A DNA stretch of 58,788 bases from a virus. Lineage: Duplodnaviria; Caudoviricetes. Of this stretch, positions 1-58,788 are shown in pieces. How positions within the stretch are numbered: the first letter of the stretch is position 1; each line of letters starts with the position of its first letter. The DNA lies in the IMG/VR virus record IMGVR_UViG_3300020420_000017, positions 1-58,788 of that record. One strand, given 5' to 3'. Under the pieces are notes generated by a model, which was given only the letters and a program-made list of their open reading frames with translations, had not been told where the DNA came from and did no database searches. The translations under genes were made by a program, and so were the position numbers.

Positions 1-270
1 TACAAAGTATACAGCTGCCATGTCTCCTAGTATCTTTGCAGCATTATCGAGACCGAATAATGTTGCAGCAATAACAAAAGCAGGGTAAAGTAACATACCA
101 CCAAGAGCAAACCAAGCCATATTCCTTTGTGCATCTTGTTTTTTATCTTCATTTTCAAGTTGTATCAACTTTTGTTCCATTTCAAATTCTTCATCAGTAA
201 CAACTCCATCATCATCTTTATCAAAACCAGCATACTTACTTCCTGGCTCTAATTGTTTTTGTGCAGCCAT
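1..270 (-). CDS. Partial membrane protein with EF-hand-like loop (runs off window edge)
   Basis: Read manually: ATG at 268-270, MAAQKQLEPGSKYAGFDKDDDGVVTDEEFEME...AWFALGGMLLYPAFVIAATLFG; DxDxDGxxxxxE loop followed by hydrophobic helices. Confidence 0.65.
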   Translation of the reverse strand, partial: MAAQKQLEPGSKYAGFDKDDDGVVTDEEFEMEQKLIQLENEDKKQDAQRNMAWFALGGMLLYPAFVIAATLFGLDNAAKILGDMAAVYFV

Positions 271-457
271 CGCTAAACTCCTTAATTTTCTTCGCTATTT
301 CTTTAGCTTCTTTAAATCCATTACGAAGAGAATTTGACCTATGGCCATTTTCTAAAAACCACTCTATAGTATCTATATCAGATCCTTCAGGCATATTAAA
401 GTCTTTTGTTATAAGTTCAAAATCATTTCTTAATTGTATAGCTTCTGTTAATTGCAA
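236..457 (-). CDS. Hypothetical protein
   Basis: 73 aa ORF packed between neighbours on the coding strand. Confidence 0.6.
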   Translation of the reverse strand: MQLTEAIQLRNDFELITKDFNMPEGSDIDTIEWFLENGHRSNSLRNGFKEAKEIAKKIKEFSDGCTKTIRARK

Positions 458-1131
458 TGTCCAAACATCCTTCTTTTTCTGTATTCATCAATTGTATCAT
501 GTAGTAGTTTAGTATAATTGTCTCTATGTTCTACATAAACTACCGGTTTTTCATGGTCTACATCCATGATTATCACTACGTTTGGTGCGATTAAACCTAC
601 ACGTTCTTCTAGCATGATAGAATACGCAGCACCTTGCGCAAAATAATTACTTATTTTTTCTTTCTTTTTTATATATCTTGATGTTTTAAAATCAATTATA
701 GAAGGCACCCCGTTAAACTGCGCTATACAATCGCAACGACCTGCCACTTTTAAGTGATGACTAAATAAAGGCACCTCGAGACCGAATATCGTTCCAATAC
801 TTTCATCAAGTACTGGTTTAAGATTATCGAGACTTTGTCTGATGTGTGGTAAAAATTCTGTAGTGTCCTCATTGTTTAAATACTTCTCTATGATACTGTG
901 TACTTTGGTACCACGTCTTACGGCTTTACCACTTACTATTTCAGCTTGTTCTTCGCCTACGCGTTGTTTCCAAGCTCGTATAATGTCTTCGGTAAGTACG
1001 CTTAAAACAGTTGTAATACTAGGATAACGATCACCATTAGGAGTAGTATAAGTTCTCCCATTACTGGTTGTTTCTGCATCCAAGTCATTATATTCAAGAT
1101 TAATTTTATCATGACTAAATTTCTTCATCAT
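448..1131 (-). CDS. PD-(D/E)XK (Cas4/RecB-like) exonuclease
   Basis: YPSITTVL, RGTKVH, GRCDCI...IIDFKT, YFAQGAAY motifs typical of the T4-like marine phage exonuclease. Confidence 0.8.
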   Translation of the reverse strand: MMKKFSHDKINLEYNDLDAETTSNGRTYTTPNGDRYPSITTVLSVLTEDIIRAWKQRVGEEQAEIVSGKAVRRGTKVHSIIEKYLNNEDTTEFLPHIRQSLDNLKPVLDESIGTIFGLEVPLFSHHLKVAGRCDCIAQFNGVPSIIDFKTSRYIKKKEKISNYFAQGAAYSIMLEERVGLIAPNVVIIMDVDHEKPVVYVEHRDNYTKLLHDTIDEYRKRRMFGHCN

Positions 1132-1693
1132 ACTTTAAATCTTCTTTCGTAATATAATTTAAATTAAGTACACATCTTATTTTATCATTTGTACACGTTG
1201 TTCCAGCATGTAGATAGTGAGAAGGAAACTCTACTAACCTATTTTGCACACTTTCTACTTTCGTACCATCTTTAAAAACAGTAAAACCGTCATTAGTATT
1301 TAAAAAAAATATTGCAGTTGTGCACTTGAAATGTGAATCATTGTGTAAATCAAATTCTAATATTTTTGGATTATAAGGTGTTACATTTGCTTTTATTCTG
1401 ATTATTACTGCCGGATCAATTTTTTTCATTAACGGCGTAAGCTGAGAATAAAAGTTAGAAACAGTTCCCTTTGGTGCTCTATAAAAAGTATGCACAAATT
1501 GAAAATTATGCATGTCTTGATTAGTATCATAAACCTTGTGTTCACCAAAATTCCATGTTAATTGATTACCAAAGAAAAAAGCTTGCATGGAATGGAATGC
1601 ACTTTTCTGTAAAAAATTATCTGTTATTTTTAGATCATTTTTTAAGTTATGTACTTTCTTTTTTTGTATTTTCTTGTTCATAATTATACTCAA
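1115..1693 (-). CDS. 2OG-Fe(II) oxygenase family protein
   Basis: HxD (LHND) ... H (YLHAG) ... R (IRCVLNLNY) facial-triad pattern, TAIFFLNTNDG; true start may be downstream. Confidence 0.75.
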   Translation of the reverse strand: MSIIMNKKIQKKKVHNLKNDLKITDNFLQKSAFHSMQAFFFGNQLTWNFGEHKVYDTNQDMHNFQFVHTFYRAPKGTVSNFYSQLTPLMKKIDPAVIIRIKANVTPYNPKILEFDLHNDSHFKCTTAIFFLNTNDGFTVFKDGTKVESVQNRLVEFPSHYLHAGTTCTNDKIRCVLNLNYITKEDLKYDEEI

Positions 1694-1916
1694 ATATTTC
1701 TTTTACTGCATCTTTTGTTAAGCAATAAATTGCTTCAGGTGTGTACCGATAGTTATATGACTGAACAGCCTGTTGATATATTTTCATGTTCATTACACTA
1801 ACGTATTCTCTACATTCTTTCATTGACTCAAATGATGGATTTTTAAAAATATACATAGGCCTGTCTAATGCAGCAGTGTTAGCCATCAAAAAAGTTACTA
1901 CTAAAAAAAATTTCAT
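1647..1916 (-). CDS. Hypothetical secreted/membrane protein
   Basis: N-terminal hydrophobic stretch, FxSxxEC ... C pair; GAGG RBS upstream. Confidence 0.6.
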   Translation of the reverse strand: MKFFLVVTFLMANTAALDRPMYIFKNPSFESMKECREYVSVMNMKIYQQAVQSYNYRYTPEAIYCLTKDAVKEIFEYNYEQENTKKEST

Positions 1917-1924
1917 GTTTTCCT

Positions 1925-2155
1925 CTATATTTTTATTGTGTTGTCTTTACCAGAGTTTTCTTTTATTCTTTTTAGATTGTCTTTCCAACCATTATCAGTT
2001 TTAGATAGTAAACTCCCTTGATGAGCAACTATGCCTGGAAATTTTAAGACCTTGACTAATCCATTTTTTTTCAAATATTCATGTAACTCATTTGACTTAC
2101 AATCAATATCAAACTCTTGTCCGCCGTCAAGCGGTTTCACTGTGTATTTCGGCAC
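1925..2155 (-). CDS. FmdB-like small protein
   Basis: Probable GTG start at 2155 (MPKYTVK...), GWKDNLKRIK C-terminus typical of this T4-like family. Confidence 0.5.
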   Translation of the reverse strand: MPKYTVKPLDGGQEFDIDCKSNELHEYLKKNGLVKVLKFPGIVAHQGSLLSKTDNGWKDNLKRIKENSGKDNTIKI

Positions 2156-2708
2156 CGCTATATCCTTTCCACCAATCAGGAGCTTCTCGCTTCCATTGCC
2201 ATTTGGCAAATGGTTTTGCTTTATGATAATAGTTTCTATAGGCTTGAACTGCATCACCAGGAACCATACATTCTGGGTAATGAGTCATTGCTTGAACAAA
2301 CTCGGTAAGACCAATATCCTTAATATTTATAGGAGGAGCAGCTAGTATCGGTCCAAGTTTTTTAAAAGTTATGTGTTGTTTACCTCTACGATATTCGAAT
2401 TCTTTTGCAAGAGACACAAAGTGATAATAGTGCCAATTGTAGTTTTGTAAACTTTCTGCAGTCCATGTTGTACAAGGGTGATACTTGTGTACAGCAGCAT
2501 AATACAAATCATCACGTATGTCACCAAACGTGTAGTATGTTTGCATAGTCTTACCAGATTTAGATCTTCTCTTTTCTGGCGTGCCATCAAGCATTCGATG
2601 AACTGTACTTAGCATTTGTGCTGATTCAATAATCATCTTTGGTACATGCTTATCGCACATCATCATTGCTGCTTTAGCAGGATCTTTATCTAATATAAAA
2701 ATATTCAT
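2127..2708 (-). CDS. Pyrimidine-dimer DNA glycosylase (DenV-like) family protein
   Basis: MNIFILD...CDKHVPKMIIESAQMLST, HPCTTW, QAMT...AYRNYY signature. Confidence 0.75.
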   Translation of the reverse strand: MNIFILDKDPAKAAMMMCDKHVPKMIIESAQMLSTVHRMLDGTPEKRRSKSGKTMQTYYTFGDIRDDLYYAAVHKYHPCTTWTAESLQNYNWHYYHFVSLAKEFEYRRGKQHITFKKLGPILAAPPINIKDIGLTEFVQAMTHYPECMVPGDAVQAYRNYYHKAKPFAKWQWKREAPDWWKGYSGAEIHSETA

Positions 2709-2729
2709 TTTTCACCTTTAAATAATAAT

Positions 2730-2758
2730 ATAATACCATAATTTTAGTCATTTGTAAA
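2730..2758 (-). promoter_or_regulatory. Early/sigma70-type promoter
   Basis: TTTACA-N17-TATTAT upstream of denV-like gene. Confidence 0.7.
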
Positions 2759-2769
2759 CAGTTATTTTT

Positions 2770-2931
2770 TTAATTGATTTGAAATTTATCCTCCAGTACT
2801 TGCTTCAACTTGATTTTACGTCTTATGAAATTTAATTTCTTAACAATTCGTTCCATTCGATTTATTCTACCTTTCTTGCGTAACTTTGATGCGTGAATTT
2901 GTAAATCTTTTTCAAGTTGTTGTAGTAACAT
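2770..2931 (-). CDS. Small basic hypothetical protein (53 aa)
   Basis: Read manually: MLLQQLEKDLQIHASKLRKKGRINRMERIVKK..., AAAGG RBS. Confidence 0.55.
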   Translation of the reverse strand: MLLQQLEKDLQIHASKLRKKGRINRMERIVKKLNFIRRKIKLKQVLEDKFQIN

Positions 2932-2958
2932 TTCTCTACCTTTCTTAAGATAGTAGAG

Positions 2959-3375
2959 TCAGTCCTGTAGTAATTTTGGAAATGCCTCCTCTACTATCGG
3001 CCTGCTTAGCCCGTTTGGTTTTTTCTTATTGATCATTGAAATAACAATTTTTGCGTCTTCAGGATGCACACCTTCTAGTATACCTATGAATATTTGTTCT
3101 CTCTTAACAGCAGGCAACTTATCGCCCGGACCACCTTTTACAAAGTATTTAAATTTTTGATTTTCTTTTGTTAAATTTGCAGGGTGGAAATGTGATGGTG
3201 ATGGCGTATATGGTGGTTGGCCGTCAGGCAAGTTCCATAATACTTTTGAATCCATCGTTCCTCTTAATACATCTTTAAGAGCCCATGTTTCATTCTCTTT
3301 TAATATTCTAATCTTATCATCACGATTACGTTGTTTTGCCACTTCTTCAAGCACTTCATAAACATACTGTTTCAT
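2959..3375 (-). CDS. Conserved T4-like hypothetical protein (rnh-adjacent)
   Basis: LPDGQPPY, KREQIFIGILEGVHPEDA motif and position downstream of rnh. Confidence 0.7.
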   Translation of the reverse strand: MKQYVYEVLEEVAKQRNRDDKIRILKENETWALKDVLRGTMDSKVLWNLPDGQPPYTPSPSHFHPANLTKENQKFKYFVKGGPGDKLPAVKREQIFIGILEGVHPEDAKIVISMINKKKPNGLSRPIVEEAFPKLLQD

Positions 3376-4244
3376 TAAATAAACTCCTGTGCACTTTCAA
3401 TCAATTGATTACACTTGTTCGATACAAGATATGGAAATACTTTACCTCGTCTCGCCCATCGTAAATCTGGCTTATCAGCCATAAAGTTATTTATAATTTC
3501 TCTTCTGAGCTCTTGTGGTGTTTCACTTAGATCGATTAATTTTTTATTTCTACAATAATTTCGATACCAAGAAGCTGCATAAAGCAATTCACCTTCTTCA
3601 AGATCTTCCATTATATTATCTATCTTCTTTTGAGTTATTGGAGTTTGCCTGAAACCTTCAACAAATACATTATCGTCAGATAAAATATTTGGTACTCCAT
3701 CACCTTTATCACCTTTTATAATATGTGTTTGTAAGTATACTCTTGGATTATCAACAGTTAATTCTTTTTTAAGAAGTGGCGAGTATTGTCTTACAAATTT
3801 ATATTTTTGTAACTGTAAGAAATCTCTATCAGAAGATACTATCATTATCTTTTCAGGATCGTAATCTCTGTTTGGATCCGGATTTCGAGTAACTAATGTA
3901 CCTATGACATCATCAGCCTCACACTTGTCAACTCTTATAACAGTATAAGGAAAGTTTTCGGCGATTTCTTCTCGTATTTTGTTTAAAATTCTAAAGGCTT
4001 CACCCCAATCAAATGTAGATTCTTTCTGAGTTTTCTTTCTACTTGCTTTATATTGTGGAAAAGCTGTCCTGCGCCAGTTATTTGACGCATCGACAGCAAG
4101 AACTAATTCACCATACTCTTCTTTGTATCTTGTTCGATACATTCTAAGGGAGTTGAGAATCATATGGCGAATTAGTTGTTCGTCAAACGTTTTATTAATT
4201 ATTATGCTTGCTAAAGCAATACCACTGTAGTCAACAATAATCAT
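3375..4244 (-). CDS. rnh: RNase H / 5'-3' flap exonuclease
   Basis: IIVDYS, WRR..FPQYKASR, EADDVIG, SSDRDFLQL, GDKGDGVPN. Confidence 0.92.
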   Translation of the reverse strand: MIIVDYSGIALASIIINKTFDEQLIRHMILNSLRMYRTRYKEEYGELVLAVDASNNWRRTAFPQYKASRKKTQKESTFDWGEAFRILNKIREEIAENFPYTVIRVDKCEADDVIGTLVTRNPDPNRDYDPEKIMIVSSDRDFLQLQKYKFVRQYSPLLKKELTVDNPRVYLQTHIIKGDKGDGVPNILSDDNVFVEGFRQTPITQKKIDNIMEDLEEGELLYAASWYRNYCRNKKLIDLSETPQELRREIINNFMADKPDLRWARRGKVFPYLVSNKCNQLIESAQEFI

Positions 4245-4567
4245 GAGTATTCACTCCATGACTGATCTGGATATCTTGATTCGCCCCAAGACAATCCATC
4301 AGGTCGTCTTAAATCATTTCTTGTCCAGATATAAACATCCCATAATGTGGCATTTTTCATACCACCTTTTGGATTGCCGCCGTAAACAAAACCGTACTTT
4401 GGTTTGCGACCTTTCTTTTCGACTCTAAACTTTTTGCTAGAGTTTGCATTAACGACTTTTACAACAGCTTTGACTGTTTCATATTCTTTCATATCTTCAG
4501 GGTTAGAAGGATCAAACCTTCCAACCCATGATGTTGATCTTTTGTGCTTACCAATAAAAATACCCAT
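4241..4567 (-). CDS. Hypothetical protein
   Basis: 108 aa ORF with stop/start coupling to neighbours. Confidence 0.6.
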   Translation of the reverse strand: MGIFIGKHKRSTSWVGRFDPSNPEDMKEYETVKAVVKVVNANSSKKFRVEKKGRKPKYGFVYGGNPKGGMKNATLWDVYIWTRNDLRRPDGLSWGESRYPDQSWSEYS

Positions 4568-4755
4568 TATATTTTTCTCCCTTCAAAATCTAATGATGAC
4601 TCATGAGCTTCTTGTGTGTCATTATTTGGGTAACGTACTGCATAGTAACCGTTACCTAAGTATGTTAAAATCTGAACGTAATCATCAGTAAAGTGACATC
4701 TAGCAAATACTTTTTTTTCCATTACACAGCCTCCTGAAAACCAATTGGCATACAC
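4567..4755 (-). CDS. Hypothetical protein (start probably at 4722, MEKKV)
   Basis: ORF with GGAGG before the internal ATG. Confidence 0.55.
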   Translation of the reverse strand: MYANWFSGGCVMEKKVFARCHFTDDYVQILTYLGNGYYAVRYPNNDTQEAHESSLDFEGRKI

Positions 4756-5033
4756 TTAAACTTTTTATATTCTTTATTATTGAACCAGATAGTGAAGGTA
4801 TCACCAACCATTGAGCTTCTTAAGCCAGAACCGTCGTTTCTGTAATGAAGAACTTCGACGTTATCGTTGGCATCGCTGCCGATTTTTTTAGACCATGAAC
4901 CGTCTGTATTTTGAGTGTATCTAAAAGCATAATTTAATGCTTCATTGATGTTACTTGTTTGAGTTTTGATCGATGCCGCATTATAAGGCGTACCACCAAA
5001 ATCATTATTATATGTAACTACTACTTCTATCAT
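4722..5033 (-). CDS. Hypothetical early protein
   Basis: AAGGGAG RBS, directly downstream of promoter; LRSSMVGD motif. Confidence 0.65.
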   Translation of the reverse strand: MIEVVVTYNNDFGGTPYNAASIKTQTSNINEALNYAFRYTQNTDGSWSKKIGSDANDNVEVLHYRNDGSGLRSSMVGDTFTIWFNNKEYKKFKCMPIGFQEAV

Positions 5034-5076
5034 AACTAAACTCCCTTTAATAGTTAATTTTTTATTTTATAATTAT

Positions 5077-5105
5077 ATTATACACTGTTTTTTTGTAAAT
5101 GTACA
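5077..5105 (-). promoter_or_regulatory. Early promoter
   Basis: TGTACA-N17-TATAAT. Confidence 0.8.
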
Positions 5106-5137
5106 CTAAAAAATGCACTTTTTTTAAAAAAATAAAC

Positions 5138-5149
5138 ATAACATGTTAA
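5138..5149. promoter_or_regulatory. Palindromic operator-like site ATAACATGTTAA
   Basis: One of four copies upstream of early promoters. Confidence 0.55.
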
Positions 5150-5376
5150 CTATTTCTTTTCTTTCTTTCTTGTCTAAACTTCCATAACATCCAATCATAA
5201 TATCTTTCAGGCTCTGGATCATCAGATTTAACTAATTTGCGTTCGCTCTTGCCAAAATCTCTTTCGTAAACTGTCTTACCACCATCAGGTGATTCATAAA
5301 TTTTTTTAGGTTTTTCTTCAGGCAATTCTACATGATCACCAGTTCCTGTCATATCTTGTGTATACTTATTCATCAT
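5146..5376 (-). CDS. Hypothetical protein
   Basis: IYESPDGGKTVYER motif common in marine phages. Confidence 0.65.
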   Translation of the reverse strand: MMNKYTQDMTGTGDHVELPEEKPKKIYESPDGGKTVYERDFGKSERKLVKSDDPEPERYYDWMLWKFRQERKKRNS

Positions 5377-6070
5377 AAAACTCCTCTACCATTGGAAATA
5401 TTTTTGATATAGCTTTACCGCAAGCTTTTGCAACTTGCATACATTCTTTTTGAGTACCATTTGCTGAGCGTAATTCTATAAAGTGAATCCAACTTCTTAT
5501 CGTACCATTCATATATAATCTAGACCTAGTTAATCCTTCAGGTAACACTACTCTAGCTTGTTCTTTAGCTACGTCATTTTCTATTGCCCACTTATACGCC
5601 TCTTTACAAACTTTAATTACTTCTTCTTGTTTACGTTTCCAACCCATATCTAAAGCTAATTCTGTATTTTTAATACTGTTTTGCCTGTTTTTCTTATCTT
5701 GAAGTCTTGCTTCTCTTACAACAAATTCTAACTCTTCTACTGGATTAGCGTACCTTTGACTAAATTCTTGAAAACTAAAACTTCTATGTCTTAGCAATTG
5801 TCTTGCAATGTCTCTTGTAGTTTCTATTTCAATACAAGCACTAACCATTTCGAATGGTGACCAATGTTTATATTTAATTAAATATCTTAATAACTTTTCA
5901 GTTGTTGCAGAATTATTCTGATTAGAAGGATTAGAAACTCTAGCGCAAAATGCAATTAAATCTTGAGAGCCTAAAACTAAATTTTTAGGATTTTCATCAT
6001 CTTTTTCATTATCACTAGACCATAGTCTAAATTCAGAAGGTTTACTATAACTAATTAATTCTGCTTTCAT
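5366..6070 (-). CDS. thyX: FAD-dependent thymidylate synthase
   Basis: RHRSFSFQEFSQRY ThyX motif, HWSPFE, EQARVVLP. Confidence 0.95.
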   Translation of the reverse strand: MKAELISYSKPSEFRLWSSDNEKDDENPKNLVLGSQDLIAFCARVSNPSNQNNSATTEKLLRYLIKYKHWSPFEMVSACIEIETTRDIARQLLRHRSFSFQEFSQRYANPVEELEFVVREARLQDKKNRQNSIKNTELALDMGWKRKQEEVIKVCKEAYKWAIENDVAKEQARVVLPEGLTRSRLYMNGTIRSWIHFIELRSANGTQKECMQVAKACGKAISKIFPMVEEFYDE

Positions 6071-6285
6071 TTAATACTACCTATCATTATTAATATACAA
6101 ATATAGAAGAATGCAAATATAAAAACTGGTGTTGCATTTGAAATCTTTTTTGTAGTTTTTGGTTCTTCTTTTAAATAATAAAAACCCATATAGTCTCTAT
6201 CCCAAGCGTCTCTTCTTGTATCTTTTTTACGCTGATCTACGTGTATAGTTCTTGGATCAACTTTATAAACTTCAGGTTTTTTCAT
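6067..6285 (-). CDS. Small membrane protein
   Basis: C-terminal hydrophobic helix. Confidence 0.55.
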   Translation of the reverse strand: MKKPEVYKVDPRTIHVDQRKKDTRRDAWDRDYMGFYYLKEEPKTTKKISNATPVFIFAFFYICILIMIGSIK

Positions 6286-6472
6286 TGTCTGCCTTTAATT
6301 GTTCTAATAAACTTCTATATTCTCTAATTACACACAAGCAGTTTGGTATGTCGTGTCTGTAATTTATCCAATGAGGTTTATGACTTTGATTCCAAGTGTG
6401 TCCATCAGCCTGCATTAAATTTTCAGATAATTTTTTTTCAAGTTTATTTAACTTTTCTATGTTATAAAACAT
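6272..6472 (-). CDS. Hypothetical protein
   Basis: 66 aa ORF coupled to gp41 stop. Confidence 0.55.
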   Translation of the reverse strand: MFYNIEKLNKLEKKLSENLMQADGHTWNQSHKPHWINYRHDIPNCLCVIREYRSLLEQLKADNEKT

Positions 6473-7839
6473 TATAATTTAAAGTCCTTAAATCTTTTTC
6501 CTGTTTCTGTCTTATCAAATACTGGAGTATCGTCTGATAGAGTTTGCTGATTTTCTTCTACATCATACAAACGCATCTTACTTCGATCGACACCAACTAC
6601 AAATCTTTTATGTAGTGTTGGATCGTTGTAACGGTTCTTTAATTGTTTTACCATGAACTGCCCTTGCTGTTCAAGTTCTTCAGTTGTTATGAGAGCAAAC
6701 ATTAAGTCCGCGGTAGCGGGTAATCCAAAAGATTCACTTGTATCTTCAAGCCCAACATCCGAGTTAGAATAACCGCTACGAGTCGTTTGCGTTGCAGAGA
6801 AGATCGGTAAGTCAAATTCGACCGCAAGACCACGTAATTCTTCAGCAATTGCTTTAATGTAAGAGTATGAATTGATTGCACCGCCCATTCCTTTCATTCT
6901 AGAACTTGCACATATATTTAAATAATCAATAAAAATTAAGTCTGGTTCAAATTGTCTTTTTAGTTTAAGTTCATTCAATAAAGCTCTAAAATGACCAGCG
7001 TGCGCAGAGCCGGTTGGATATTCTTTTATTATTAATTTACCTTGTGTCTTACGCGCAATGTCTTGTACTTTTAAACTAAAAGTGTTCTTTGGTAATTTAT
7101 CTAATTGATCAATAGGAACATCAAGTAAATTTGCATCTATTCTTTCAGCTATTCTTTCTTCTGCCATTTCCATTGTAATATATAAAACGTTTTGACCTTG
7201 AACTAAAGCCGAGGCAGCAACATGACACATAAATAAAGACTTACCGACACCGGTACCAGCGAGAGCAATATTAAGAGTTTTACGTGGGACACCACCTTTG
7301 GTGATTGTGTTAAAGTATTCCAAATCAAATGGAAGCCTGTCTTCTTCTGTATGGTAGAATTCATATCGTTCCTCCGCGTTTTCTACGTAGTCATGGCCAA
7401 CTTGTAGATCAAAGCCGACACCTAGAGCTTTAGTCAACAAGTCTGGTAAGGCACCTTTAGTTAATTGTTCGTGTTTACCATCAATAATTGATATTGATTC
7501 CATAATTGCAAGATATATTGCACGATCTTGACACCACTTTTCAGTAGTATCAACTAGCCATTTATCGTCTACAGTATCACCAGTGAATAGCTGCGGTACT
7601 ATATCCATAGCCATATTATATTGCTCATCACTTAGTTTATCACTTTGATCAAGTTCAATTTTAAATGATTCAGCATTTGGCAACTTGTTATACTTAGCAA
7701 CAAATTTACCAGCTTCTCGAAACAATATTCTATAGATACCTTCAAAATAATCTGGTTTGATAAAAGGTAGTACTTTACGCATATACTTTTCATCAGTTAA
7801 CAGATTACGTAATATAGTTTGTTCTAAATTAGTAGGCAT
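6472..7839 (-). CDS. 41: Replicative DNA helicase gp41
   Basis: Walker A AGTGVGKS, ITMEMAEE, FIDYLN, SESFGLPATAD, QLKNRY. Confidence 0.95.
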   Translation of the reverse strand: MPTNLEQTILRNLLTDEKYMRKVLPFIKPDYFEGIYRILFREAGKFVAKYNKLPNAESFKIELDQSDKLSDEQYNMAMDIVPQLFTGDTVDDKWLVDTTEKWCQDRAIYLAIMESISIIDGKHEQLTKGALPDLLTKALGVGFDLQVGHDYVENAEERYEFYHTEEDRLPFDLEYFNTITKGGVPRKTLNIALAGTGVGKSLFMCHVAASALVQGQNVLYITMEMAEERIAERIDANLLDVPIDQLDKLPKNTFSLKVQDIARKTQGKLIIKEYPTGSAHAGHFRALLNELKLKRQFEPDLIFIDYLNICASSRMKGMGGAINSYSYIKAIAEELRGLAVEFDLPIFSATQTTRSGYSNSDVGLEDTSESFGLPATADLMFALITTEELEQQGQFMVKQLKNRYNDPTLHKRFVVGVDRSKMRLYDVEENQQTLSDDTPVFDKTETGKRFKDFKL

Positions 7840-8011
7840 ATGCAGCTTTTCTCAATTCCTCATCAATTTGTTTTTGTACTTCTTCAACTCGGCTTTCAAG
7901 ATAGCTTATTGAGGTGTGTATATGTCCAGTATCATGGGGTTCTAATTTACCTTTGGCGATAGATATTTCATCCATTAATAAAATTAATCTTTGACTAGTT
8001 GTTATCTGCAT
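7829..8011 (-). CDS. Hypothetical protein
   Basis: 60 aa ORF overlapping both neighbours. Confidence 0.55.
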   Translation of the reverse strand: MQITTSQRLILLMDEISIAKGKLEPHDTGHIHTSISYLESRVEEVQKQIDEELRKAAYAY

Positions 8012-8303
8012 CTATTATCTCTCTCGTTATTATTGATTTATCTTTTATACCATTTGATATTATTTTTTCTAATAAAGCACCAGCAAAATCTTGTAAATTG
8101 AAGTCATCTCTTGTTAGTTCAGTATCTGGTGTATAAACAATATTAAAATTAAAAGACATGTTTTTTGGAATTTCATTAAATTTAATAACACCGTATTTTA
8201 AAACAGTTTCAGTAAACGGACCTTTTAAGATTCTTACATTCCAAGCGTTTTCATCATTATGATCTGGTATTATTTCAAAATGTTTGTTTTCTTCTAGAAC
8301 CAT
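7995..8303 (-). CDS. Hypothetical protein at the gp40 position
   Basis: Lies between uvsX and 41, as gp40 does in T4. Confidence 0.55.
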   Translation of the reverse strand: MVLEENKHFEIIPDHNDENAWNVRILKGPFTETVLKYGVIKFNEIPKNMSFNFNIVYTPDTELTRDDFNLQDFAGALLEKIISNGIKDKSIITREIIDADNN

Positions 8304-9346
8304 TAATGTGCATCCATTTTATTTAAATTAATATTAGCGTTAACTATTGAGTATTTGCTAGTAATATAATCTTTAAAATCAGTATCTTCAATTATTGGTT
8401 TCCAAAACTTTTCATTTAACGTATCTTTTTCTCTAACTTTTGGATCCACCAATTCTCCAGTTGATTTATCGACTCGGCAATACCAACCAACGCTTGGCTT
8501 ACTGACATAGTTACCTGATAAAGCAACCTCAAGCAAACCAGACCAATGTTGAACACCACCGTCCCAACTAACAGAAATAGGAATCTTAGACTTTTCTTTA
8601 ACATATCTTGATTTCTCCACATTAATTACAAAGTGATAGCCTTTTATTTCTGTACCTTGTTTGTCCTGTTGTCTACCTACAATCCAAATATTATCTGCAC
8701 TGTAATAAATACCGGTACCACCTGACACGACATCTTTTGGAAATAAGCCGATTTCTTTGTATGTGTGGTTAACAGCAATTAAAGGTATATCTTTCATATT
8801 TAAATATGGTGTAGTCATTCTAAATAAACCTTTAAGTGCTTTTGCTCTTGACATATCTGCCACTGACTTTTCATTAATGGCATCATCTAATTCTTTCTTT
8901 GATGCAAGGTTACCGACTGAATCAATAATTATAATCACTTTATCTTTTCTATCTAATCCTTCTAATTGAGCAATGATATCAAATTTAAGTTCTTCCACAT
9001 TTGTAATTGGTGTATGCAGAACTCTTGTTGTATCAATATCAAAGTTTTCAAAATAAGCTTGAGGCGAACCAAACTCTGAATCATAAAATAATAATACAGC
9101 ATCATCATATTTTTTTAAATAAGCACTTGCCATAATTAAAGCAAACGATGTTTTAAAATGTTTTGATGGACCTGCAAGTACTGTCAGCCCTGGTGCCAAG
9201 CCTCCGTCCATCGAACCTGATAATGCCACATTAATCATTGGCACTTCAGTTGCAACCATATCCTTTTCATTAAAGAATTTAGAATCAGCAAGTATAGAAG
9301 TAAAATCACTCTTACTGTTCTTTTTTAATTTATCCATTATTGACAT
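8303..9346 (-). CDS. uvsX: RecA-like recombinase UvsX
   Basis: GPSKHFKT, YDSEFG, IDSVGNLAS, SGGTGIYYSAD. Confidence 0.95.
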   Translation of the reverse strand: MSIMDKLKKNSKSDFTSILADSKFFNEKDMVATEVPMINVALSGSMDGGLAPGLTVLAGPSKHFKTSFALIMASAYLKKYDDAVLLFYDSEFGSPQAYFENFDIDTTRVLHTPITNVEELKFDIIAQLEGLDRKDKVIIIIDSVGNLASKKELDDAINEKSVADMSRAKALKGLFRMTTPYLNMKDIPLIAVNHTYKEIGLFPKDVVSGGTGIYYSADNIWIVGRQQDKQGTEIKGYHFVINVEKSRYVKEKSKIPISVSWDGGVQHWSGLLEVALSGNYVSKPSVGWYCRVDKSTGELVDPKVREKDTLNEKFWKPIIEDTDFKDYITSKYSIVNANINLNKMDAH

Positions 9347-9369
9347 TTATTTCTCCTACAAATAATAAT

Positions 9370-9398
9370 ATTATACCATAAACGCATCGAGTTGTACA
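9370..9398 (-). promoter_or_regulatory. Promoter for uvsX, embedded in the 3' end of the upstream gene
   Basis: TGTACA-N17-TATAAT. Confidence 0.75.
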
Positions 9399-10570
9399 CT
9401 GTTTTTTTCAAAATTTAATTTATGATTTGTATTGTCTTGGATTAAAAAATCTGTATCAAGCATTTGATTACTTAGTCTTCCATCAACAAATTTTTCTACG
9501 TGTACTGCCATATCCTCAGCAGTAGTTACAGGAACGTTTTGACATATATGATTCAAATTTTTTACGCCACCTTGTAAATTAAAATCTTTTGGCAATTTCA
9601 TTATTGAAAGGCATTCTCTTAAAGTTAAATATCTATCTTCGTCTGGATGTGTTAAATGTTTAGGCATGTGACCAACAAAAGCACCTATTGTCCCTTTTGG
9701 AAAATGACATATTTTTCTCATAATGTTTCCACCTTGAGAAAGTTTTTCATGCATATTTAAACATCTTTCAGCTAACTTCGAATAACCTTGAGAATACATC
9801 CATTTAGAAACATTTTTATAATTTTCACCGTTCCATTCAATATAATCCATAGCATTTTGTGAGCGTGTTATTTTAGTATCTTGAAACTCTTTATGAGTAA
9901 TGTTACCACACATTTCTTCTAATACGTATCTGTAATATGGATTCTTAGAAGGAATATCTTCATTGGTAAGAACATTCATTGGATCTTTAAATTCACGTTT
10001 AACAGAACGAATAGTATCTTCAATTTTTTCATTGTCTCTTTTTATAAATTCAAACTGTGGTATTTTGTCGCCTTTCCAGAAAAAATAAAAAGTTCTATTT
10101 CTTACCTGTCCAAGCCCATGTAAGATAGACTTCGTTTTATAAATTGAGAAAGTATATCCAAACTTTTGTGCAATTTTTCTGAGTTTTCTGACAATTGGTC
10201 TGCCGATGTTTGAAGCAAGTCCTGGTGCATTTTCGCCCCAGAATACTTGAGGTTTGAGTGTACCCAAAACAAAACTAGCAGTGGTAAGCATCCAATCGTT
10301 AGCAGCAGCATCGCTACTAGCTGTAGGACTAAGACTACTAAGACCGGCACATGGGCAAACAGTATTAATAATCTCAACACTAGGTAAGTCAGGTACCCCA
10401 TTGTCTCCATAAAGATAGTAGGGAACTCTTCCTTTATAGTATTCCACCAAATGATTATCGTTTGCTTTGAAATCATCATAACTTATTATATATTCCGGTT
10501 TTCGTTGCAACACATTTTGCATTGCAATCGTAGCTCCTCCAATCAATGGTACTATGCTTGCATACTTCAT
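9371..10570 (-). CDS. DNA (cytosine-5)-methyltransferase-fold protein with atypical motif I
   Basis: Motif IV CPCAGLS, VI ENAP, VIII QVRNRTF, IX RYLTLRECLSIM, X QNVP; motif I reads VPLIGG. Confidence 0.75.
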   Translation of the reverse strand: MKYASIVPLIGGATIAMQNVLQRKPEYIISYDDFKANDNHLVEYYKGRVPYYLYGDNGVPDLPSVEIINTVCPCAGLSSLSPTASSDAAANDWMLTTASFVLGTLKPQVFWGENAPGLASNIGRPIVRKLRKIAQKFGYTFSIYKTKSILHGLGQVRNRTFYFFWKGDKIPQFEFIKRDNEKIEDTIRSVKREFKDPMNVLTNEDIPSKNPYYRYVLEEMCGNITHKEFQDTKITRSQNAMDYIEWNGENYKNVSKWMYSQGYSKLAERCLNMHEKLSQGGNIMRKICHFPKGTIGAFVGHMPKHLTHPDEDRYLTLRECLSIMKLPKDFNLQGGVKNLNHICQNVPVTTAEDMAVHVEKFVDGRLSNQMLDTDFLIQDNTNHKLNFEKNSVQLDAFMV

Positions 10571-11328
10571 TAGTGAGGTATCGTATGTTGTACAATGTAT
10601 TCATCAACTTTAACCTTTGGTTCCCAGCCTAAAGCTTTTAGTTCAGTTATGTCTGCAGTATTATCCTGCGCTTCACAAGGATCGCCGTCTGTAACTTCTA
10701 GTCCTTCCCATCCTGCAAGCTTACCAAGTTCTTCTACTACGTTACCATTACCTGTACCTATATCATATGCAGGTTTTAGTGTTCTAATATCTTTACTGAT
10801 TAATAATACTATTGCTTCTACCACATCACTTACATGTATGAAGTCCCTTACGTGTCTTGTGAGATACGCGATTGAGCCATCTAGTAATTTTCCAATTAAC
10901 ATTGATTCTCTTGCACCGTCACCATATACTGTAGTAAATCTCAATCCAACCTGATGATCGTATGCAGTTTCTTCATTTACTTTTTTACTCGTACCATAAG
11001 GTGATAGCCACCAATTATGAATACAGGATGAAGACGCATACAACAATGGTATATTATTATAGTGACAAATTTTTTGTATACGTGTAGTATTTTCTACATT
11101 ATTTTTCCAATATTTTTCTGGCTCTTTTAAACTTTGTCTTACATCAGCAAATGCAGCAAGATGAATAACGTAATTTGTTTCATAAATTTGTCGTATATCA
11201 AAGTCTTTTATGCACTTCGGTGGAGTTTGTTTTAAATCCCATTCGATTATTTCATGTCCATCTTCTTCTAATCTTTTTTTAAGATGACTGCCAATAAATC
11301 CTCTTGAACCGGTTAGTGCTATTTTCAT
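10570..11328 (-). CDS. NAD-dependent NDP-sugar epimerase/dehydratase
   Basis: TGSRGFIG, HLAA, YASSS, YGTSK, RFTTVYG, RDFIHVSD. Confidence 0.9.
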   Translation of the reverse strand: MKIALTGSRGFIGSHLKKRLEEDGHEIIEWDLKQTPPKCIKDFDIRQIYETNYVIHLAAFADVRQSLKEPEKYWKNNVENTTRIQKICHYNNIPLLYASSSCIHNWWLSPYGTSKKVNEETAYDHQVGLRFTTVYGDGARESMLIGKLLDGSIAYLTRHVRDFIHVSDVVEAIVLLISKDIRTLKPAYDIGTGNGNVVEELGKLAGWEGLEVTDGDPCEAQDNTADITELKALGWEPKVKVDEYIVQHTIPH

Positions 11329-12335
11329 TTGTTATTCTCCAAAAATTTTTCTGCTGTTGATAATGCTGAGTTGATTGCTTGATGCATGTCAATATAAACA
11401 TACATACCACAACGACCAATAAAAGTCATATTTGATTTGGTAAGTTTTTTATATTGCTCATACTTTTTTCTGTTTTCGCCGTTGACATCTTTTACTGGAT
11501 AGTATCTTTCAAAATTATTTACCATGTAATCACATGGCTCTTCATAAGTTAAAGTCGTAAACTTACTATTCATACCATGACATGGAAGGTTTTTCCATTC
11601 TGTTACTCTTGTATATGGACCATCATGTGTAAAGTTTACTGTGCCAGTTGGTAATACTCTTGTCATAGGTAAATCTACATGATGAAACTTTATTGAACGA
11701 TACGGTAAATTACCATAGACATATCCAAAGTAATCATCAATCGGCATTGAATTAAAAATATGATCAAATTCTTTTTCCATTCTTTTTTGAAAACGTTGAG
11801 AAAGATTTACACTAATATTTTTTTTATCTAAGATCAATTCGAATATTCTTGTATAACCATTTTTTGGTAATACTTGATATAAATCATTTGGAAAGTAAAA
11901 TTCGTTATCATCGTCACGACTTGGTATTCTTTTAATTATTGATGGATCAAGTTCTTCTATAGTCTTTCCCCACATTTTGTATGTATATGGTGCAAAGAAA
12001 GTATTTATGATATTTTCTTCACCTACTATTCTTTTCGTTTCTTTATTTACTGGTAACGTAACATACGTACCATCATAAAGTTGTGCTTTTACTTTATGTC
12101 TATATGGTACCCATTCATCAAACTGCGTTATCCAATCATATACTTTCTTATTATTAGTATGAAACAAATGAGGACCATACTTGTGAATTCTTATTCCTTT
12201 ATCATTTGTATAGTCATAAGCGTTACCACCTATGTGATCTCTCTCATCTATTACTGTAATATCATGACCAGCTTTTGCCAGCTGATGCGCAATTACTGCG
12301 CCAGAAAAACCTGCACCTACTACTAATATTTTCAT
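11325..12335 (-). CDS. glf: UDP-galactopyranose mutase
   Basis: GAGFSG, HIGGNAYD, HKYGPHLFHTN, RYYP, GRCGMYVYIDMHQAI. Confidence 0.92.
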   Translation of the reverse strand: MKILVVGAGFSGAVIAHQLAKAGHDITVIDERDHIGGNAYDYTNDKGIRIHKYGPHLFHTNNKKVYDWITQFDEWVPYRHKVKAQLYDGTYVTLPVNKETKRIVGEENIINTFFAPYTYKMWGKTIEELDPSIIKRIPSRDDDNEFYFPNDLYQVLPKNGYTRIFELILDKKNISVNLSQRFQKRMEKEFDHIFNSMPIDDYFGYVYGNLPYRSIKFHHVDLPMTRVLPTGTVNFTHDGPYTRVTEWKNLPCHGMNSKFTTLTYEEPCDYMVNNFERYYPVKDVNGENRKKYEQYKKLTKSNMTFIGRCGMYVYIDMHQAINSALSTAEKFLENNK

Positions 12336-13441
12336 ATATTCAAAGCCTTCTTCAATTCATTTTTTTGTATATTTTTATTTAACGGATGTTTAATATATAT
12401 CGACTTTTTTTGGAGTGCAGCTAGATCTTGTAGTTGTTGTACACTCATATCTTTAAGGTGCGATGCTTTTACTGATGCCGCTTCTTCATTACCGTATAAT
12501 ACCATTAGTTCTTCATAATCACCAATCAAGATTGAACCGGCATCAGCAACTTGTAATGGTCTTGCTCTCCACCAACCTGAACCTGAATGTTCATATCCTG
12601 GCATTAAACAACCCCATTGTTCTGCATAAACTTTACACATATCGCTTTCACCAAGTCTTCTTTGATTATCTTTACGAGAACCAAAGTATTCTATATCCCA
12701 TGGTACATCTTGCTTTTTTAGCCAGCTTAATGTTTTACCATGTGCTAGTGATGCAAAGTTAAATTTCTTTTCTTTATTCTCTGGACTTATAAAGTCTTCT
12801 TCATAAGTCGGTTGTAGTTGTGCTTCCATAAAATTTAAATCATGTAACTCCACATCACCTCTATCACCAGGTATTCTGTTTCTATGATAAGGATTTGGAT
12901 TATAATTAAATAATTTATCTTCTGGATATTCTAATAACTTATTCATATCACCTGTTGCAAATACAGATAATAATACAGGCGCTTCTTTCTTATCTAAAAA
13001 ATCTACAGCTTCTAATAACTGATCAACGTATGGTTCTAAAAACTCTTTACTTATTTGAGGATCTGTTACGTTTTGACCGATTAAAAAATCTTTCAATAAA
13101 CCTTCTTTATTATTTGTTTTTTGAATATCTTTAAATATCCATGGACATTTCCAATCATCAAATGCTAATATAAGTTTACTCTTATCGATATTAAATATTG
13201 ACCATAAGCCATTATAAAAAGTTAATTGCAACCTTTGTGTAGGTGATGCAAGAAAACAAATCACTCTATCATATTCTGATAAGTCTTCACCAACTTTTAC
13301 TATTCTTTGTTCAACTTCATGACCCATATCTCTTAAACATCTTAGTAAAGAATAATGTGATGGCACAACTTTTAACTGTTGTTTTAAGTAAAAGTTTTCA
13401 GTAACTTGGTTCTTATTCATTCCTGTGACGAGTATTTTCAT
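12332..13441 (-). CDS. GT-B glycosyltransferase, DNA beta-glucosyltransferase-like
   Basis: N-terminal KVVPS..LLRCLRDMGHEV, LAFDDW and C-terminal WRARPLQVADAGSILIGD resemble the T4 BGT layout (from memory); sits between gp42-like and sugar genes. Confidence 0.6.
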   Translation of the reverse strand: MKILVTGMNKNQVTENFYLKQQLKVVPSHYSLLRCLRDMGHEVEQRIVKVGEDLSEYDRVICFLASPTQRLQLTFYNGLWSIFNIDKSKLILAFDDWKCPWIFKDIQKTNNKEGLLKDFLIGQNVTDPQISKEFLEPYVDQLLEAVDFLDKKEAPVLLSVFATGDMNKLLEYPEDKLFNYNPNPYHRNRIPGDRGDVELHDLNFMEAQLQPTYEEDFISPENKEKKFNFASLAHGKTLSWLKKQDVPWDIEYFGSRKDNQRRLGESDMCKVYAEQWGCLMPGYEHSGSGWWRARPLQVADAGSILIGDYEELMVLYGNEEAASVKASHLKDMSVQQLQDLAALQKKSIYIKHPLNKNIQKNELKKALNI

Positions 13442-13445
13442 AATA

Positions 13446-13805
13446 TTATCCTTGTAAGTAGTTATAGCATTTACGTATCATAGTTTTTTCAAATTGTTTA
13501 TCATTTAGTTGTCTATTTCTTGGAGATGGATGTGGCATTTTAAAATGTTCTACATTGACTTTACGTAATGAATCAGATGCAACGTTGCCAAGTGCAATAA
13601 CTTTATTTGCCTCTTCGCACTTAACTAATTTATCAAAATCAACTTTATACTTTTCACCAACATCATCGCTACAATTCATAAATTCAAAATTTGTTAAACC
13701 CCATGCTGTACACCAATTTAATAATCTATCTATCGTATCATTCTTCTTTGGCTTTTCTGCACCAGAAGGATTCTGACCAATTATTACAACTTTATCCATT
13801 CCCAT
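13446..13805 (-). CDS. Small uracil-DNA glycosylase-superfamily protein
   Basis: VVIIGQNPS (motif A), IALGNVA, MPHPSPRN (motif B). Confidence 0.75.
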   Translation of the reverse strand: MGMDKVVIIGQNPSGAEKPKKNDTIDRLLNWCTAWGLTNFEFMNCSDDVGEKYKVDFDKLVKCEEANKVIALGNVASDSLRKVNVEHFKMPHPSPRNRQLNDKQFEKTMIRKCYNYLQG

Positions 13806-14251
13806 TTTACACCTGCTTCATCAAAATAATTTTGTGCATCTGCACACGATACTGCCCATTTATCATCAAGATGTCTACGTTCTGGCATAACTACTCTTTT
13901 TACACCAACCTGAATGAGTCCTTTTGCGCATTCGCCGCAAGCTGGTAAACCTACAACATAAACAGTAGAATCTTTTAAACATACACCATTGTCTGCAGCA
14001 TTATAAATTAAATTCATTTCTGCATGTACAATCATTTTATACTTTAACTGTTTATGTTCGTACCTATATGAGTCATCACTAATACCTCTAGGAAAACCAT
14101 TATAACCTTGAGCTATTACAGTACGATTTCTAACTGCAATGGCACCAACTTGTGTTGAAGGATCTTTCGACCACGACGCTACAAGTTTAGCCATTTCTAA
14201 AAATCTTATATCCCATTTATTTGACAAGATCAAAGTGCCTTTCATAAACAT
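13784..14251 (-). CDS. cd: dCMP deaminase
   Basis: SKDPSTQVGA, GYNGFPRG, HAE, PACGECAK; probable TTG start near 14227. Confidence 0.92.
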   Translation of the reverse strand: MFMKGTLILSNKWDIRFLEMAKLVASWSKDPSTQVGAIAVRNRTVIAQGYNGFPRGISDDSYRYEHKQLKYKMIVHAEMNLIYNAADNGVCLKDSTVYVVGLPACGECAKGLIQVGVKRVVMPERRHLDDKWAVSCADAQNYFDEAGVKWEWIKL

Positions 14252-14927
14252 GCAAGTTTTGTACTTGCCATATTATGTCACCAACTTCCATTTCTTTTCT
14301 ATAATCTGCATCTGCAGCATTTGATAAGTAACAGTCATTATAATCTTTCGTTAGTTCTGTTAGAACATGAAGCTGCCAAGCATAGTCATTTTTATATCCG
14401 AACACGACATCGTTTGAACGCATTTGGACCACGCAGTGTATTTTACCATCGCGTATGTAATAAGTAACGGCGTTAGTACATATGAAATCATTCTTACCAT
14501 CTTCATTATATTCCTCCCATATGCTCGGTCTTGTGTAAATCATTGTAGATCTACGGCCATCGATGTTTGCTAGTAATTCATCAAGCACTCTACCGTATTG
14601 GTGATGGTACTTATCAGAATAAATTATCTGACCATAGTTTGAATTAATTTCACCATAAGTATTTGCGGCACCCAACCATGCTTTTGGAACGTTTCTATTA
14701 TAAGTATCTGACATCCAGTTTACGTTTGTTGATTGACTTTCGTACCAAGCTTTTTCTATTTCAATATATTCATCACTTGGTGTACCAAATATAGCTGGTT
14801 TGTCTGCCATAAAAGATGCACCAATCATTTCAATAGTTTTTTGTCCGGTTCTATCGGTTACAAATTCTTCATTGGCTAACGCATCAATGAAATAATGTTT
14901 TATATCAGTTGTATTTGGATGTATCAT
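14217..14927 (-). CDS. 42: dCMP hydroxymethylase (gp42-type)
   Basis: INSNYG, DFICTNAV (catalytic Cys), MRSNDVVFGYKNDYAW with Asp at the cytosine-specificity position, NLHVYERHF. Confidence 0.88.
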   Translation of the reverse strand: MIHPNTTDIKHYFIDALANEEFVTDRTGQKTIEMIGASFMADKPAIFGTPSDEYIEIEKAWYESQSTNVNWMSDTYNRNVPKAWLGAANTYGEINSNYGQIIYSDKYHHQYGRVLDELLANIDGRRSTMIYTRPSIWEEYNEDGKNDFICTNAVTYYIRDGKIHCVVQMRSNDVVFGYKNDYAWQLHVLTELTKDYNDCYLSNAADADYRKEMEVGDIIWQVQNLHVYERHFDLVK

Positions 14928-15307
14928 ATTTTTATCTTTCTTAAAGGATGTTCTATTTTTTTATTAAACATATCTCTATCGGAGGATTGACCTTCCATCT
15001 TGCCACGCATGTAAGATACTGCAAACGAACAATAGTTAATTATATCTTTGTATGTATCTTCAAGTGATTCGAAGTTTGGATTACCACTACTTTCTAACAG
15101 TGATTGCGCACGATAACATTTACCTTGAATTATATCGTGTATACTATCGACACCTCTACGATAGTGCATTGCTTGTTTTACGTTTGAATCTTTACTTTGA
15201 TAATCTTCTGACTTTTTAAGTTGTAAAGTAATGCATTCATTTAAAACTTCTACTGATTCTTTTTTAACCAATGATTTCAATTTCATCTCCATACTGCCAA
15301 TGTCCAT
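14924..15307 (-). CDS. Nucleotide-modification-associated all-alpha protein (DUF1599/Nmad1-like)
   Basis: LQLKKSEDY ... ESLEDTYKDIINY pattern; adjacent to gp42; true start probably ~15271. Confidence 0.65.
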   Translation of the reverse strand: MDIGSMEMKLKSLVKKESVEVLNECITLQLKKSEDYQSKDSNVKQAMHYRRGVDSIHDIIQGKCYRAQSLLESSGNPNFESLEDTYKDIINYCSFAVSYMRGKMEGQSSDRDMFNKKIEHPLRKIKI

Positions 15308-15524
15308 TATTTAGATCTATTATACACTGATCTATCATACTTGTAAACATTTTTTTTACATTTATTCCACACTTAGAGAAATGTCTTTTTTCTGGCATTA
15401 GCTCAATTTTTTTAATTCTAGCTGGACCATATTTAGTATCAACTAAGTCACCAATATAAAACATATTATCATGCTTAACTTCACCATCTGTGTCAAAAGC
15501 TGTATTTAATTCTAAATTATCCAT
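15264..15524 (-). CDS. Hypothetical protein
   Basis: 86 aa ORF, GGAGG RBS. Confidence 0.6.
   Translation of the reverse strand: MDNLELNTAFDTDGEVKHDNMFYIGDLVDTKYGPARIKKIELMPEKRHFSKCGINVKKMFTSMIDQCIIDLNNGHWQYGDEIEIIG
15319..15347 (-). promoter_or_regulatory. Internal promoter driving the DNA-modification operon
   Basis: TTTACA-N17-TATAAT inside the 15264-15524 ORF, just upstream of the Nmad1-like gene. Confidence 0.7.
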
Positions 15525-15588
15525 AAATGTAACCTCCCATAAAACTTAAACCCCAACAAATAAAAATTATATCCCAATAATATTTCAT
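15517..15588 (-). CDS. 23-aa hydrophobic peptide
   Basis: Read manually: MKYYWDIIFICWGLSFMGGYIYG, AGGAG RBS, overlaps both neighbours. Confidence 0.45.
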   Translation of the reverse strand: MKYYWDIIFICWGLSFMGGYIYG

Positions 15589-15755
15589 ACTCTCTCCTCT
15601 ACTGAAAATTTCATAACTTCTTTACCATAGCCTTCGCCAACACTGCCGTCATTTAAGATACACTGAATAACTTCGCTCATTTGTTTTTTTGTATCTTTAT
15701 TAGTAACCCATTTATCACCATTCTTCATAGTGAATGTAATAGTGAACTTTCTCAT
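15585..15755 (-). CDS. Hypothetical protein (56 aa)
   Basis: Read manually: MRKFTITFTMKNGDKWVTN..., TAATG-coupled to upstream ORF. Confidence 0.55.
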   Translation of the reverse strand: MRKFTITFTMKNGDKWVTNKDTKKQMSEVIQCILNDGSVGEGYGKEVMKFSVEERV

Positions 15756-16132
15756 TACTTAATTCCTTGTTCTTTAGCCGCAGCTAACATTATTGGTGTA
15801 AAGATCTTTTCAATATTATCTTCCCACATATCCCAGCTATCTCTAGTAAAATATCTGAAAGAATTCATTGTAGGAATATTCCACTTATCAATATAGTAAT
15901 TTTCGTTTTGAGCAAAGATACTTACAAACAATCCTCTTTTATTACAAAGACCATTGTTAAAGAAATCATAAGCAGCATTTTGAGCTCTTCTGAACTTTTC
16001 TAAATGCTTGTTCTTTGACATTGGATTTTCACATTTACCAGCTGCTGGTATAAGCTCATTTAACTTATCTCTTAAGCTTTCAAAACCTGAGTTAACACCC
16101 CAGTTATTTGTAAATAATTCTAATTGTTTCAT
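15755..16132 (-). CDS. Hypothetical early protein
   Basis: AAGGGAG RBS, follows promoter. Confidence 0.65.
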   Translation of the reverse strand: MKQLELFTNNWGVNSGFESLRDKLNELIPAAGKCENPMSKNKHLEKFRRAQNAAYDFFNNGLCNKRGLFVSIFAQNENYYIDKWNIPTMNSFRYFTRDSWDMWEDNIEKIFTPIMLAAAKEQGIK

Positions 16133-16167
16133 AAAAAAACTCCCTTAATTTTTTATTTTATAGTTAT

Positions 16168-16196
16168 ATTATACCATATAAAAAAGGCTTTGTACA
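16168..16196 (-). promoter_or_regulatory. Early promoter
   Basis: TGTACA-N17-TATAAT. Confidence 0.8.
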
Positions 16197-16227
16197 CCTT
16201 TTTTTTCACTTATTTCAATTTTTGTTA

Positions 16228-16239
16228 TTAACATGTTAA
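16228..16239. promoter_or_regulatory. Palindrome TTAACATGTTAA
   Basis: Perfect 12-bp palindrome 31 bp upstream of the -35. Confidence 0.6.
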
Positions 16240-16427
16240 CTATCTCCAACAATTCTTTTTTCAACTTCTTTAATGTGTTTACATTTTCTAAATGCAATAC
16301 ATGTACAACTGAAACCACTATCGTACATAGTAACTTTATATTCATCGCCTTTTGATCCTATAACTGGCCATGTTACGCCAGTAAATGGATGCTTGTTTGT
16401 ATTAATAATTTCAGATGGATGAGCCAT
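16236..16427 (-). CDS. SWIM zinc-finger protein
   Basis: GSKGDEYKV...FSCTCIAFRKCKHI. Confidence 0.75.
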   Translation of the reverse strand: MAHPSEIINTNKHPFTGVTWPVIGSKGDEYKVTMYDSGFSCTCIAFRKCKHIKEVEKRIVGDS

Positions 16428-16623
16428 AGTGACCTCTTCCTTCTAAAGATTCAATCATCTCAGGACTATTAGTATAAAACTTATCTTGATGAGCAATATT
16501 GATCTTAGTTGAAAGTGTAACTGCTAATGGAGAATTTTTCTCAATAAGTTTTTGTGCAAACTCATCTTGATGAGCAAGTGACATTGCTTCTAATTGTTTA
16601 ATTATTGTATCGTAATTGTACAT
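16411..16623 (-). CDS. Hypothetical early protein
   Basis: AAGGGAG RBS, follows promoter. Confidence 0.6.
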   Translation of the reverse strand: MYNYDTIIKQLEAMSLAHQDEFAQKLIEKNSPLAVTLSTKINIAHQDKFYTNSPEMIESLEGRGHYGSSI

Positions 16624-16653
16624 TTACAACTCCCTTTTTAATTTTATAGTATT

Positions 16654-16682
16654 ATTATACACTAAAAATAAGTAAATGTACA
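16654..16682 (-). promoter_or_regulatory. Early promoter
   Basis: TGTACA-N17-TATAAT; TTAACGTGTTAA at 16694-16705. Confidence 0.8.
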
Positions 16683-16701
16683 CAAAAAAGTGATTAACGT
16701 G

Positions 16702-17661
16702 TTAAATACTTTTGTAAACGTATTCTAGAGCTCTATCAGCTTCTTTTTCCATTGGTCTAGATTTATACCAATTACCAGTCTCTGCATCAAGCTCTCTACA
16801 TAGAAAAGTAATTTCTTGAGCTGTAATAGGATATTTATTTTTTATTGCGTTTCCTGCAGTGGCAACCATGATTTGATACATCTTATGATACCAACCAGAA
16901 TTACTTATCATTCTATATTCTTTTTCTAATTGTCTAGGAAAGAACGGACAATTTTTATATGATGACCAATTTATATTACTGTTATCAAGCTTTGATTTTC
17001 TGTGCTCGATGATTTCCTTCTTCATATCTTCTGGCAATCTATCGAAAAAACTATTACTATTTTTTTCTCGATAAGGGTACTTATTCATAACCATATCTGG
17101 ATTGATAGAACTGCCATTGTTACTAAAGATAAAGTTAAAAGCATTATCATATTTTGCTGGTATATAATACATGCGAGATAAATCTTTGGTTTGTTTATCA
17201 CCGAGGTCGCCGAGTTCCGTTTGGAGAGCAAACCAAAAGTGTCGAATCTTTTTAGCCGGAACTGTTTTTGTAAGAGGGAAGACAAGGCGAAACTTTGGAA
17301 GAGATTGTGTAGAGCTAGCAGTAGAGTAACAAACGAACTTATAATTATTAAACCGTGTACGTAAATTTCCATATAGATCTCCTTCATATTTAAAATCATC
17401 TACATCAACCGCACACCAACTTGACCACATCGTAACATTGTCATTCTTACGAGTAGTCTCTGGCTTGTAACAAGCAGGTGACATTAATGGTGCGTCTTTC
17501 TTTGATTTTATTCTACGTTCAGCTAAACCATATAACGCTTTTTCAAAACTATTAAAGTCTTTAAATGTAAGCTTTTGGCCAGTTTTGTTATCAAAAATAC
17601 TATTGAAAAGAGTCAGTGATATTTCCATGATTACCTTCGTGATTTGGACCTTTCCAACCAT
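16702..17661 (-). CDS. AEP-like primase / prim-pol family protein
   Basis: RKNDNV...AVDVDD, YSTASS..PKFRLVFPL, KDLSRMYYIP; probable start MEISLTLF. Confidence 0.65.
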   Translation of the reverse strand: MVGKVQITKVIMEISLTLFNSIFDNKTGQKLTFKDFNSFEKALYGLAERRIKSKKDAPLMSPACYKPETTRKNDNVTMWSSWCAVDVDDFKYEGDLYGNLRTRFNNYKFVCYSTASSTQSLPKFRLVFPLTKTVPAKKIRHFWFALQTELGDLGDKQTKDLSRMYYIPAKYDNAFNFIFSNNGSSINPDMVMNKYPYREKNSNSFFDRLPEDMKKEIIEHRKSKLDNSNINWSSYKNCPFFPRQLEKEYRMISNSGWYHKMYQIMVATAGNAIKNKYPITAQEITFLCRELDAETGNWYKSRPMEKEADRALEYVYKSI

Positions 17662-18025
17662 TTGGTTTTACCAAGTCTGGTAAACCAAGTGGATTAGGGC
17701 GGCCTTCTTTAATTCCAACTTCTTTTGACATATTTGCTCTGTAAACTTCATCCCATGCTTTATTGGCATCAACACCGAATACTTCTAAAGTACCAATCGC
17801 AAATACACATAAGTCGATAATACCATCAACAATTTCTTCTTCATTTTTATCTTCATACGCTTTTTTAGTTTCATCAAGTTCTTCTTGCATCATTTTAATT
17901 CTAAATTCCATGAACTTGTTAATCTTTCTCCAGTCAACGTCAGATTGCTGTTCAGCTTGCATCCATTTGTTAACTCCATATTTTTTATGCATATCTTGCA
18001 TATCTTTAAACCAATTTGTACTCAT
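17600..18025 (-). CDS. MazG-like/all-alpha NTP pyrophosphatase (candidate dCTPase)
   Basis: QEELDE...EIVDGIIDL, VYRANMSK, DLVKPNGW. Confidence 0.8.
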   Translation of the reverse strand: MSTNWFKDMQDMHKKYGVNKWMQAEQQSDVDWRKINKFMEFRIKMMQEELDETKKAYEDKNEEEIVDGIIDLCVFAIGTLEVFGVDANKAWDEVYRANMSKEVGIKEGRPNPLGLPDLVKPNGWKGPNHEGNHGNITDSFQ

Positions 18026-20496
18026 CCGAAAAAATCCTCCAATGTTGCTCGTTCTTCGGCATACCAGCCGATAGGGTTTAGTATTAAGTTAAGCGGTTCT
18101 ATAAATGTTTTCTCAAATTGTAAATCATAATCTATGTATCTATGTAAATTTAATTCTTTTGGTAAAACATCCTTAAACGCAATAACATTTTGTTTTATAG
18201 AGTTTGGTAACTTTAAATATACAAATTTAATTCTATCACCATTTGTAATTAATTCATATTTGTTTTGCAGCTTATATTGTTTTATATAGTGATTAAACAG
18301 TAACGAACCTCTTACATGTATAGGACAACTTTTCTTAAATATAGTTCTTCTGTCATGCCAATCAGTTATACTTGTAACTCTGCGAGGAAAAGATACATCT
18401 TCAGGATATAAACTTTTGAATTGTGTTTTAAAATCTTTAATAAATTTTTGTGTTTCGCTTTCAGTACTCGAAACAATTAGTTTAAAACTTTCTTTAAACT
18501 TATTACGTACAATCTCCGGAGTCGATGACTTGATAGCTTCAATACCCATAATTTTTAGCTGTGGTTCTTTGTATTGAACGCCTTCATTGTTATGTACGTT
18601 AAGTATATATCTTTTCTTTGCAGTCCAAATACCTACATCTGATATTGCTTCTCTTGCCATCATCATTCTATTTTCATATGAATTAAGAATTTTAAAAAAC
18701 TTATCATAATCTTTTTTAATTGCAGGTTCAAAATGCTCTTTACAAATTTTATCTAAGAATAAAACTGCATTTGTTGGTTTAAATTTTTCAATGAGTGGAC
18801 CAAAGTTAACGTATAATGAATCTGTATCGATAGCAATCACGTAATCATCTTCTGTTTTTAAAAGCTTTCGTAATTCACGATTCATTGTTGCTTCAGCCCA
18901 TTTAATAGCACGCTGACCCGTAAGAGTTACACCTTCTGCTAAACCATGACTAAAATATAAAAAGTGTTTATTAGCAAGTGCACCATATAAACTGTTTAGT
19001 AGAATCTTAATAGCCATTTGTCTATTATCTAGATTGCTTATTTCTTTATCAAGTTCAAAAGTATAACCTTTTTGCATTTCACTTTTTGCTGCCAACATTT
19101 GTTTCTTTATAGAAACACGCTCATCATAGTATTCTTTAATTATTTTTGGTAGTACGCCTTGTTCATCTTTTCTATAATATGTTTCATAGCCTTCTTTACC
19201 AGCTTTAGCAAAGTTACTATCGGGTGTTTGTTCTTTATAAGTTTCTGGTGACATATTGTTTTGTACAATAATATTTGGATATAGAGAGTTTAAATCAAAA
19301 GATACAACCCATTCGTATTTACCTGCTTTTGGATCTTTAACATAACCGCCTGCAATTAGATCACCTCCACCTATTGGTGAATAACTATCAATTCTTTGTG
19401 TTAATGGTGTAACAATGTTATTTTCATTTAACCTACGATAAATAATTGATTCCCATATTGCAGTTACACCAAACGTGTCTTGATAGTTTACACCACCTTT
19501 ATATGCCATAGTCATAGCTAATGTAATCAAGCCAAGTTTTTCTTCTAACCGGTCAACAAGCTGTACATCTTTCATATTATAATCAATATACTTTTGATAA
19601 TCATCCTTGTATAGATTTTTAAGTGAACCTGATTCTTCATATGAAAGTTTCTTTTCGTTCAACACTACATATGCAATATGATTTAATGCATAAGATTCTT
19701 GTGCGCCATAAGTATATCCAAACTTTTGGAATAATTCCATGTAATCAAGAGTTTGTATACCAGGTATTTCATACACATCATTTTCACTACCACGTCTTTT
19801 AATTTGTCTATATTCTGACTTTAAGCCCCATGGTGAAAACTTTGTAAGCTCACCTATACCTAATATTTTTGCTGTACGATTCATTACATATGGTATATCA
19901 AAGAATCTAGTATTCCAACCGGTAATAATATCTGGTGTGTTGTTTGGATGAGACCAAAATTCTATGAACTTCTGTAAAAGTTCTGCTTCATCTTTACACC
20001 TATAGTATGTTACAGGTTGTATGAGTGCTTTATCAATATCATAATCACCATAACCCCAAACGTGATATAATTTTGATTTACTTGATTTATATGATATAGA
20101 TAATATTCTCTGTGATGCTTCGTTAGGATGTGGAAAGCCACTATCATAATCTGTTTCAATATCGAACGTACCAACGTTTATAAACTCACGATTAAATTTT
20201 ATTTCTCTTGGAAATTTTTCTGTGATATATTGCTGTACGAATTTTTTATTGCCATATATACTGCGACCTGAAACATCGATGTTGCTTTTATACCATTGGC
20301 CTGCTTCATACATACTGTCAAAATCAATAGAGCCAACGCTTTGACCATCTAAACTTTTCTTTGTACTATTTTTATCTGATGACACGTAAAATTTTGGTTG
20401 ATAATAATCCTTACGCATAACTCTATCGCCGTTATCTGAGTAACCGCGATAGAAGATATTGTTTTTGTACCGAAGTACGTTTGTATAAAATGCCAT
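18022..20496 (-). CDS. 43: Family B DNA polymerase gp43
   Basis: FDIET, SFDLNSLYP, KILLNSLYG, IDTDS; C-terminal TLEDFFG clamp motif. Confidence 0.97.
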   Translation of the reverse strand: MAFYTNVLRYKNNIFYRGYSDNGDRVMRKDYYQPKFYVSSDKNSTKKSLDGQSVGSIDFDSMYEAGQWYKSNIDVSGRSIYGNKKFVQQYITEKFPREIKFNREFINVGTFDIETDYDSGFPHPNEASQRILSISYKSSKSKLYHVWGYGDYDIDKALIQPVTYYRCKDEAELLQKFIEFWSHPNNTPDIITGWNTRFFDIPYVMNRTAKILGIGELTKFSPWGLKSEYRQIKRRGSENDVYEIPGIQTLDYMELFQKFGYTYGAQESYALNHIAYVVLNEKKLSYEESGSLKNLYKDDYQKYIDYNMKDVQLVDRLEEKLGLITLAMTMAYKGGVNYQDTFGVTAIWESIIYRRLNENNIVTPLTQRIDSYSPIGGGDLIAGGYVKDPKAGKYEWVVSFDLNSLYPNIIVQNNMSPETYKEQTPDSNFAKAGKEGYETYYRKDEQGVLPKIIKEYYDERVSIKKQMLAAKSEMQKGYTFELDKEISNLDNRQMAIKILLNSLYGALANKHFLYFSHGLAEGVTLTGQRAIKWAEATMNRELRKLLKTEDDYVIAIDTDSLYVNFGPLIEKFKPTNAVLFLDKICKEHFEPAIKKDYDKFFKILNSYENRMMMAREAISDVGIWTAKKRYILNVHNNEGVQYKEPQLKIMGIEAIKSSTPEIVRNKFKESFKLIVSSTESETQKFIKDFKTQFKSLYPEDVSFPRRVTSITDWHDRRTIFKKSCPIHVRGSLLFNHYIKQYKLQNKYELITNGDRIKFVYLKLPNSIKQNVIAFKDVLPKELNLHRYIDYDLQFEKTFIEPLNLILNPIGWYAEERATLEDFFG

Positions 20497-20651
20497 TATG
20501 ATTCTTTTTGTTTAGACCAGTGTGAAATTAAGTTTGGTACGTTTATGTTGTAAGTTGATAGTTCTTTTTGGTTTTTTTGTAAATATAAAATTTTATGTTG
20601 TATTGTTGGTTGTGATTGAAAATTAATGTAGTGTTGTTGTAATTTAGACAT
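20496..20651 (-). CDS. Hypothetical early protein (51 aa)
   Basis: Read manually: MSKLQQHYINFQSQPTIQHK..., AAGGGAG RBS, coupled to gp43 start. Confidence 0.6.
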   Translation of the reverse strand: MSKLQQHYINFQSQPTIQHKILYLQKNQKELSTYNINVPNLISHWSKQKES

Positions 20652-20680
20652 ATGTACTCCCTTTTTGTAAATATAATAAT

Positions 20681-20709
20681 ATTATACACTACTTTTCAGT
20701 AAAAGTACA
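20681..20709 (-). promoter_or_regulatory. Early promoter
   Basis: TGTACT-N17-TATAAT; TTAACATGTTAA at 20721-20732. Confidence 0.75.
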
Positions 20710-20732
20710 CTCTTTTGTTTTTAACATGTTAA

Positions 20733-21038
20733 TTAAACGGCGAAAGATTCTCCACAGCCGCATGAAGCAACCGCATTTGGATTTATAACTTTCAAGTAAG
20801 AACCGCCGAGTTCTTTTACATAATCTATTGTGCATCCTAAAACAAACATTTCTGCCATTGGATCAAGTACTAAAACGTTTTCTATAGGTTTACCCCATTT
20901 AACGTTAGGCCAATTTTTCTTATAGTCCCATACATAAGTAAAACCTGAACATCCACCACCTTTAACGCCTAATGTAACCATGTCACCATCGGCAATACTA
21001 CTTAAATATTCTTTAGCGGATTCTGTTAACTGAACCAT
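20733..21038 (-). CDS. iscA: IscA/HesB Fe-S cluster assembly protein
   Basis: GGGCSGF, NPNAVASCGCGESF; start at MVQLTE. Confidence 0.9.
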   Translation of the reverse strand: MVQLTESAKEYLSSIADGDMVTLGVKGGGCSGFTYVWDYKKNWPNVKWGKPIENVLVLDPMAEMFVLGCTIDYVKELGGSYLKVINPNAVASCGCGESFAV

Positions 21039-21618
21039 TTGGTTTCGCCAAAAATGCTTCAAAGCTTACATCCGGATAATCTTTTTGTAATGATAAGAAA
21101 GCTTTTAAATTACTTCTTGCATCATCAAATAGTCTAATTCTTTTATATATTTTTTGATCCAAGTATTTTCTAAATATAATTTTTTTATTATCTGCAGCTG
21201 GTCCTCCACCAAGATTACCAGCTCTTTCAACATATATTTTATCGATATCTATACCTTGCTTTCGAAACGTGTCTAAAAACAATTTCTTATTATCAAAGTT
21301 AGGTCTTGCAGTTACTATAATTACTTTTGAACCTTTTCTTACTGCGTTCTTAAGAATAACTTTAACTTTATTAATCATTCTTGCGATGGGTGTTGAAGTC
21401 CTGTTAAATACTTCGGCGTTTTTGAATTCCCCAAAGTCATACTCTTCTCCAGCTTTTTTCTTATACGTGTTAAACTGTTGGTTATCAAGTTTTTTAATGA
21501 CTTTACCATCTTTTACTACCTTTACTTTAGCTTTTGTTATAAACATAGTCTCATCAACGTCAAACATTGTAAGACCTTTACCTTGTGCTTCTAATAAAAA
21601 TGTTTTAAAATTTTTCAT
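21013..21618 (-). CDS. HAD-superfamily phosphatase-like protein
   Basis: FDVDET, IVTAR, LFDD motifs. Confidence 0.7.
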   Translation of the reverse strand: MKNFKTFLLEAQGKGLTMFDVDETMFITKAKVKVVKDGKVIKKLDNQQFNTYKKKAGEEYDFGEFKNAEVFNRTSTPIARMINKVKVILKNAVRKGSKVIIVTARPNFDNKKLFLDTFRKQGIDIDKIYVERAGNLGGGPAADNKKIIFRKYLDQKIYKRIRLFDDARSNLKAFLSLQKDYPDVSFEAFLAKPNGSVNRIR

Positions 21619-21626
21619 TATAATTA

Positions 21627-21655
21627 ATTATACCATACTTTTAAAGAAAAGTAAA
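21627..21655 (-). promoter_or_regulatory. Promoter
   Basis: TTTACT-N17-TATAAT. Confidence 0.65.
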
Positions 21656-21658
21656 GGA

Positions 21659-21901
21659 TTAATCTAAATAAATTTTTTGTATGTAATCCTCAAATTCTTC
21701 TACTTTTTTTAACCGATTAGGCCAAAGTATGTACTCCTTTTCTGGATTCTTTTTTAAATTAGTTAACAACGGTGTAATAGCATTGTAAAGCTTTTCAAGT
21801 TTTTCTTGAGCTCCTTCTGCTGATACTTTAGTTTTTTGAACAGCTTCAAGCTCATCTTCAGTAACTGCAGTAAAACCAAAATCAAAATCTAAATCTGTCA
21901 T
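21659..21901 (-). CDS. Conserved hypothetical protein
   Basis: FDFGFTAV...LKKNPEKEYILWPNR motif. Confidence 0.7.
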   Translation of the reverse strand: MTDLDFDFGFTAVTEDELEAVQKTKVSAEGAQEKLEKLYNAITPLLTNLKKNPEKEYILWPNRLKKVEEFEDYIQKIYLD

Positions 21902-22344
21902 TTTGCTAGTGCTCTCATTCTTTTCACTAACCTACCTGCTCTGTTAGGCACTTGTTTATACCAATTTGAGTCTATCATCTCGTCTGCAGCCTTGTTCCAA
22001 TCTTGTGCATCGACACCAGCTTTCATACCTTTAAATTTTGAGAGCCTAGGTCTACCCATATTAAACATCATGTTAGCAATAATTAATTGACATTCTTCTG
22101 GCAAGACATTAAAATCGTTATATAATCGCTCACAATCTGCGAGCACGATTTGGACGTCTTCATCAAAGGCTTCGATAACTCTATCTTCTGATACAGGTGT
22201 TCCAATTTCTTGTCCATGTTCAGGATCTGAATCCCTAACCAGATGACCGATACCGAAAGTAGCATAGCCAAGATGATCGTTATATATTTCATGCTTAACT
22301 CCTTCATCCACTTCAAGTTCTTTTCGTAACTGTTCTATATTCAT
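21898..22344 (-). CDS. Lysozyme (GH24, T4 e-like endolysin)
   Basis: DEG...YNDHLGYATFGIGH, MFNMG, DSNWYKQVPNRA. Confidence 0.9.
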   Translation of the reverse strand: MNIEQLRKELEVDEGVKHEIYNDHLGYATFGIGHLVRDSDPEHGQEIGTPVSEDRVIEAFDEDVQIVLADCERLYNDFNVLPEECQLIIANMMFNMGRPRLSKFKGMKAGVDAQDWNKAADEMIDSNWYKQVPNRAGRLVKRMRALAK

Positions 22345-22365
22345 AGCATACCTCCTATAAATTAC

Positions 22366-22373
22366 TATTTATA
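22366..22373 (-). promoter_or_regulatory. gp55 late promoter
   Basis: TATAAATA upstream of lysozyme. Confidence 0.8.
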
Positions 22374-22375
22374 AT

Positions 22376-22403
22376 AAAAAAGGCGAGCACTAAACTCGCC
22401 TTT
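22376..22403 (-). terminator. Rho-independent terminator
   Basis: AAAGGCGAG-N7-CTCGCCTTT stem followed by U run. Confidence 0.85.
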
Positions 22404-22406
22404 GTT

Positions 22407-22451
22407 TTATTTGGATAAGTAGTCGTTTTCTTCTTCAGTGTACGGCCACAT
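22407..22451 (-). CDS. 14-aa peptide MWPYTEEENDYLSK
   Basis: TAATG-coupled to upstream ORF and ends just before the terminator. Confidence 0.4.
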   Translation of the reverse strand: MWPYTEEENDYLSK

Positions 22452-22675
22452 TAGTATTTACCATGATATTCGTTTATAGTATTATCATTCATTCTTTGCA
22501 GAATTTGACTATACTCTTTTTGATTATGATGGCCTAAGTGTATTAGTTGCTCAGCAACTATTCTGTTTGCAGACATCTGTCTAGCAAATTGCCAGTTTTT
22601 AAGTACACTTTTGAATTTTGACGCTACGGCGTCGCAGAAACTGCATACTGATGCAGTGAGTTGCATTGTTGTCAT
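22451..22675 (-). CDS. Hypothetical protein in the hsp20 operon
   Basis: GAGGA RBS, 74 aa. Confidence 0.65.
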   Translation of the reverse strand: MTTMQLTASVCSFCDAVASKFKSVLKNWQFARQMSANRIVAEQLIHLGHHNQKEYSQILQRMNDNTINEYHGKY

Positions 22676-22689
22676 TTAATCCTCGTTAA

Positions 22690-23100
22690 TTATTTAATAT
22701 TAATTGTACGAGGCTGCTTCTCTTCCGGTAAAACTACTTCAAGTTTGACAGTTAATATTCCATCCGTAAGATCGGCACCAGTTATCTCGGTGTATTCCGA
22801 CAGTCTGAATGACTTTTCAAACTTACGTCCACTAATTCCTTTATGAACGTATGCATCTGCTTCTCTACGTTTGTCCCTATTTCCTTTGATGGTTAGAATA
22901 TGTTCTTTCACCTTTATTTCAATGTCTTTCTTATTGAAACCAGCAACAGCCATCTCGATGATGTACTTCTGTTCAGCGTCTCTTACAACATTGTGTGGTG
23001 GGTATCCATCGTTTGCATGCACATGTATATCTTGTAATGCGTCGAAAATATGGTCAAAACCTAAAAAAGCGTTTCTTGGGAAAACAAAATTTCCAGTCAT
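22690..23100 (-). CDS. Small heat shock protein Hsp20/IbpA
   Basis: GYPPHNV, EMAVAGF, HKGISGRKFEKSFRL, DGILTV; ATG at 23098-23100 after AGGAGG. Confidence 0.93.
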   Translation of the reverse strand: MTGNFVFPRNAFLGFDHIFDALQDIHVHANDGYPPHNVVRDAEQKYIIEMAVAGFNKKDIEIKVKEHILTIKGNRDKRREADAYVHKGISGRKFEKSFRLSEYTEITGADLTDGILTVKLEVVLPEEKQPRTINIK

Positions 23101-23106
23101 AGTTAT

Positions 23107-23150
23107 CCTCCTATTAAGCAAGGTTATTTTAACGAACCCGAATTATTCGG
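23107..23150 (-). promoter_or_regulatory. ROSE-like RNA thermometer leader
   Basis: CCUUGCU-UAAU-AGGAGG pairs the SD with a bulged G; upstream CCGAAU-A-AUUCGG hairpin. Confidence 0.65.
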
Positions 23151-23199
23151 CATCCTATATTATATATAGTACTTTTTTTTCAAAAGTACATAGGTAAAG

Positions 23200-23619
23200 T
23201 TAATTTTTTATTCCATTACCTATATTATATTTCGGACAAAGTTCCCATTGTCCTTTATCCTTATAAGATATTATTTTAATCTGTCTTAGTGGTGCAATTG
23301 GTTTTAAATTATTGTTGTTATCAACTGTTAATAAACCCCAATCACTCATTAGTGTTGCTATTGTATTTCTTCTTGCAACATCATTTTCTTCTAAGTTAGA
23401 TTTCTTACCATCTAATAAGAATAATTCTTTAAAATGTACTATGAAGTATCGTCCTTGTTTGTGTAGAATGTGACATGATTGATAGAGTTTATTGTCTTTA
23501 CGTGAAGCAACACCTATTCGTGTTAATGTTTCTCTAATCTTTAAAAAATCATCCGGCTCATTTAACGTAACCTCTAACATACTGTTAGGGTTCCATTCTA
23601 CTATATTATTTTCTTCCAC
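23200..23619 (-). CDS. regA: Translational repressor RegA
   Basis: DDFLKIRETLTRIG, LYQSCHILHKQGRYFIVHFKE. Confidence 0.95.
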   Translation of the reverse strand: MEENNIVEWNPNSMLEVTLNEPDDFLKIRETLTRIGVASRKDNKLYQSCHILHKQGRYFIVHFKELFLLDGKKSNLEENDVARRNTIATLMSDWGLLTVDNNNNLKPIAPLRQIKIISYKDKGQWELCPKYNIGNGIKN

Positions 23620-23983
23620 CTTTGGCCACCTTAGTTTTCAATTCATTTATTTGTTCAGTGGATAGGAGTGTTAAAACTTGGCGGGCTTTTTCATTGCTGT
23701 AACCATAGTATTCTTTAACTGTCTCCAAATCACTAATTTGTTCTGGTTTAAACCATTTAGAAAACCTTTTTCGTTTTCTAACTATATTTATAAAAAAATC
23801 AAATTGAAGGCGGTTATCGATATGATGATTAATATTCATCTCATTTGCTGCAAGAACTGTATCATGAAAGTATGATAATGATCTATTAACTAAAAAAGGA
23901 TTATATGCTTTTTCAGTAATATCATCAATCATAATATTTTTCTTAGAATAATTTATTGCTGTTGTAAATTCAAATGGATTCAT
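23606..23983 (-). CDS. 62: Clamp loader small subunit gp62
   Basis: YNPFLVNRSLS, RKRKRFSKW, YYGYSNEKA. Confidence 0.9.
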   Translation of the reverse strand: MNPFEFTTAINYSKKNIMIDDITEKAYNPFLVNRSLSYFHDTVLAANEMNINHHIDNRLQFDFFINIVRKRKRFSKWFKPEQISDLETVKEYYGYSNEKARQVLTLLSTEQINELKTKVAKGGRK

Positions 23984-24213
23984 TGTATTCTATTTTCTAC
24001 CATGGCTTGTAACTCTGCAATGGTTGGCACAACAACTGCATCCCACCATTTTATCCAAGCGTTGTAATCATTATCAAAATATGATTCTTTTATAAAGGTT
24101 TGTATTTGATCACATTCAAACGCCATTGAGGGTTGTATTAAGCTGTGTGCTGATAATAACTCGCACATTGCGAGCTGATTAACAAACTGATTTATCATTT
24201 CCATTTCAACCAT
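23980..24213 (-). CDS. Hypothetical protein
   Basis: 77 aa coupled ORF. Confidence 0.55.
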   Translation of the reverse strand: MVEMEMINQFVNQLAMCELLSAHSLIQPSMAFECDQIQTFIKESYFDNDYNAWIKWWDAVVVPTIAELQAMVENRIQ

Positions 24214-25351
24214 TTAATATTATTATAATCCTTTTTGCTAGATTTGTAAACCATTTTTTATCATGGCCTTTAGTTGTTTCTGCTGCAGTACCTATTCTTA
24301 TGCCACTTGTTTCTACAAAGTTACGTGGATCGTTAGGCACACCATTTTTATTAACTGTTATTCCGTTTTCTTCCAATCTATCTGCAGCTTCTCTACCACT
24401 AATTTTATTCTTACTTAGATCAATTAATATGATATGACTATCAGTTCCACCGGTTAACACAGGTAATCCATTTTCTTCAAATGTTTTTGCCATGGCTTTT
24501 GCGTTAGCAATAACATTCTTTATATAATCTTTAAAACTTTTTTCTTGCGCTTCAATGTAACATTGTGCTTTTGCTGCAATAATATTCATCAAAGGCCCGC
24601 CTTGAGTTCCTGGAAATATTGCACTGTTAATTTTTTTAGTTAAATCACCATCATTCCAAAGTATCATACCACCACGTGGACCGCGCAATGTCTTATGTGT
24701 TGTGCTTGTTACTACATCTGCGTAAGGTAAAGGGCTTGGATATTCTTCAGCAGCAACCAAACCACTATAATGCGCCATGTCACATACTAACTTAGCACCA
24801 ACCATGTTAGATATGTATTTAAAACTTTGCCAATTAATTTTTCTTGAATACGCACTTGCGCCTGCTACAATGACTTTAGGTTTATGTATTGCTGCAATCT
24901 TTTCAACCTGTTCATAATCTATTAATCCATCTTCTTTTACACCATAAGTTATAGACTTGTAAACTTTACCACTTAACGTAGGTGGTGCTCCATGACTTAG
25001 ATGACCGCCACTTGCTAAATCCATTCCTAATATTGTATCACCCGGATTCATAAGTGCTTGATAAACTGCAGTATTTGCGTTTACACCACTGTGAGGCTGT
25101 ACATTTGCATGTAAGCATTTATATAAGTTTGTTACTTCATTAATTGCTAAGTCTTCTATCTCGTCCATATACTTGCAACCATTATAGTATCTTTTATTTG
25201 GATAACCTTCAGCATACTTGTTTGTAAATACGCTACCACATAAATCCATAACGGCCTGACTCGCAAAGTTTTCACTTGCAATTAATTCGATCGTATTGTC
25301 TTGTCTTTTAATTTCTTTATCTAGAATCTTTTTAACTTTTGAATATACCAT
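24206..25351 (-). CDS. glyA: Serine hydroxymethyltransferase
   Basis: LIASEN, NKYAEGYP, GGHLSHG, DMAH, TTHKTLRGPRGG (PLP Lys), FPGTQGGP. Confidence 0.95.
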   Translation of the reverse strand: MVYSKVKKILDKEIKRQDNTIELIASENFASQAVMDLCGSVFTNKYAEGYPNKRYYNGCKYMDEIEDLAINEVTNLYKCLHANVQPHSGVNANTAVYQALMNPGDTILGMDLASGGHLSHGAPPTLSGKVYKSITYGVKEDGLIDYEQVEKIAAIHKPKVIVAGASAYSRKINWQSFKYISNMVGAKLVCDMAHYSGLVAAEEYPSPLPYADVVTSTTHKTLRGPRGGMILWNDGDLTKKINSAIFPGTQGGPLMNIIAAKAQCYIEAQEKSFKDYIKNVIANAKAMAKTFEENGLPVLTGGTDSHIILIDLSKNKISGREAADRLEENGITVNKNGVPNDPRNFVETSGIRIGTAAETTKGHDKKWFTNLAKRIIIILNG

Positions 25352-26522
25352 TTGCTACCTTTTCTGCTAGAGCCATTCCCATTGTCCAGCCAAGATGACC
25401 AGCACCACTATTAACCCATACGTCTTTATACTTTGAAGCTATGGGTAACATATTTGGTGTCATTGGCCTTAAACACGCCCACGTTTCTGGCCTTGTATCT
25501 TGAACAAAAGTATTATTTCTTACCCATCTTCTTAATGGTTTTATTCTATCCAATCTTATATCGTGATCGTAACCTGCAAGCTCTGCAGTTCCAGCAACTC
25601 TAAAAACATTATTACTAAAAGGCGATGCAACAATTTTTGCATCATCATCTAATATAGATGTAGTAGGCATTGCATTATCATAACGATATGATACTGAATA
25701 TCCTTTTATTGGATATATATTTAAACTTGGTAGTAAAGCCGATGTGTATGCACCTGCACAGATGACAACTTCATCATACTCTTTTTTAAGTTCTCTTAGT
25801 GTTTTAGCGTGTGCTCTTTTTGGTGACCAATGTTTTTCTTCATCTGTTAGAACTATTGTGTTTACATTCACCCTATAATCCCAGTTATGATATAAGTAAT
25901 TTGAAACTTGATTGCAAAACTTATGTATGTCACCAACTGAATCACCTTTAGTAAAAGTTGCACCTACAATTGATTTTGTTTTTATATTGTATTTTAACAA
26001 GTTACCTTTCTTTACGACTCGTCCCCAACCTGTATCTTTAAATCTTTCTAAAGTTTTTTGCGCTTTATACCAAGATTTTTTATTTTTATATATGTGAAGT
26101 ATTCCACAATCTTTTTGATTAAAATCAAGATTCAATTCTCTTATTAATTTTTTATAAAGTTTTCTTGAACGTAAACTCCATTCAATTGTTTTTCTTGTGT
26201 TATAATCATATGAATTAGTTAGAGTTGCACCTACGAAACCAGCAATCCATCTAATCTTTTTCCATGACCAATGATCCATTCTAAAAGCAAGTGGAGCATC
26301 TGTTTTATTAATCCACTTTATGCCTTTGACTATGTTACTATAAGTGTTCCAAACTTCTGCGTTGCAAACAGAAAGTTGACCACCGTTAGCATAGCTGCAT
26401 TGATATGCAATTCCGTTAGGATCAAATAGACGTACTTTATAATTTTTTCTGGCTAAGAAGTAAGCAGTTGTTACGCCGGCTATTCCACCACCAACAATTG
26501 CTACGCTCTTCGTACTGCCCAA
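25332..26522 (-). CDS. FAD-dependent D-amino-acid dehydrogenase (DadA/DAO family)
   Basis: GGGIAG, SYANGGQLS, YPIKGYS, RVAGTAEL, WACLRPMTP, GHLGWT. Confidence 0.85.
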   Translation of the reverse strand: MGSTKSVAIVGGGIAGVTTAYFLARKNYKVRLFDPNGIAYQCSYANGGQLSVCNAEVWNTYSNIVKGIKWINKTDAPLAFRMDHWSWKKIRWIAGFVGATLTNSYDYNTRKTIEWSLRSRKLYKKLIRELNLDFNQKDCGILHIYKNKKSWYKAQKTLERFKDTGWGRVVKKGNLLKYNIKTKSIVGATFTKGDSVGDIHKFCNQVSNYLYHNWDYRVNVNTIVLTDEEKHWSPKRAHAKTLRELKKEYDEVVICAGAYTSALLPSLNIYPIKGYSVSYRYDNAMPTTSILDDDAKIVASPFSNNVFRVAGTAELAGYDHDIRLDRIKPLRRWVRNNTFVQDTRPETWACLRPMTPNMLPIASKYKDVWVNSGAGHLGWTMGMALAEKVANGIFKS

Positions 26523-26800
26523 TTTTCTACTCCACCTAAATAATTTTCATAATCAAGTTCATCTTCTATGTGTTGCTTAGTAAGTTCTGCAGTTGGAACT
26601 TTGTTTAAATGTGTTTTATTCCAATATAATTGAGGAACTGTGCGATGTTTATTTTCCTTTAAAAAATCTTTTGCAAACAAATCATAACTTACATTTATTT
26701 CTCTAAAGCTATAATCCCATTGCGTTAGTTTACGTTTTAGTTCATGGCAATAATAACAATCATCTTGTGTGTATAAAGTTAATTTAATTGAATTGAACAT
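26501..26800 (-). CDS. Glutaredoxin
   Basis: CYYC, RTVPQ. Confidence 0.85.
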   Translation of the reverse strand: MFNSIKLTLYTQDDCYYCHELKRKLTQWDYSFREINVSYDLFAKDFLKENKHRTVPQLYWNKTHLNKVPTAELTKQHIEDELDYENYLGGVENWAVRRA

Positions 26801-27722
26801 CTGACATAACCTCCGTTAAACAAGCCACCACGTTAAGTTCGTGATCAGCTACAAATGCGTTTTTATATTGATAATCTGCAAGCAATAGAACAAGTTGTGG
26901 TATTGACTGAGGTGAAACTTTATCTTGCATTCTGTCATAAACTGCCCTGAATATTGCGCTTACATCTGTATCTATATTGTTTACTACCCAGTTTCGCATC
27001 TTTTTAAAATCTTTATTTTTTAAATAAGAGAAAAGATCATCATAATTTTTATCATTAAGCGATTGTATAATTCCCATATCGATAATGTCATTAACTGAAT
27101 ATCTTTGCAATTCATTTAATACTCTACGCCAATCAGGAGCAAACTTCATAATAAGTTCAGCAACTGCAGCTTCACCATACTTAATGTTTTCTTTCGAAAG
27201 TATAGTCATACATCTTTCCATAAACACTGTGCAAAGCTCAGCCATATTTTTCTTGCTAGTGTTGAATTCGTATACACCGCATCTTGAATGCAGTGGTTCA
27301 ATAATTCTGTTTTTAAAGTTACAAGTTAGTATGAATCTGCAGTTGTTTGCAAATTCTTCAATAAATCCACGAAGCGCCGGCTGCGTAGACTGCGGATTAA
27401 GATAATCCGCTTCATCTAGTATTACAACTTTATAGTTAGCTTGTAACGAAACTGAAGAAGCAAATTGCTTTATTTTATTTCTCAACGTATCGATGTTACC
27501 TTCTTCTGAACCATTGATTAAAATAAAGTCGCAGCCGAGCTCTGTACATAGAGCTCGGGCTACTGTCGTTTTACCTAGACCTGCCGTGCCGGTTAATAAC
27601 ATATTAGGGAGTTCACCCGACTTGACAATTTTAAGGAAGGTGTCTTTTAAGTTCTTAGGTAAAACAATATCGTTAATTGTTTTTGGCCTATATTTTTCGA
27701 CCCATAGAAACTGATCAGACAT
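26784..27722 (-). CDS. 44: Clamp loader ATPase gp44
   Basis: WVEKYRP, GTAGLGKTT, ILDEAD, HSRC. Confidence 0.95.
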   Translation of the reverse strand: MSDQFLWVEKYRPKTINDIVLPKNLKDTFLKIVKSGELPNMLLTGTAGLGKTTVARALCTELGCDFILINGSEEGNIDTLRNKIKQFASSVSLQANYKVVILDEADYLNPQSTQPALRGFIEEFANNCRFILTCNFKNRIIEPLHSRCGVYEFNTSKKNMAELCTVFMERCMTILSKENIKYGEAAVAELIMKFAPDWRRVLNELQRYSVNDIIDMGIIQSLNDKNYDDLFSYLKNKDFKKMRNWVVNNIDTDVSAIFRAVYDRMQDKVSPQSIPQLVLLLADYQYKNAFVADHELNVVACLTEVMSDVQFN

Positions 27723-27985
27723 TATTTCTTTTCTTCTGGTTTCTTTGCACTCTCATCTTTCATAGCATCTTCTTGCTGAATTGCTTCACTTATTTGAATA
27801 ATTTGAATACATTGGTCTCTTAGTCCACCGATGGTTGAAAGCTCTTCACCTTTAAAACCACCTCTTTGAGTTACAGCATCAATCACTGCTACTGTACTTC
27901 TGCTTGCTTTGTTTGCAAGATCTTTTAATTGAGTTATATTATCTGACATGTCATGCTCCGTATGTTGAAGATTTCTCAAGTGCAA
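27722..27985 (-). CDS. Hypothetical protein (start probably MSDNI)
   Basis: IDAVTQRGGFKGEEL motif; between 45 and 44. Confidence 0.65.
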   Translation of the reverse strand: MHLRNLQHTEHDMSDNITQLKDLANKASRSTVAVIDAVTQRGGFKGEELSTIGGLRDQCIQIIQISEAIQQEDAMKDESAKKPEEKK

Positions 27986-28622
27986 TCCAATATTTTATAT
28001 TGTCCATACTAAATTGCGTTACTAGTTTAGAAGATATTTCTACATCATAATCACCCGGAAGTAATTTTAAATTTGAAATATCTATTATAAAGTTAAAAAC
28101 AGCGTCCTGTTTAAACTCACCATCTATATCAATAGAAAAAGCATTTGACGTTGTGTTTTGATTTTCGACTACTGAAAGACTTAACACACCATCTTTCGCT
28201 GTTATTGATAATTCTTTATGACCAAGTGTCGATGCAGCTTTTTTTAACTTGTTAAGAGTATCATTATCAAGTTTAAACTTAACATCTGCCTCTGGCATTA
28301 TAATATCTTTTGTTGGTGACGTTAATGTTTCTGGCGCTGAATAAAAATATTTCACGCTAGACCTTCCACTTTCATCTGTGACAATAACATAGTCATCTTG
28401 AAAGTTAAGTGTTGGTCCTTGTACCAAACCCATAACACCAATAAATTCGTTTAAATCGTATATTCCAATATCTCTTGGAAAACTCTCTGCAATGTTTGCA
28501 GTAGCAACAACAGCACGCGCTTCACTTATTGTTTTAAGTGTGTTGCCTTGCTTAATCAACATGTTTTGATTTATTGCTGAAAAGTTTCGAAGAATATCGA
28601 GAGTAGTTTCACTTAATTGCAT
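27951..28622 (-). CDS. 45: Sliding clamp gp45
   Basis: LRNFSAIN, GIYDLNEF, YWIALE. Confidence 0.93.
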   Translation of the reverse strand: MQLSETTLDILRNFSAINQNMLIKQGNTLKTISEARAVVATANIAESFPRDIGIYDLNEFIGVMGLVQGPTLNFQDDYVIVTDESGRSSVKYFYSAPETLTSPTKDIIMPEADVKFKLDNDTLNKLKKAASTLGHKELSITAKDGVLSLSVVENQNTTSNAFSIDIDGEFKQDAVFNFIIDISNLKLLPGDYDVEISSKLVTQFSMDNIKYWIALEKSSTYGA

Positions 28623-28657
28623 AATAAACCTTCCTTCTTAATTATTATTATTATTAT

Positions 28658-28686
28658 ATAATACACTATTTTTAACCAAATGTACA
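28658..28686 (-). promoter_or_regulatory. Promoter for 45
   Basis: TGTACA-N17-TATTAT. Confidence 0.75.
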
Positions 28687-28689
28687 CAG

Positions 28690-30390
28690 TTATATTTTCA
28701 TTTTAGAGAAATTTCTTTCTTTTATGAATTCTATTTTTGATTGAAACTTACCATCTAATATATCGCCTTTATGAGATATTATAAAAGTGTTTGTATCATT
28801 ATCTAAAGTATTTAGTATTTTTAATAAATTTTCGATACCATCATGGTCAAGAGATGAATCAAATGTTTCATCTAATATTAACAAATTAGTTGCAACAGAA
28901 TTTTTCATCTTTGCGATTTGTCTCCAAGTAAATAGTAGAGACAAATCAATTCTTTGTTTTTCACCTTCACTAAACGAATCATAAGTAAAATCGTCTCTAT
29001 GCCTAGAACGTATAGTTTCACTAAAATTTTCATCTAGATTGAAAGAAACAAAGAAATCTAGTACTTGTAAGTATTGGTTAACAAGTTTATTGATTACCGG
29101 TAAATATTGTTTTATTATTTTTGTTTTAATGCCAGTATCTCTTAGCATTTCTGCTATAACGTTATTGTAACTGTGCTGTTCGTTTACTTTTAATTTTTCT
29201 TCAAACAACGATTCTTTGTTTGAATTCATAAGTTCTAAATCTTTTTTAGCACCAGTTAAGTCTGCCGCGACTTCACTTTCTAAATATTTTTGTAATTCTT
29301 CATTGCTTTGATTTACTGATACTATTTCTCTATTGTTTGCGTTCATTGTATCAGTTTTTTCTCTTATGCTTTTTAGAATAACTTCTAATGAATTTATTTC
29401 TCTATCAACATTGCTGCCATGAGTTTCAACCATATCTAATGTAGTCTTTATCTGATATGCTTCATTCTTAGTTTCAAATATAAGTTTATCTTTGTTTTCA
29501 ATATTTTGATCACAAGTAGGACAGACATCATTCTTTTCTAAAAACAGTCCACGTTTTGCTATAGTTTTCATTTCTTGTTTTACTTCTGCAATGTTTGCAA
29601 TAATTTTATTTTTGTCTTCTTGTAGACTTTTTAGTTTTTCTATAGCATCACTTTTTTCGAGCTCTTTACTAATATCGTTATTTTCGTCTTGTAATTTTTT
29701 TGTTCTTTCTTTACCTTTTTTAATTTGTTGTTGATACTTACTTTTATTTTCTTCAGTAACTGCAGCAATATCTCTTATGTACTTTGTTTGTTGTTCTATT
29801 TTATTTTTAATGATATTTGTTTCATTATTAATTTTATTGATCTTTTCTTTAAGAATCGCATTTCTTTCTCTCAGTAGTATATTCATTTTAGAGAATATAT
29901 TAATGTCCAGAAGATCCTCAATAACATTCCTACGATGTCCAGCATTAAGTTGCATAAAAGGTATAAAAGATGAACTTCCTAACACAACTACCTGATGGAA
30001 ACTCTTATGGTTGAGTTTCAAAATGTTTTGTTCTAGAATCTTCTGGTATTCTAGTGCATGCGATGATTGATTAATCATCACACTATCTTTCCAAATCTCA
30101 AACGTATTTGGTTTGATTCCTCTTATAATTTTAAATTGAGCTTTACCTATTTTAAATTCTACTTCAACTACAGCTTGTTTTTGATTAATAGAATTAATAA
30201 GTTGATTTTTACTAATCTTACGATGCGGCTTACCAAATAATGCAAATGATATGGCATCTAACATGGTAGATTTACCAGCACCGTTATGGCCGACAACAAG
30301 AGTTGATTTATCTTTATTAAGTTGTATTTCTGTAAAATAATTACCAGAAGATAAAAAGTTTTTATATTTAATCGATTTAAAAATTATCAT
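28690..30390 (-). CDS. 46: Recombination ATPase gp46 (Rad50-like)
   Basis: GHNGAGKS, CPTC zinc hook, FSEGEK, LDETFD. Confidence 0.95.
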   Translation of the reverse strand: MIIFKSIKYKNFLSSGNYFTEIQLNKDKSTLVVGHNGAGKSTMLDAISFALFGKPHRKISKNQLINSINQKQAVVEVEFKIGKAQFKIIRGIKPNTFEIWKDSVMINQSSHALEYQKILEQNILKLNHKSFHQVVVLGSSSFIPFMQLNAGHRRNVIEDLLDINIFSKMNILLRERNAILKEKINKINNETNIIKNKIEQQTKYIRDIAAVTEENKSKYQQQIKKGKERTKKLQDENNDISKELEKSDAIEKLKSLQEDKNKIIANIAEVKQEMKTIAKRGLFLEKNDVCPTCDQNIENKDKLIFETKNEAYQIKTTLDMVETHGSNVDREINSLEVILKSIREKTDTMNANNREIVSVNQSNEELQKYLESEVAADLTGAKKDLELMNSNKESLFEEKLKVNEQHSYNNVIAEMLRDTGIKTKIIKQYLPVINKLVNQYLQVLDFFVSFNLDENFSETIRSRHRDDFTYDSFSEGEKQRIDLSLLFTWRQIAKMKNSVATNLLILDETFDSSLDHDGIENLLKILNTLDNDTNTFIISHKGDILDGKFQSKIEFIKERNFSKMKI

Positions 30391-31445
30391 GCTATTTCAA
30401 GTGCCTGTGCTTCTGTCATTAATTCGCGCATTTGTATCTTAATTTTATCTTTATCTAAATCAGTATCAACTGCTTCAATGTAAGAATCTACTATTTCTGT
30501 TGTATCTTCAAAACTCATATCTTCATCATCAACATTTGCACCCATAAACTCATTAAAATTTTCTGCAATCTTTAATTCATATATGTCTTGGTTTTGTATA
30601 CGATCGATGAATCTATCAAAAGTAAAAGGATCAGTTTTTTCTGCAACGACAACCTTTACAAATTTTTTAGATAAATTTTTACTATAATTATTATAATCCA
30701 TTTCTTTATCATTGTACACAATTTTTTCAAATAATGTGTAATTGTTTCTTATTTTTTCTACTTCTCTAGTTTCAGTGTCAAGTATGTGAAAGTACTTTGG
30801 ATCATGAGCGTCAGACCAAAAAAATTCTAAAGGGTTACCAAGGTACCAAATATTTCCTTGTTGTGATGCAGTATGAAAATGACCTGATAGTACTTGTTCG
30901 AACTTAGAAAAAAGCTTTGCGTCCATTCCATGCGTACTTTTTATACCAAGCGCAAATTCAAATCCATTTAATTCTAAGTGTGATCCTAGCCAATCTGCTT
31001 TACAGTCTCTTATAAAGTTCATTGATTGTTCATAATTATCTGCACATATCCATGGCAATAATCCCATACTTAAAGAACCGTACTGCATTACTGTAGGTTC
31101 CATTACAATGTGGATTTCATTCATATAATGACCTAAACATTCTTTCAATGAATTAAGCTCATTAGTATTTTTAAAATAAGTATCATGATTCCCTGGTATT
31201 ATATCCATTAACATGTTTCTTTTTCTTATTTGATCTAAAAATACTCTTCTATTATGATTTAGTGCTTTAAAATTTACAAACTTACGATGATCATAATAAT
31301 CACCTAAGTGAACTATTTGTTTAACGTTTCTTTTATCACACTCTGGAAAAAATACATTAGTATAAAAGTCTTCTGCATTATCTAAAAATATTTCAGAAGA
31401 GTTTCTGATACCACAGTGAGTATCATTCAATATTGCTATCTTCAT
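30387..31445 (-). CDS. 47: Recombination nuclease gp47 (Mre11-like)
   Basis: DTHCG, LGDYYD, GNHD, SGHFH. Confidence 0.95.
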   Translation of the reverse strand: MKIAILNDTHCGIRNSSEIFLDNAEDFYTNVFFPECDKRNVKQIVHLGDYYDHRKFVNFKALNHNRRVFLDQIRKRNMLMDIIPGNHDTYFKNTNELNSLKECLGHYMNEIHIVMEPTVMQYGSLSMGLLPWICADNYEQSMNFIRDCKADWLGSHLELNGFEFALGIKSTHGMDAKLFSKFEQVLSGHFHTASQQGNIWYLGNPLEFFWSDAHDPKYFHILDTETREVEKIRNNYTLFEKIVYNDKEMDYNNYSKNLSKKFVKVVVAEKTDPFTFDRFIDRIQNQDIYELKIAENFNEFMGANVDDEDMSFEDTTEIVDSYIEAVDTDLDKDKIKIQMRELMTEAQALEIA

Positions 31446-32026
31446 TGCATAAACTCTGTTAAGTCTGAATCTGCTAATTTTACTTTTCTTTTCTTTCTTT
31501 CTTTTTTAACTATTTCTTTCATTTCATTATCAGAGCTTCTTACTCTTTCAATTCTGTTTCTTAAAGTATCAACAAAAAAAGAAGCTTGATTTTCAGCAAC
31601 TTTTTCTGTTCCGACATCAACAAAGTTTTCCACGCCTGATTTAGTTAAATACTTAAGTTTTATTTCTTGTTGTTTCTTTTCTTTAGTTATTCTACGTAAG
31701 AACGCATACCAAGTGATTTGTGTAAAGTATGCAAACGCGTTTGGTTTACCAGTTCTTGTTGCGGCTTCTAAGTTATAATTTCCTATAGCCTTTAAGCAAT
31801 TTTCTACTGCATCCATTACCATTTCTTCTCTATAGGTATACCTTATAAAGTTAGCTTTATGTGACAATCCTTCTGCTATTCTTAGAAAGCACTGTGCAAT
31901 ATAGTCTGGAACTTTTGGTATTTCTATTTGTTTCTTTCTTGATTCTTCTACTTTTTCTACATAACTGACGACAGCAGTAGAGAAATCAGAATTATTCACA
32001 TAATGAATACTTTTTTTACGTGCCAT
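31442..32026 (-). CDS. 55: Late-transcription sigma factor gp55
   Basis: HYVNN, NFIRYTYREEM, NAFAYFTQI. Confidence 0.93.
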   Translation of the reverse strand: MARKKSIHYVNNSDFSTAVVSYVEKVEESRKKQIEIPKVPDYIAQCFLRIAEGLSHKANFIRYTYREEMVMDAVENCLKAIGNYNLEAATRTGKPNAFAYFTQITWYAFLRRITKEKKQQEIKLKYLTKSGVENFVDVGTEKVAENQASFFVDTLRNRIERVRSSDNEMKEIVKKERKKRKVKLADSDLTEFMQ

Positions 32027-32045
32027 TTTTCCACCTTTTAATAAT

Positions 32046-32073
32046 ATTATACACTATTCTGTGTAAAAGTACA
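32046..32073 (-). promoter_or_regulatory. Promoter for 55
   Basis: TGTACT-N16-TATAAT. Confidence 0.65.
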
Positions 32074-32108
32074 TAGTTATTTTTTTCTCTTAGTGACGAA
32101 AAAAATTG

Positions 32109-32137
32109 TTTACAAAACTTAAAAAGTATGGTAAAAT
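32109..32137 (+). promoter_or_regulatory. Divergent plus-strand promoter
   Basis: GTTTACA-N17-TAAAAT with TGG before the -10, same family as the minus-strand promoters. Confidence 0.6.
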
Positions 32138-32168
32138 AATATAGTATATTAGGGAGAGGGAGTATGTA

Positions 32169-32672
32169 TCAATGTACAGTTTTAGGGCGAGGTTTAAATT
32201 TTATTATGTTATCACTATCTGAATCATTGTTAATCACCGGCTCTTCATTATATTGTTTTCCATATTTTTCTGCTAGAAAGTCTTCCATTTCATCATCTGT
32301 TAATTCACTTACAGCTTTCTGTATTTCATCTAAATTTTCATACGCTTTTCTTCTGTTACCATGTTTTTTTATTTCAGCATTTATTGCTCTTATTGTTGCT
32401 TTATAATATTTTAACATGTCTGGTGAAGGATTAGCAGTTACAATTACATGTGTAGCATTTAAGGATTGTAAAGTTGCTGGATCGTCTTGAAAAGATAACC
32501 ATGGTCTAAATGCAAAAAATCTAAATCCTCTAAAATAATCTTCGACAGTAATTATTTTTAAAGCTTTTTTAATTATAATCTCGTCGCTTTCTTCATCGTT
32601 TGGATAGCTGACTACCTCACAAACTATCTCGTCATTATTAGTAAGTTTTAAATGTTTAATATTTTCTGTCAT
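32169..32672 (-). CDS. Conserved hypothetical protein between uvsW and 55
   Basis: KHLKLTNNDEIVCEV N-terminus, NIIKFKP..KTVH C-terminus. Confidence 0.7.
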   Translation of the reverse strand: MTENIKHLKLTNNDEIVCEVVSYPNDEESDEIIIKKALKIITVEDYFRGFRFFAFRPWLSFQDDPATLQSLNATHVIVTANPSPDMLKYYKATIRAINAEIKKHGNRRKAYENLDEIQKAVSELTDDEMEDFLAEKYGKQYNEEPVINNDSDSDNIIKFKPRPKTVH

Positions 32673-34141
32673 AGTTTTACTTTAAAAGTTTTATGGTTAA
32701 ATTTTTCTCTTCCGTATATTCTAAGTCTTTCATCACCATGTAGTATACCATAATTTTTTCTAGACTTCCAACTTATATCATCAACAATGTCATATAACGT
32801 CGTATCTTTTCCGTCATCAGTTTTTCTTAAACCTCTACCTATACTTTGTAACACACGTATTTGAGATTTTGATGGTGAAGCAAACACTATATTATGTAAG
32901 TTCCTAATATTTATACCGGTGCTAAAAGTACCAAGTGATGCTACAACTATTGAATCTTTTTGCTTTTCAACTATTGCCCTTATACCTTCTCTATCAGATG
33001 TTGCAGTTTCTCCGGACACGAAAAAAATCTTGCGACTTTCATTCGCTTTTTCTTTTATAAGATTATATAACGGCTTACCGTGTTTATCTACATAATTATA
33101 CAAAACTAACGTGTTACCTTTTAAATCTAGAGTTAGGTTACGAATAAATTTATTTCTTCTTTGATAGTTTACTATATGCTGTATCTCGTCTTGGTAAGAC
33201 TGCTTACCAAATCCTTTTCTTATGTTATCATCATACTCTAATATTATTCTTTGTATCATTAACTTTGCAAGAGTATCGTCATCTTGAAGTTGTCTTGTAC
33301 TTGTAACTCGATATATTTTACCAAACAAACCTTGTAGCACTAACTCGTGTGTTAGTGCACCATCTAGAGTTCCTGTTGTTCCAAATCTGTATTCAGCTTC
33401 TTTACATTTATTCATAATAGTTGTAAGTGACTTAGATTTAAAACCATGGCATTCATCACCAAACACTGCACCAAATTGTTCGAACCATTGATGTTGTAAT
33501 CTATAAATTGATTGCCAAGTACTAATTAAAACTCTTTTATCGGTATTCTTATCTTTTCCGGAATATATTCTGTGACAATTATTTTCTACATCAAAACCGT
33601 AATCTTTAAAATCAGTATATAATTGTTCTACTAATGATGTCGTAGGAACTACTATTAAGACATTATCTTTATAATTTTCTAAATACCATCTGACTAAAAC
33701 ATATATTATTAATGACTTACCTGAACCGGTAGGAGATAGTAATATAGCATTTTTTCTTTGTATGCCGGTAGCAACAGCATCAAATTGGTATGGTCTTATT
33801 GTGTATGGCATATTTAAATCTTCTATGAAAGCCATAAGCATATCAACATCAATTGGATTTCCAATGTTTGGACTACCGTAATCACTTTCTAGTATTTCAA
33901 CTTCATACTCTCTTGATTCTGCAAATTTTAATATTTGTGGAAATAATCCTGCAGGTAACTCGCTAGTAATTTGATTGTATAATCTTATCTTACCGTCCCA
34001 TACACGATTCTTATATGCTGGCATAAACTTATACCCAGGCACATAAAAAGAAAAAAAGTCTCTTAGCTCTGCCTTTGTGCCGCTACCACAGTCAATTTGT
34101 ATTATTGAGTGATTTAGTTTCCTGACTCGAATTGTTTCCAT
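32669..34141 (-). CDS. uvsW: SF2 helicase UvsW
   Basis: SPTGSGKS, GDECH, GTTGT, QSIGRGLR; start at METIRV. Confidence 0.95.
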   Translation of the reverse strand: METIRVRKLNHSIIQIDCGSGTKAELRDFFSFYVPGYKFMPAYKNRVWDGKIRLYNQITSELPAGLFPQILKFAESREYEVEILESDYGSPNIGNPIDVDMLMAFIEDLNMPYTIRPYQFDAVATGIQRKNAILLSPTGSGKSLIIYVLVRWYLENYKDNVLIVVPTTSLVEQLYTDFKDYGFDVENNCHRIYSGKDKNTDKRVLISTWQSIYRLQHQWFEQFGAVFGDECHGFKSKSLTTIMNKCKEAEYRFGTTGTLDGALTHELVLQGLFGKIYRVTSTRQLQDDDTLAKLMIQRIILEYDDNIRKGFGKQSYQDEIQHIVNYQRRNKFIRNLTLDLKGNTLVLYNYVDKHGKPLYNLIKEKANESRKIFFVSGETATSDREGIRAIVEKQKDSIVVASLGTFSTGINIRNLHNIVFASPSKSQIRVLQSIGRGLRKTDDGKDTTLYDIVDDISWKSRKNYGILHGDERLRIYGREKFNHKTFKVKL

Positions 34142-34560
34142 TTTATTATATTTGATATCGTTTGATGACGCCATTTTAAGTTGTCTATTATTTCTGATAA
34201 TGTTTCTAAAACTGTTTTCCAATATTGTATTTTCTCTTCTGATTTTTGTATCTCAGGATCACTATCATAATAGTAATCCATTTCACCTTTTAATATTTTT
34301 AAACCATCAAAAGGATCAAGTTCCCATCCTTTACTCTCAATTGTTGTTCTATCCATCTTACCGTTATAGTATAACCATTTTTGTTTTAATAACATTTTTT
34401 GTTCTAATTCTACACGTTTTAATTCTAATTTAGCAGTTGACCAGTGCTGTAAATATTTAGAATGTAATATGGGAGTTTGTCTTGATGTGTGTACTAAGTC
34501 TGTTTGATTAATAACACAATCTCTTTGCCACGATTCGTGGACTTGTTTCAAATCTATCAT
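34114..34560 (-). CDS. uvsY: Recombination mediator UvsY
   Basis: LHSKYL, KWLYYNGK, ISNIIKWKQFESG. Confidence 0.88.
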   Translation of the reverse strand: MIDLKQVHESWQRDCVINQTDLVHTSRQTPILHSKYLQHWSTAKLELKRVELEQKMLLKQKWLYYNGKMDRTTIESKGWELDPFDGLKILKGEMDYYYDSDPEIQKSEEKIQYWKTVLETLSEIIDNLKWRHQTISNIIKWKQFESGN

Positions 34561-34580
34561 AATCTCTCCAATAATATATA

Positions 34581-35153
34581 TTATCTGTTTCCGATAACAT
34601 TACCTGTTACTGTGAACGACTCTGTAAAAGATCCAGTCGTTGAATTCTTTCTAAGAATATCAAAGTATGTGAATCTAAAAGATGCTCCAAAAGTTAAAAA
34701 AGAATCGCCACCGCTTGTTGTTTGAAATTGTATGTCTGTTAAAGCTACTGGTATAGCATCTCTATATTTTATTCTAATTATAGGTTGATTAGAACTATTC
34801 AATATAGACAAAGTTATATCAGCTGCTGCTGGCGGTAACGCTGCATTTTGAAATCTTTGACTGGGATTTACGTTGTCTTGATCTAAAATTCTTCTCATCC
34901 AATCATGCATCTCGGTGTATGATTTCATATCCTCATCTAATATTATATTAGCTAACATTTCGTTATAAGTTAACTTGTCACCAGGCATTGGTACTGCAGC
35001 AATTTTACGAAATGAAAGATCTGCTGAATTCATTATTACACCAGCGTGTGTAAAGTCTTGAACAAAATAATCCAAGTTAGGATAGTTTGTCCTATCTATT
35101 ATAAGTTTAAAGCCGGTTGGCTGAAGATAATTGAAGTTTGTTGTTAATGCCAT
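34581..35153 (-). CDS. 3: Tail completion / tube terminator gp3
   Basis: NYLQPTGF, PGDKLTY, LDEDMKSYTEMHDW; position after 23. Confidence 0.8.
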   Translation of the reverse strand: MALTTNFNYLQPTGFKLIIDRTNYPNLDYFVQDFTHAGVIMNSADLSFRKIAAVPMPGDKLTYNEMLANIILDEDMKSYTEMHDWMRRILDQDNVNPSQRFQNAALPPAAADITLSILNSSNQPIIRIKYRDAIPVALTDIQFQTTSGGDSFLTFGASFRFTYFDILRKNSTTGSFTESFTVTGNVIGNR

Positions 35154-35158
35154 ACTAT

Positions 35159-35166
35159 TATTTATA
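35159..35166 (-). promoter_or_regulatory. Late promoter
   Basis: TATAAATA upstream of gp3. Confidence 0.75.
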
Positions 35167-35168
35167 TC

Positions 35169-35196
35169 AAAAAAAAGAGGAGCTGTGCGCTCCTCT
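35169..35196 (-). terminator. Terminator after major capsid gene
   Basis: AGAGGAGC-N5-GCTCCTCT plus U run. Confidence 0.88.
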
Positions 35197-35214
35197 CTTA
35201 AAAAGTGCTAAGAT

Positions 35215-36540
35215 TTAGGCACCTAGAATATTATCAACTCTGAATATTCTGTAGTACTGGTTAGTCTTAACTGTAGCTAAGCCATCATGCGGACCAGAAG
35301 TTACGAATGGGTTTGACACCATGCCGTACCTAGTCTTGAATCCAATTTTTGGCTGGAAAGTATCTTCACCTACTGCTCTTACCATTGTTAGTGGTACATA
35401 AGGACAATAGAAAAGACCTGCATCGTATGGGTTAGTTCCCTTATAGCCTACGTTGATGTAGTCAGTATTTGCATACGGATCAATGTAAACTTTTACTCTG
35501 CCGTTAAGCGTACCAGCAAAAGTGTTACCTGTATCATCAACGTTTAATGTTGTTGACATTGCAGGTGTATAATCCATCATGCCAGCTGCAGCTAATGCAG
35601 ATGCTACATCAGATGAACAGATAATAAAGTTACCTTTACCTCTACGTGTCTGCTTAGCAATAATATTAGCTTCTCTTTCAATCTGAAGGATTAACCCTTT
35701 AAACTTCTCAACTGACCATCTACCATCAGCATCTGTTTGAATATTAAAGATACCATTGATAGCGGTGTTTGTTTGAAGTGCACCAGTTTTTGCCTGTGAA
35801 TTAAGAGTTCTGATTACTTCTCTATTAATTTCAGCTAAGATTTCTGTTGACAAGATGTTTGCCAATTCTGTCTCAGCGTCAAGACCGTGAATAGCTTTAA
35901 GGTCTTGAGCTAATTCTAAGCTGTATTCAGCTTTTAACGCTCTTGACTTAGCAGTTACGGTTGCTTTTTCGATAGTGAAACCCATTTCTCTGAAAGATGT
36001 CTCGCCTGAGCTACCGTGTGCCTCAGCGTTTGCTGTTGACATACCGCCGGCTGCTAGAGCTGTTAATCTTTGGTCATCTAGGTTTGAATCTTGAGCTGCT
36101 GAGTCAATGTTATTTAAACCTGATGTATTATCAGAATCGTGTGTTCCGCCACTATCGCCTGAGAATGTTGTCTCAGCTTCATTAAATAGTGCTTCTCTAT
36201 TTGATGTTGAACCTCCGCCATATCTTGACTTCATGGCAAAGATTAAGCCTGTAGGACCTGACATTGGCTGCACACCACAGACATCGTATGCCATTAAGTT
36301 TGGCATAGCACGTCTAACTAGTGCAATCAATACAGGGTTCCAATTTGCTACACTTGTTGTAGCGTTAGCTGGTGCTGCCTCTGTAATCATTCCTTCTTCT
36401 CTTAAAGCGATTTCCTGATTTTCGAGTATTGCAGCTGTAACAGCTTTTCTGTGGTGATCGGTGATTTTACCAGCAGTTTCTTCATTAAGTACTGGTGCCC
36501 ACTTTTCAACCAACCTGTCGTAAGATACTGTATTTTGCAT
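35215..36540 (-). CDS. 23: Major capsid protein gp23
   Basis: GVQPMSGPTGLIFAM, SRALKAEYSLELAQDLKAIHGLDAE, FQPKIGFKTRYG. Confidence 0.98.
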   Translation of the reverse strand: MQNTVSYDRLVEKWAPVLNEETAGKITDHHRKAVTAAILENQEIALREEGMITEAAPANATTSVANWNPVLIALVRRAMPNLMAYDVCGVQPMSGPTGLIFAMKSRYGGGSTSNREALFNEAETTFSGDSGGTHDSDNTSGLNNIDSAAQDSNLDDQRLTALAAGGMSTANAEAHGSSGETSFREMGFTIEKATVTAKSRALKAEYSLELAQDLKAIHGLDAETELANILSTEILAEINREVIRTLNSQAKTGALQTNTAINGIFNIQTDADGRWSVEKFKGLILQIEREANIIAKQTRRGKGNFIICSSDVASALAAAGMMDYTPAMSTTLNVDDTGNTFAGTLNGRVKVYIDPYANTDYINVGYKGTNPYDAGLFYCPYVPLTMVRAVGEDTFQPKIGFKTRYGMVSNPFVTSGPHDGLATVKTNQYYRIFRVDNILGA

Positions 36541-36549
36541 CTGTACCCC

Positions 36550-37626
36550 CTATTTTATTGCGGTTTTTTTGATTGCTTTAAGATACTGATCCATTGAACC
36601 TGATACTTCTACTGGAGAATCATCATCTTCAATTTCTTCTGTACCTGATACTTTATTAGTTTTAAAATATGATTCTTTAACTGTTGCTACTTTTGTTGCA
36701 AAAGTTTCTTGGTCTTCGTAATCAATATTATCAACTAACTGTGTAAGCTTTTCGACTTGAGTGTCTGCTAGATCTTTAGAAGCTTCTCTTATTACTTCGT
36801 CTCTTCTATAGTTTTCTAACTCTTCTGCCATGTTTATGGCATCGTCTGTGGCCTTATTAAGTTTTACTTCAAGGTCATCAACGGTGTCTGCTAGCTCTTC
36901 GACCATGTCAGTTTTTCCTTCTGGCACTTCGATGTAGGACTCTGTGAATAAGCCTTTTAACTTGTTCATAAAGTCTTCAGCGATCTCAGTTCTTAAACCA
37001 TTTTGGATAGCTAACTTGTTCTCTTCCATCCAGCCTTCAACTACGTAGTTTAGGTAGCTGTCAACTTTCTCTACGAGGTCTGCTTTTGTTTGCTCAACTT
37101 CAGCAGTGAACTCCTCATTATACTTCTCTTCGAGTCTATCAATCTCAGCATTTACTTTTGCATTGATTGCAGTCTCAAAAATGATTTCTGCTTTCTGCTT
37201 GAATTCATCGGACAGCGTAGCTTCTTCATTGACAAGTGCTTTAAGATCATCTTTAAAATCAACTTCGACTTGAACTTGATCTTTGACTTCTTCTTCAGCG
37301 ATTGGTTCGCCGGCAAAGTCTTCTTCACTGGTACTCATATTCATTTTATACATGGCATCTAACTTTTGTTTTTTCATACCTTGCATATTGGTTACCATAG
37401 CGGCAATCAAACCAGCCTTAGTCTTTGGCATTGGATCTTTTTTAGTGTTATCAGCAGCAGTTCCACCGGCCATTTTTCTTTTTGGCGCTGTTCCTGTTGC
37501 ATCACCTGCTTTGTCAACTGAAGCGACTGACTGGCCTTCAGCATTTTTAGGATCGTGTTTCATTTCAGAGATTTCCTCATCATTCTCTTGGAGCTCCACG
37601 TCCTGATTTTCTATTTTATCAGTCAT
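36550..37626 (-). CDS. 22: Prohead core scaffold gp22
   Basis: Acidic coiled-coil, KVDSYLNYVVEGWMEEN; between 21 and 23. Confidence 0.9.
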   Translation of the reverse strand: MTDKIENQDVELQENDEEISEMKHDPKNAEGQSVASVDKAGDATGTAPKRKMAGGTAADNTKKDPMPKTKAGLIAAMVTNMQGMKKQKLDAMYKMNMSTSEEDFAGEPIAEEEVKDQVQVEVDFKDDLKALVNEEATLSDEFKQKAEIIFETAINAKVNAEIDRLEEKYNEEFTAEVEQTKADLVEKVDSYLNYVVEGWMEENKLAIQNGLRTEIAEDFMNKLKGLFTESYIEVPEGKTDMVEELADTVDDLEVKLNKATDDAINMAEELENYRRDEVIREASKDLADTQVEKLTQLVDNIDYEDQETFATKVATVKESYFKTNKVSGTEEIEDDDSPVEVSGSMDQYLKAIKKTAIK

Positions 37627-37636
37627 TTTTGACTCC

Positions 37637-38296
37637 TTATTTTGATTTTAATATTGAGAGGAAATTCTTAAATGCACGGACCTCAGTCTCATAGAGATTT
37701 GTTCTTCCAGCTTTTTTAATTTCAGTCTCCATTTTTTCAATTGTTTTAGCTTCTACAACTCCGTTATTCCAAACCCATTCGACACCTTCCATTATCCCAT
37801 TAACAAAAGCTCCAGGTGCGGATGGATCTTGCACGATATCTACCGCGTTAAGAATATAGTCGCTATTTACGACCATTGCGTTGTTGCGTTGGCTTAAACT
37901 TCCCATACCACGAGTCGACACACCGAAAGTTACACCGCCATCAAGCAAGCCTTTTACAACTTCTCCCATTGGGGTTTTAAGTATCGATGCTTCACCCACA
38001 ATATCATTACCTTGAAACTCAAGTTTATTGATCTTGTGAGAAACTTTATCGAGATTTACGGTCGGTCCTTCAGGGTGATTTAACTCACCAACTGCTCTAT
38101 TTTTTTGTACTTGCTCAGTATCATACTTACCTACAGCTTTTTCCATAATAGGCATTGGATATATACGACCGTTTCGATTCTTTTTTTCTGCTTGTGCAAA
38201 GATTCCTTGAATCTTATAATCTTTTTCACCAGTTTTTTTATCTTCAGTAATTAAAAATTCAATATCGTTTTCTGTAAATTCTGATATTAATTTCAT
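37637..38296 (-). CDS. 21: Prohead protease gp21
   Basis: NRNGRIYP, GELNHP, GVSTRGMGS, DPSAPGA. Confidence 0.95.
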   Translation of the reverse strand: MKLISEFTENDIEFLITEDKKTGEKDYKIQGIFAQAEKKNRNGRIYPMPIMEKAVGKYDTEQVQKNRAVGELNHPEGPTVNLDKVSHKINKLEFQGNDIVGEASILKTPMGEVVKGLLDGGVTFGVSTRGMGSLSQRNNAMVVNSDYILNAVDIVQDPSAPGAFVNGIMEGVEWVWNNGVVEAKTIEKMETEIKKAGRTNLYETEVRAFKNFLSILKSK

Positions 38297-38297
38297 A

Positions 38298-38543
38298 TTA
38301 TCCTCTTGGATACGCTATTTTTGTAAAATGCGTTGTTACAGTACCGGCATGAAGTTCATCTTCTTTGTTTTTCTGGATTACAATTGATTGGTTCTCATGC
38401 ATTTGAAATGTACCACCAGTTGTTACGTTAGTAATTAAATCGTCGGCAGTTGCACAAATATAAACGTTTTGTGCTTTACCTACAGTTGTTTTATTACTAC
38501 TTCCATTTGCAGTAACTTTAGCTGCTAAAGGTCTAATTTCCAT
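38298..38543 (-). CDS. Hypothetical virion-region protein
   Basis: 81 aa ORF in head operon. Confidence 0.6.
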   Translation of the reverse strand: MEIRPLAAKVTANGSSNKTTVGKAQNVYICATADDLITNVTTGGTFQMHENQSIVIQKNKEDELHAGTVTTHFTKIAYPRG

Positions 38544-38761
38544 TATTTCATACCCTTGTATTGTTTAACAAATTCTTTTGCTGCTTTCTCAGCTTCTCTT
38601 TGAGAACGATAAACATCAAGTCTATCGCCATCAACATAAGCAACAAAGCCATTACGTTCTTTATGCACCATTACTGGTATTCTACCGATCTTTTTGTTGA
38701 ATACCATTTTACCTTCTGGCTTACGTCCTGTTAACTCTCTTATATCTAAAAAAGTTTTCAT
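38543..38761 (-). CDS. Hypothetical protein
   Basis: 72 aa ORF after late promoter. Confidence 0.6.
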   Translation of the reverse strand: MKTFLDIRELTGRKPEGKMVFNKKIGRIPVMVHKERNGFVAYVDGDRLDVYRSQREAEKAAKEFVKQYKGMK

Positions 38762-38771
38762 TTCTTACCTT

Positions 38772-38779
38772 TATTTATA
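38772..38779 (-). promoter_or_regulatory. Late promoter
   Basis: TATAAATA. Confidence 0.75.
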
Positions 38780-38790
38780 CTTTTTGTGTT

Positions 38791-39183
38791 TTAGACAGCT
38801 GCGCCTTCAATTTCATTATCTCCTTCGTCTTCAACGTCTGATTCGATGTCATCTTCTTCTGGATCGGCTTCCTCATCTCCGTTAATTTCGTCAGTCTCTC
38901 CTTCGTCATCGATAATCTCATTTTCAACATCTGCATCACTTGCTGTTGTTCCTTCGTTATCTCCATCTTCTGCCTCTGATTCTAGTTCTTCGTCATCAGG
39001 TTCACCGTTATATATTTGACCTGCTAATTTTATTTTAGTTTGATCTAATACGTCTGCCAATTTAACTGTCATTACGTCGTTAAAAATTTCATTTGCTTTA
39101 TTATAATCTTTATCAAGAGAACTTTTAACTAAATCAGCTAAAGGATTCTCTTCTTGCGCTGTTGCATCTTGTACTTCACTCAT
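38791..39183 (-). CDS. Acidic prohead core protein (gp67-like)
   Basis: Highly acidic, directly downstream of portal. Confidence 0.6.
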   Translation of the reverse strand: MSEVQDATAQEENPLADLVKSSLDKDYNKANEIFNDVMTVKLADVLDQTKIKLAGQIYNGEPDDEELESEAEDGDNEGTTASDADVENEIIDDEGETDEINGDEEADPEEDDIESDVEDEGDNEIEGAAV

Positions 39184-40679
39184 TATACCGCTCCTTGATC
39201 ATCTTCTGGTTCTTGCTGCTGAATTGCAGCAATTTCTTTATTCATGTTGTCTATTGTTTCATCGTCAAACAATAAAACATTTTTTTGTACCCATTCTTTC
39301 GAAAAGTATTCACCTACATACTGAGAAATTTGATCTAAAGATTGAATTTTTTCTCTTAGTAGTTCTGCTTCTTTTAATTCCGCAAAATGATTATCTCTTA
39401 AGAAGTCAACTGTTACTTTATTTTTCCAACTATTCCAGTCATCTTCAGTTATAACATTTTTTAAAATTAATTGTTTTTTAAGAATATCATAAAATAAATT
39501 TGCAAACCTATTTCTTAATCTATCGATAAACTTTTGAAACTTTAATTCGTCTCTACTTATTTCAGTTGCTCTACCTAACGAAAACTGTTGTTCTTGTTCT
39601 AATCGATTCATAGGTACGTTTAGTGACCTATACAATCTTTTTTGAAAATATATAATGTCTTCTATTTGACCTAGGTTTTCACCACCTGGTAAAGTACTGA
39701 TCTCTGTACCTCTGCCGCCTTCTCTACGTGGTAACCAAAAATCTTCCAACATAGACATATGTTTTCTATCATCTCTTATCTCACCAGTCTTTGCATCATA
39801 AACTAACTTATTTCTGTACTTAGCCATTATATCTTTCATATACTGTTCGGCTTTACCACGTGGTAAGTTACCAACATCAATATAAAACATTCTACGTTCT
39901 GGTGCTCTTGCTAACCTGTAAATAACAAGAGAGTCTTCCATCATTCTAAGCTGAGTTATTGGTTTTAACGCTTTATGAAGATATGATATAATTTTTTTTC
40001 TATGTTCATCTAATAAACCTGACGTGCAGTAACTTACTGAATCTAAAGTTAACTTTACACCAGATGCCTGTGAGCCTGGTTTTTCTTGGTAAATGTAGAA
40101 TTCATTTACTTTATCCACAAGAGTTGCTCCAGTTAATGGATCTTTTTTCTTCTTTACTTGTTTTACTTTTCTTATTTTTACAGTATCAATATATCTTATT
40201 TCTTGTATCCCGGCTGTTGGGTTATTGTCATCAATAATCAAATGATGATATAGTCTTCCATCAATGTACCATCTTCGAAAAATATCATGACCCAATTCTT
40301 TAAAATTAAGCATGTTAAAAATATTTTCAAATTCTTCAACCATTGTTTTCTTAACGCTTGCACTTACTGGTACGTTATCAAGATTAAGAGATACTGATGG
40401 TTTATTTTCTGATGCAGATATTGTTTCATTAACTATATCTTCAATTGCTGCGTCAGCTTCAGGTTGATGCGCCGATCCTCTATATTTTAATATAAGTTGT
40501 GCTTGATCTTTTGAATCGTCACCGTCCATGTTGATGTAATGACCGTAGTGTGCACCCGCAGAGGTTGCTGTAACGTAGCCTGCACCATCATCATCGCGTG
40601 GCGGAACAATAGACTTTATAGCCTTATTGTCTTTAGCACGAGATATTTCAAAACCAAATAATTTAAAACCTTCTGCCAT
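39183..40679 (-). CDS. 20: Portal protein gp20
   Basis: LRMMEDSLVIYRLARAPERR, EDFWLPRREGGRGTEISTLPGG. Confidence 0.97.
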   Translation of the reverse strand: MAEGFKLFGFEISRAKDNKAIKSIVPPRDDDGAGYVTATSAGAHYGHYINMDGDDSKDQAQLILKYRGSAHQPEADAAIEDIVNETISASENKPSVSLNLDNVPVSASVKKTMVEEFENIFNMLNFKELGHDIFRRWYIDGRLYHHLIIDDNNPTAGIQEIRYIDTVKIRKVKQVKKKKDPLTGATLVDKVNEFYIYQEKPGSQASGVKLTLDSVSYCTSGLLDEHRKKIISYLHKALKPITQLRMMEDSLVIYRLARAPERRMFYIDVGNLPRGKAEQYMKDIMAKYRNKLVYDAKTGEIRDDRKHMSMLEDFWLPRREGGRGTEISTLPGGENLGQIEDIIYFQKRLYRSLNVPMNRLEQEQQFSLGRATEISRDELKFQKFIDRLRNRFANLFYDILKKQLILKNVITEDDWNSWKNKVTVDFLRDNHFAELKEAELLREKIQSLDQISQYVGEYFSKEWVQKNVLLFDDETIDNMNKEIAAIQQQEPEDDQGAV

Positions 40680-40717
40680 ATTAATTCCTTTAATTAGGAG
40701 GACCTAAGCCCTCCTAA

Positions 40718-40725
40718 TATTTATA
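40718..40725 (-). promoter_or_regulatory. Late promoter
   Basis: TATAAATA abutting a 9-bp stem (40693-40718) upstream of 20. Confidence 0.7.
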
Positions 40726-40726
40726 G

Positions 40727-41254
40727 TTACGATGTAGTATCAGTTTCGTAATACTGATATGCAAATGTTACAGTAAATCTTTCGATTTCATCATTAGTAG
40801 CATAGCTTAAATCGATAGGAGACATATCTTGAGGATACGATCCTCTAAACGTATATGTCTTAATTATCTCGCCTGAACGATCTAATTGATCAACTAATAA
40901 ATCTGCTTCGTACGCAACAGGAGTTGTAAGTCCGGTATTAGCACTGTGTGCATTCATACCATTCATCCATCTTTCCATTGAGTTTCTGATAGCAAAATCT
41001 GTATCATTTATTATTGTTACTGTCCAGACATCAAATGTTCTGTCACCGGCCATTTTTAATTGTCTTCCTCTGAAAGGTACAACTATCTGACCTAGTGTTG
41101 AGCCTGGTAACTGAGCAGTTTCGCAAAGGAAAGATGTCAGTTCAGGATCACCATTTGCATATCCTGGAAAATTGATTGTAGCCTTGAAGAGGTTAGGTCT
41201 TGCCCCGCCACCTCTCAGCTTTGATTTAAAATCATCAACGCCTAGTACTGCCAT
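40727..41254 (-). CDS. 19: Tail tube gp19
   Basis: GGARPNLF, FRGRQLKMAGDRTF, WTVTIIND. Confidence 0.95.
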   Translation of the reverse strand: MAVLGVDDFKSKLRGGGARPNLFKATINFPGYANGDPELTSFLCETAQLPGSTLGQIVVPFRGRQLKMAGDRTFDVWTVTIINDTDFAIRNSMERWMNGMNAHSANTGLTTPVAYEADLLVDQLDRSGEIIKTYTFRGSYPQDMSPIDLSYATNDEIERFTVTFAYQYYETDTTS

Positions 41255-41264
41255 TTCTTACCTC

Positions 41265-43043
41265 CTAAACTGTACCAACGACTTCTTCGAAGTCTACGCC
41301 AGTTCTCACTGCCACAAAATTAAGTGTTACAAAGTTAATAGACCTAGCAGGTTTGATAAAGATACTTGCCACAAACTCATTTCTATCTATCACTGCAGGT
41401 GTATTATTAGTCTCATCTGCAACGACTCTAAAGTCTGTTATACCTCTTCTTCCCTTGACCTCTCTTAAGACAGGTTCAACAATGTTTACAAATTCTGCTC
41501 TTGTAAACTCGTCGTTAAACTCAAACAGTACTTGCTCTGCTGCTCTCGATATCGCTCGTTCTAGAACTAAAAACAATCTTCTTACGTTAATTCTATCAAA
41601 AGCGGAAGGTCTTGCTAGTTTTGTCTTATCACCAAAAAGTATCACACCAGCACCAGGAATATTTGCTATTGGATTGACTCCATTTTTATATAACTGATCT
41701 CTTTGTGATTTAGTTGGTGAATATGGTATTGACGTAATACCAAAATATTGTCCACGTCTTGAACCTGCTGGTGAAAACCATGGAGCTCTATTAATATCAG
41801 TTGCTGCCATTATACCCGCAGTAGATGAAGCTGCACTTATAAAAATAAATTGATCATTAAATTTATCAAATACTTTTAAATAGTTTCCATCTGCTACCAG
41901 ATAAGAAGATTTTGTAAACGTTGCTGCGGTTGCAAGTATGTTAGTTGTTATAGTACTTGCATTTGTTTGGTTTACAATGTCGCTTCTTGCTGGTGATGCA
42001 ACTGCAATACAGTCTTTTCTAAGACTTGCTGCTGTTCCTACTATGTCATTGACAACAGTTGTTGTATCTGATCTGTTACCCATACTTGGTGCGATTAAGA
42101 AATCAACTTCAACAGTATCTTTGTCTTCAAATAAGTCAAAGCCGTTTGCTATCGCTGCAGTTCCAATACTTCCTGGATTAGATCCTGAGTCAAAATTATA
42201 TTCTGAAATTGTGCCTGCAGAGTCGTTTTGACCTATCATTCTTTGAAGATCTGTACCGTCTGCCATTGTGTTACCGGCACCAACAGCCATGAATGATGAA
42301 TCGAGTCCTACTGCCCAAATATATGAAGAAGTGTCATTTATTCTTTCTTCCATCGAAATGTTTGCGCCTGAGCTATCGATAGCATTTTTTCCAAGTGATA
42401 AGAAAGAATATCTTTCAAGTACAGTTCCTTTAGCGCCGGTAAAAAGACCGTTCTTATCTACGACGACTACATGAACTTCGTCATTTTTTGCTCCAACTTT
42501 TGTTGCAGCTCCGGAAGTTCCAGGTGCTTGATCAAATTCACCTTTGTATGTCCAGCCATTAAATGCTGAATCGTCTGAGTCTTTTCCGCAGACTTGCACT
42601 TGTAAGCTATTTCCTAAAGCGCCTGGATACTTTGCTATAAAAGTATGCTTATCTGTTTCCAATGCTGTTAATTGGCTATTGAATGCATTTGTATTATTAA
42701 TTTTAGTGCCACTAAAAAAGTTTGCTGTTGCTGCAGTTGTTTGTGCAGTTGTTGCATGTGCGTTTTTATGTGACGCGTCGGTAGCTCTCACTACCTGTAG
42801 TTTACTGGAGTACTTTAGAAACATGTTAGCTTCATGAAACGATACAGCAGTTGAAGAATCTGGTGAACCAAACTTTGCAACTAAATCTTCTTCATTTGCC
42901 ACTAACTGCGGATCCAGCACAGTACCCCATCTTGAATTTATCACAAAAGCGCCTGTAGATGACTGAACATTGGGCACGCCTCCAGTTAAGTCTATCTCTC
43001 TTACTACAACCGCTGGTGATTCTGATGGATTTGCGAGTGCCAT
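41265..43043 (-). CDS. 18: Tail sheath gp18
   Basis: SPAVVVREIDL, PWFSPAG, FDRINVRRLF, FEFND, IKPARSINF. Confidence 0.96.
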   Translation of the reverse strand: MALANPSESPAVVVREIDLTGGVPNVQSSTGAFVINSRWGTVLDPQLVANEEDLVAKFGSPDSSTAVSFHEANMFLKYSSKLQVVRATDASHKNAHATTAQTTAATANFFSGTKINNTNAFNSQLTALETDKHTFIAKYPGALGNSLQVQVCGKDSDDSAFNGWTYKGEFDQAPGTSGAATKVGAKNDEVHVVVVDKNGLFTGAKGTVLERYSFLSLGKNAIDSSGANISMEERINDTSSYIWAVGLDSSFMAVGAGNTMADGTDLQRMIGQNDSAGTISEYNFDSGSNPGSIGTAAIANGFDLFEDKDTVEVDFLIAPSMGNRSDTTTVVNDIVGTAASLRKDCIAVASPARSDIVNQTNASTITTNILATAATFTKSSYLVADGNYLKVFDKFNDQFIFISAASSTAGIMAATDINRAPWFSPAGSRRGQYFGITSIPYSPTKSQRDQLYKNGVNPIANIPGAGVILFGDKTKLARPSAFDRINVRRLFLVLERAISRAAEQVLFEFNDEFTRAEFVNIVEPVLREVKGRRGITDFRVVADETNNTPAVIDRNEFVASIFIKPARSINFVTLNFVAVRTGVDFEEVVGTV

Positions 43044-43097
43044 TTTTCTATTCCTTTATTATACGGTTATCATTATACGAATATTCAATCTTACCAC

Positions 43098-43105
43098 TAT
43101 TTATA
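43098..43105 (-). promoter_or_regulatory. Late promoter
   Basis: TATAAATA upstream of 18. Confidence 0.75.
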
Positions 43106-43108
43106 CTT

Positions 43109-44716
43109 TTACAGGTCTCTATCATATTCAATGGCCCAAGGGTGTTCTTCGGTAACTTCAAGCTTTTTTATCTGTTCAGTGCCGTCATCAATAAATCCAA
43201 AAGGTACAATGTCTTCTTCTATTTCTTTAAGTTTTTGATTAAAAATCATATCTTTAATATTAATATCAGTTAAGTTATTAAAGTAAGCGGTTGAAACAAA
43301 AAAACCAAACATTACTAAATTCATCACCAAATCATCATGGTTTCCGGTGGATGCTTGATATGTCTGTCCTTTTGCTTCAAAAGTTGATATTTCTAATATT
43401 GTTTGTTCATCTACTATTTTTAACTTATTATTTTCAAGTAAATCTTTTAAAGCAGAACATCCTAATCTTTTTGATTTTCTATTTATATCTACTCCAACTG
43501 CATTAGCTTTTATTGCAGATTCAACATGAACGTTTTCATATTCTAAATCATAATATAATCCATTACAAACAACAGACCCTTGATCGTTTGACTCAACAAT
43601 ACAATACGCCTGATTGTAGACATTTGCGTACTTATATATAATATTAGGGAAGAGTAATGGAGAGATAGTATTATTGCGATACACAACTACCTGCTCAAAA
43701 GGACGTACGTTAATATCGATTAAAGAAAATGTAGAATAGTCCTGTCCTCTTCCCTTACTAACATCTGCAACTAATATATAATCATGCTTTTTTACAGGCT
43801 GTTTATAAATTAATAAATCACCACCTTCTCTAATTTCTAACGGTGGTTTTGCTCTTAAATCTAAAAGGGTTTGAGCATTCACTAATGTATTACCTGTACC
43901 AAAGAACGTATTACCAAACTCTTGATCAAACTGAATTTGCGAAGTATTGTTTATTGTTTCTTCTTTCCATTTTTCATCTCTTCCTGGCACATCACTCCAA
44001 TCAACTCTAAAATGACTATACTCATTTACACCTTGTATTGCTCCTTCCCATATCTTATGAAATGTGTTACCTATACCATTTGCAGTTGAAGTAACTATAA
44101 TTTTTGTATCACTACCTGATGATATAACAGGATATGTTGAAGTATAAAATTCAGCTGCTCTTTCCACAAAAGCAAACTCATCTAAATATAATAAGTTAAC
44201 TGATAGACCTCTTATTGATTGACCAGTTGTAGCTGCAGCTATAATCCTACTATTGTTACTAAAATCAATATTAGATTTATTTAATGCTTTAACACCTGGC
44301 TGTAGAAAAAATGGAATATTTTCTAACATGATAGTAATTCTTGCAAGCATCTCTCTGGCGGTTGCACCTTTGTTTGCTAACACTGCAACTGTTTTTTCTG
44401 GTGAAAATATCGCAGACCAAAGTAAGAAACCACATGCTGAAACTGACTTACCAGATTGTCGACATGCTAGTACAACGTTAAACCTATTCTCTTGAAACTT
44501 TTTAAACATGTGTTTCTGATAAGGATATAATTTAAATTGTACTAAACCAGCATCCAAAGAAATAATCTTTGCATATGTTTCGATAAAATATACAGGATCT
44601 TTCATACATAAAGCATACTCTTTCACTTGATCTTCAGTGAAATTGGTAACAATACCATCTTTTTTTATATTAGGATTGCCGAGATAATTCTCATTTTGAT
44701 TTAGGCGTGACATCAA
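43109..44716 (-). CDS. 17: Terminase large subunit gp17
   Basis: RQSGKS, YLDEFAF, STANG, QEF, HDDLVM. Confidence 0.96.
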   Translation of the reverse strand: MMSRLNQNENYLGNPNIKKDGIVTNFTEDQVKEYALCMKDPVYFIETYAKIISLDAGLVQFKLYPYQKHMFKKFQENRFNVVLACRQSGKSVSACGFLLWSAIFSPEKTVAVLANKGATAREMLARITIMLENIPFFLQPGVKALNKSNIDFSNNSRIIAAATTGQSIRGLSVNLLYLDEFAFVERAAEFYTSTYPVISSGSDTKIIVTSTANGIGNTFHKIWEGAIQGVNEYSHFRVDWSDVPGRDEKWKEETINNTSQIQFDQEFGNTFFGTGNTLVNAQTLLDLRAKPPLEIREGGDLLIYKQPVKKHDYILVADVSKGRGQDYSTFSLIDINVRPFEQVVVYRNNTISPLLFPNIIYKYANVYNQAYCIVESNDQGSVVCNGLYYDLEYENVHVESAIKANAVGVDINRKSKRLGCSALKDLLENNKLKIVDEQTILEISTFEAKGQTYQASTGNHDDLVMNLVMFGFFVSTAYFNNLTDINIKDMIFNQKLKEIEEDIVPFGFIDDGTEQIKKLEVTEEHPWAIEYDRDL

Positions 44717-45059
44717 TAATATCTTTTTTCAAAAGTTTTTGAAGCTCAGTTGTTGAACCTACAAAAAGATTATTAGTAGTATTTGCTATTTTTTGAATTT
44801 CATCTTTCTTATCTAAATCTTTTTTCTTTTTATTAAGGTCCATCAATCTATCATTAACATCAGAAATATTCTTAATCATTCCTGATAGTACTTCAAAAGC
44901 TCGAGGGTGCTCACTTTCTCTGGCTACTTCAATCATAAGCTCAAGACTTTCTTTACCCTTTTCAACTAACTCATAGTAAGTGTCACGAGAATATTTGTAG
45001 TCGTTATCTACATTTTTCTCTTCAGGAGGAAGAAATTTGTCAATATCACTTTTACTCAT
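44691..45059 (-). CDS. 16: Terminase small subunit gp16
   Basis: DYKYSR, HPRAFEV, NNLFVGST.ELQK. Confidence 0.9.
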   Translation of the reverse strand: MSKSDIDKFLPPEEKNVDNDYKYSRDTYYELVEKGKESLELMIEVARESEHPRAFEVLSGMIKNISDVNDRLMDLNKKKKDLDKKDEIQKIANTTNNLFVGSTTELQKLLKKDIIDVTPKSK

Positions 45060-45451
45060 AATTGAACTAATTCACGATTCTTTATATGTTCTTCTTCTAT
45101 TTCTTTTTTTGATTGTCCGTGGTATCTTACAGCATGATGTTTTTCAATCATTTTTTCATTGATATTAGTTTCAAATGTCCATAATTCTCCAAGTATTCTG
45201 CCAAACTTACCTTTTGCATCTTTATGAGTTTTTATCGTTAACTCACCAGCTCCAGTCCATTTTAATAAAAAATCTTTTGCAGCATTACCATATTTTTTTT
45301 CTATCAAGTTTCTTGTTCTTGATTCAGGAGTATCAATACCATACAATCTTATTCTTTGTTTTCTTAGCCATACGCCAAACCCTAGGTCTATATCGACATC
45401 TACAGTATCGCCGTCTATTACTCTTAAAAGTTTACATTTATATTCAAACAT
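45056..45451 (-). CDS. Staphylococcal-nuclease-like (thermonuclease) protein
   Basis: VIDGDT, RIRLYGIDTPE, KFGRILG. Confidence 0.88.
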   Translation of the reverse strand: MFEYKCKLLRVIDGDTVDVDIDLGFGVWLRKQRIRLYGIDTPESRTRNLIEKKYGNAAKDFLLKWTGAGELTIKTHKDAKGKFGRILGELWTFETNINEKMIEKHHAVRYHGQSKKEIEEEHIKNRELVQL

Positions 45452-46242
45452 TATCCTGCGCTATCTAAAATTGTTGTTGTAAATCCAAAGTCACTATCTT
45501 CTAATCCAATTACCGAAGTAGGATTAGGCTTAACTACTATTGTTTCAAGACCGATATCTGAATCATTTAAACCAGCCTTTATGTCAAAGAACTTAGTTCT
45601 TGCATCACGTATTATCGCACTGTCTGCAATTGGACCATGATAACTTAATTTCATCTCAAAGTCCAAACTGTAAATTATTGTTCTACGTTGTTCCATTGCG
45701 CCTTCAAAATCATCTGAAAAACTTACACCATTTATTATAACTTGTATGTCTTCTTTAAAATTTGGAAACTCTGTTTGAAATGGTTTAATAGTTAAAGCAT
45801 ACTGTGGATTAAACGTTGGTAAAATTTGTTCAACAATTTGTAAGGCATCATCTTGTGATTTAGCATACGCGTTTAATTGAAAGTTGATATTGTAAGGAAC
45901 TGGATTAAAAAACTTTTGTCTTTTTGTTATGCTACCGTCTGACGCTGTAGTAGTAAAATTTCCTATTTTTGCTAACTGTCTTGTGGCATCATAAGTTATG
46001 GCTGTAATTTCAAAAGACATCCTTGGTAGCTTAATAGCTACTTTTGTATCATCTTGTAGATCCGGATTTTCTCTTATTCTTTCTAAAAATTTATTTTTAG
46101 GTGCATATGATAAAGGCACTTTTAATTGACTTATCACTGCTCCACTTGAATTTTTACGAATAACATAGATATTATTAAACAGCCTACCGAACAGTGCAAC
46201 TGCTTTTTTTGTTTTTTCGTGATAAAAGTGTCCGCCAAACAT
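45451..46242 (-). CDS. 15: Tail sheath stabilizer gp15
   Basis: FYH...FGRLFN, VPLSY, LPRMSFE, QIVEQILPTFNP. Confidence 0.93.
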   Translation of the reverse strand: MFGGHFYHEKTKKAVALFGRLFNNIYVIRKNSSGAVISQLKVPLSYAPKNKFLERIRENPDLQDDTKVAIKLPRMSFEITAITYDATRQLAKIGNFTTTASDGSITKRQKFFNPVPYNINFQLNAYAKSQDDALQIVEQILPTFNPQYALTIKPFQTEFPNFKEDIQVIINGVSFSDDFEGAMEQRRTIIYSLDFEMKLSYHGPIADSAIIRDARTKFFDIKAGLNDSDIGLETIVVKPNPTSVIGLEDSDFGFTTTILDSAG

Positions 46243-47360
46243 TAGTTGTTACTCACATCTCCAAATGGATTTGTTTCAGAAAAGTCTATAAAATCTGCGC
46301 CAGTAGAAAAGTCTGCATTTTGTTCATTTTCAGAAAGCTGATTATCTTCAACCACTAGAGTAATAATACCACCAGCATTTGATTTAAGTCCAATTACTTT
46401 CTTACCTACTGCAAAAGTATGATATTTTCCATCATCAGCTCCTGCGTGTATAAGATGAATCTTATCATCTGAATCTGAATACTTAGCAACTTCAGCTCGC
46501 ATTGTGGTGCTACCACTAGGACTAGTAATTGTTTCACCAACTTCAAACACAGTCGGATTTGGATCAGTAAACTTAATAACTGGTGATCCTGAGTAACCTG
46601 TACCAGCATTTGTTATTGTTAATCCATTTACTTTACCGTTGTTACTATCTACTGTTGCCGTGATTGCTGCACCATTACCGGTACCATCTGTAACAGTTAC
46701 TGTTGGTGCAAAAAAGTAATTATTACCACTGTCTGTTAAGTTAACAGCAGTTATTTGTCCACCTGCTATTGTAGCAGATGCTTGTGCACTATCTCTTGTA
46801 TTATCAAGAGTTAACACATATTTATAAGCATATCTCGATTCAATGTCATCAATTGTGTCTACACCTGTATCTAGGTCTTCACCGGCATATTCAAACAACT
46901 GGCATCTAAGTTTAAATACTGGTAAGTTTTGTAATTGATAGAATGGTTGTTCATGTTCAACGTGCATAATTTGAAACATAGACTTTGACATTGGAAGATA
47001 TATCAAGTCTCCTTCTTTCGGTCTTGCAACTGTTATTTCATTGTCATATCTTTCGACAGTGGCACTCCATCGTCTTCTGGCCACTATAAATGTTGCTTCG
47101 TCTCTTATCTCAACACCAAATCTAGTAAATAAATCTCCTTCTCCATCAAAACCTTCAATGTTTTCAATATACATTTCTAATATGTAAGATGAATTAAAAC
47201 TAGATACAGGATCGTCGCCTAGTATGGTATCTTCGTTTACTATGTCTCTTGGCAAATAGTATACGTCTTGGCCATAAGTCTTTAATGACTCAATAACTAT
47301 GTCTTCGTAAAGTAACTGTTCAGAACGTACTTTCTGATTAAAATATAAATTTGTTGCCAT
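46242..47360 (-). CDS. 14: Neck protein gp14 with internal insertion
   Basis: YGQDVYYLPR, PKEGDLIYLP, C-terminal DFSETNPFG. Confidence 0.9.
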   Translation of the reverse strand: MATNLYFNQKVRSEQLLYEDIVIESLKTYGQDVYYLPRDIVNEDTILGDDPVSSFNSSYILEMYIENIEGFDGEGDLFTRFGVEIRDEATFIVARRRWSATVERYDNEITVARPKEGDLIYLPMSKSMFQIMHVEHEQPFYQLQNLPVFKLRCQLFEYAGEDLDTGVDTIDDIESRYAYKYVLTLDNTRDSAQASATIAGGQITAVNLTDSGNNYFFAPTVTVTDGTGNGAAITATVDSNNGKVNGLTITNAGTGYSGSPVIKFTDPNPTVFEVGETITSPSGSTTMRAEVAKYSDSDDKIHLIHAGADDGKYHTFAVGKKVIGLKSNAGGIITLVVEDNQLSENEQNADFSTGADFIDFSETNPFGDVSNN

Positions 47361-47361
47361 A

Positions 47362-48117
47362 TCATCCTACAAAAAAGTCTGGTGGAAGCTCTTGCTCTAA
47401 TCTTAAGTTTTCTCTTAACCTTTCAATTTCTCCTGTCGCATCATCATATATTTGTCTTCCATTTAAAACGACTCCTCCTGGTAACTGCATGCCTTCAAAT
47501 TTAATTAAGTTGGTGCCCCATTGTTGCTTTATTAATGCAGTTGTATATTCTTTAACAAATATATCATTAAAAACAGAAGTGTGTGTATTAGGATCAACAA
47601 TAGAATAAACTTCTGCTACTATGTAATCACCTGCTTTTATATCGCCGTCTGCAAAATCACCAAAGATATATAATCTATTTTGTCTTCTTGAAAATTGAAC
47701 TTGTGGGTGACCATTTAATTTCATGTCTAAAAGAGAAAGATATTGCTGCATCTGTTCATAATATGCTAAGTCTCCAGCAAAGTTCATTAGATCTGCAATA
47801 TCATTTAACATCATTTGATATTTTATATCAAAAAAGTTTCTAGAATTATTAAATGAACTTGTAAGAGGAAACATCTTTGAGACAAATAAAATATTATTTG
47901 AAAGAGAAATATATTCATTTGAAACATCAGTTGCAGTTATCTGATGTTTTAAATAAGTTCTAATTGTGGCATCAGAATGAAACTCTTGATAATACTGTAG
48001 CGCTTCGTCTACTCTATCTTCGACTTGATCTTCGTCTACATTTAATTCTATTACTGGTTCGCCTAGCCTTCGCTTACAGTAATCTATAAGAGTTATTCTG
48101 GAATTAGGGACAGCCAT
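47362..48117 (-). CDS. 13: Neck protein gp13
   Basis: YCKRRLGEPVI, QWGTNLIKF, LPGGVVLNG. Confidence 0.93.
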   Translation of the reverse strand: MAVPNSRITLIDYCKRRLGEPVIELNVDEDQVEDRVDEALQYYQEFHSDATIRTYLKHQITATDVSNEYISLSNNILFVSKMFPLTSSFNNSRNFFDIKYQMMLNDIADLMNFAGDLAYYEQMQQYLSLLDMKLNGHPQVQFSRRQNRLYIFGDFADGDIKAGDYIVAEVYSIVDPNTHTSVFNDIFVKEYTTALIKQQWGTNLIKFEGMQLPGGVVLNGRQIYDDATGEIERLRENLRLEQELPPDFFVG

Positions 48118-48134
48118 TTTAAATCCTTTTTATT

Positions 48135-48506
48135 CTATTTATAAGGACTTGTTCCTAAAACATCCTCATCCCATGCTGCTTTTAATGCTGTAATATTGAC
48201 AGCATTTGTTATCGCTGCTGCAGCTGGTGCGTCTCTAAGTTTCTTCTTCTTTGCTACGCTTGCCGCTTTTGCAGTCGCATCATCAGCTTCTAAAGCTTTC
48301 ATGTACACAACATCTTCTGCTTCAAGTAAAGGTCCTCTTACTTCTCTTATCTTATCTTTAAATATTACTTTTGCTGCAGTTAAGTCTTCAGTGATAGCTG
48401 TTTGTTCGCTATCAAATACCCATGCATTTCTGAAGTGTCTATCAGAAGGCTTAGTGGATGGAACGGCAGCAATCACTCCATCTTTATCTTGAATCATCGT
48501 AGTCAT
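48135..48506 (-). CDS. Tail-fibre-assembly-like protein
   Basis: PSDRHFRNAW, IREVR..LL...D, KLRDAP, LKAAW. Confidence 0.6.
   Translation of the reverse strand: MTTMIQDKDGVIAAVPSTKPSDRHFRNAWVFDSEQTAITEDLTAAKVIFKDKIREVRGPLLEAEDVVYMKALEADDATAKAASVAKKKKLRDAPAAAAITNAVNITALKAAWDEDVLGTSPYK
48136..48143 (-). promoter_or_regulatory. Late promoter
   Basis: TATAAATA upstream of 13. Confidence 0.75.
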
Positions 48507-48516
48507 CTTTCTCTCC

Positions 48517-48984
48517 TTATGCTACTTCTTGATTAATCTTCCAAGCATTTCGCCACGTTCTATGACTTGGTAGATTTTGTTTCTTACAAATTACTAATCT
48601 CTTACGATTAGATCTCTCATAGTTTCTCCATACTCTTTGTGGTATGTCTTTCATAATCAAATACTCAATCGCTTGTTCTTCAGTCATCTTGTCGACTGGT
48701 TTTGTATTATGTAGTAGATAACCTCTAGTATGTTTCTTAAAATCTGGTTTTGCTTCATCTTTAGCCAAAGCCCAATAAACTTCTACCGGTGGAAGTATAC
48801 CACCTTGTAAAGCACATGCTAACCAGTTTGGATCTGGTATCGTAACTTTTGCAGGTGCATCCGGTTCTTCTGGATCTTCCCATATTACTCTGTAATCACT
48901 TTGTACACCATCTAAATTATCTTTAGCCCAGTGTAATCTATTCCATAAATGTGTTCCCTGAAATTCAGGTGTTTCAATTGTCAT
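48517..48984 (-). CDS. Hypothetical tail-associated protein
   Basis: Ends LPSHRTWRNAW, echoing the next ORF. Confidence 0.6.
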   Translation of the reverse strand: MTIETPEFQGTHLWNRLHWAKDNLDGVQSDYRVIWEDPEEPDAPAKVTIPDPNWLACALQGGILPPVEVYWALAKDEAKPDFKKHTRGYLLHNTKPVDKMTEEQAIEYLIMKDIPQRVWRNYERSNRKRLVICKKQNLPSHRTWRNAWKINQEVA

Positions 48985-49391
48985 GCTAAATCTCCTAATA
49001 CCATTGATGATGCATTTTGATTGTTATCTGTTAAAGCATAGCTATATTTTTTAAATGATGTTCCATAGCCAGTTGTAGCTTGATCTACTGAATCATCTAT
49101 ATTATGTACAAATATACTCCCACCGTCTTGTTTATCATCACCACTTGAAACAACTGCATAATCTCCATTGGCCATATTATTATTAATTTGCGGAGCGTAT
49201 TTTCCAACAGCTGAATCAGTTACAGAACTCATGTTAAAAGAATCAACCACATTAACTGCTGCAGCGTATGTTCTTACCCATGCTTTACACAATCCACTTT
49301 GCATATTAGTTGTAGCAGTACCTTCACCACGAACGTTAACGGAACCAGCGGTTGTCTTACCTTGTATAGTATCTATAACTAATGTACTCAT
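48981..49391 (-). CDS. Short tail-fibre/adhesin module, family A
   Basis: MSTLVIDTI..., GEGTATTNMQSGLCKAW, ends GDLA. Confidence 0.6.
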   Translation of the reverse strand: MSTLVIDTIQGKTTAGSVNVRGEGTATTNMQSGLCKAWVRTYAAAVNVVDSFNMSSVTDSAVGKYAPQINNNMANGDYAVVSSGDDKQDGGSIFVHNIDDSVDQATTGYGTSFKKYSYALTDNNQNASSMVLGDLA

Positions 49392-49828
49392 GCCAATACT
49401 CCGTGCATAGTGCTTGATTGCTCTACCCATTGATATAATGTTCCTGCATAACAAGTTATATATCTTAGATTACCACTATCTGAAGTGGTCTGTCTTTTTC
49501 TACATGATGCGTCACTGTTTCCTCCATCATATCCACCTGTCCAACCCCAAGTATGATTCATACTTGAAAAATTGTTTGTGTAACTAATAGTTATATCAGC
49601 AGAACCATTATCAGTAGTGCCACTAACATTCATGCTTTGGCCATTATCTATTGCACCATCACCATTATTACAACAATAAACTTTTGCTAATCCTTGTTGT
49701 AAGTTTGTTGTAGCGGTGCCTTCGCCTTGTATCGTAACTTGACCAGTATTTGATATAATCATAGAGGTCGTATCAGAATCATACTTTAGATTTGTAACTT
49801 CAATATTTGTTCCTACTATTGTACTCAT
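49388..49828 (-). CDS. Short tail-fibre/adhesin module, family A
   Basis: GEGTATTNLQQGLAK, ends GVLA. Confidence 0.6.
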   Translation of the reverse strand: MSTIVGTNIEVTNLKYDSDTTSMIISNTGQVTIQGEGTATTNLQQGLAKVYCCNNGDGAIDNGQSMNVSGTTDNGSADITISYTNNFSSMNHTWGWTGGYDGGNSDASCRKRQTTSDSGNLRYITCYAGTLYQWVEQSSTMHGVLA

Positions 49829-50295
49829 GCTAGATCTCCGTGCACTGTTCCTTCAACAAAATCACAATCAACTGCTGCGCCTCCTCCAGTATTATTACTA
49901 TGATATAAAGTTTTAAATTGAACATAAGTTGTCGCCTTGTAGCTTGAAGCATTATCATAAAACATATGAGCTATTTGATTAGATGCTTTACAACAAAGAG
50001 TATTAGCCATAAAATTAATGCTTCCCATATTATTTGTATAATTAAGTGTATAGTTACCTGTTGCATTATCAGTTATAGAACCAACATTATGACCATCTCC
50101 TAAAGAAACAGTTCCCGCTGTTCCATCAAAAGAAAATGTCGCTTTTGCTAACCCTTGTTGTAGGTTAGTTGTTGCAGTACCTTCACCCTGTACGACTATA
50201 GATCCTGCAGTCGTCTGTCCTTCTAAGACATTAGTCTTGATCTTATATTGACCTGCAACGTTTTTAATTTCATCTACTTTTATTTGACTTGGCAT
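49825..50295 (-). CDS. Short tail-fibre/adhesin module, family A
   Basis: GEGTATTNLQQGLAK, ends GDLA. Confidence 0.6.
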   Translation of the reverse strand: MPSQIKVDEIKNVAGQYKIKTNVLEGQTTAGSIVVQGEGTATTNLQQGLAKATFSFDGTAGTVSLGDGHNVGSITDNATGNYTLNYTNNMGSINFMANTLCCKASNQIAHMFYDNASSYKATTYVQFKTLYHSNNTGGGAAVDCDFVEGTVHGDLA

Positions 50296-50305
50296 ATCTT
50301 TATCC

Positions 50306-50812
50306 TCATGCTGGTCCTATTCTATAACCTTCCAAGCCATTTGAAGTTCTACCTGCTTGTTTATTTTTGGTTGAACCTTGTCCATGATAGCCATAAGGTA
50401 AAATTCTATCCCCTGACACTAATTTAACAATACCATGTGCTTGGACACTTGGATATGCTCCAGTTGTTTGGCTATAGTTTGCTACTTCATGTTGAATTGT
50501 ATTTGTTGATGAGCCATCTGCTTTTCCTATATATATCCAAGATATAAGTCTAAAAGGCACAGCATTATCCAAAGAAAACTTGCTACTAATCCACCAATAC
50601 CCTGCAGTAGCTGAAGTAATTACAACACGATTATTAGACAGATCAGTAATGCTATGAGTATCCCACTCAACAGTATCATAAGTAAGAGCAGTAGTTGTTG
50701 CATTAGATAATGATTGTGTTGCACTATTAAACATACGAAAAGTACAAGGTGTTACATCTATTACACCACCACTCGTCTTTGGCTCTATTATATCTACTGC
50801 TATAGTGCTCAT
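50306..50812 (-). CDS. Tail-fibre module with C1q/TNF-like head
   Basis: MSTIAVDII start; F....QSL...TALTYDTVEWD...AGYWWI pattern. Confidence 0.55.
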   Translation of the reverse strand: MSTIAVDIIEPKTSGGVIDVTPCTFRMFNSATQSLSNATTTALTYDTVEWDTHSITDLSNNRVVITSATAGYWWISSKFSLDNAVPFRLISWIYIGKADGSSTNTIQHEVANYSQTTGAYPSVQAHGIVKLVSGDRILPYGYHGQGSTKNKQAGRTSNGLEGYRIGPA

Positions 50813-50979
50813 ACGACTACTAGCCTTCCTCCGCTGTTAACTGTCAGTGTTACTCCACTCGCAACTGTAATCGGTCCTGCTATCATCGCATTTTCTGTAG
50901 CTTCGATAGTTACGTTTGCAGTTACTTCTTTAAGTGTAATCTTAAATCCTATTCCTTTTCCTATTCTACTTAATGCCAT
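50809..50979 (-). CDS. 56-aa adaptor-like fibre peptide
   Basis: Read manually: MALSRIGKG...NAMIAGPITVASGVTLTVNSGGRLVVV. Confidence 0.65.
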   Translation of the reverse strand: MALSRIGKGIGFKITLKEVTANVTIEATENAMIAGPITVASGVTLTVNSGGRLVVV

Positions 50980-50999
50980 TTTAATTTATCCTATATAAT

Positions 51000-51647
51000 T
51001 TATGATGAGGCTCCAAAAGCTGTTATCCAAATTTGTGGTTGATGAAACTGATTACTGCCGCCACCGTCAAAATATTGCGATCCGTGCATTCTTTCTATGC
51101 CGTTTCCTCCGTATGCTCTACTCGCCCACTTCATGGTTTTAGCAGATGACCAACTTGGTACAGCTCCAGTATTTGAATCTTGACCGCTTAAAGAAGAATC
51201 TATTCTAAAATACCATTGACACATTGGCTTTGATTCATTATAGTAACCAGCATGAGTACGGCGACCATAAACAACCTCTGTTCCTTCTAAGTATAATCTA
51301 TAATGCTGAATAGAATGAGCAGTATCGTTCCACGCGGCGTTGTGCAAAAACTCGTACATTACACCTATGCAATTTGAAGGAGCCGTGTAAGTTACAGTAG
51401 ATCCATCTACGTCTACATAACTTGTTCCATTGATAAGTTGATACGCAGTAACTGTAGGTAAAGTAAAAGTAGTTCCACTTTTTGTAGTTCGAGTAGAACC
51501 ATCACACATACCGCCAATTTTTTCTAAGATATTTCCACTTGAAAAATTAGTAATAGTCATACTACCACCTGTAGTAGTAGGAAAAACTATCATGTCACTA
51601 TCACTATTTGGTTTTTGAATCTTATCTACTTTTAGTATACTTACCAC
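51000..51647 (-). CDS. Tail-fibre/adhesin module
   Basis: SILKVDKI N-terminus shared with 52544-53182. Confidence 0.55.
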   Translation of the reverse strand: MVSILKVDKIQKPNSDSDMIVFPTTTGGSMTITNFSSGNILEKIGGMCDGSTRTTKSGTTFTLPTVTAYQLINGTSYVDVDGSTVTYTAPSNCIGVMYEFLHNAAWNDTAHSIQHYRLYLEGTEVVYGRRTHAGYYNESKPMCQWYFRIDSSLSGQDSNTGAVPSWSSAKTMKWASRAYGGNGIERMHGSQYFDGGGSNQFHQPQIWITAFGASS

Positions 51648-51650
51648 TTT

Positions 51651-51941
51651 TTACTCCGGTTTTGTTGGCCATGTGATATTGCTTAACGCGTCATCGGCTG
51701 GAGTTGTCTTTGTAATATCTCTTAGAGCTTGTCTGTAAGTCTTCCAATCTGCAGACATTGTGACGTCTGAGTTTCCCATCCAATCAGTTTCAGCTAAGAG
51801 TCGATTACGTTGCTCTCTTAAATCAGCCATTCTACGTGCAGGTGCACCGTCAGCCCACGCTTGTTCTTCAAGATCTCTTGCGGTTTCTTCTTCTGCCGTA
51901 AACTGGATCCTTTCTCCGTTTACCATCTTAAATCTTGGCAT
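51651..51941 (-). CDS. Tail fibre assembly chaperone (Tfa-like)
   Basis: LREQRNRLLAETDW...YRQALRDIT...WPTKP. Confidence 0.8.
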   Translation of the reverse strand: MPRFKMVNGERIQFTAEEETARDLEEQAWADGAPARRMADLREQRNRLLAETDWMGNSDVTMSADWKTYRQALRDITKTTPADDALSNITWPTKPE

Positions 51942-51950
51942 TTTTTTCTC

Positions 51951-52544
51951 CTATTGAAAATAACATTTAAATGCTCCTGAATCTAAATTTCCATTACCGG
52001 GATAACAACGTACTGTAGTAAGATCAGTTACTGAACCAAGATCAACAACTCCTGCTCCTACAATACATCCATCAGGATAAGCACTACTGTTAACGTGATT
52101 ATTAAATATCCAGTATCTACCATCTATTGTTAAAAAGCGTGCAATACCATTAAAAGTATTTGCAGCGCTATTGTAACCAGATGCCATTTGAAAAGCTGAT
52201 GTTGCATTTGTTCCAGCTGCAGCTGTAGCATGAACATATGCACTTCCTCCAAGATAACCAGAGGTTAATACTCCACTTGAATTACCAACTCTCCAATAAA
52301 GCTCTGCAGTTCCAGTACCACTTACGTTACGATATGTTACAGTTACAAGTTTAGTTCCGCTTGGTACCGTAAAGTCCACTTGCCCTACTTGAGATGATAT
52401 TGTACTTACTGCCAAAGTAGAAAATTTATAATTCGTTGTTTTTATATCTGACATGACACCATCAGATGCTATAGTAAAAGCCGTGGTGTCAGAATCAAAC
52501 TTAATATTCTGAGTTTCGATATTTGTTACAACTAATTTACTCAT
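51951..52544 (-). CDS. Tail-fibre/adhesin module, family C
   Basis: KLVVTNIE..IKFDSDTT N-terminus shared with 49388-49828; head resembles 55560-56150. Confidence 0.55.
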   Translation of the reverse strand: MSKLVVTNIETQNIKFDSDTTAFTIASDGVMSDIKTTNYKFSTLAVSTISSQVGQVDFTVPSGTKLVTVTYRNVSGTGTAELYWRVGNSSGVLTSGYLGGSAYVHATAAAGTNATSAFQMASGYNSAANTFNGIARFLTIDGRYWIFNNHVNSSAYPDGCIVGAGVVDLGSVTDLTTVRCYPGNGNLDSGAFKCYFQ

Positions 52545-53182
52545 TACTTAATTCCGTATAGTTTAACTGTTCCACTAGATATATCTCCGCTATTAAAATA
52601 AAACCTATATCCATTTATAACTGAAGAGGCCTGTGTGTTTATTAACGAACCAAATGCATTGTAACCACCATGAGAACCACTAGTACTGTAACTGTTAACT
52701 CCTCCTTCATAATTAAAATTAAAAGATGTATTATTTACATGTTTTAAATGAATTCTACCAGAAACAGCTTCACCTGTTGAATTTCCAGTATTGTCGTGAG
52801 TGTATATAAAGTAATCATTACCGTTTGAATTTGTAGAACCATGGACGGGGCTACTAGTTTCATAAGCGTATATAGCACCAGTTTGCAATACACCTCCTAT
52901 AAATACTCTTGAATACAATTTTACACCATCACTTGCTGGTTTAAAGGTGAAAGACATAATGTAATCATCATATGTGGCATTTATGTGAGTGGATGAAATA
53001 TCATATGCTGAAACTGCACTCGATATTGTAGCATCCAATAATTTTACTGTAGCGGTGCCAGTAACAGTTCCACTAAAAGTAACATTCTTTGGAAACGTAA
53101 TATTACCAGTCCCATCAAGACTTATGGTATCACTATCTAATCCTGTTCCTCTTATCTTATCTACTTTTAAAATACTTGCCAT
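52544..53182 (-). CDS. Tail-fibre/adhesin module, family C
   Basis: SILKVDKI start; ends SGDISSGTVKLYGIK. Confidence 0.55.
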   Translation of the reverse strand: MASILKVDKIRGTGLDSDTISLDGTGNITFPKNVTFSGTVTGTATVKLLDATISSAVSAYDISSTHINATYDDYIMSFTFKPASDGVKLYSRVFIGGVLQTGAIYAYETSSPVHGSTNSNGNDYFIYTHDNTGNSTGEAVSGRIHLKHVNNTSFNFNYEGGVNSYSTSGSHGGYNAFGSLINTQASSVINGYRFYFNSGDISSGTVKLYGIK

Positions 53183-53388
53183 TATACTATACTTAGGTTA
53201 CCTTGTAATGTTAACGTTTGGCCGCTATCAATCGAAAGAGGACCAGCAACCATAGCATTCTTATCAGAATCAATTGTAACACTCGTATCAAGGTTTTGAT
53301 CATTTAGTCTAAAGACTACATTAGATCCTGTAGGAAAAGCTTTTTCCGTAAGAAAACCTGACTTTGCTGTCTCTCTTGCTCTCGTCAT
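53182..53388 (-). CDS. Adaptor-like fibre peptide
   Basis: MTRARE start; NAMVAGPLSIDSGQTLTLQGNLSIV end. Confidence 0.6.
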   Translation of the reverse strand: MTRARETAKSGFLTEKAFPTGSNVVFRLNDQNLDTSVTIDSDKNAMVAGPLSIDSGQTLTLQGNLSIV

Positions 53389-53762
53389 TAACTAGCTCTT
53401 GTTGGCCATGTTACAGATGAATCAACTAATTCACCTGCTGCGTCTGTGGTTGGTTTCGCAGAAGCTGGTAGGTCTCTTAGAGCTTGCATATAAGTCTTAA
53501 GCTTTTCATCAACTGCAACTCCTGATGAGTACGCCTTTATAACTTCCCAATCTAAAGCCGTAAGTTTTGCATCTCTTTCAACGCGAAGTAATCTCATTCC
53601 TTCTGCTGCATCCATTTCTGCAATTTTGTCGGTTACTTCTTTTTCTGTTGGAACAGTTTGACTCTTGTCTAGCCATTCTAATCCAGACCATGCGTCACCT
53701 CTTAGAACCCATGAAGCTCCCGGCTTAAGAGCTTGAAGTGCGGCTGCTATATCATATTTCAT
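53388..53762 (-). CDS. Tail fibre assembly chaperone-like protein
   Basis: ALQALKPGASW, LRVERDAKL...YMQALRDLP...WP. Confidence 0.7.
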   Translation of the reverse strand: MKYDIAAALQALKPGASWVLRGDAWSGLEWLDKSQTVPTEKEVTDKIAEMDAAEGMRLLRVERDAKLTALDWEVIKAYSSGVAVDEKLKTYMQALRDLPASAKPTTDAAGELVDSSVTWPTRAS

Positions 53763-53784
53763 TTAAGTCTCCTTTTAATATGAT

Positions 53785-53792
53785 TATTTATA
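53785..53792 (-). promoter_or_regulatory. Late promoter
   Basis: Intergenic TATAAATA. Confidence 0.75.
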
Positions 53793-53799
53793 CTACTAT

Positions 53800-54036
53800 C
53801 TATGGTTTATCTGGAAACTTAAAACCAGTAGCATTTCCTTTTTCATCTTTTTCATTCATACTTGAAAATTTTTTCGTTATGTCTCGTAACTCTTGTCTAT
53901 ATGTTTTCCATTCGTCTGGAACTGCAATCCCAGCTTCTAAAGCATTCACCACTACCCAGTCGCTTTGAGTTAACAAATCATTTCTGACATTTCTTAACAT
54001 CAATAGTTCTGTTTCTGATTTAGATAAATCTGCCAT
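53800..54036 (-). CDS. Tail fibre assembly chaperone (Tfa-like)
   Basis: LRNVRNDLLTQSDW...YRQELRDIT...FPDKP. Confidence 0.8.
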   Translation of the reverse strand: MADLSKSETELLMLRNVRNDLLTQSDWVVVNALEAGIAVPDEWKTYRQELRDITKKFSSMNEKDEKGNATGFKFPDKP

Positions 54037-54629
54037 TAGCCTTTAATCTCTTGTAAAGTTAAATTACATGTTGCCATGTGTGCTTCTTCATTGTTGTAGT
54101 TATATCCGGAACCATTTTTAACTAAAGTCTTAGTACCACCTACATGAGAAACAACACCTTGTATGTTATAAGTAATTGCAGAAGTCGTACTTGGTGAGTC
54201 TGCAAAATGAAAAGGTACAACATGTTGTCTTGATGCCGAGTACCCAGCGTCTTTTACAACCGAATGCATAGGCCTTGAACCAGTCGCATCAGCGCCATGT
54301 ACCGTTGTTAGCGTAGACAAAGAGGTCGGCTCTCCTATTACCGTACTTCCTCTTTTTAATCTCACTCCTATATAATCAAGTCTACTACTAAAATTACTAT
54401 ATAAGCCTCCTACATGTAAAAATCCAAAAATAAGAATTTTACTACTTGTTGCTGAAGGAGTTATTGAAGCACTCATTAATGTAACTGGATTGGCTCCACT
54501 TATACCGGTATGAGATGATGCAGTTCCATCATGACTAGTTATTGTTTGTAATATTGCGCCAGTTGGCATAGAAGTCAACGGTGTTTGATCTAAATCAACT
54601 AATCTTGGTTTTGCTCTTTGTATCGGCAT
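54036..54629 (-). CDS. Tail-fibre/adhesin module, family B
   Basis: GAILQ, SITPSATSSKILI, DSPSTTSAITY, QEIKG. Confidence 0.6.
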   Translation of the reverse strand: MPIQRAKPRLVDLDQTPLTSMPTGAILQTITSHDGTASSHTGISGANPVTLMSASITPSATSSKILIFGFLHVGGLYSNFSSRLDYIGVRLKRGSTVIGEPTSLSTLTTVHGADATGSRPMHSVVKDAGYSASRQHVVPFHFADSPSTTSAITYNIQGVVSHVGGTKTLVKNGSGYNYNNEEAHMATCNLTLQEIKG

Positions 54630-55078
54630 TATGCTAACTTTCCTATCACTTGTCCTGCGTGGTATGGTCCATCTTGTCCACCAAAACCAGCATTGCCTAA
54701 GTTAAATTCATATGTAGTAGTTGAAAATTGATTATCATCTACCCAAGAAGAGTATCCTGCTGTAGCATCTCCTCCACAATCAGATAATGAAAACAAAGAC
54801 GTACTCATGGCACTCGTCATTGCAAATTTAGTTGCACCGGTAGTAATGTCAGTAAGTGATGAATGATTAAAACTTTCAGAACCGTGTATTGCAGTAGTAG
54901 AACTCGTTGTGTAACAAACATATGCTTTTATTAATCCTTGTTGCAGATTAGTCGTTGTACTACCACCATCACTCGTAACATTAATAGAACCTGCAGTATC
55001 AATACCACTTAACTGATTGACCTTAACATCATTACCACCTTGATTGTTTTTGATCTTATTTGCAAATATCGTACTCAT
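54629..55078 (-). CDS. Short tail-fibre/adhesin module, family A
   Basis: TAGSINV...TTNLQQGLIKA, ends GKLA. Confidence 0.6.
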   Translation of the reverse strand: MSTIFANKIKNNQGGNDVKVNQLSGIDTAGSINVTSDGGSTTTNLQQGLIKAYVCYTTSSTTAIHGSESFNHSSLTDITTGATKFAMTSAMSTSLFSLSDCGGDATAGYSSWVDDNQFSTTTYEFNLGNAGFGGQDGPYHAGQVIGKLA

Positions 55079-55563
55079 TGTGCGATCTCCTGAGCAATAA
55101 TATGTGATGGCTCATTAGCTATATTGTAGTAATGAGTTCCTCCGCCCGAAGCTAACATGTATACTGCATAAGTTGTCGCGCTTGTAGTTGATGGTGAATC
55201 TAAAATAATCATAGTTGCATTTGTGTCTCTACTATTGTTATCATAAAATCTACCCATGCCATAAGTGCTATTTCCTAAATTAGTTGAACCTCTATATAAT
55301 GTATAGGTGATAAGTCCCGAAGTTGCGCACTGAACTGGAACTACAGCGGATACTAAAATTTTACTAGATGTTGAAGTAGGAGTTATCGATACAGAGGTTG
55401 AAGTTGCAAAAAAACTTGAAGCCGTAAATGAAGTTTCAGTGGCAGCAGTTCCGGAAACAACTTGAATTACATGACCAGGCGCCCGTAATACATCTCCACT
55501 TGCGATTGTGATAGCATTTCCAGTTCTTGCCGCAATTTTATTTACATTTATTTGACCGGTCAT
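55075..55563 (-). CDS. Tail-fibre/adhesin module, family B
   Basis: APGHVIQVV, SITPTSTSSKILV, LDSPSTTSATTY, QEIAQ. Confidence 0.6.
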   Translation of the reverse strand: MTGQINVNKIAARTGNAITIASGDVLRAPGHVIQVVSGTAATETSFTASSFFATSTSVSITPTSTSSKILVSAVVPVQCATSGLITYTLYRGSTNLGNSTYGMGRFYDNNSRDTNATMIILDSPSTTSATTYAVYMLASGGGTHYYNIANEPSHIIAQEIAQ

Positions 55564-56150
55564 GTTGTTGTGTACTCCAAATATATTTTACCGCCTTGAA
55601 AAGTAGCACTACCAGCAACTGTCGTCCATTGAACTCTGTCAAGTGTTCCACCTAAATCGATATAACCGATACCACTGTTATGATAGTAACTATTATTAGA
55701 CATTAATTTACTTGTGATTAAATATCGGTTTGTTGTACTAATCATTTTTCTAACTTCATAATAACCCCACACACTATAAGATGAACCAGATGCACCGTCC
55801 ATATAAGTGTCACACCCTGCAGTTTGCCCTTCGGTATATACACTTCCACCGGCAGAATTTGCTAGTACTCTCCAATCGTATCCACTAGTTGCTATACTTC
55901 CTGCACCAATTCTAAATCTTGATTGAGTACTACCATTTTTATATGTTCCATCAATGTATAGTCTTACACAATGCGCATTTGACGGAATACTACTGATAGT
56001 ATTTTCAGTGCCTGACATTGACTCAGCATTTCCTGTTACTATTTTTTCTCTTTTATCTACTGAAAAAGACACAGAACCATCAGTACCTACTTCAAATGCG
56101 TCAGTTGCATTAGTATGTTGTATCTTTGTTAATCCTACTATTCCTGCCAT
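55560..56150 (-). CDS. Tail-fibre/adhesin module, family C
   Basis: IPSNA..VRL, RIG....TSGY, DLGGTLDRV pattern. Confidence 0.55.
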   Translation of the reverse strand: MAGIVGLTKIQHTNATDAFEVGTDGSVSFSVDKREKIVTGNAESMSGTENTISSIPSNAHCVRLYIDGTYKNGSTQSRFRIGAGSIATSGYDWRVLANSAGGSVYTEGQTAGCDTYMDGASGSSYSVWGYYEVRKMISTTNRYLITSKLMSNNSYYHNSGIGYIDLGGTLDRVQWTTVAGSATFQGGKIYLEYTTT

Positions 56151-56914
56151 TATACCACCGTAAAGTTTCCGTTAACCGTTATACTAACACCAGAATCGAC
56201 TGTGATTGGTCCGATTACTGATGCATTTTTACCAGAGTCAATTGTTATGCTACTAATAATATTTTGTGAGTTAACTCTTATTGGTACATTATTTATAACT
56301 AATGATGAATCTAAGTTAGAGACCTGCACTGCAGCATCGGCAAGTGTACCATTTGTTACCGAACCTGTGACTGGTGTAAATACACCTGCTTTAACACCAA
56401 GATCAACAACTCTTAAAACTGAGTTAGAGTCAAGAGCAGAATCAAATGATATTGTACTTCCACTTAGAGTAAAATTATTTTGAGCCTGTACTACACCATC
56501 AATACTTACTAATAAAGCACCTTTTGCAGATGGTGTAAAATTTAAACCACAACTATCAGACTCACCAAGAAAAGTTCTTGTAAATTCTGAAAACGTTTTT
56601 AAGTTAGCAGCTAACATGTCTGCTGTAACACCACCTGTTACAATTGGTGGTCCACCTACATCTCCCATAATCATAACGAAACAAGAGTCTCCAGAATCAG
56701 GTGCTGTACTAAATGCTAAATTATTACCACCTGCTTCTAAGTTATAATCAGTACTTGGATTTTGTATCACACCGTTAAGCGATACGATTAACTGATTTAC
56801 GTTACCGACTTGCTTACCAAGAGGGAATGCAGCGGTCGAAGCGTTAAAAGTCCATGACGATACGTCGACTTTTCTAAACTCTCCAAACGTTGGTTGTCTT
56901 CCTATATACGCCAT
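56150..56914 (-). CDS. Virion structural/adaptor fibre protein
   Basis: MAYIGRQP, two VSLNGVIQ/VSIDGVVQ repeats, GPITVDSGVSITVNGNFTVV end. Confidence 0.65.
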   Translation of the reverse strand: MAYIGRQPTFGEFRKVDVSSWTFNASTAAFPLGKQVGNVNQLIVSLNGVIQNPSTDYNLEAGGNNLAFSTAPDSGDSCFVMIMGDVGGPPIVTGGVTADMLAANLKTFSEFTRTFLGESDSCGLNFTPSAKGALLVSIDGVVQAQNNFTLSGSTISFDSALDSNSVLRVVDLGVKAGVFTPVTGSVTNGTLADAAVQVSNLDSSLVINNVPIRVNSQNIISSITIDSGKNASVIGPITVDSGVSITVNGNFTVV

Positions 56915-57636
56915 TATTTTACCTTGTAGAGCGCATAACCGTAGCTGGTAAAAGCAGTTATACTGTTAGTTAAAAAATAAAATCTATCCATTTTTGCAGT
57001 CTTAGCGACAACAAAACTTCCGGAAGTTTCGTAATGATAAGCGTCGTTATGTCTTTTTTCTACAGTGTTCATATATTTGCATCTTGTATATCTTGTGGTT
57101 TCATTAGTATTATAGAATTCAAACTTAAAAGTTGTCATTTCAAAATCATCGCTTCCATCACCGACAAATCCACCTGTAAATAACGCAAAATTGTTTCCAT
57201 CTACATCGCCTTGAGGTGATACACCAGATCCTGAATTATTTGAGTACGCATAAGCGCCCAAATACCTGTAATCTGTAGATCCCGCGACTGCACCAGATTC
57301 TCCAAGTTCTCTAACTCTTCCAGCCCAATATGTGTTCGACGCCGTGGTACTCTTTACGCCATTAAGATGTAAAATTAAATGATTAAAATCTTCAGTAGTA
57401 GGTAAAGTAATTTCTATTTGAGTAACGCCTGTCACGGTTGCAGAAGAACTTGAAAATTTTTCCATAGCGCCTGCTCCACTTATCGTGCCTGTAAATGTAT
57501 AATCACCTGTAAGATCTAATTCAGATGAACCTATTGCGTTTGCAGGTATCTTAGCAGAAGTCACAGCGTCAGCAGCGATCTTTGCTGTAGTTATCGCGTT
57601 ATCTTGAAAACTTGCCGCTCTTAACTTAGTTGTCAT
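56914..57636 (-). CDS. Tail-fibre/adhesin module
   Basis: AITTAKIAADAVTSAKI repeats then beta-rich head. Confidence 0.55.
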   Translation of the reverse strand: MTTKLRAASFQDNAITTAKIAADAVTSAKIPANAIGSSELDLTGDYTFTGTISGAGAMEKFSSSSATVTGVTQIEITLPTTEDFNHLILHLNGVKSTTASNTYWAGRVRELGESGAVAGSTDYRYLGAYAYSNNSGSGVSPQGDVDGNNFALFTGGFVGDGSDDFEMTTFKFEFYNTNETTRYTRCKYMNTVEKRHNDAYHYETSGSFVVAKTAKMDRFYFLTNSITAFTSYGYALYKVK

Positions 57637-58154
57637 CCTGCCACCTCAAATGCTGTTATTGTTGAAAACGAACCAGTTCCACCATTGTTTATCCTTCCAG
57701 TATTATTACCTACTTTAAAATAAGGTTGATATGTTATTGCCGAAGTAGTATTTGGTGAATCTAAAATTTGTAATGTTGCATGGCCATAGTTATAACTACT
57801 TCCGCTAAATAAATTTCCAAAGCCTCTTGTAGGTTCCCCTAAATTTGTTGAGTCTCTAAATAAAGTTAGAAATATAGAATGTGTACCAGTTGGACTTCCA
57901 TATGACATACTACATGTAACAAATATTTTATTTGATGCAGACGATGGAGTTATAGAAACTGACAAAGTATTTGATGCAGCAACAAATGACGTAGATGTAG
58001 TTGTTCTTTCTGTACTATCTGTAGCAGTGACAACTTGTAATATCTGACCCGGTGCAACAATAGATCCTGCAGCACCACTTATCTTATTTCCACTTGCTAT
58101 ACTAACAGTACTTCCGGTTGCCGCTTGTATTGTATTTGTCTTTAACGTGCTCAT
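57633..58154 (-). CDS. Tail-fibre/adhesin module, family B
   Basis: MSTLKTNTI, APGQILQVV, SITPSSASNKI, LDSPNTTSAITY. Confidence 0.6.
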   Translation of the reverse strand: MSTLKTNTIQAATGSTVSIASGNKISGAAGSIVAPGQILQVVTATDSTERTTTSTSFVAASNTLSVSITPSSASNKIFVTCSMSYGSPTGTHSIFLTLFRDSTNLGEPTRGFGNLFSGSSYNYGHATLQILDSPNTTSAITYQPYFKVGNNTGRINNGGTGSFSTITAFEVAG

Positions 58155-58705
58155 ACTATACTCCATTCACCATTGACTGTTACTGTAAAACCTGAATCAA
58201 TCTGTATCGGTCCTGCGCTCATACCATTACTCGCAGAGTCAATCGTAATGTTTTCTGCAATATTATTTGCGTTCGTTCTTATTATTGAATTAGTTCCTAG
58301 CCAAGGTGTATTAGTGTACTTAACTGCTTGATTTCCAGTAGGTTGATCAGAACTACTTAGTGTTACTGTTGGTGCTGCGACTCCACCTGTAAATGTATCA
58401 CCGCTTCTTTTTGCAGATCCACCTACATCAGTTACCGTGACTTGTGTAACTTCAACCACTTCCAATATATCATTTAAAAACGCTGCAGTTGATAATACTA
58501 CGTTTGAACCTGTAGTCGTGAAGTCACCTTCTGGAGAAAGTTTAGCGCCGTTTAAGAATACGTGGCTTGAACTATCAACACCTGATAATGAAACACCGTT
58601 CGCATCATTACCACTAAAAGTTGTTTGACCTTCAGTAGCGGTAAATCTAAATCTTGTAGTTCTTAACTCTACAGTTTGATTTGCATTTGAACCTATATAA
58701 CTCAT
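58151..58705 (-). CDS. Virion structural/adaptor fibre protein
   Basis: MSYIG, FTATEGQTTF, VFLNG, GPIQIDSGFTVTVNGEWSIV end. Confidence 0.65.
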   Translation of the reverse strand: MSYIGSNANQTVELRTTRFRFTATEGQTTFSGNDANGVSLSGVDSSSHVFLNGAKLSPEGDFTTTGSNVVLSTAAFLNDILEVVEVTQVTVTDVGGSAKRSGDTFTGGVAAPTVTLSSSDQPTGNQAVKYTNTPWLGTNSIIRTNANNIAENITIDSASNGMSAGPIQIDSGFTVTVNGEWSIV

Positions 58706-58788
58706 GCTAAATCTCCAAAAACTCCTACACTCATTGTATTAAAATCTGAGAGAGTAGAAGCATTATATGCTACTCCTGTAAAATTATA
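58702..58788 (-). CDS. 3' end of another family A module (partial)
   Basis: Reads ...SVGVFGDLA*, matching the family A C-terminus. Confidence 0.5.
   Translation of the reverse strand, partial: YNFTGVAYNASTLSDFNTMSVGVFGDLA

What the first reader, a model, noticed from the sequence alone, without database searches (positions are those of the whole stretch)
9371..15347. Candidate new DNA hypermodification operon: 5hmC plus a furanose sugar (galactofuranosyl/arabinofuranosyl-hmC)
Seen: a tightly packed operon behind its own promoter (15319-15347) encodes Nmad1-like, gp42-type hydroxymethylase, dCMP deaminase, mini-UDG, GT-B glycosyltransferase, UDP-galactopyranose mutase, NDP-sugar epimerase and a C5-MTase-fold protein, inserted between gp43/primase and uvsX. 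Established: this is the neighbourhood where T4 keeps 42 and bgt. In RSNDVVFGYKND the twelfth residue is Asp, where thymidylate synthase has Asn, which specifies dCMP. Glf converts UDP-Galp to UDP-Galf and also accepts UDP-L-arabinose. Inference: epimerase -> mutase -> GT makes a UDP-furanose and transfers it to 5hmC in DNA, a different sugar from T4 glucosyl-hmC and a likely anti-restriction/anti-CRISPR coat. I know of no characterised Glf-dependent DNA modification, but could not search for one.
Basis: partly seen in the sequence, partly recalled or inferred. Interest (0 to 1): 0.9.

Follow-up and report, generated by a model that had tools for sequence, protein, structure and literature searches.

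The report
Predicted galactofuranosyl-hydroxymethylcytosine DNA modification operon
An uncultured marine T4-like phage carries a compact gene cluster that most likely replaces cytosine in its DNA with 5-hydroxymethylcytosine and then attaches a five-membered-ring sugar, probably galactofuranose, a variant of T4's DNA camouflage that has not yet been shown chemically.

Summary
Eight tightly packed minus-strand genes (9371-15307) encode DUF1599/Nmad1, a thymidylate-synthase homolog, dCMP deaminase, a 119-aa UDG-like protein, a GT-B glycosyltransferase, UDP-galactopyranose mutase (Glf), a short SDR epimerase and a C5-methyltransferase. They lie between DNA polymerase gp43 and uvsX. T4 keeps 42 and beta-gt in that slot, and RB69 keeps its arabinosylation genes there.

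The synthase is the T4 gp42 type: 52% identity, with Asp at the positions of E. coli ThyA L143, D169 and N177. It is not the 5-hydroxycytosine type, which has D169N. The glycosyltransferase model's best Foldseek match is T4 beta-glucosyltransferase.

Among 80 IMG/VR loci holding a relative of the glycosyltransferase, 78 hold Glf (74 directly adjacent). Of 57 loci with enough upstream sequence, 52 hold a gp42-type synthase, and none has D169N. The same glycosyltransferase-Glf pair occurs in cultured Aeromonas and Erwinia T4-like phages that have gp42, and beside a TET/JBP dioxygenase in phage C48C1.

Best reading (about 0.55): galactofuranosyl-5hmC DNA. No chemistry exists. Prior art is partial: a 2026 NAR paper proposes phage Glf-made UDP-galactofuranose for galactosylated 5-hydroxycytosine in Rhizobium phage RL38J1. 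This scan reached the same reading earlier on other genomes. The methyltransferase and UDG-like gene are accessory. I class it as a new variant of a known kind.

The parts
14924..15307 (-). DUF1599/Nmad1 helical protein (127 aa as listed; relatives suggest a later start). It overlaps the synthase gene by 4 nt. Its role is unknown; a nucleotide-handling helper is possible.
   Evidence: Pfam PF07659, 28.9 bits. phrog_1485. Present in 42 of 57 testable loci. Invariant KKSxDYQ, NFESLED and GQ..RD motifs. Helical model with pLDDT 85 and no significant PDB match.
14217..14927 (-). gp42-type dCMP hydroxymethylase (5hm-dCMP synthase), 236 aa.
   Evidence: PF00303, 48 bits. 52% identity to T4 gp42 against 29% to RB69 gp48. 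The motif MRSNDVVFGYKND has Asp at the ThyA 169 and 177 positions, and DFICT has Asp at the 143 position plus the catalytic Cys.
13784..14251 (-). dCMP deaminase (a T4 cd analogue; supplies dUMP to ThyX), 155 aa.
   Evidence: PF00383, 72.9 bits. phrog_174, 1.6e-43. Present in 44 of 57 testable loci.
13446..13805 (-). 119-aa UDG-superfamily mini-protein. Accessory, role unknown.
   Evidence: DUF1643 29.3 bits and UDG 27.4 bits. Atlas look-alikes are virus-only clusters of about 120 aa, of which 20-27% carry PF03167. Present in 16 of 66 loci. No match in the phage records.
12332..13441 (-). GT-B glycosyltransferase, the predicted DNA 5hmC furanosyltransferase, 369 aa.
   Evidence: No Pfam or NCBIfam family. 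phrog_14998. Model pLDDT 86.9. Foldseek top hit is T4 BGT 1qkj, E 2.4e-7. VIA Z 15.8 with 298 aligned residues for BGT, tied with other GT-B enzymes. 669 metagenomic relatives.
11325..12335 (-). UDP-galactopyranose mutase (Glf), 336 aa, about 30 aa shorter than solved UGMs. It overlaps the glycosyltransferase gene by 4 nt.
   Evidence: PF03275, 170.5 bits. PDB UGM 3hdq, E 3.1e-75. TIGR00031 scores 282.9 bits, just under its 303.75 cut-off. Adjacent to the glycosyltransferase in 74 of 80 loci.
10570..11328 (-). Short extended-SDR NDP-sugar epimerase (252 aa), a probable UDP-hexose 4-epimerase.
   Evidence: PF01370, 91.8 bits. Best PDB match is UDP-glucose 4-epimerase 4zrm, E 1.7e-14, with GxxGxxG and SPYGxxK aligned. 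The GalE equivalog scores 77 bits against a cut-off of 262. An SDR is present in 52 of 57 loci.
9371..10570 (-). C5-cytosine methyltransferase-fold protein (399 aa). Accessory, with no assigned step in the pathway.
   Evidence: PF00145, 58.2 bits. PLxGG, PCAGLS, ENAP, QxRxR and QNVP are invariant in 30 sequences. Present in 29 of 59 loci. The only phage-record relatives are the cyanophage S-TIM5 group and Pseudoalteromonas phage XG4.
17600..18025 (-). MazG-like nucleotide pyrophosphohydrolase, a candidate dCTPase/dUTPase analogue of T4 gp56 (inferred).
   Evidence: phrog_671, 1.7e-24. Weak PDB match to the MazG-like DR2231, E 1e-3. Found near the cluster in many related loci.
5366..6070 (-). 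ThyX thymidylate synthase. It covers dTMP synthesis, so the ThyA-fold gene is free for cytosine modification.
   Evidence: PF02511, 152.4 bits.
24206..25351 (-). Serine hydroxymethyltransferase, a likely supplier of methylene-tetrahydrofolate for the hydroxymethylase and ThyX (inferred).
   Evidence: PF00464, 482 bits.
15319..15347 (-). Sigma-70-like consensus match (TTTACA-17-TATAAT) inside the upstream ORF. Function not shown.
   Evidence: 11 of 12 positions match, but the number of such sites in the region is not above shuffles.

Best explanation
This is a T4-style cytosine replacement and glycosylation pathway with a different sugar.

Step 1, before replication. The gp42-type enzyme converts dCMP to 5-hydroxymethyl-dCMP using methylene-tetrahydrofolate. 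The phage's own SHMT may supply that cofactor. A MazG-like pyrophosphatase may deplete dCTP, and dCMP deaminase plus ThyX keep dTMP synthesis going. Kinases not seen on this fragment would make hm-dCTP, and the phage polymerase would incorporate it.

Step 2, sugar supply. The short SDR epimerase makes UDP-galactopyranose from UDP-glucose, and Glf contracts the ring to UDP-galactofuranose.

Step 3, after replication. The BGT-like GT-B enzyme is translationally coupled to Glf and pulls that unfavourable equilibrium by transferring galactofuranose to the hydroxymethyl group of 5hmC in DNA. The product would be galactofuranosyl-5hmC, a coat against restriction and CRISPR nucleases.

What is shown here: gene identities, the active-site signature of the synthase, the GT-B fold, synteny and co-occurrence. 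What is inferred: the acceptor (5hmC in DNA), the donor (UDP-Galf), the epimerase's specificity, the dCTPase role, and complete replacement of cytosine.
For: - Synthase. It is 52% identical to T4 gp42 and 29% identical to the 5hoC synthase RB69 gp48. It has Asp at the ThyA L143, D169 and N177 positions plus the catalytic Cys. The D169N rule for 5hoC synthases comes from PMC13326640, sections 24 and 28. All 62 synthases found in related loci carry the same signature, and 0 have N169.
- Synteny. The cluster fills the gp43...uvsX slot that holds 42 and beta-gt in T4 and the arabinosylation cluster in RB69.
- Glycosyltransferase. The model is confident (pLDDT 86.9, pTM 0.86). Its top Foldseek PDB hits are T4 BGT (E 2.4e-7 to 4.9e-6), and T4 AGT is also listed. 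For BGT, VIA Z is 15.8 with 298 of 351 residues aligned. The family profile gives a weak N-terminal match to BGT (58 columns, 36% identity, probability 31%).
- Linkage. Of the 80 best IMG/VR loci (out of 181 confirmed), 78 have Glf and 74 have it directly downstream of the glycosyltransferase. Glf is present in 58 of 59 loci with at least 4.5 kb downstream. A gp42-type synthase is present in 52 of 57 loci with at least 3.5 kb upstream. An SDR epimerase is present in 52 of 57.
- Independent lineages. The same glycosyltransferase-Glf pair lies at another genome position (beside motA) in Aeromonas phage 25 and its relatives and in Erwinia phage FBB1. Both also have a gp42-type synthase. tblastn with T4 beta-gt found nothing in either. 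Petrov et al. 2010 (PMC2993671, passages read) list phage 25 as having genes 42 and 56 but no glucosyltransferase.
- C48C1. The pair directly follows a TET/JBP dioxygenase (PF12851, 62.6 bits), which is another route to a hydroxymethyl-pyrimidine in DNA.
- Distant relative. Morganella phage Rgz1 gp40 (24% identity, 88% coverage, E 3e-10) lies inside an arabinosyl-5hoC type cluster.
- Glf. E 3.1e-75 to a solved UGM, with the aligned Tyr, Trp and Arg substrate-site residues conserved.
- A separate ThyX and an SHMT are present.
Against: - There are no chemical data for this phage or any relative.
- Glf scores 282.9 bits, below the NCBIfam equivalog cut-off of 303.75, and lacks about 30 residues of the helical domain.
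- The epimerase is only 252 aa and lies far below the GalE cut-off (77 against 262 bits), so its substrate is unknown.
- By VIA-align the glycosyltransferase is tied with glycogen synthase and SenB (Z 15.9-16.2), so the fold does not single out DNA as the acceptor. The profile match to BGT is weak, and there is no match to RB69 arabinosyltransferase 1.
- As far as I recall, known galactofuranosyltransferases are not GT-B enzymes. I did not test this.
- 5 of 57 testable loci have the glycosyltransferase but no synthase within 10 kb. C48C1 has neither a ThyA-fold gene nor a C5-methyltransferase, so the acceptor is not always gp42-made 5hmC.
- No dNMP kinase or proven dCTPase is on this fragment, which is 33% complete.
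- An apparently active C5-methyltransferase fits poorly with complete replacement of cytosine.
- The 80 loci include many near-duplicates and are not independent samples.
Confidence: 0.55

Rival explanations
1. 5hmC is made and glycosylated, but with a pyranose hexose (glucose or galactopyranose) taken straight from the UDP-sugar pool. In this case Glf serves another acceptor or a second, unidentified transferase.
For: The closest solved fold, T4 BGT, uses UDP-glucose. Phage methyltransferase/TET clusters pair a glycosyltransferase with an epimerase alone and install hexoses (Pyle et al., bioRxiv 10.1101/2023.12.21.572611; abstract and passages read). Glf is below its equivalog cut-off.
Against: The glycosyltransferase and Glf genes overlap by 4 nt here. 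They are adjacent in 74 of 80 loci and in three further phage lineages at other genome positions. That pattern is hard to explain unless the two enzymes work together. No second glycosyltransferase was seen in the cluster.
Confidence: 0.15
2. The furanose is L-arabinofuranose, or another sugar that a promiscuous mutase can contract. It would be made from UDP-xylose or UDP-arabinopyranose by the SDR and Glf, giving arabinofuranosyl-5hmC.
For: Arabinofuranose is a proven DNA sugar in RB69 and DLP3 (PMC13326640, section 23 passages). The glycosyltransferase has a distant relative inside an arabinosylation-type cluster. The specificity of the SDR is open.
Against: The known phage route to UDP-arabinofuranose goes through arabinose-5-phosphate isomerase, a kinase/uridylyltransferase and a phosphatase (PMC13326640, section 27). 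None of these is among the eight genes. No UDP-xylose synthase was seen. The mutase is closest to bona fide UDP-Galp mutases.
Confidence: 0.07
3. The sugar genes do not act on DNA. Epimerase, Glf and the glycosyltransferase are auxiliary genes that decorate a host surface glycan or a virion protein with galactofuranose.
For: A phage Glf has been annotated as a host cell-wall function (Agrobacterium phage Atu_ph04, PMC6630229, passage read). Partial tblastn matches exist to Gordonia phage glycosyltransferases of unknown role. The GT-B fold alone does not define the acceptor.
Against: The genes sit inside the replication and nucleotide-metabolism module, in the slot used for DNA glycosylation in T4 and RB69. 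They are linked to a gp42-type synthase in 52 of 57 loci and to TET/JBP in C48C1. The top Foldseek hits are the two T4 DNA glucosyltransferases.
Confidence: 0.08
4. The cluster is mixed. Only part of the cytosine is replaced, and the C5-methyltransferase methylates the remaining cytosines at its target motif, so the DNA carries both 5mC and glycosyl-5hmC.
For: The catalytic motifs of the methyltransferase are invariant in 30 sequences, so it is under selection. It is co-transcribed in 29 of 59 loci. No proven dCTPase is present.
Against: Half of the related loci lack the methyltransferase yet keep the rest of the cluster. Its phage-record relatives stand alone in cyanophages with no modification cluster nearby. 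A MazG-like candidate dCTPase is conserved nearby.
Confidence: 0.1

Closest known systems
T4 glucosyl-5hmC pathway (gp56 dCTPase, gp42 dCMP hydroxymethylase, gp1 kinase, Cd deaminase, alpha- and beta-glucosyltransferase)
   Same: A gp42-type synthase with the same active-site signature and 52% identity. A dCMP deaminase. A GT-B glycosyltransferase whose best Foldseek match is T4 BGT. The same genome slot between gp43 and uvsX.
   Different: The phage carries its own sugar-nucleotide tailoring genes (SDR epimerase plus UDP-galactopyranose mutase), which predict a furanose rather than glucopyranose. Its glycosyltransferase is not a sequence-level member of the BGT family. It has a MazG-like protein and Nmad1 where T4 has a recognisable gp56, ThyX where T4 has Td, and an extra C5-methyltransferase and mini-UDG.
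Arabinosyl-5-hydroxycytosine pathway of RB69, DLP3 and HY126 (Lee et al., NAR 2026, PMC13326640)
   Same: It occupies the same slot in RB69. It also builds a furanose sugar on C5-modified cytosine, using phage-made UDP-sugar and GT-B transferases acting on DNA. The window's glycosyltransferase has a distant homolog inside such a cluster in Morganella phage Rgz1.
   Different: The base differs: those phages use a D169N flavin-dependent 5ho-dCMP synthase, whereas this one retains D169 like gp42. The sugar route differs: they start from ribulose-5-phosphate via arabinose-5-phosphate isomerase, whereas this cluster uses an epimerase and a mutase. There is no detectable similarity to RB69 arabinosyltransferase 1.
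Rhizobium phage RL38J1 and other Pootjesviridae glycosylated 5-hydroxycytosine (PMC13326640, section 28 and Table 1)
   Same: A phage-encoded UDP-galactopyranose mutase is proposed to make UDP-galactofuranose for a DNA cytosine modification whose base-proximal sugar is galactose. The window's Glf has tblastn matches in Rhizobium and Agrobacterium phages at about 36% identity.
   Different: There the base is 5hoC (a D169N synthase), three glycosyltransferases build a galactose-glucose chain, and the mutase is not adjacent to the first glycosyltransferase. Here the base is 5hmC and there is one glycosyltransferase fused in an operon with Glf. The pathway figure for RL38J1 is in a supplement that I could not open.
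Phage methyltransferase + 5mYOX/TET + glycosyltransferase (+ epimerase) clusters (Burke et al. 2021, seen in a search listing only; Pyle et al. 2023 bioRxiv, abstract and passages read)
   Same: 5hmC in DNA is the acceptor for diverse sugars. The glycosyltransferase depends on a partner epimerase. A C5-methyltransferase is part of the cluster. In C48C1 a homolog of the window's glycosyltransferase, with Glf, follows a TET/JBP gene.
   Different: In those clusters 5hmC is made after replication at methylated sites. Here it is made before replication by a gp42-type enzyme, and no TET was found on this fragment. The words 'mutase', 'furanos' and 'Glf' do not occur in the Pyle main text.

Membership tests
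T4 gp42-type 5hm-dCMP synthase (ThyA superfamily) | ThyA fold with the catalytic cysteine (E. coli ThyA C146). | tested here: met
   PF00303, 48 bits against a cut-off of 24.3. The Cys in DFICT aligns with the T4 gp42 Cys.
T4 gp42-type 5hm-dCMP synthase (ThyA superfamily) | N177D (dCMP specificity), an acidic residue at L143, and D169 retained. | tested here: met
   MRSNDVVFGYKND and DFICT align column for column with T4 gp42 MRSNDVVFGFRND. The signature D/C/R/S/D/D is found in the window and in all 62 related loci that have the gene. The rule is taken from PMC13326640, sections 24 and 28.
T4 gp42-type 5hm-dCMP synthase (ThyA superfamily) | Produces 5hm-dCMP from dCMP and methylene-tetrahydrofolate. 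| not testable with these tools
   This needs expression and LC-MS.
5-hydroxy-dCMP synthase (RB69 gp48 / DLP3 gp80 type) | Asn at the ThyA D169 position (D169N). | tested here: not met
   The window has Asp. RB69 gp48 and Morganella Rgz1 gp33 have MRSQN. Identity to RB69 gp48 is only 29%.
UDP-galactopyranose mutase (Glf/UGM) | GLF domain plus an N-terminal FAD-binding Rossmann motif. | tested here: met
   PF03275, 170.5 bits (cut-off 26.3), and PF13450, 76 bits. E 3.1e-75 to the solved UGM 3hdq.
UDP-galactopyranose mutase (Glf/UGM) | Score above the NCBIfam equivalog cut-off (TIGR00031). | tested here: not met
   282.9 bits against a cut-off of 303.75. About 30 residues of the helical domain are missing relative to solved UGMs.
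UDP-galactopyranose mutase (Glf/UGM) | Substrate-site Arg, Tyr and Trp residues (K. pneumoniae UGM numbering Y155, W160, R174, Y185, R280; this residue list is recalled, not taken from a call). | tested here: met
   In the printed alignment to 1wam, the query has Y, W, R, Y and R at the aligned positions.
T4 beta-glucosyltransferase-like DNA glycosyltransferase | GT-B fold of two Rossmann-like domains. | tested here: met
   Model pLDDT 86.9. Foldseek top hit 1qkj, E 2.4e-7. VIA Z 15.8, rmsd 4.3, 298 residues aligned.
T4 beta-glucosyltransferase-like DNA glycosyltransferase | Sequence-level membership of the BGT family. | tested here: inconclusive
   hhalign of the family profile against T4 BGT gives only 58 N-terminal columns at 36% identity, probability 31%. 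No Pfam or NCBIfam family matches.
T4 beta-glucosyltransferase-like DNA glycosyltransferase | Transfers sugar to 5hmC in duplex DNA. | not testable with these tools
   Only context supports this: the syntenic slot and linkage to a gp42-type synthase in 52 of 57 loci.
UDP-glucose 4-epimerase (GalE) | Extended SDR with GxxGxxG and the Ser...YxxxK catalytic residues. | tested here: met
   GSRGFIGSH, and SSS...SPYGTSK aligned to 4zrm. PF01370, 91.8 bits.
UDP-glucose 4-epimerase (GalE) | Score above the GalE equivalog cut-off (TIGR01179), and full length of about 310-340 aa. | tested here: not met
   77.2 bits against a cut-off of 262.3. The protein has 252 aa, with several deletions relative to 4zrm.
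DNA cytosine-C5 methyltransferase | PF00145 domain with motif IV Pro-Cys, motif VI ENV and motif VIII QxRxR. | tested here: met
   58.2 bits against a cut-off of 22. PCAGLS, ENAP, QxRxR and QNVP are invariant in 30 sequences. Motif I is atypical (PLxGG). TIGR00675 scores 32.7 bits, below its cut-off of 100.65.
Phage methyltransferase-5mYOX(TET)-glycosyltransferase cluster | A TET/JBP dioxygenase next to the methyltransferase and glycosyltransferase. | tested here: not met
   PF12851 gave no match at E <= 1 in the 58.8-kb record. No tblastn match to the C48C1 TET was found in any of the 80 loci. The record is only about 33% of a genome.

The most novel reading that the evidence does not exclude
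Galactofuranosyl-5-hydroxymethylcytosine would be a real and widespread DNA base in abundant marine T4-like phages related to pelagiphage HTVC008M and Methylophilales phage Melnitz, and in Aeromonas and Erwinia phages.

It would be installed by a previously unrecognised family of BGT-like GT-B enzymes that use UDP-galactofuranose. That would make them the first DNA galactofuranosyltransferases and a new structural class of galactofuranosyltransferase.

The glycosyltransferase-Glf pair would be a mobile two-gene cassette that plugs into whichever hydroxylated pyrimidine a phage makes: gp42-made 5hmC here, and the TET/JBP product in C48C1. Its distant relatives would serve 5hoC clusters.
Probability: 0.45. 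Interest if true: 0.75.

Novelty: new variant of a known kind. Interest (0 to 1): 0.62.

Why it matters
Sugar coats on phage cytosines decide which restriction enzymes, type IV nucleases, DNA glycosylases and CRISPR effectors can attack a phage, and they are a source of enzymes for epigenetic sequencing.

Four points would follow if the reading is right.
- A furanose hexose on 5hmC would add a new chemical class to the T4 paradigm.
- It would give a DNA-directed transferase that uses UDP-galactofuranose.
- It would explain an old gap, namely that Aeromonas phage 25 has genes 42 and 56 but no glucosyltransferase (Petrov et al. 2010).
- It would mean that a sizeable group of uncultured marine myoviruses carry hypermodified DNA. 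That affects how well they are recovered and read in metagenomes: the stretch, or parts of it, is held by 20 listed runs from 11 studies, one of which may be the source.

The idea can be tested at once in cultured Aeromonas and Erwinia phages.

Tried and rejected
- Nmad1 as a MazG-like dCTPase: not supported. hhalign of the Nmad1 family profile against the MazG family profile gave probability 0.3%. The Nmad1 model (pLDDT 85) had no Foldseek PDB match at E <= 0.001; the best had E 0.94, and all-alpha NTP pyrophosphatases such as 2p06, 2oig, 7mu5 and 1vmg appeared only at E >= 1. In the wide VIA search the best Z was 7.9, and 2p06 at Z 7.8 was tied with unrelated helical proteins. phmmer against PDB sequences found nothing below E 0.1. 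The role stays unknown.

- Homology of the glycosyltransferase to RB69 arabinosyltransferase 1: the two split ORFs, tested separately, gave hhalign probabilities of 0.3% and 0.06%.

- Mini-UDG: phmmer against PDB gave one non-significant row, and tblastn against phage records found no match. The Atlas gave only look-alike viral clusters.

- TET/JBP on this record: none found.

- Homologs of the window's methyltransferase, or any PF00145 gene, in C48C1, Aeromonas phage 25 and FBB1: none found. These empty answers had no positive control for the protein query.

- T4 beta-gt homolog in those three records: nothing found. The tool notes that an empty answer without a positive control shows little.

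- Sequencing runs. Contigs from two RNA libraries of one study cover parts of the cluster at 90-99% identity, including a 1607-nt contig across Glf, the glycosyltransferase and the mini-UDG. They are contigs of relatives, and RNA libraries can hold DNA, so I do not count this as evidence of transcription. Uncovered bins mean nothing.

- Literature. Ten full-text searches found no report of a galactofuranosyl or Glf-dependent 5hmC modification. The only paper linking Glf to phage DNA modification was PMC13326640. Iyer et al. 2013, the source of the Nmad names, is not held.

- I considered looking for base-calling errors at C in native nanopore reads as a direct sign of modification. I dropped the idea because the run index works on exact 31-mers of assembled contigs, and such reads would not yield them.

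Full report
WHAT THE WINDOW IS. The window is a 58.8-kb linear IMG/VR virus record that CheckV estimates at 33% complete. Its GC content is about 32% and almost all genes lie on the minus strand. It encodes T4-type replication and head genes: gp43, gp41, uvsX, gp44, gp45, gp46/47 and the major head protein. The nearest cultured relatives by major capsid protein are phage C48C1 (68%), Methylophilales phage Melnitz (64%) and Pelagibacter phage HTVC008M (62%). The stretch, or parts of it, is held by 20 listed marine or seawater runs from 11 studies. One of these may be the source of the record.

OBSERVATION. Seven are confirmed by Pfam: DUF1599/Nmad1, Thymidylat_synt, dCMP deaminase, DUF1643 plus UDG on a 119-aa protein, GLF, NAD-dependent epimerase and C5 DNA_methylase. 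PHROGs agrees. The 369-aa protein has no Pfam or NCBIfam family, but it folds confidently as a GT-B glycosyltransferase (pLDDT 86.9, pTM 0.86). The promoter-like site at 15347-15319 is a true 11-of-12 consensus match. However, it lies inside the upstream 86-aa ORF, and the region has no more such sites than shuffled sequence does (39 against 41.8 +/- 6.0). An independent promoter is therefore not shown.

SYNTENY. T4 has the order 43 - imm.1 - imm - 42 - beta-gt - segA - uvsX - 40 - 41. RB69 has 43 - arabinose pathway genes - gp48 - gp47/46 - kinase - uvsX. The window has 43 - MazG - primase-like - small ORFs - the eight genes - uvsX - a 102-aa ORF - 41. The cluster therefore fills the same variable slot that holds the DNA-glycosylation genes of T4 and RB69.

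WHICH BASE. A 2026 paper (Lee et al., NAR, PMC13326640; I read the abstract and sections 24, 25, 27, 28 and 29) shows that the gp42 homologs of RB69 and DLP3 make 5-hydroxy-dCMP, not 5-hydroxymethyl-dCMP. It also shows that Asn at the E. coli ThyA D169 position marks such enzymes, while N177D gives dCMP specificity and an acidic residue at L143 goes with a product other than methyl. I aligned the window protein with T4 gp42, RB69 gp48 and the gp42 homologs of Aeromonas phage 25 and Erwinia phage FBB1. Identities to the window protein are 52%, 29%, 44% and 47%. The window has MRSNDVVFGYKND, T4 has MRSNDVVFGFRND and RB69 has MRSQNCAVVMQLD. So D169 is retained, position 177 is Asp, position 143 is Asp and the catalytic Cys is present. 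The enzyme is the T4 hydroxymethylase type. A separate ThyX (5366-6070) covers dTMP synthesis, and a phage SHMT (24206-25351) could supply methylene-tetrahydrofolate.

THE GLYCOSYLTRANSFERASE. Its family is large: 669 proteins at E <= 0.001 among 2747 candidates, none with a Pfam domain or an informative name. I built the model from an alignment of the window protein and 28 of the 120 listed relatives. In the PDB its best Foldseek hits are T4 beta-glucosyltransferase entries (1qkj E 2.4e-7, 1nzd, 1j39, 1c3j, 1bgt), and T4 alpha-glucosyltransferase is also in the list. VIA-align gives BGT Z 15.8 (rmsd 4.3, 298 of 351 residues, 14% identity). That is tied with glycogen synthase (Z 16.2) and SenB (Z 15.9), and a phage HY126 glycosyltransferase scores Z 13.5. 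The fold is thus clearly GT-B and BGT-like but does not by itself name the acceptor. A profile comparison with T4 BGT finds only a weak N-terminal match (58 columns, 36% identity, probability 31%). There is no detectable similarity to the two halves of RB69 arabinosyltransferase 1. Among viral models the nearest are uncharacterised proteins (TM 0.7-0.8).

THE SUGAR GENES. Glf matches solved UDP-galactopyranose mutases at E 3.1e-75. In the printed alignment to the 1wam sequence it keeps the Tyr, Trp and Arg residues that I recall as the substrate site. It is about 30 residues shorter in the helical domain and scores 282.9 bits against the 303.75-bit equivalog cut-off. The SDR protein is only 252 aa. 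It keeps GxxGxxG and the Ser/YxxxK residues and is closest to UDP-glucose 4-epimerases (4zrm, E 1.7e-14). Against the GalE equivalog it reaches only 77 bits where the cut-off is 262. Its specificity is therefore inferred, not shown.

That gave 229 pattern matches, of which 181 were confirmed relatives, and the best 80 loci were kept. I then ran tblastn with the window's proteins on those 80 loci.
- Glf is present in 78 of 80 loci and directly downstream on the same strand in 74. One exception (L052) ends 419 nt after the glycosyltransferase, and the other (L090) truly lacks Glf. Among loci with at least 4.5 kb downstream, 58 of 59 have it.
- A ThyA-fold gene is present in 62 of 80 loci, and in 52 of 57 with at least 3.5 kb upstream. 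All 62 carry the gp42 signature and none has N169.
- An SDR is present in 52 of 57 loci, dCMP deaminase in 44 of 57 and Nmad1 in 42 of 57.
- uvsX follows in 40 of 59 loci.
- The C5-methyltransferase is present in only 29 of 59 loci and the mini-UDG in 16 of 66.
- Many loci are near-duplicates of each other, so these counts describe a clade and are not independent events.
- Five loci (L049, L076, L080, L089, L090) have no synthase within 10 kb. In L076 and L049 the pair is followed by a cytidylyltransferase-like gene. In L076 it sits between ThyX plus another SDR and a ribonucleotide reductase gene.

INDEPENDENT LINEAGES. In the phage records the glycosyltransferase and Glf are adjacent in three further settings.
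- Aeromonas phage 25 and about 18 relatives, and Erwinia phage FBB1. In both groups the pair lies next to motA, far from gene 43. Each has one canonical ThyA and one gp42-type gene. A tblastn search with T4 beta-gt found nothing in them. Petrov et al. 2010 (PMC2993671, passages read) had noted that phage 25 has genes 42 and 56 but no glucosyltransferase, and asked whether other modifications exist. The phage 25 record marks both genes as not conserved in its relative 44RR.
- Phage C48C1, the window's closest cultured relative. It has no ThyA-fold gene and no C5-methyltransferase, and the pair directly follows a 472-aa TET/JBP dioxygenase (PF12851, 62.6 bits). This enzyme family hydroxylates 5-methylpyrimidines in DNA. 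Pyle et al. (bioRxiv 2023, passages read) suggest that, without a methyltransferase nearby, such enzymes probably make 5hmU.
The cassette is therefore tied to hydroxymethyl-pyrimidine synthesis by two unrelated routes. A more distant relative of the glycosyltransferase (Morganella phage Rgz1 gp40; 24% identity, 88% coverage) lies in an arabinosylation-type cluster whose synthase has N169.

ACCESSORY GENES. The catalytic motifs of the C5-methyltransferase are invariant across 30 sequences, so it is probably active. Its only phage-record relatives are stand-alone genes in the cyanophage S-TIM5 group and a Pseudoalteromonas phage, and half of the related clusters lack it. I see no step for it in the glycosylation route. 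It may methylate residual or host cytosines. The MazG-like protein next to gp43 is the best candidate for a dCTPase, but this is inference. The Nmad1 fold gave no significant match.

COMPARISON WITH WHAT IS KNOWN. The system works like the T4 glucosyl-5hmC pathway with a different, phage-made sugar donor. It is not the RB69/DLP3 arabinosyl-5hoC system, because the D169N test is not met and the sugar route differs. It is not a TET-type cluster, because no TET is on this fragment. The closest prior art for the sugar is Rhizobium phage RL38J1. There Lee et al. report a D169N synthase, three glycosyltransferases and a phage UDP-galactopyranose mutase, and they propose UDP-galactofuranose synthesis in a supplementary figure that I could not open. 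Ten literature searches found no report of galactofuranosyl-5hmC or of a Glf-linked 5hmC pathway. Earlier notes of this scan on other genomes (e1-5659861, e1-5659870) reached the same reading. They are not independent evidence, and I re-tested the claim here.

VERDICT. I put the full chain (5hmC made before replication, glycosylated on DNA by this enzyme, with Glf-derived galactofuranose) at about 0.55. The weakest links are the identity of the sugar and the epimerase's substrate. It is a new variant of a known kind, of good but not exceptional interest, and it can be tested directly in cultured Aeromonas and Erwinia phages.

Noticed in passing
window 24206-26522 (minus strand): A phage serine hydroxymethyltransferase (PF00464, 482 bits) is followed directly by a 396-aa FAD oxidoreductase. 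The oxidoreductase resembles D-amino-acid dehydrogenase and glycine oxidase (NF009074 at 327.8 bits, below its 494 cut-off). Both lie next to the clamp-loader gene. They could form a one-carbon supply module for hydroxymethylation.
   Followed up: partly
L001 (phage C48C1, OQ984149.1) 6586-10033: A TET/JBP dioxygenase (472 aa), a homolog of the window's glycosyltransferase, and Glf lie in a row in a phage with no ThyA-fold gene and no C5-methyltransferase. This suggests a furanosylated 5hmU (base-J-like) or another TET-derived base.
   Followed up: partly
window 13446-13805: A 119-aa UDG-superfamily protein with GQNPS and HPSPRN motifs, far smaller than known UDGs. Its look-alike clusters are virus-only. 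It is present in 16 of 66 related loci, and its function is unknown.
   Followed up: partly
L076 7171-14255 and L049 9338-12777: These are variants of the glycosyltransferase-Glf cassette with no gp42-type gene within 10 kb. A small cytidylyltransferase-like gene follows the pair. In L076 the pair is preceded by ThyX, an unknown 340-aa ORF and a 292-aa SDR. In L049 an IS605 OrfB/Cas12f-like TnpB gene lies nearby.
   Followed up: partly
window 13809-14083: In one DNA run a 7-kb contig matches the cluster on both sides but has 270 different letters in place of this stretch, which is the 5' part of the dCMP deaminase gene. The deaminase is also the least conserved cluster gene among close relatives (65-74% identity where its neighbours are 80-96%).
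   Followed up: no
window 16702-17661 and 21013-21618: A 319-aa primase-like protein (phrog_9765) lies between the MazG-like gene and the cluster. A 201-aa HAD-phosphatase-like protein (weak Pfam and PHROG hits) lies downstream of gp43. Their roles are unknown.
   Followed up: no
L094 (Morganella phage Rgz1) 4938-12703: This is an arabinosylation-type cluster with an N169 synthase (gp33). It contains a 355-aa glycosyltransferase (gp40) distantly related to the window's glycosyltransferase family, in addition to the gene at the position of arabinosyltransferase 1.
   Followed up: partly
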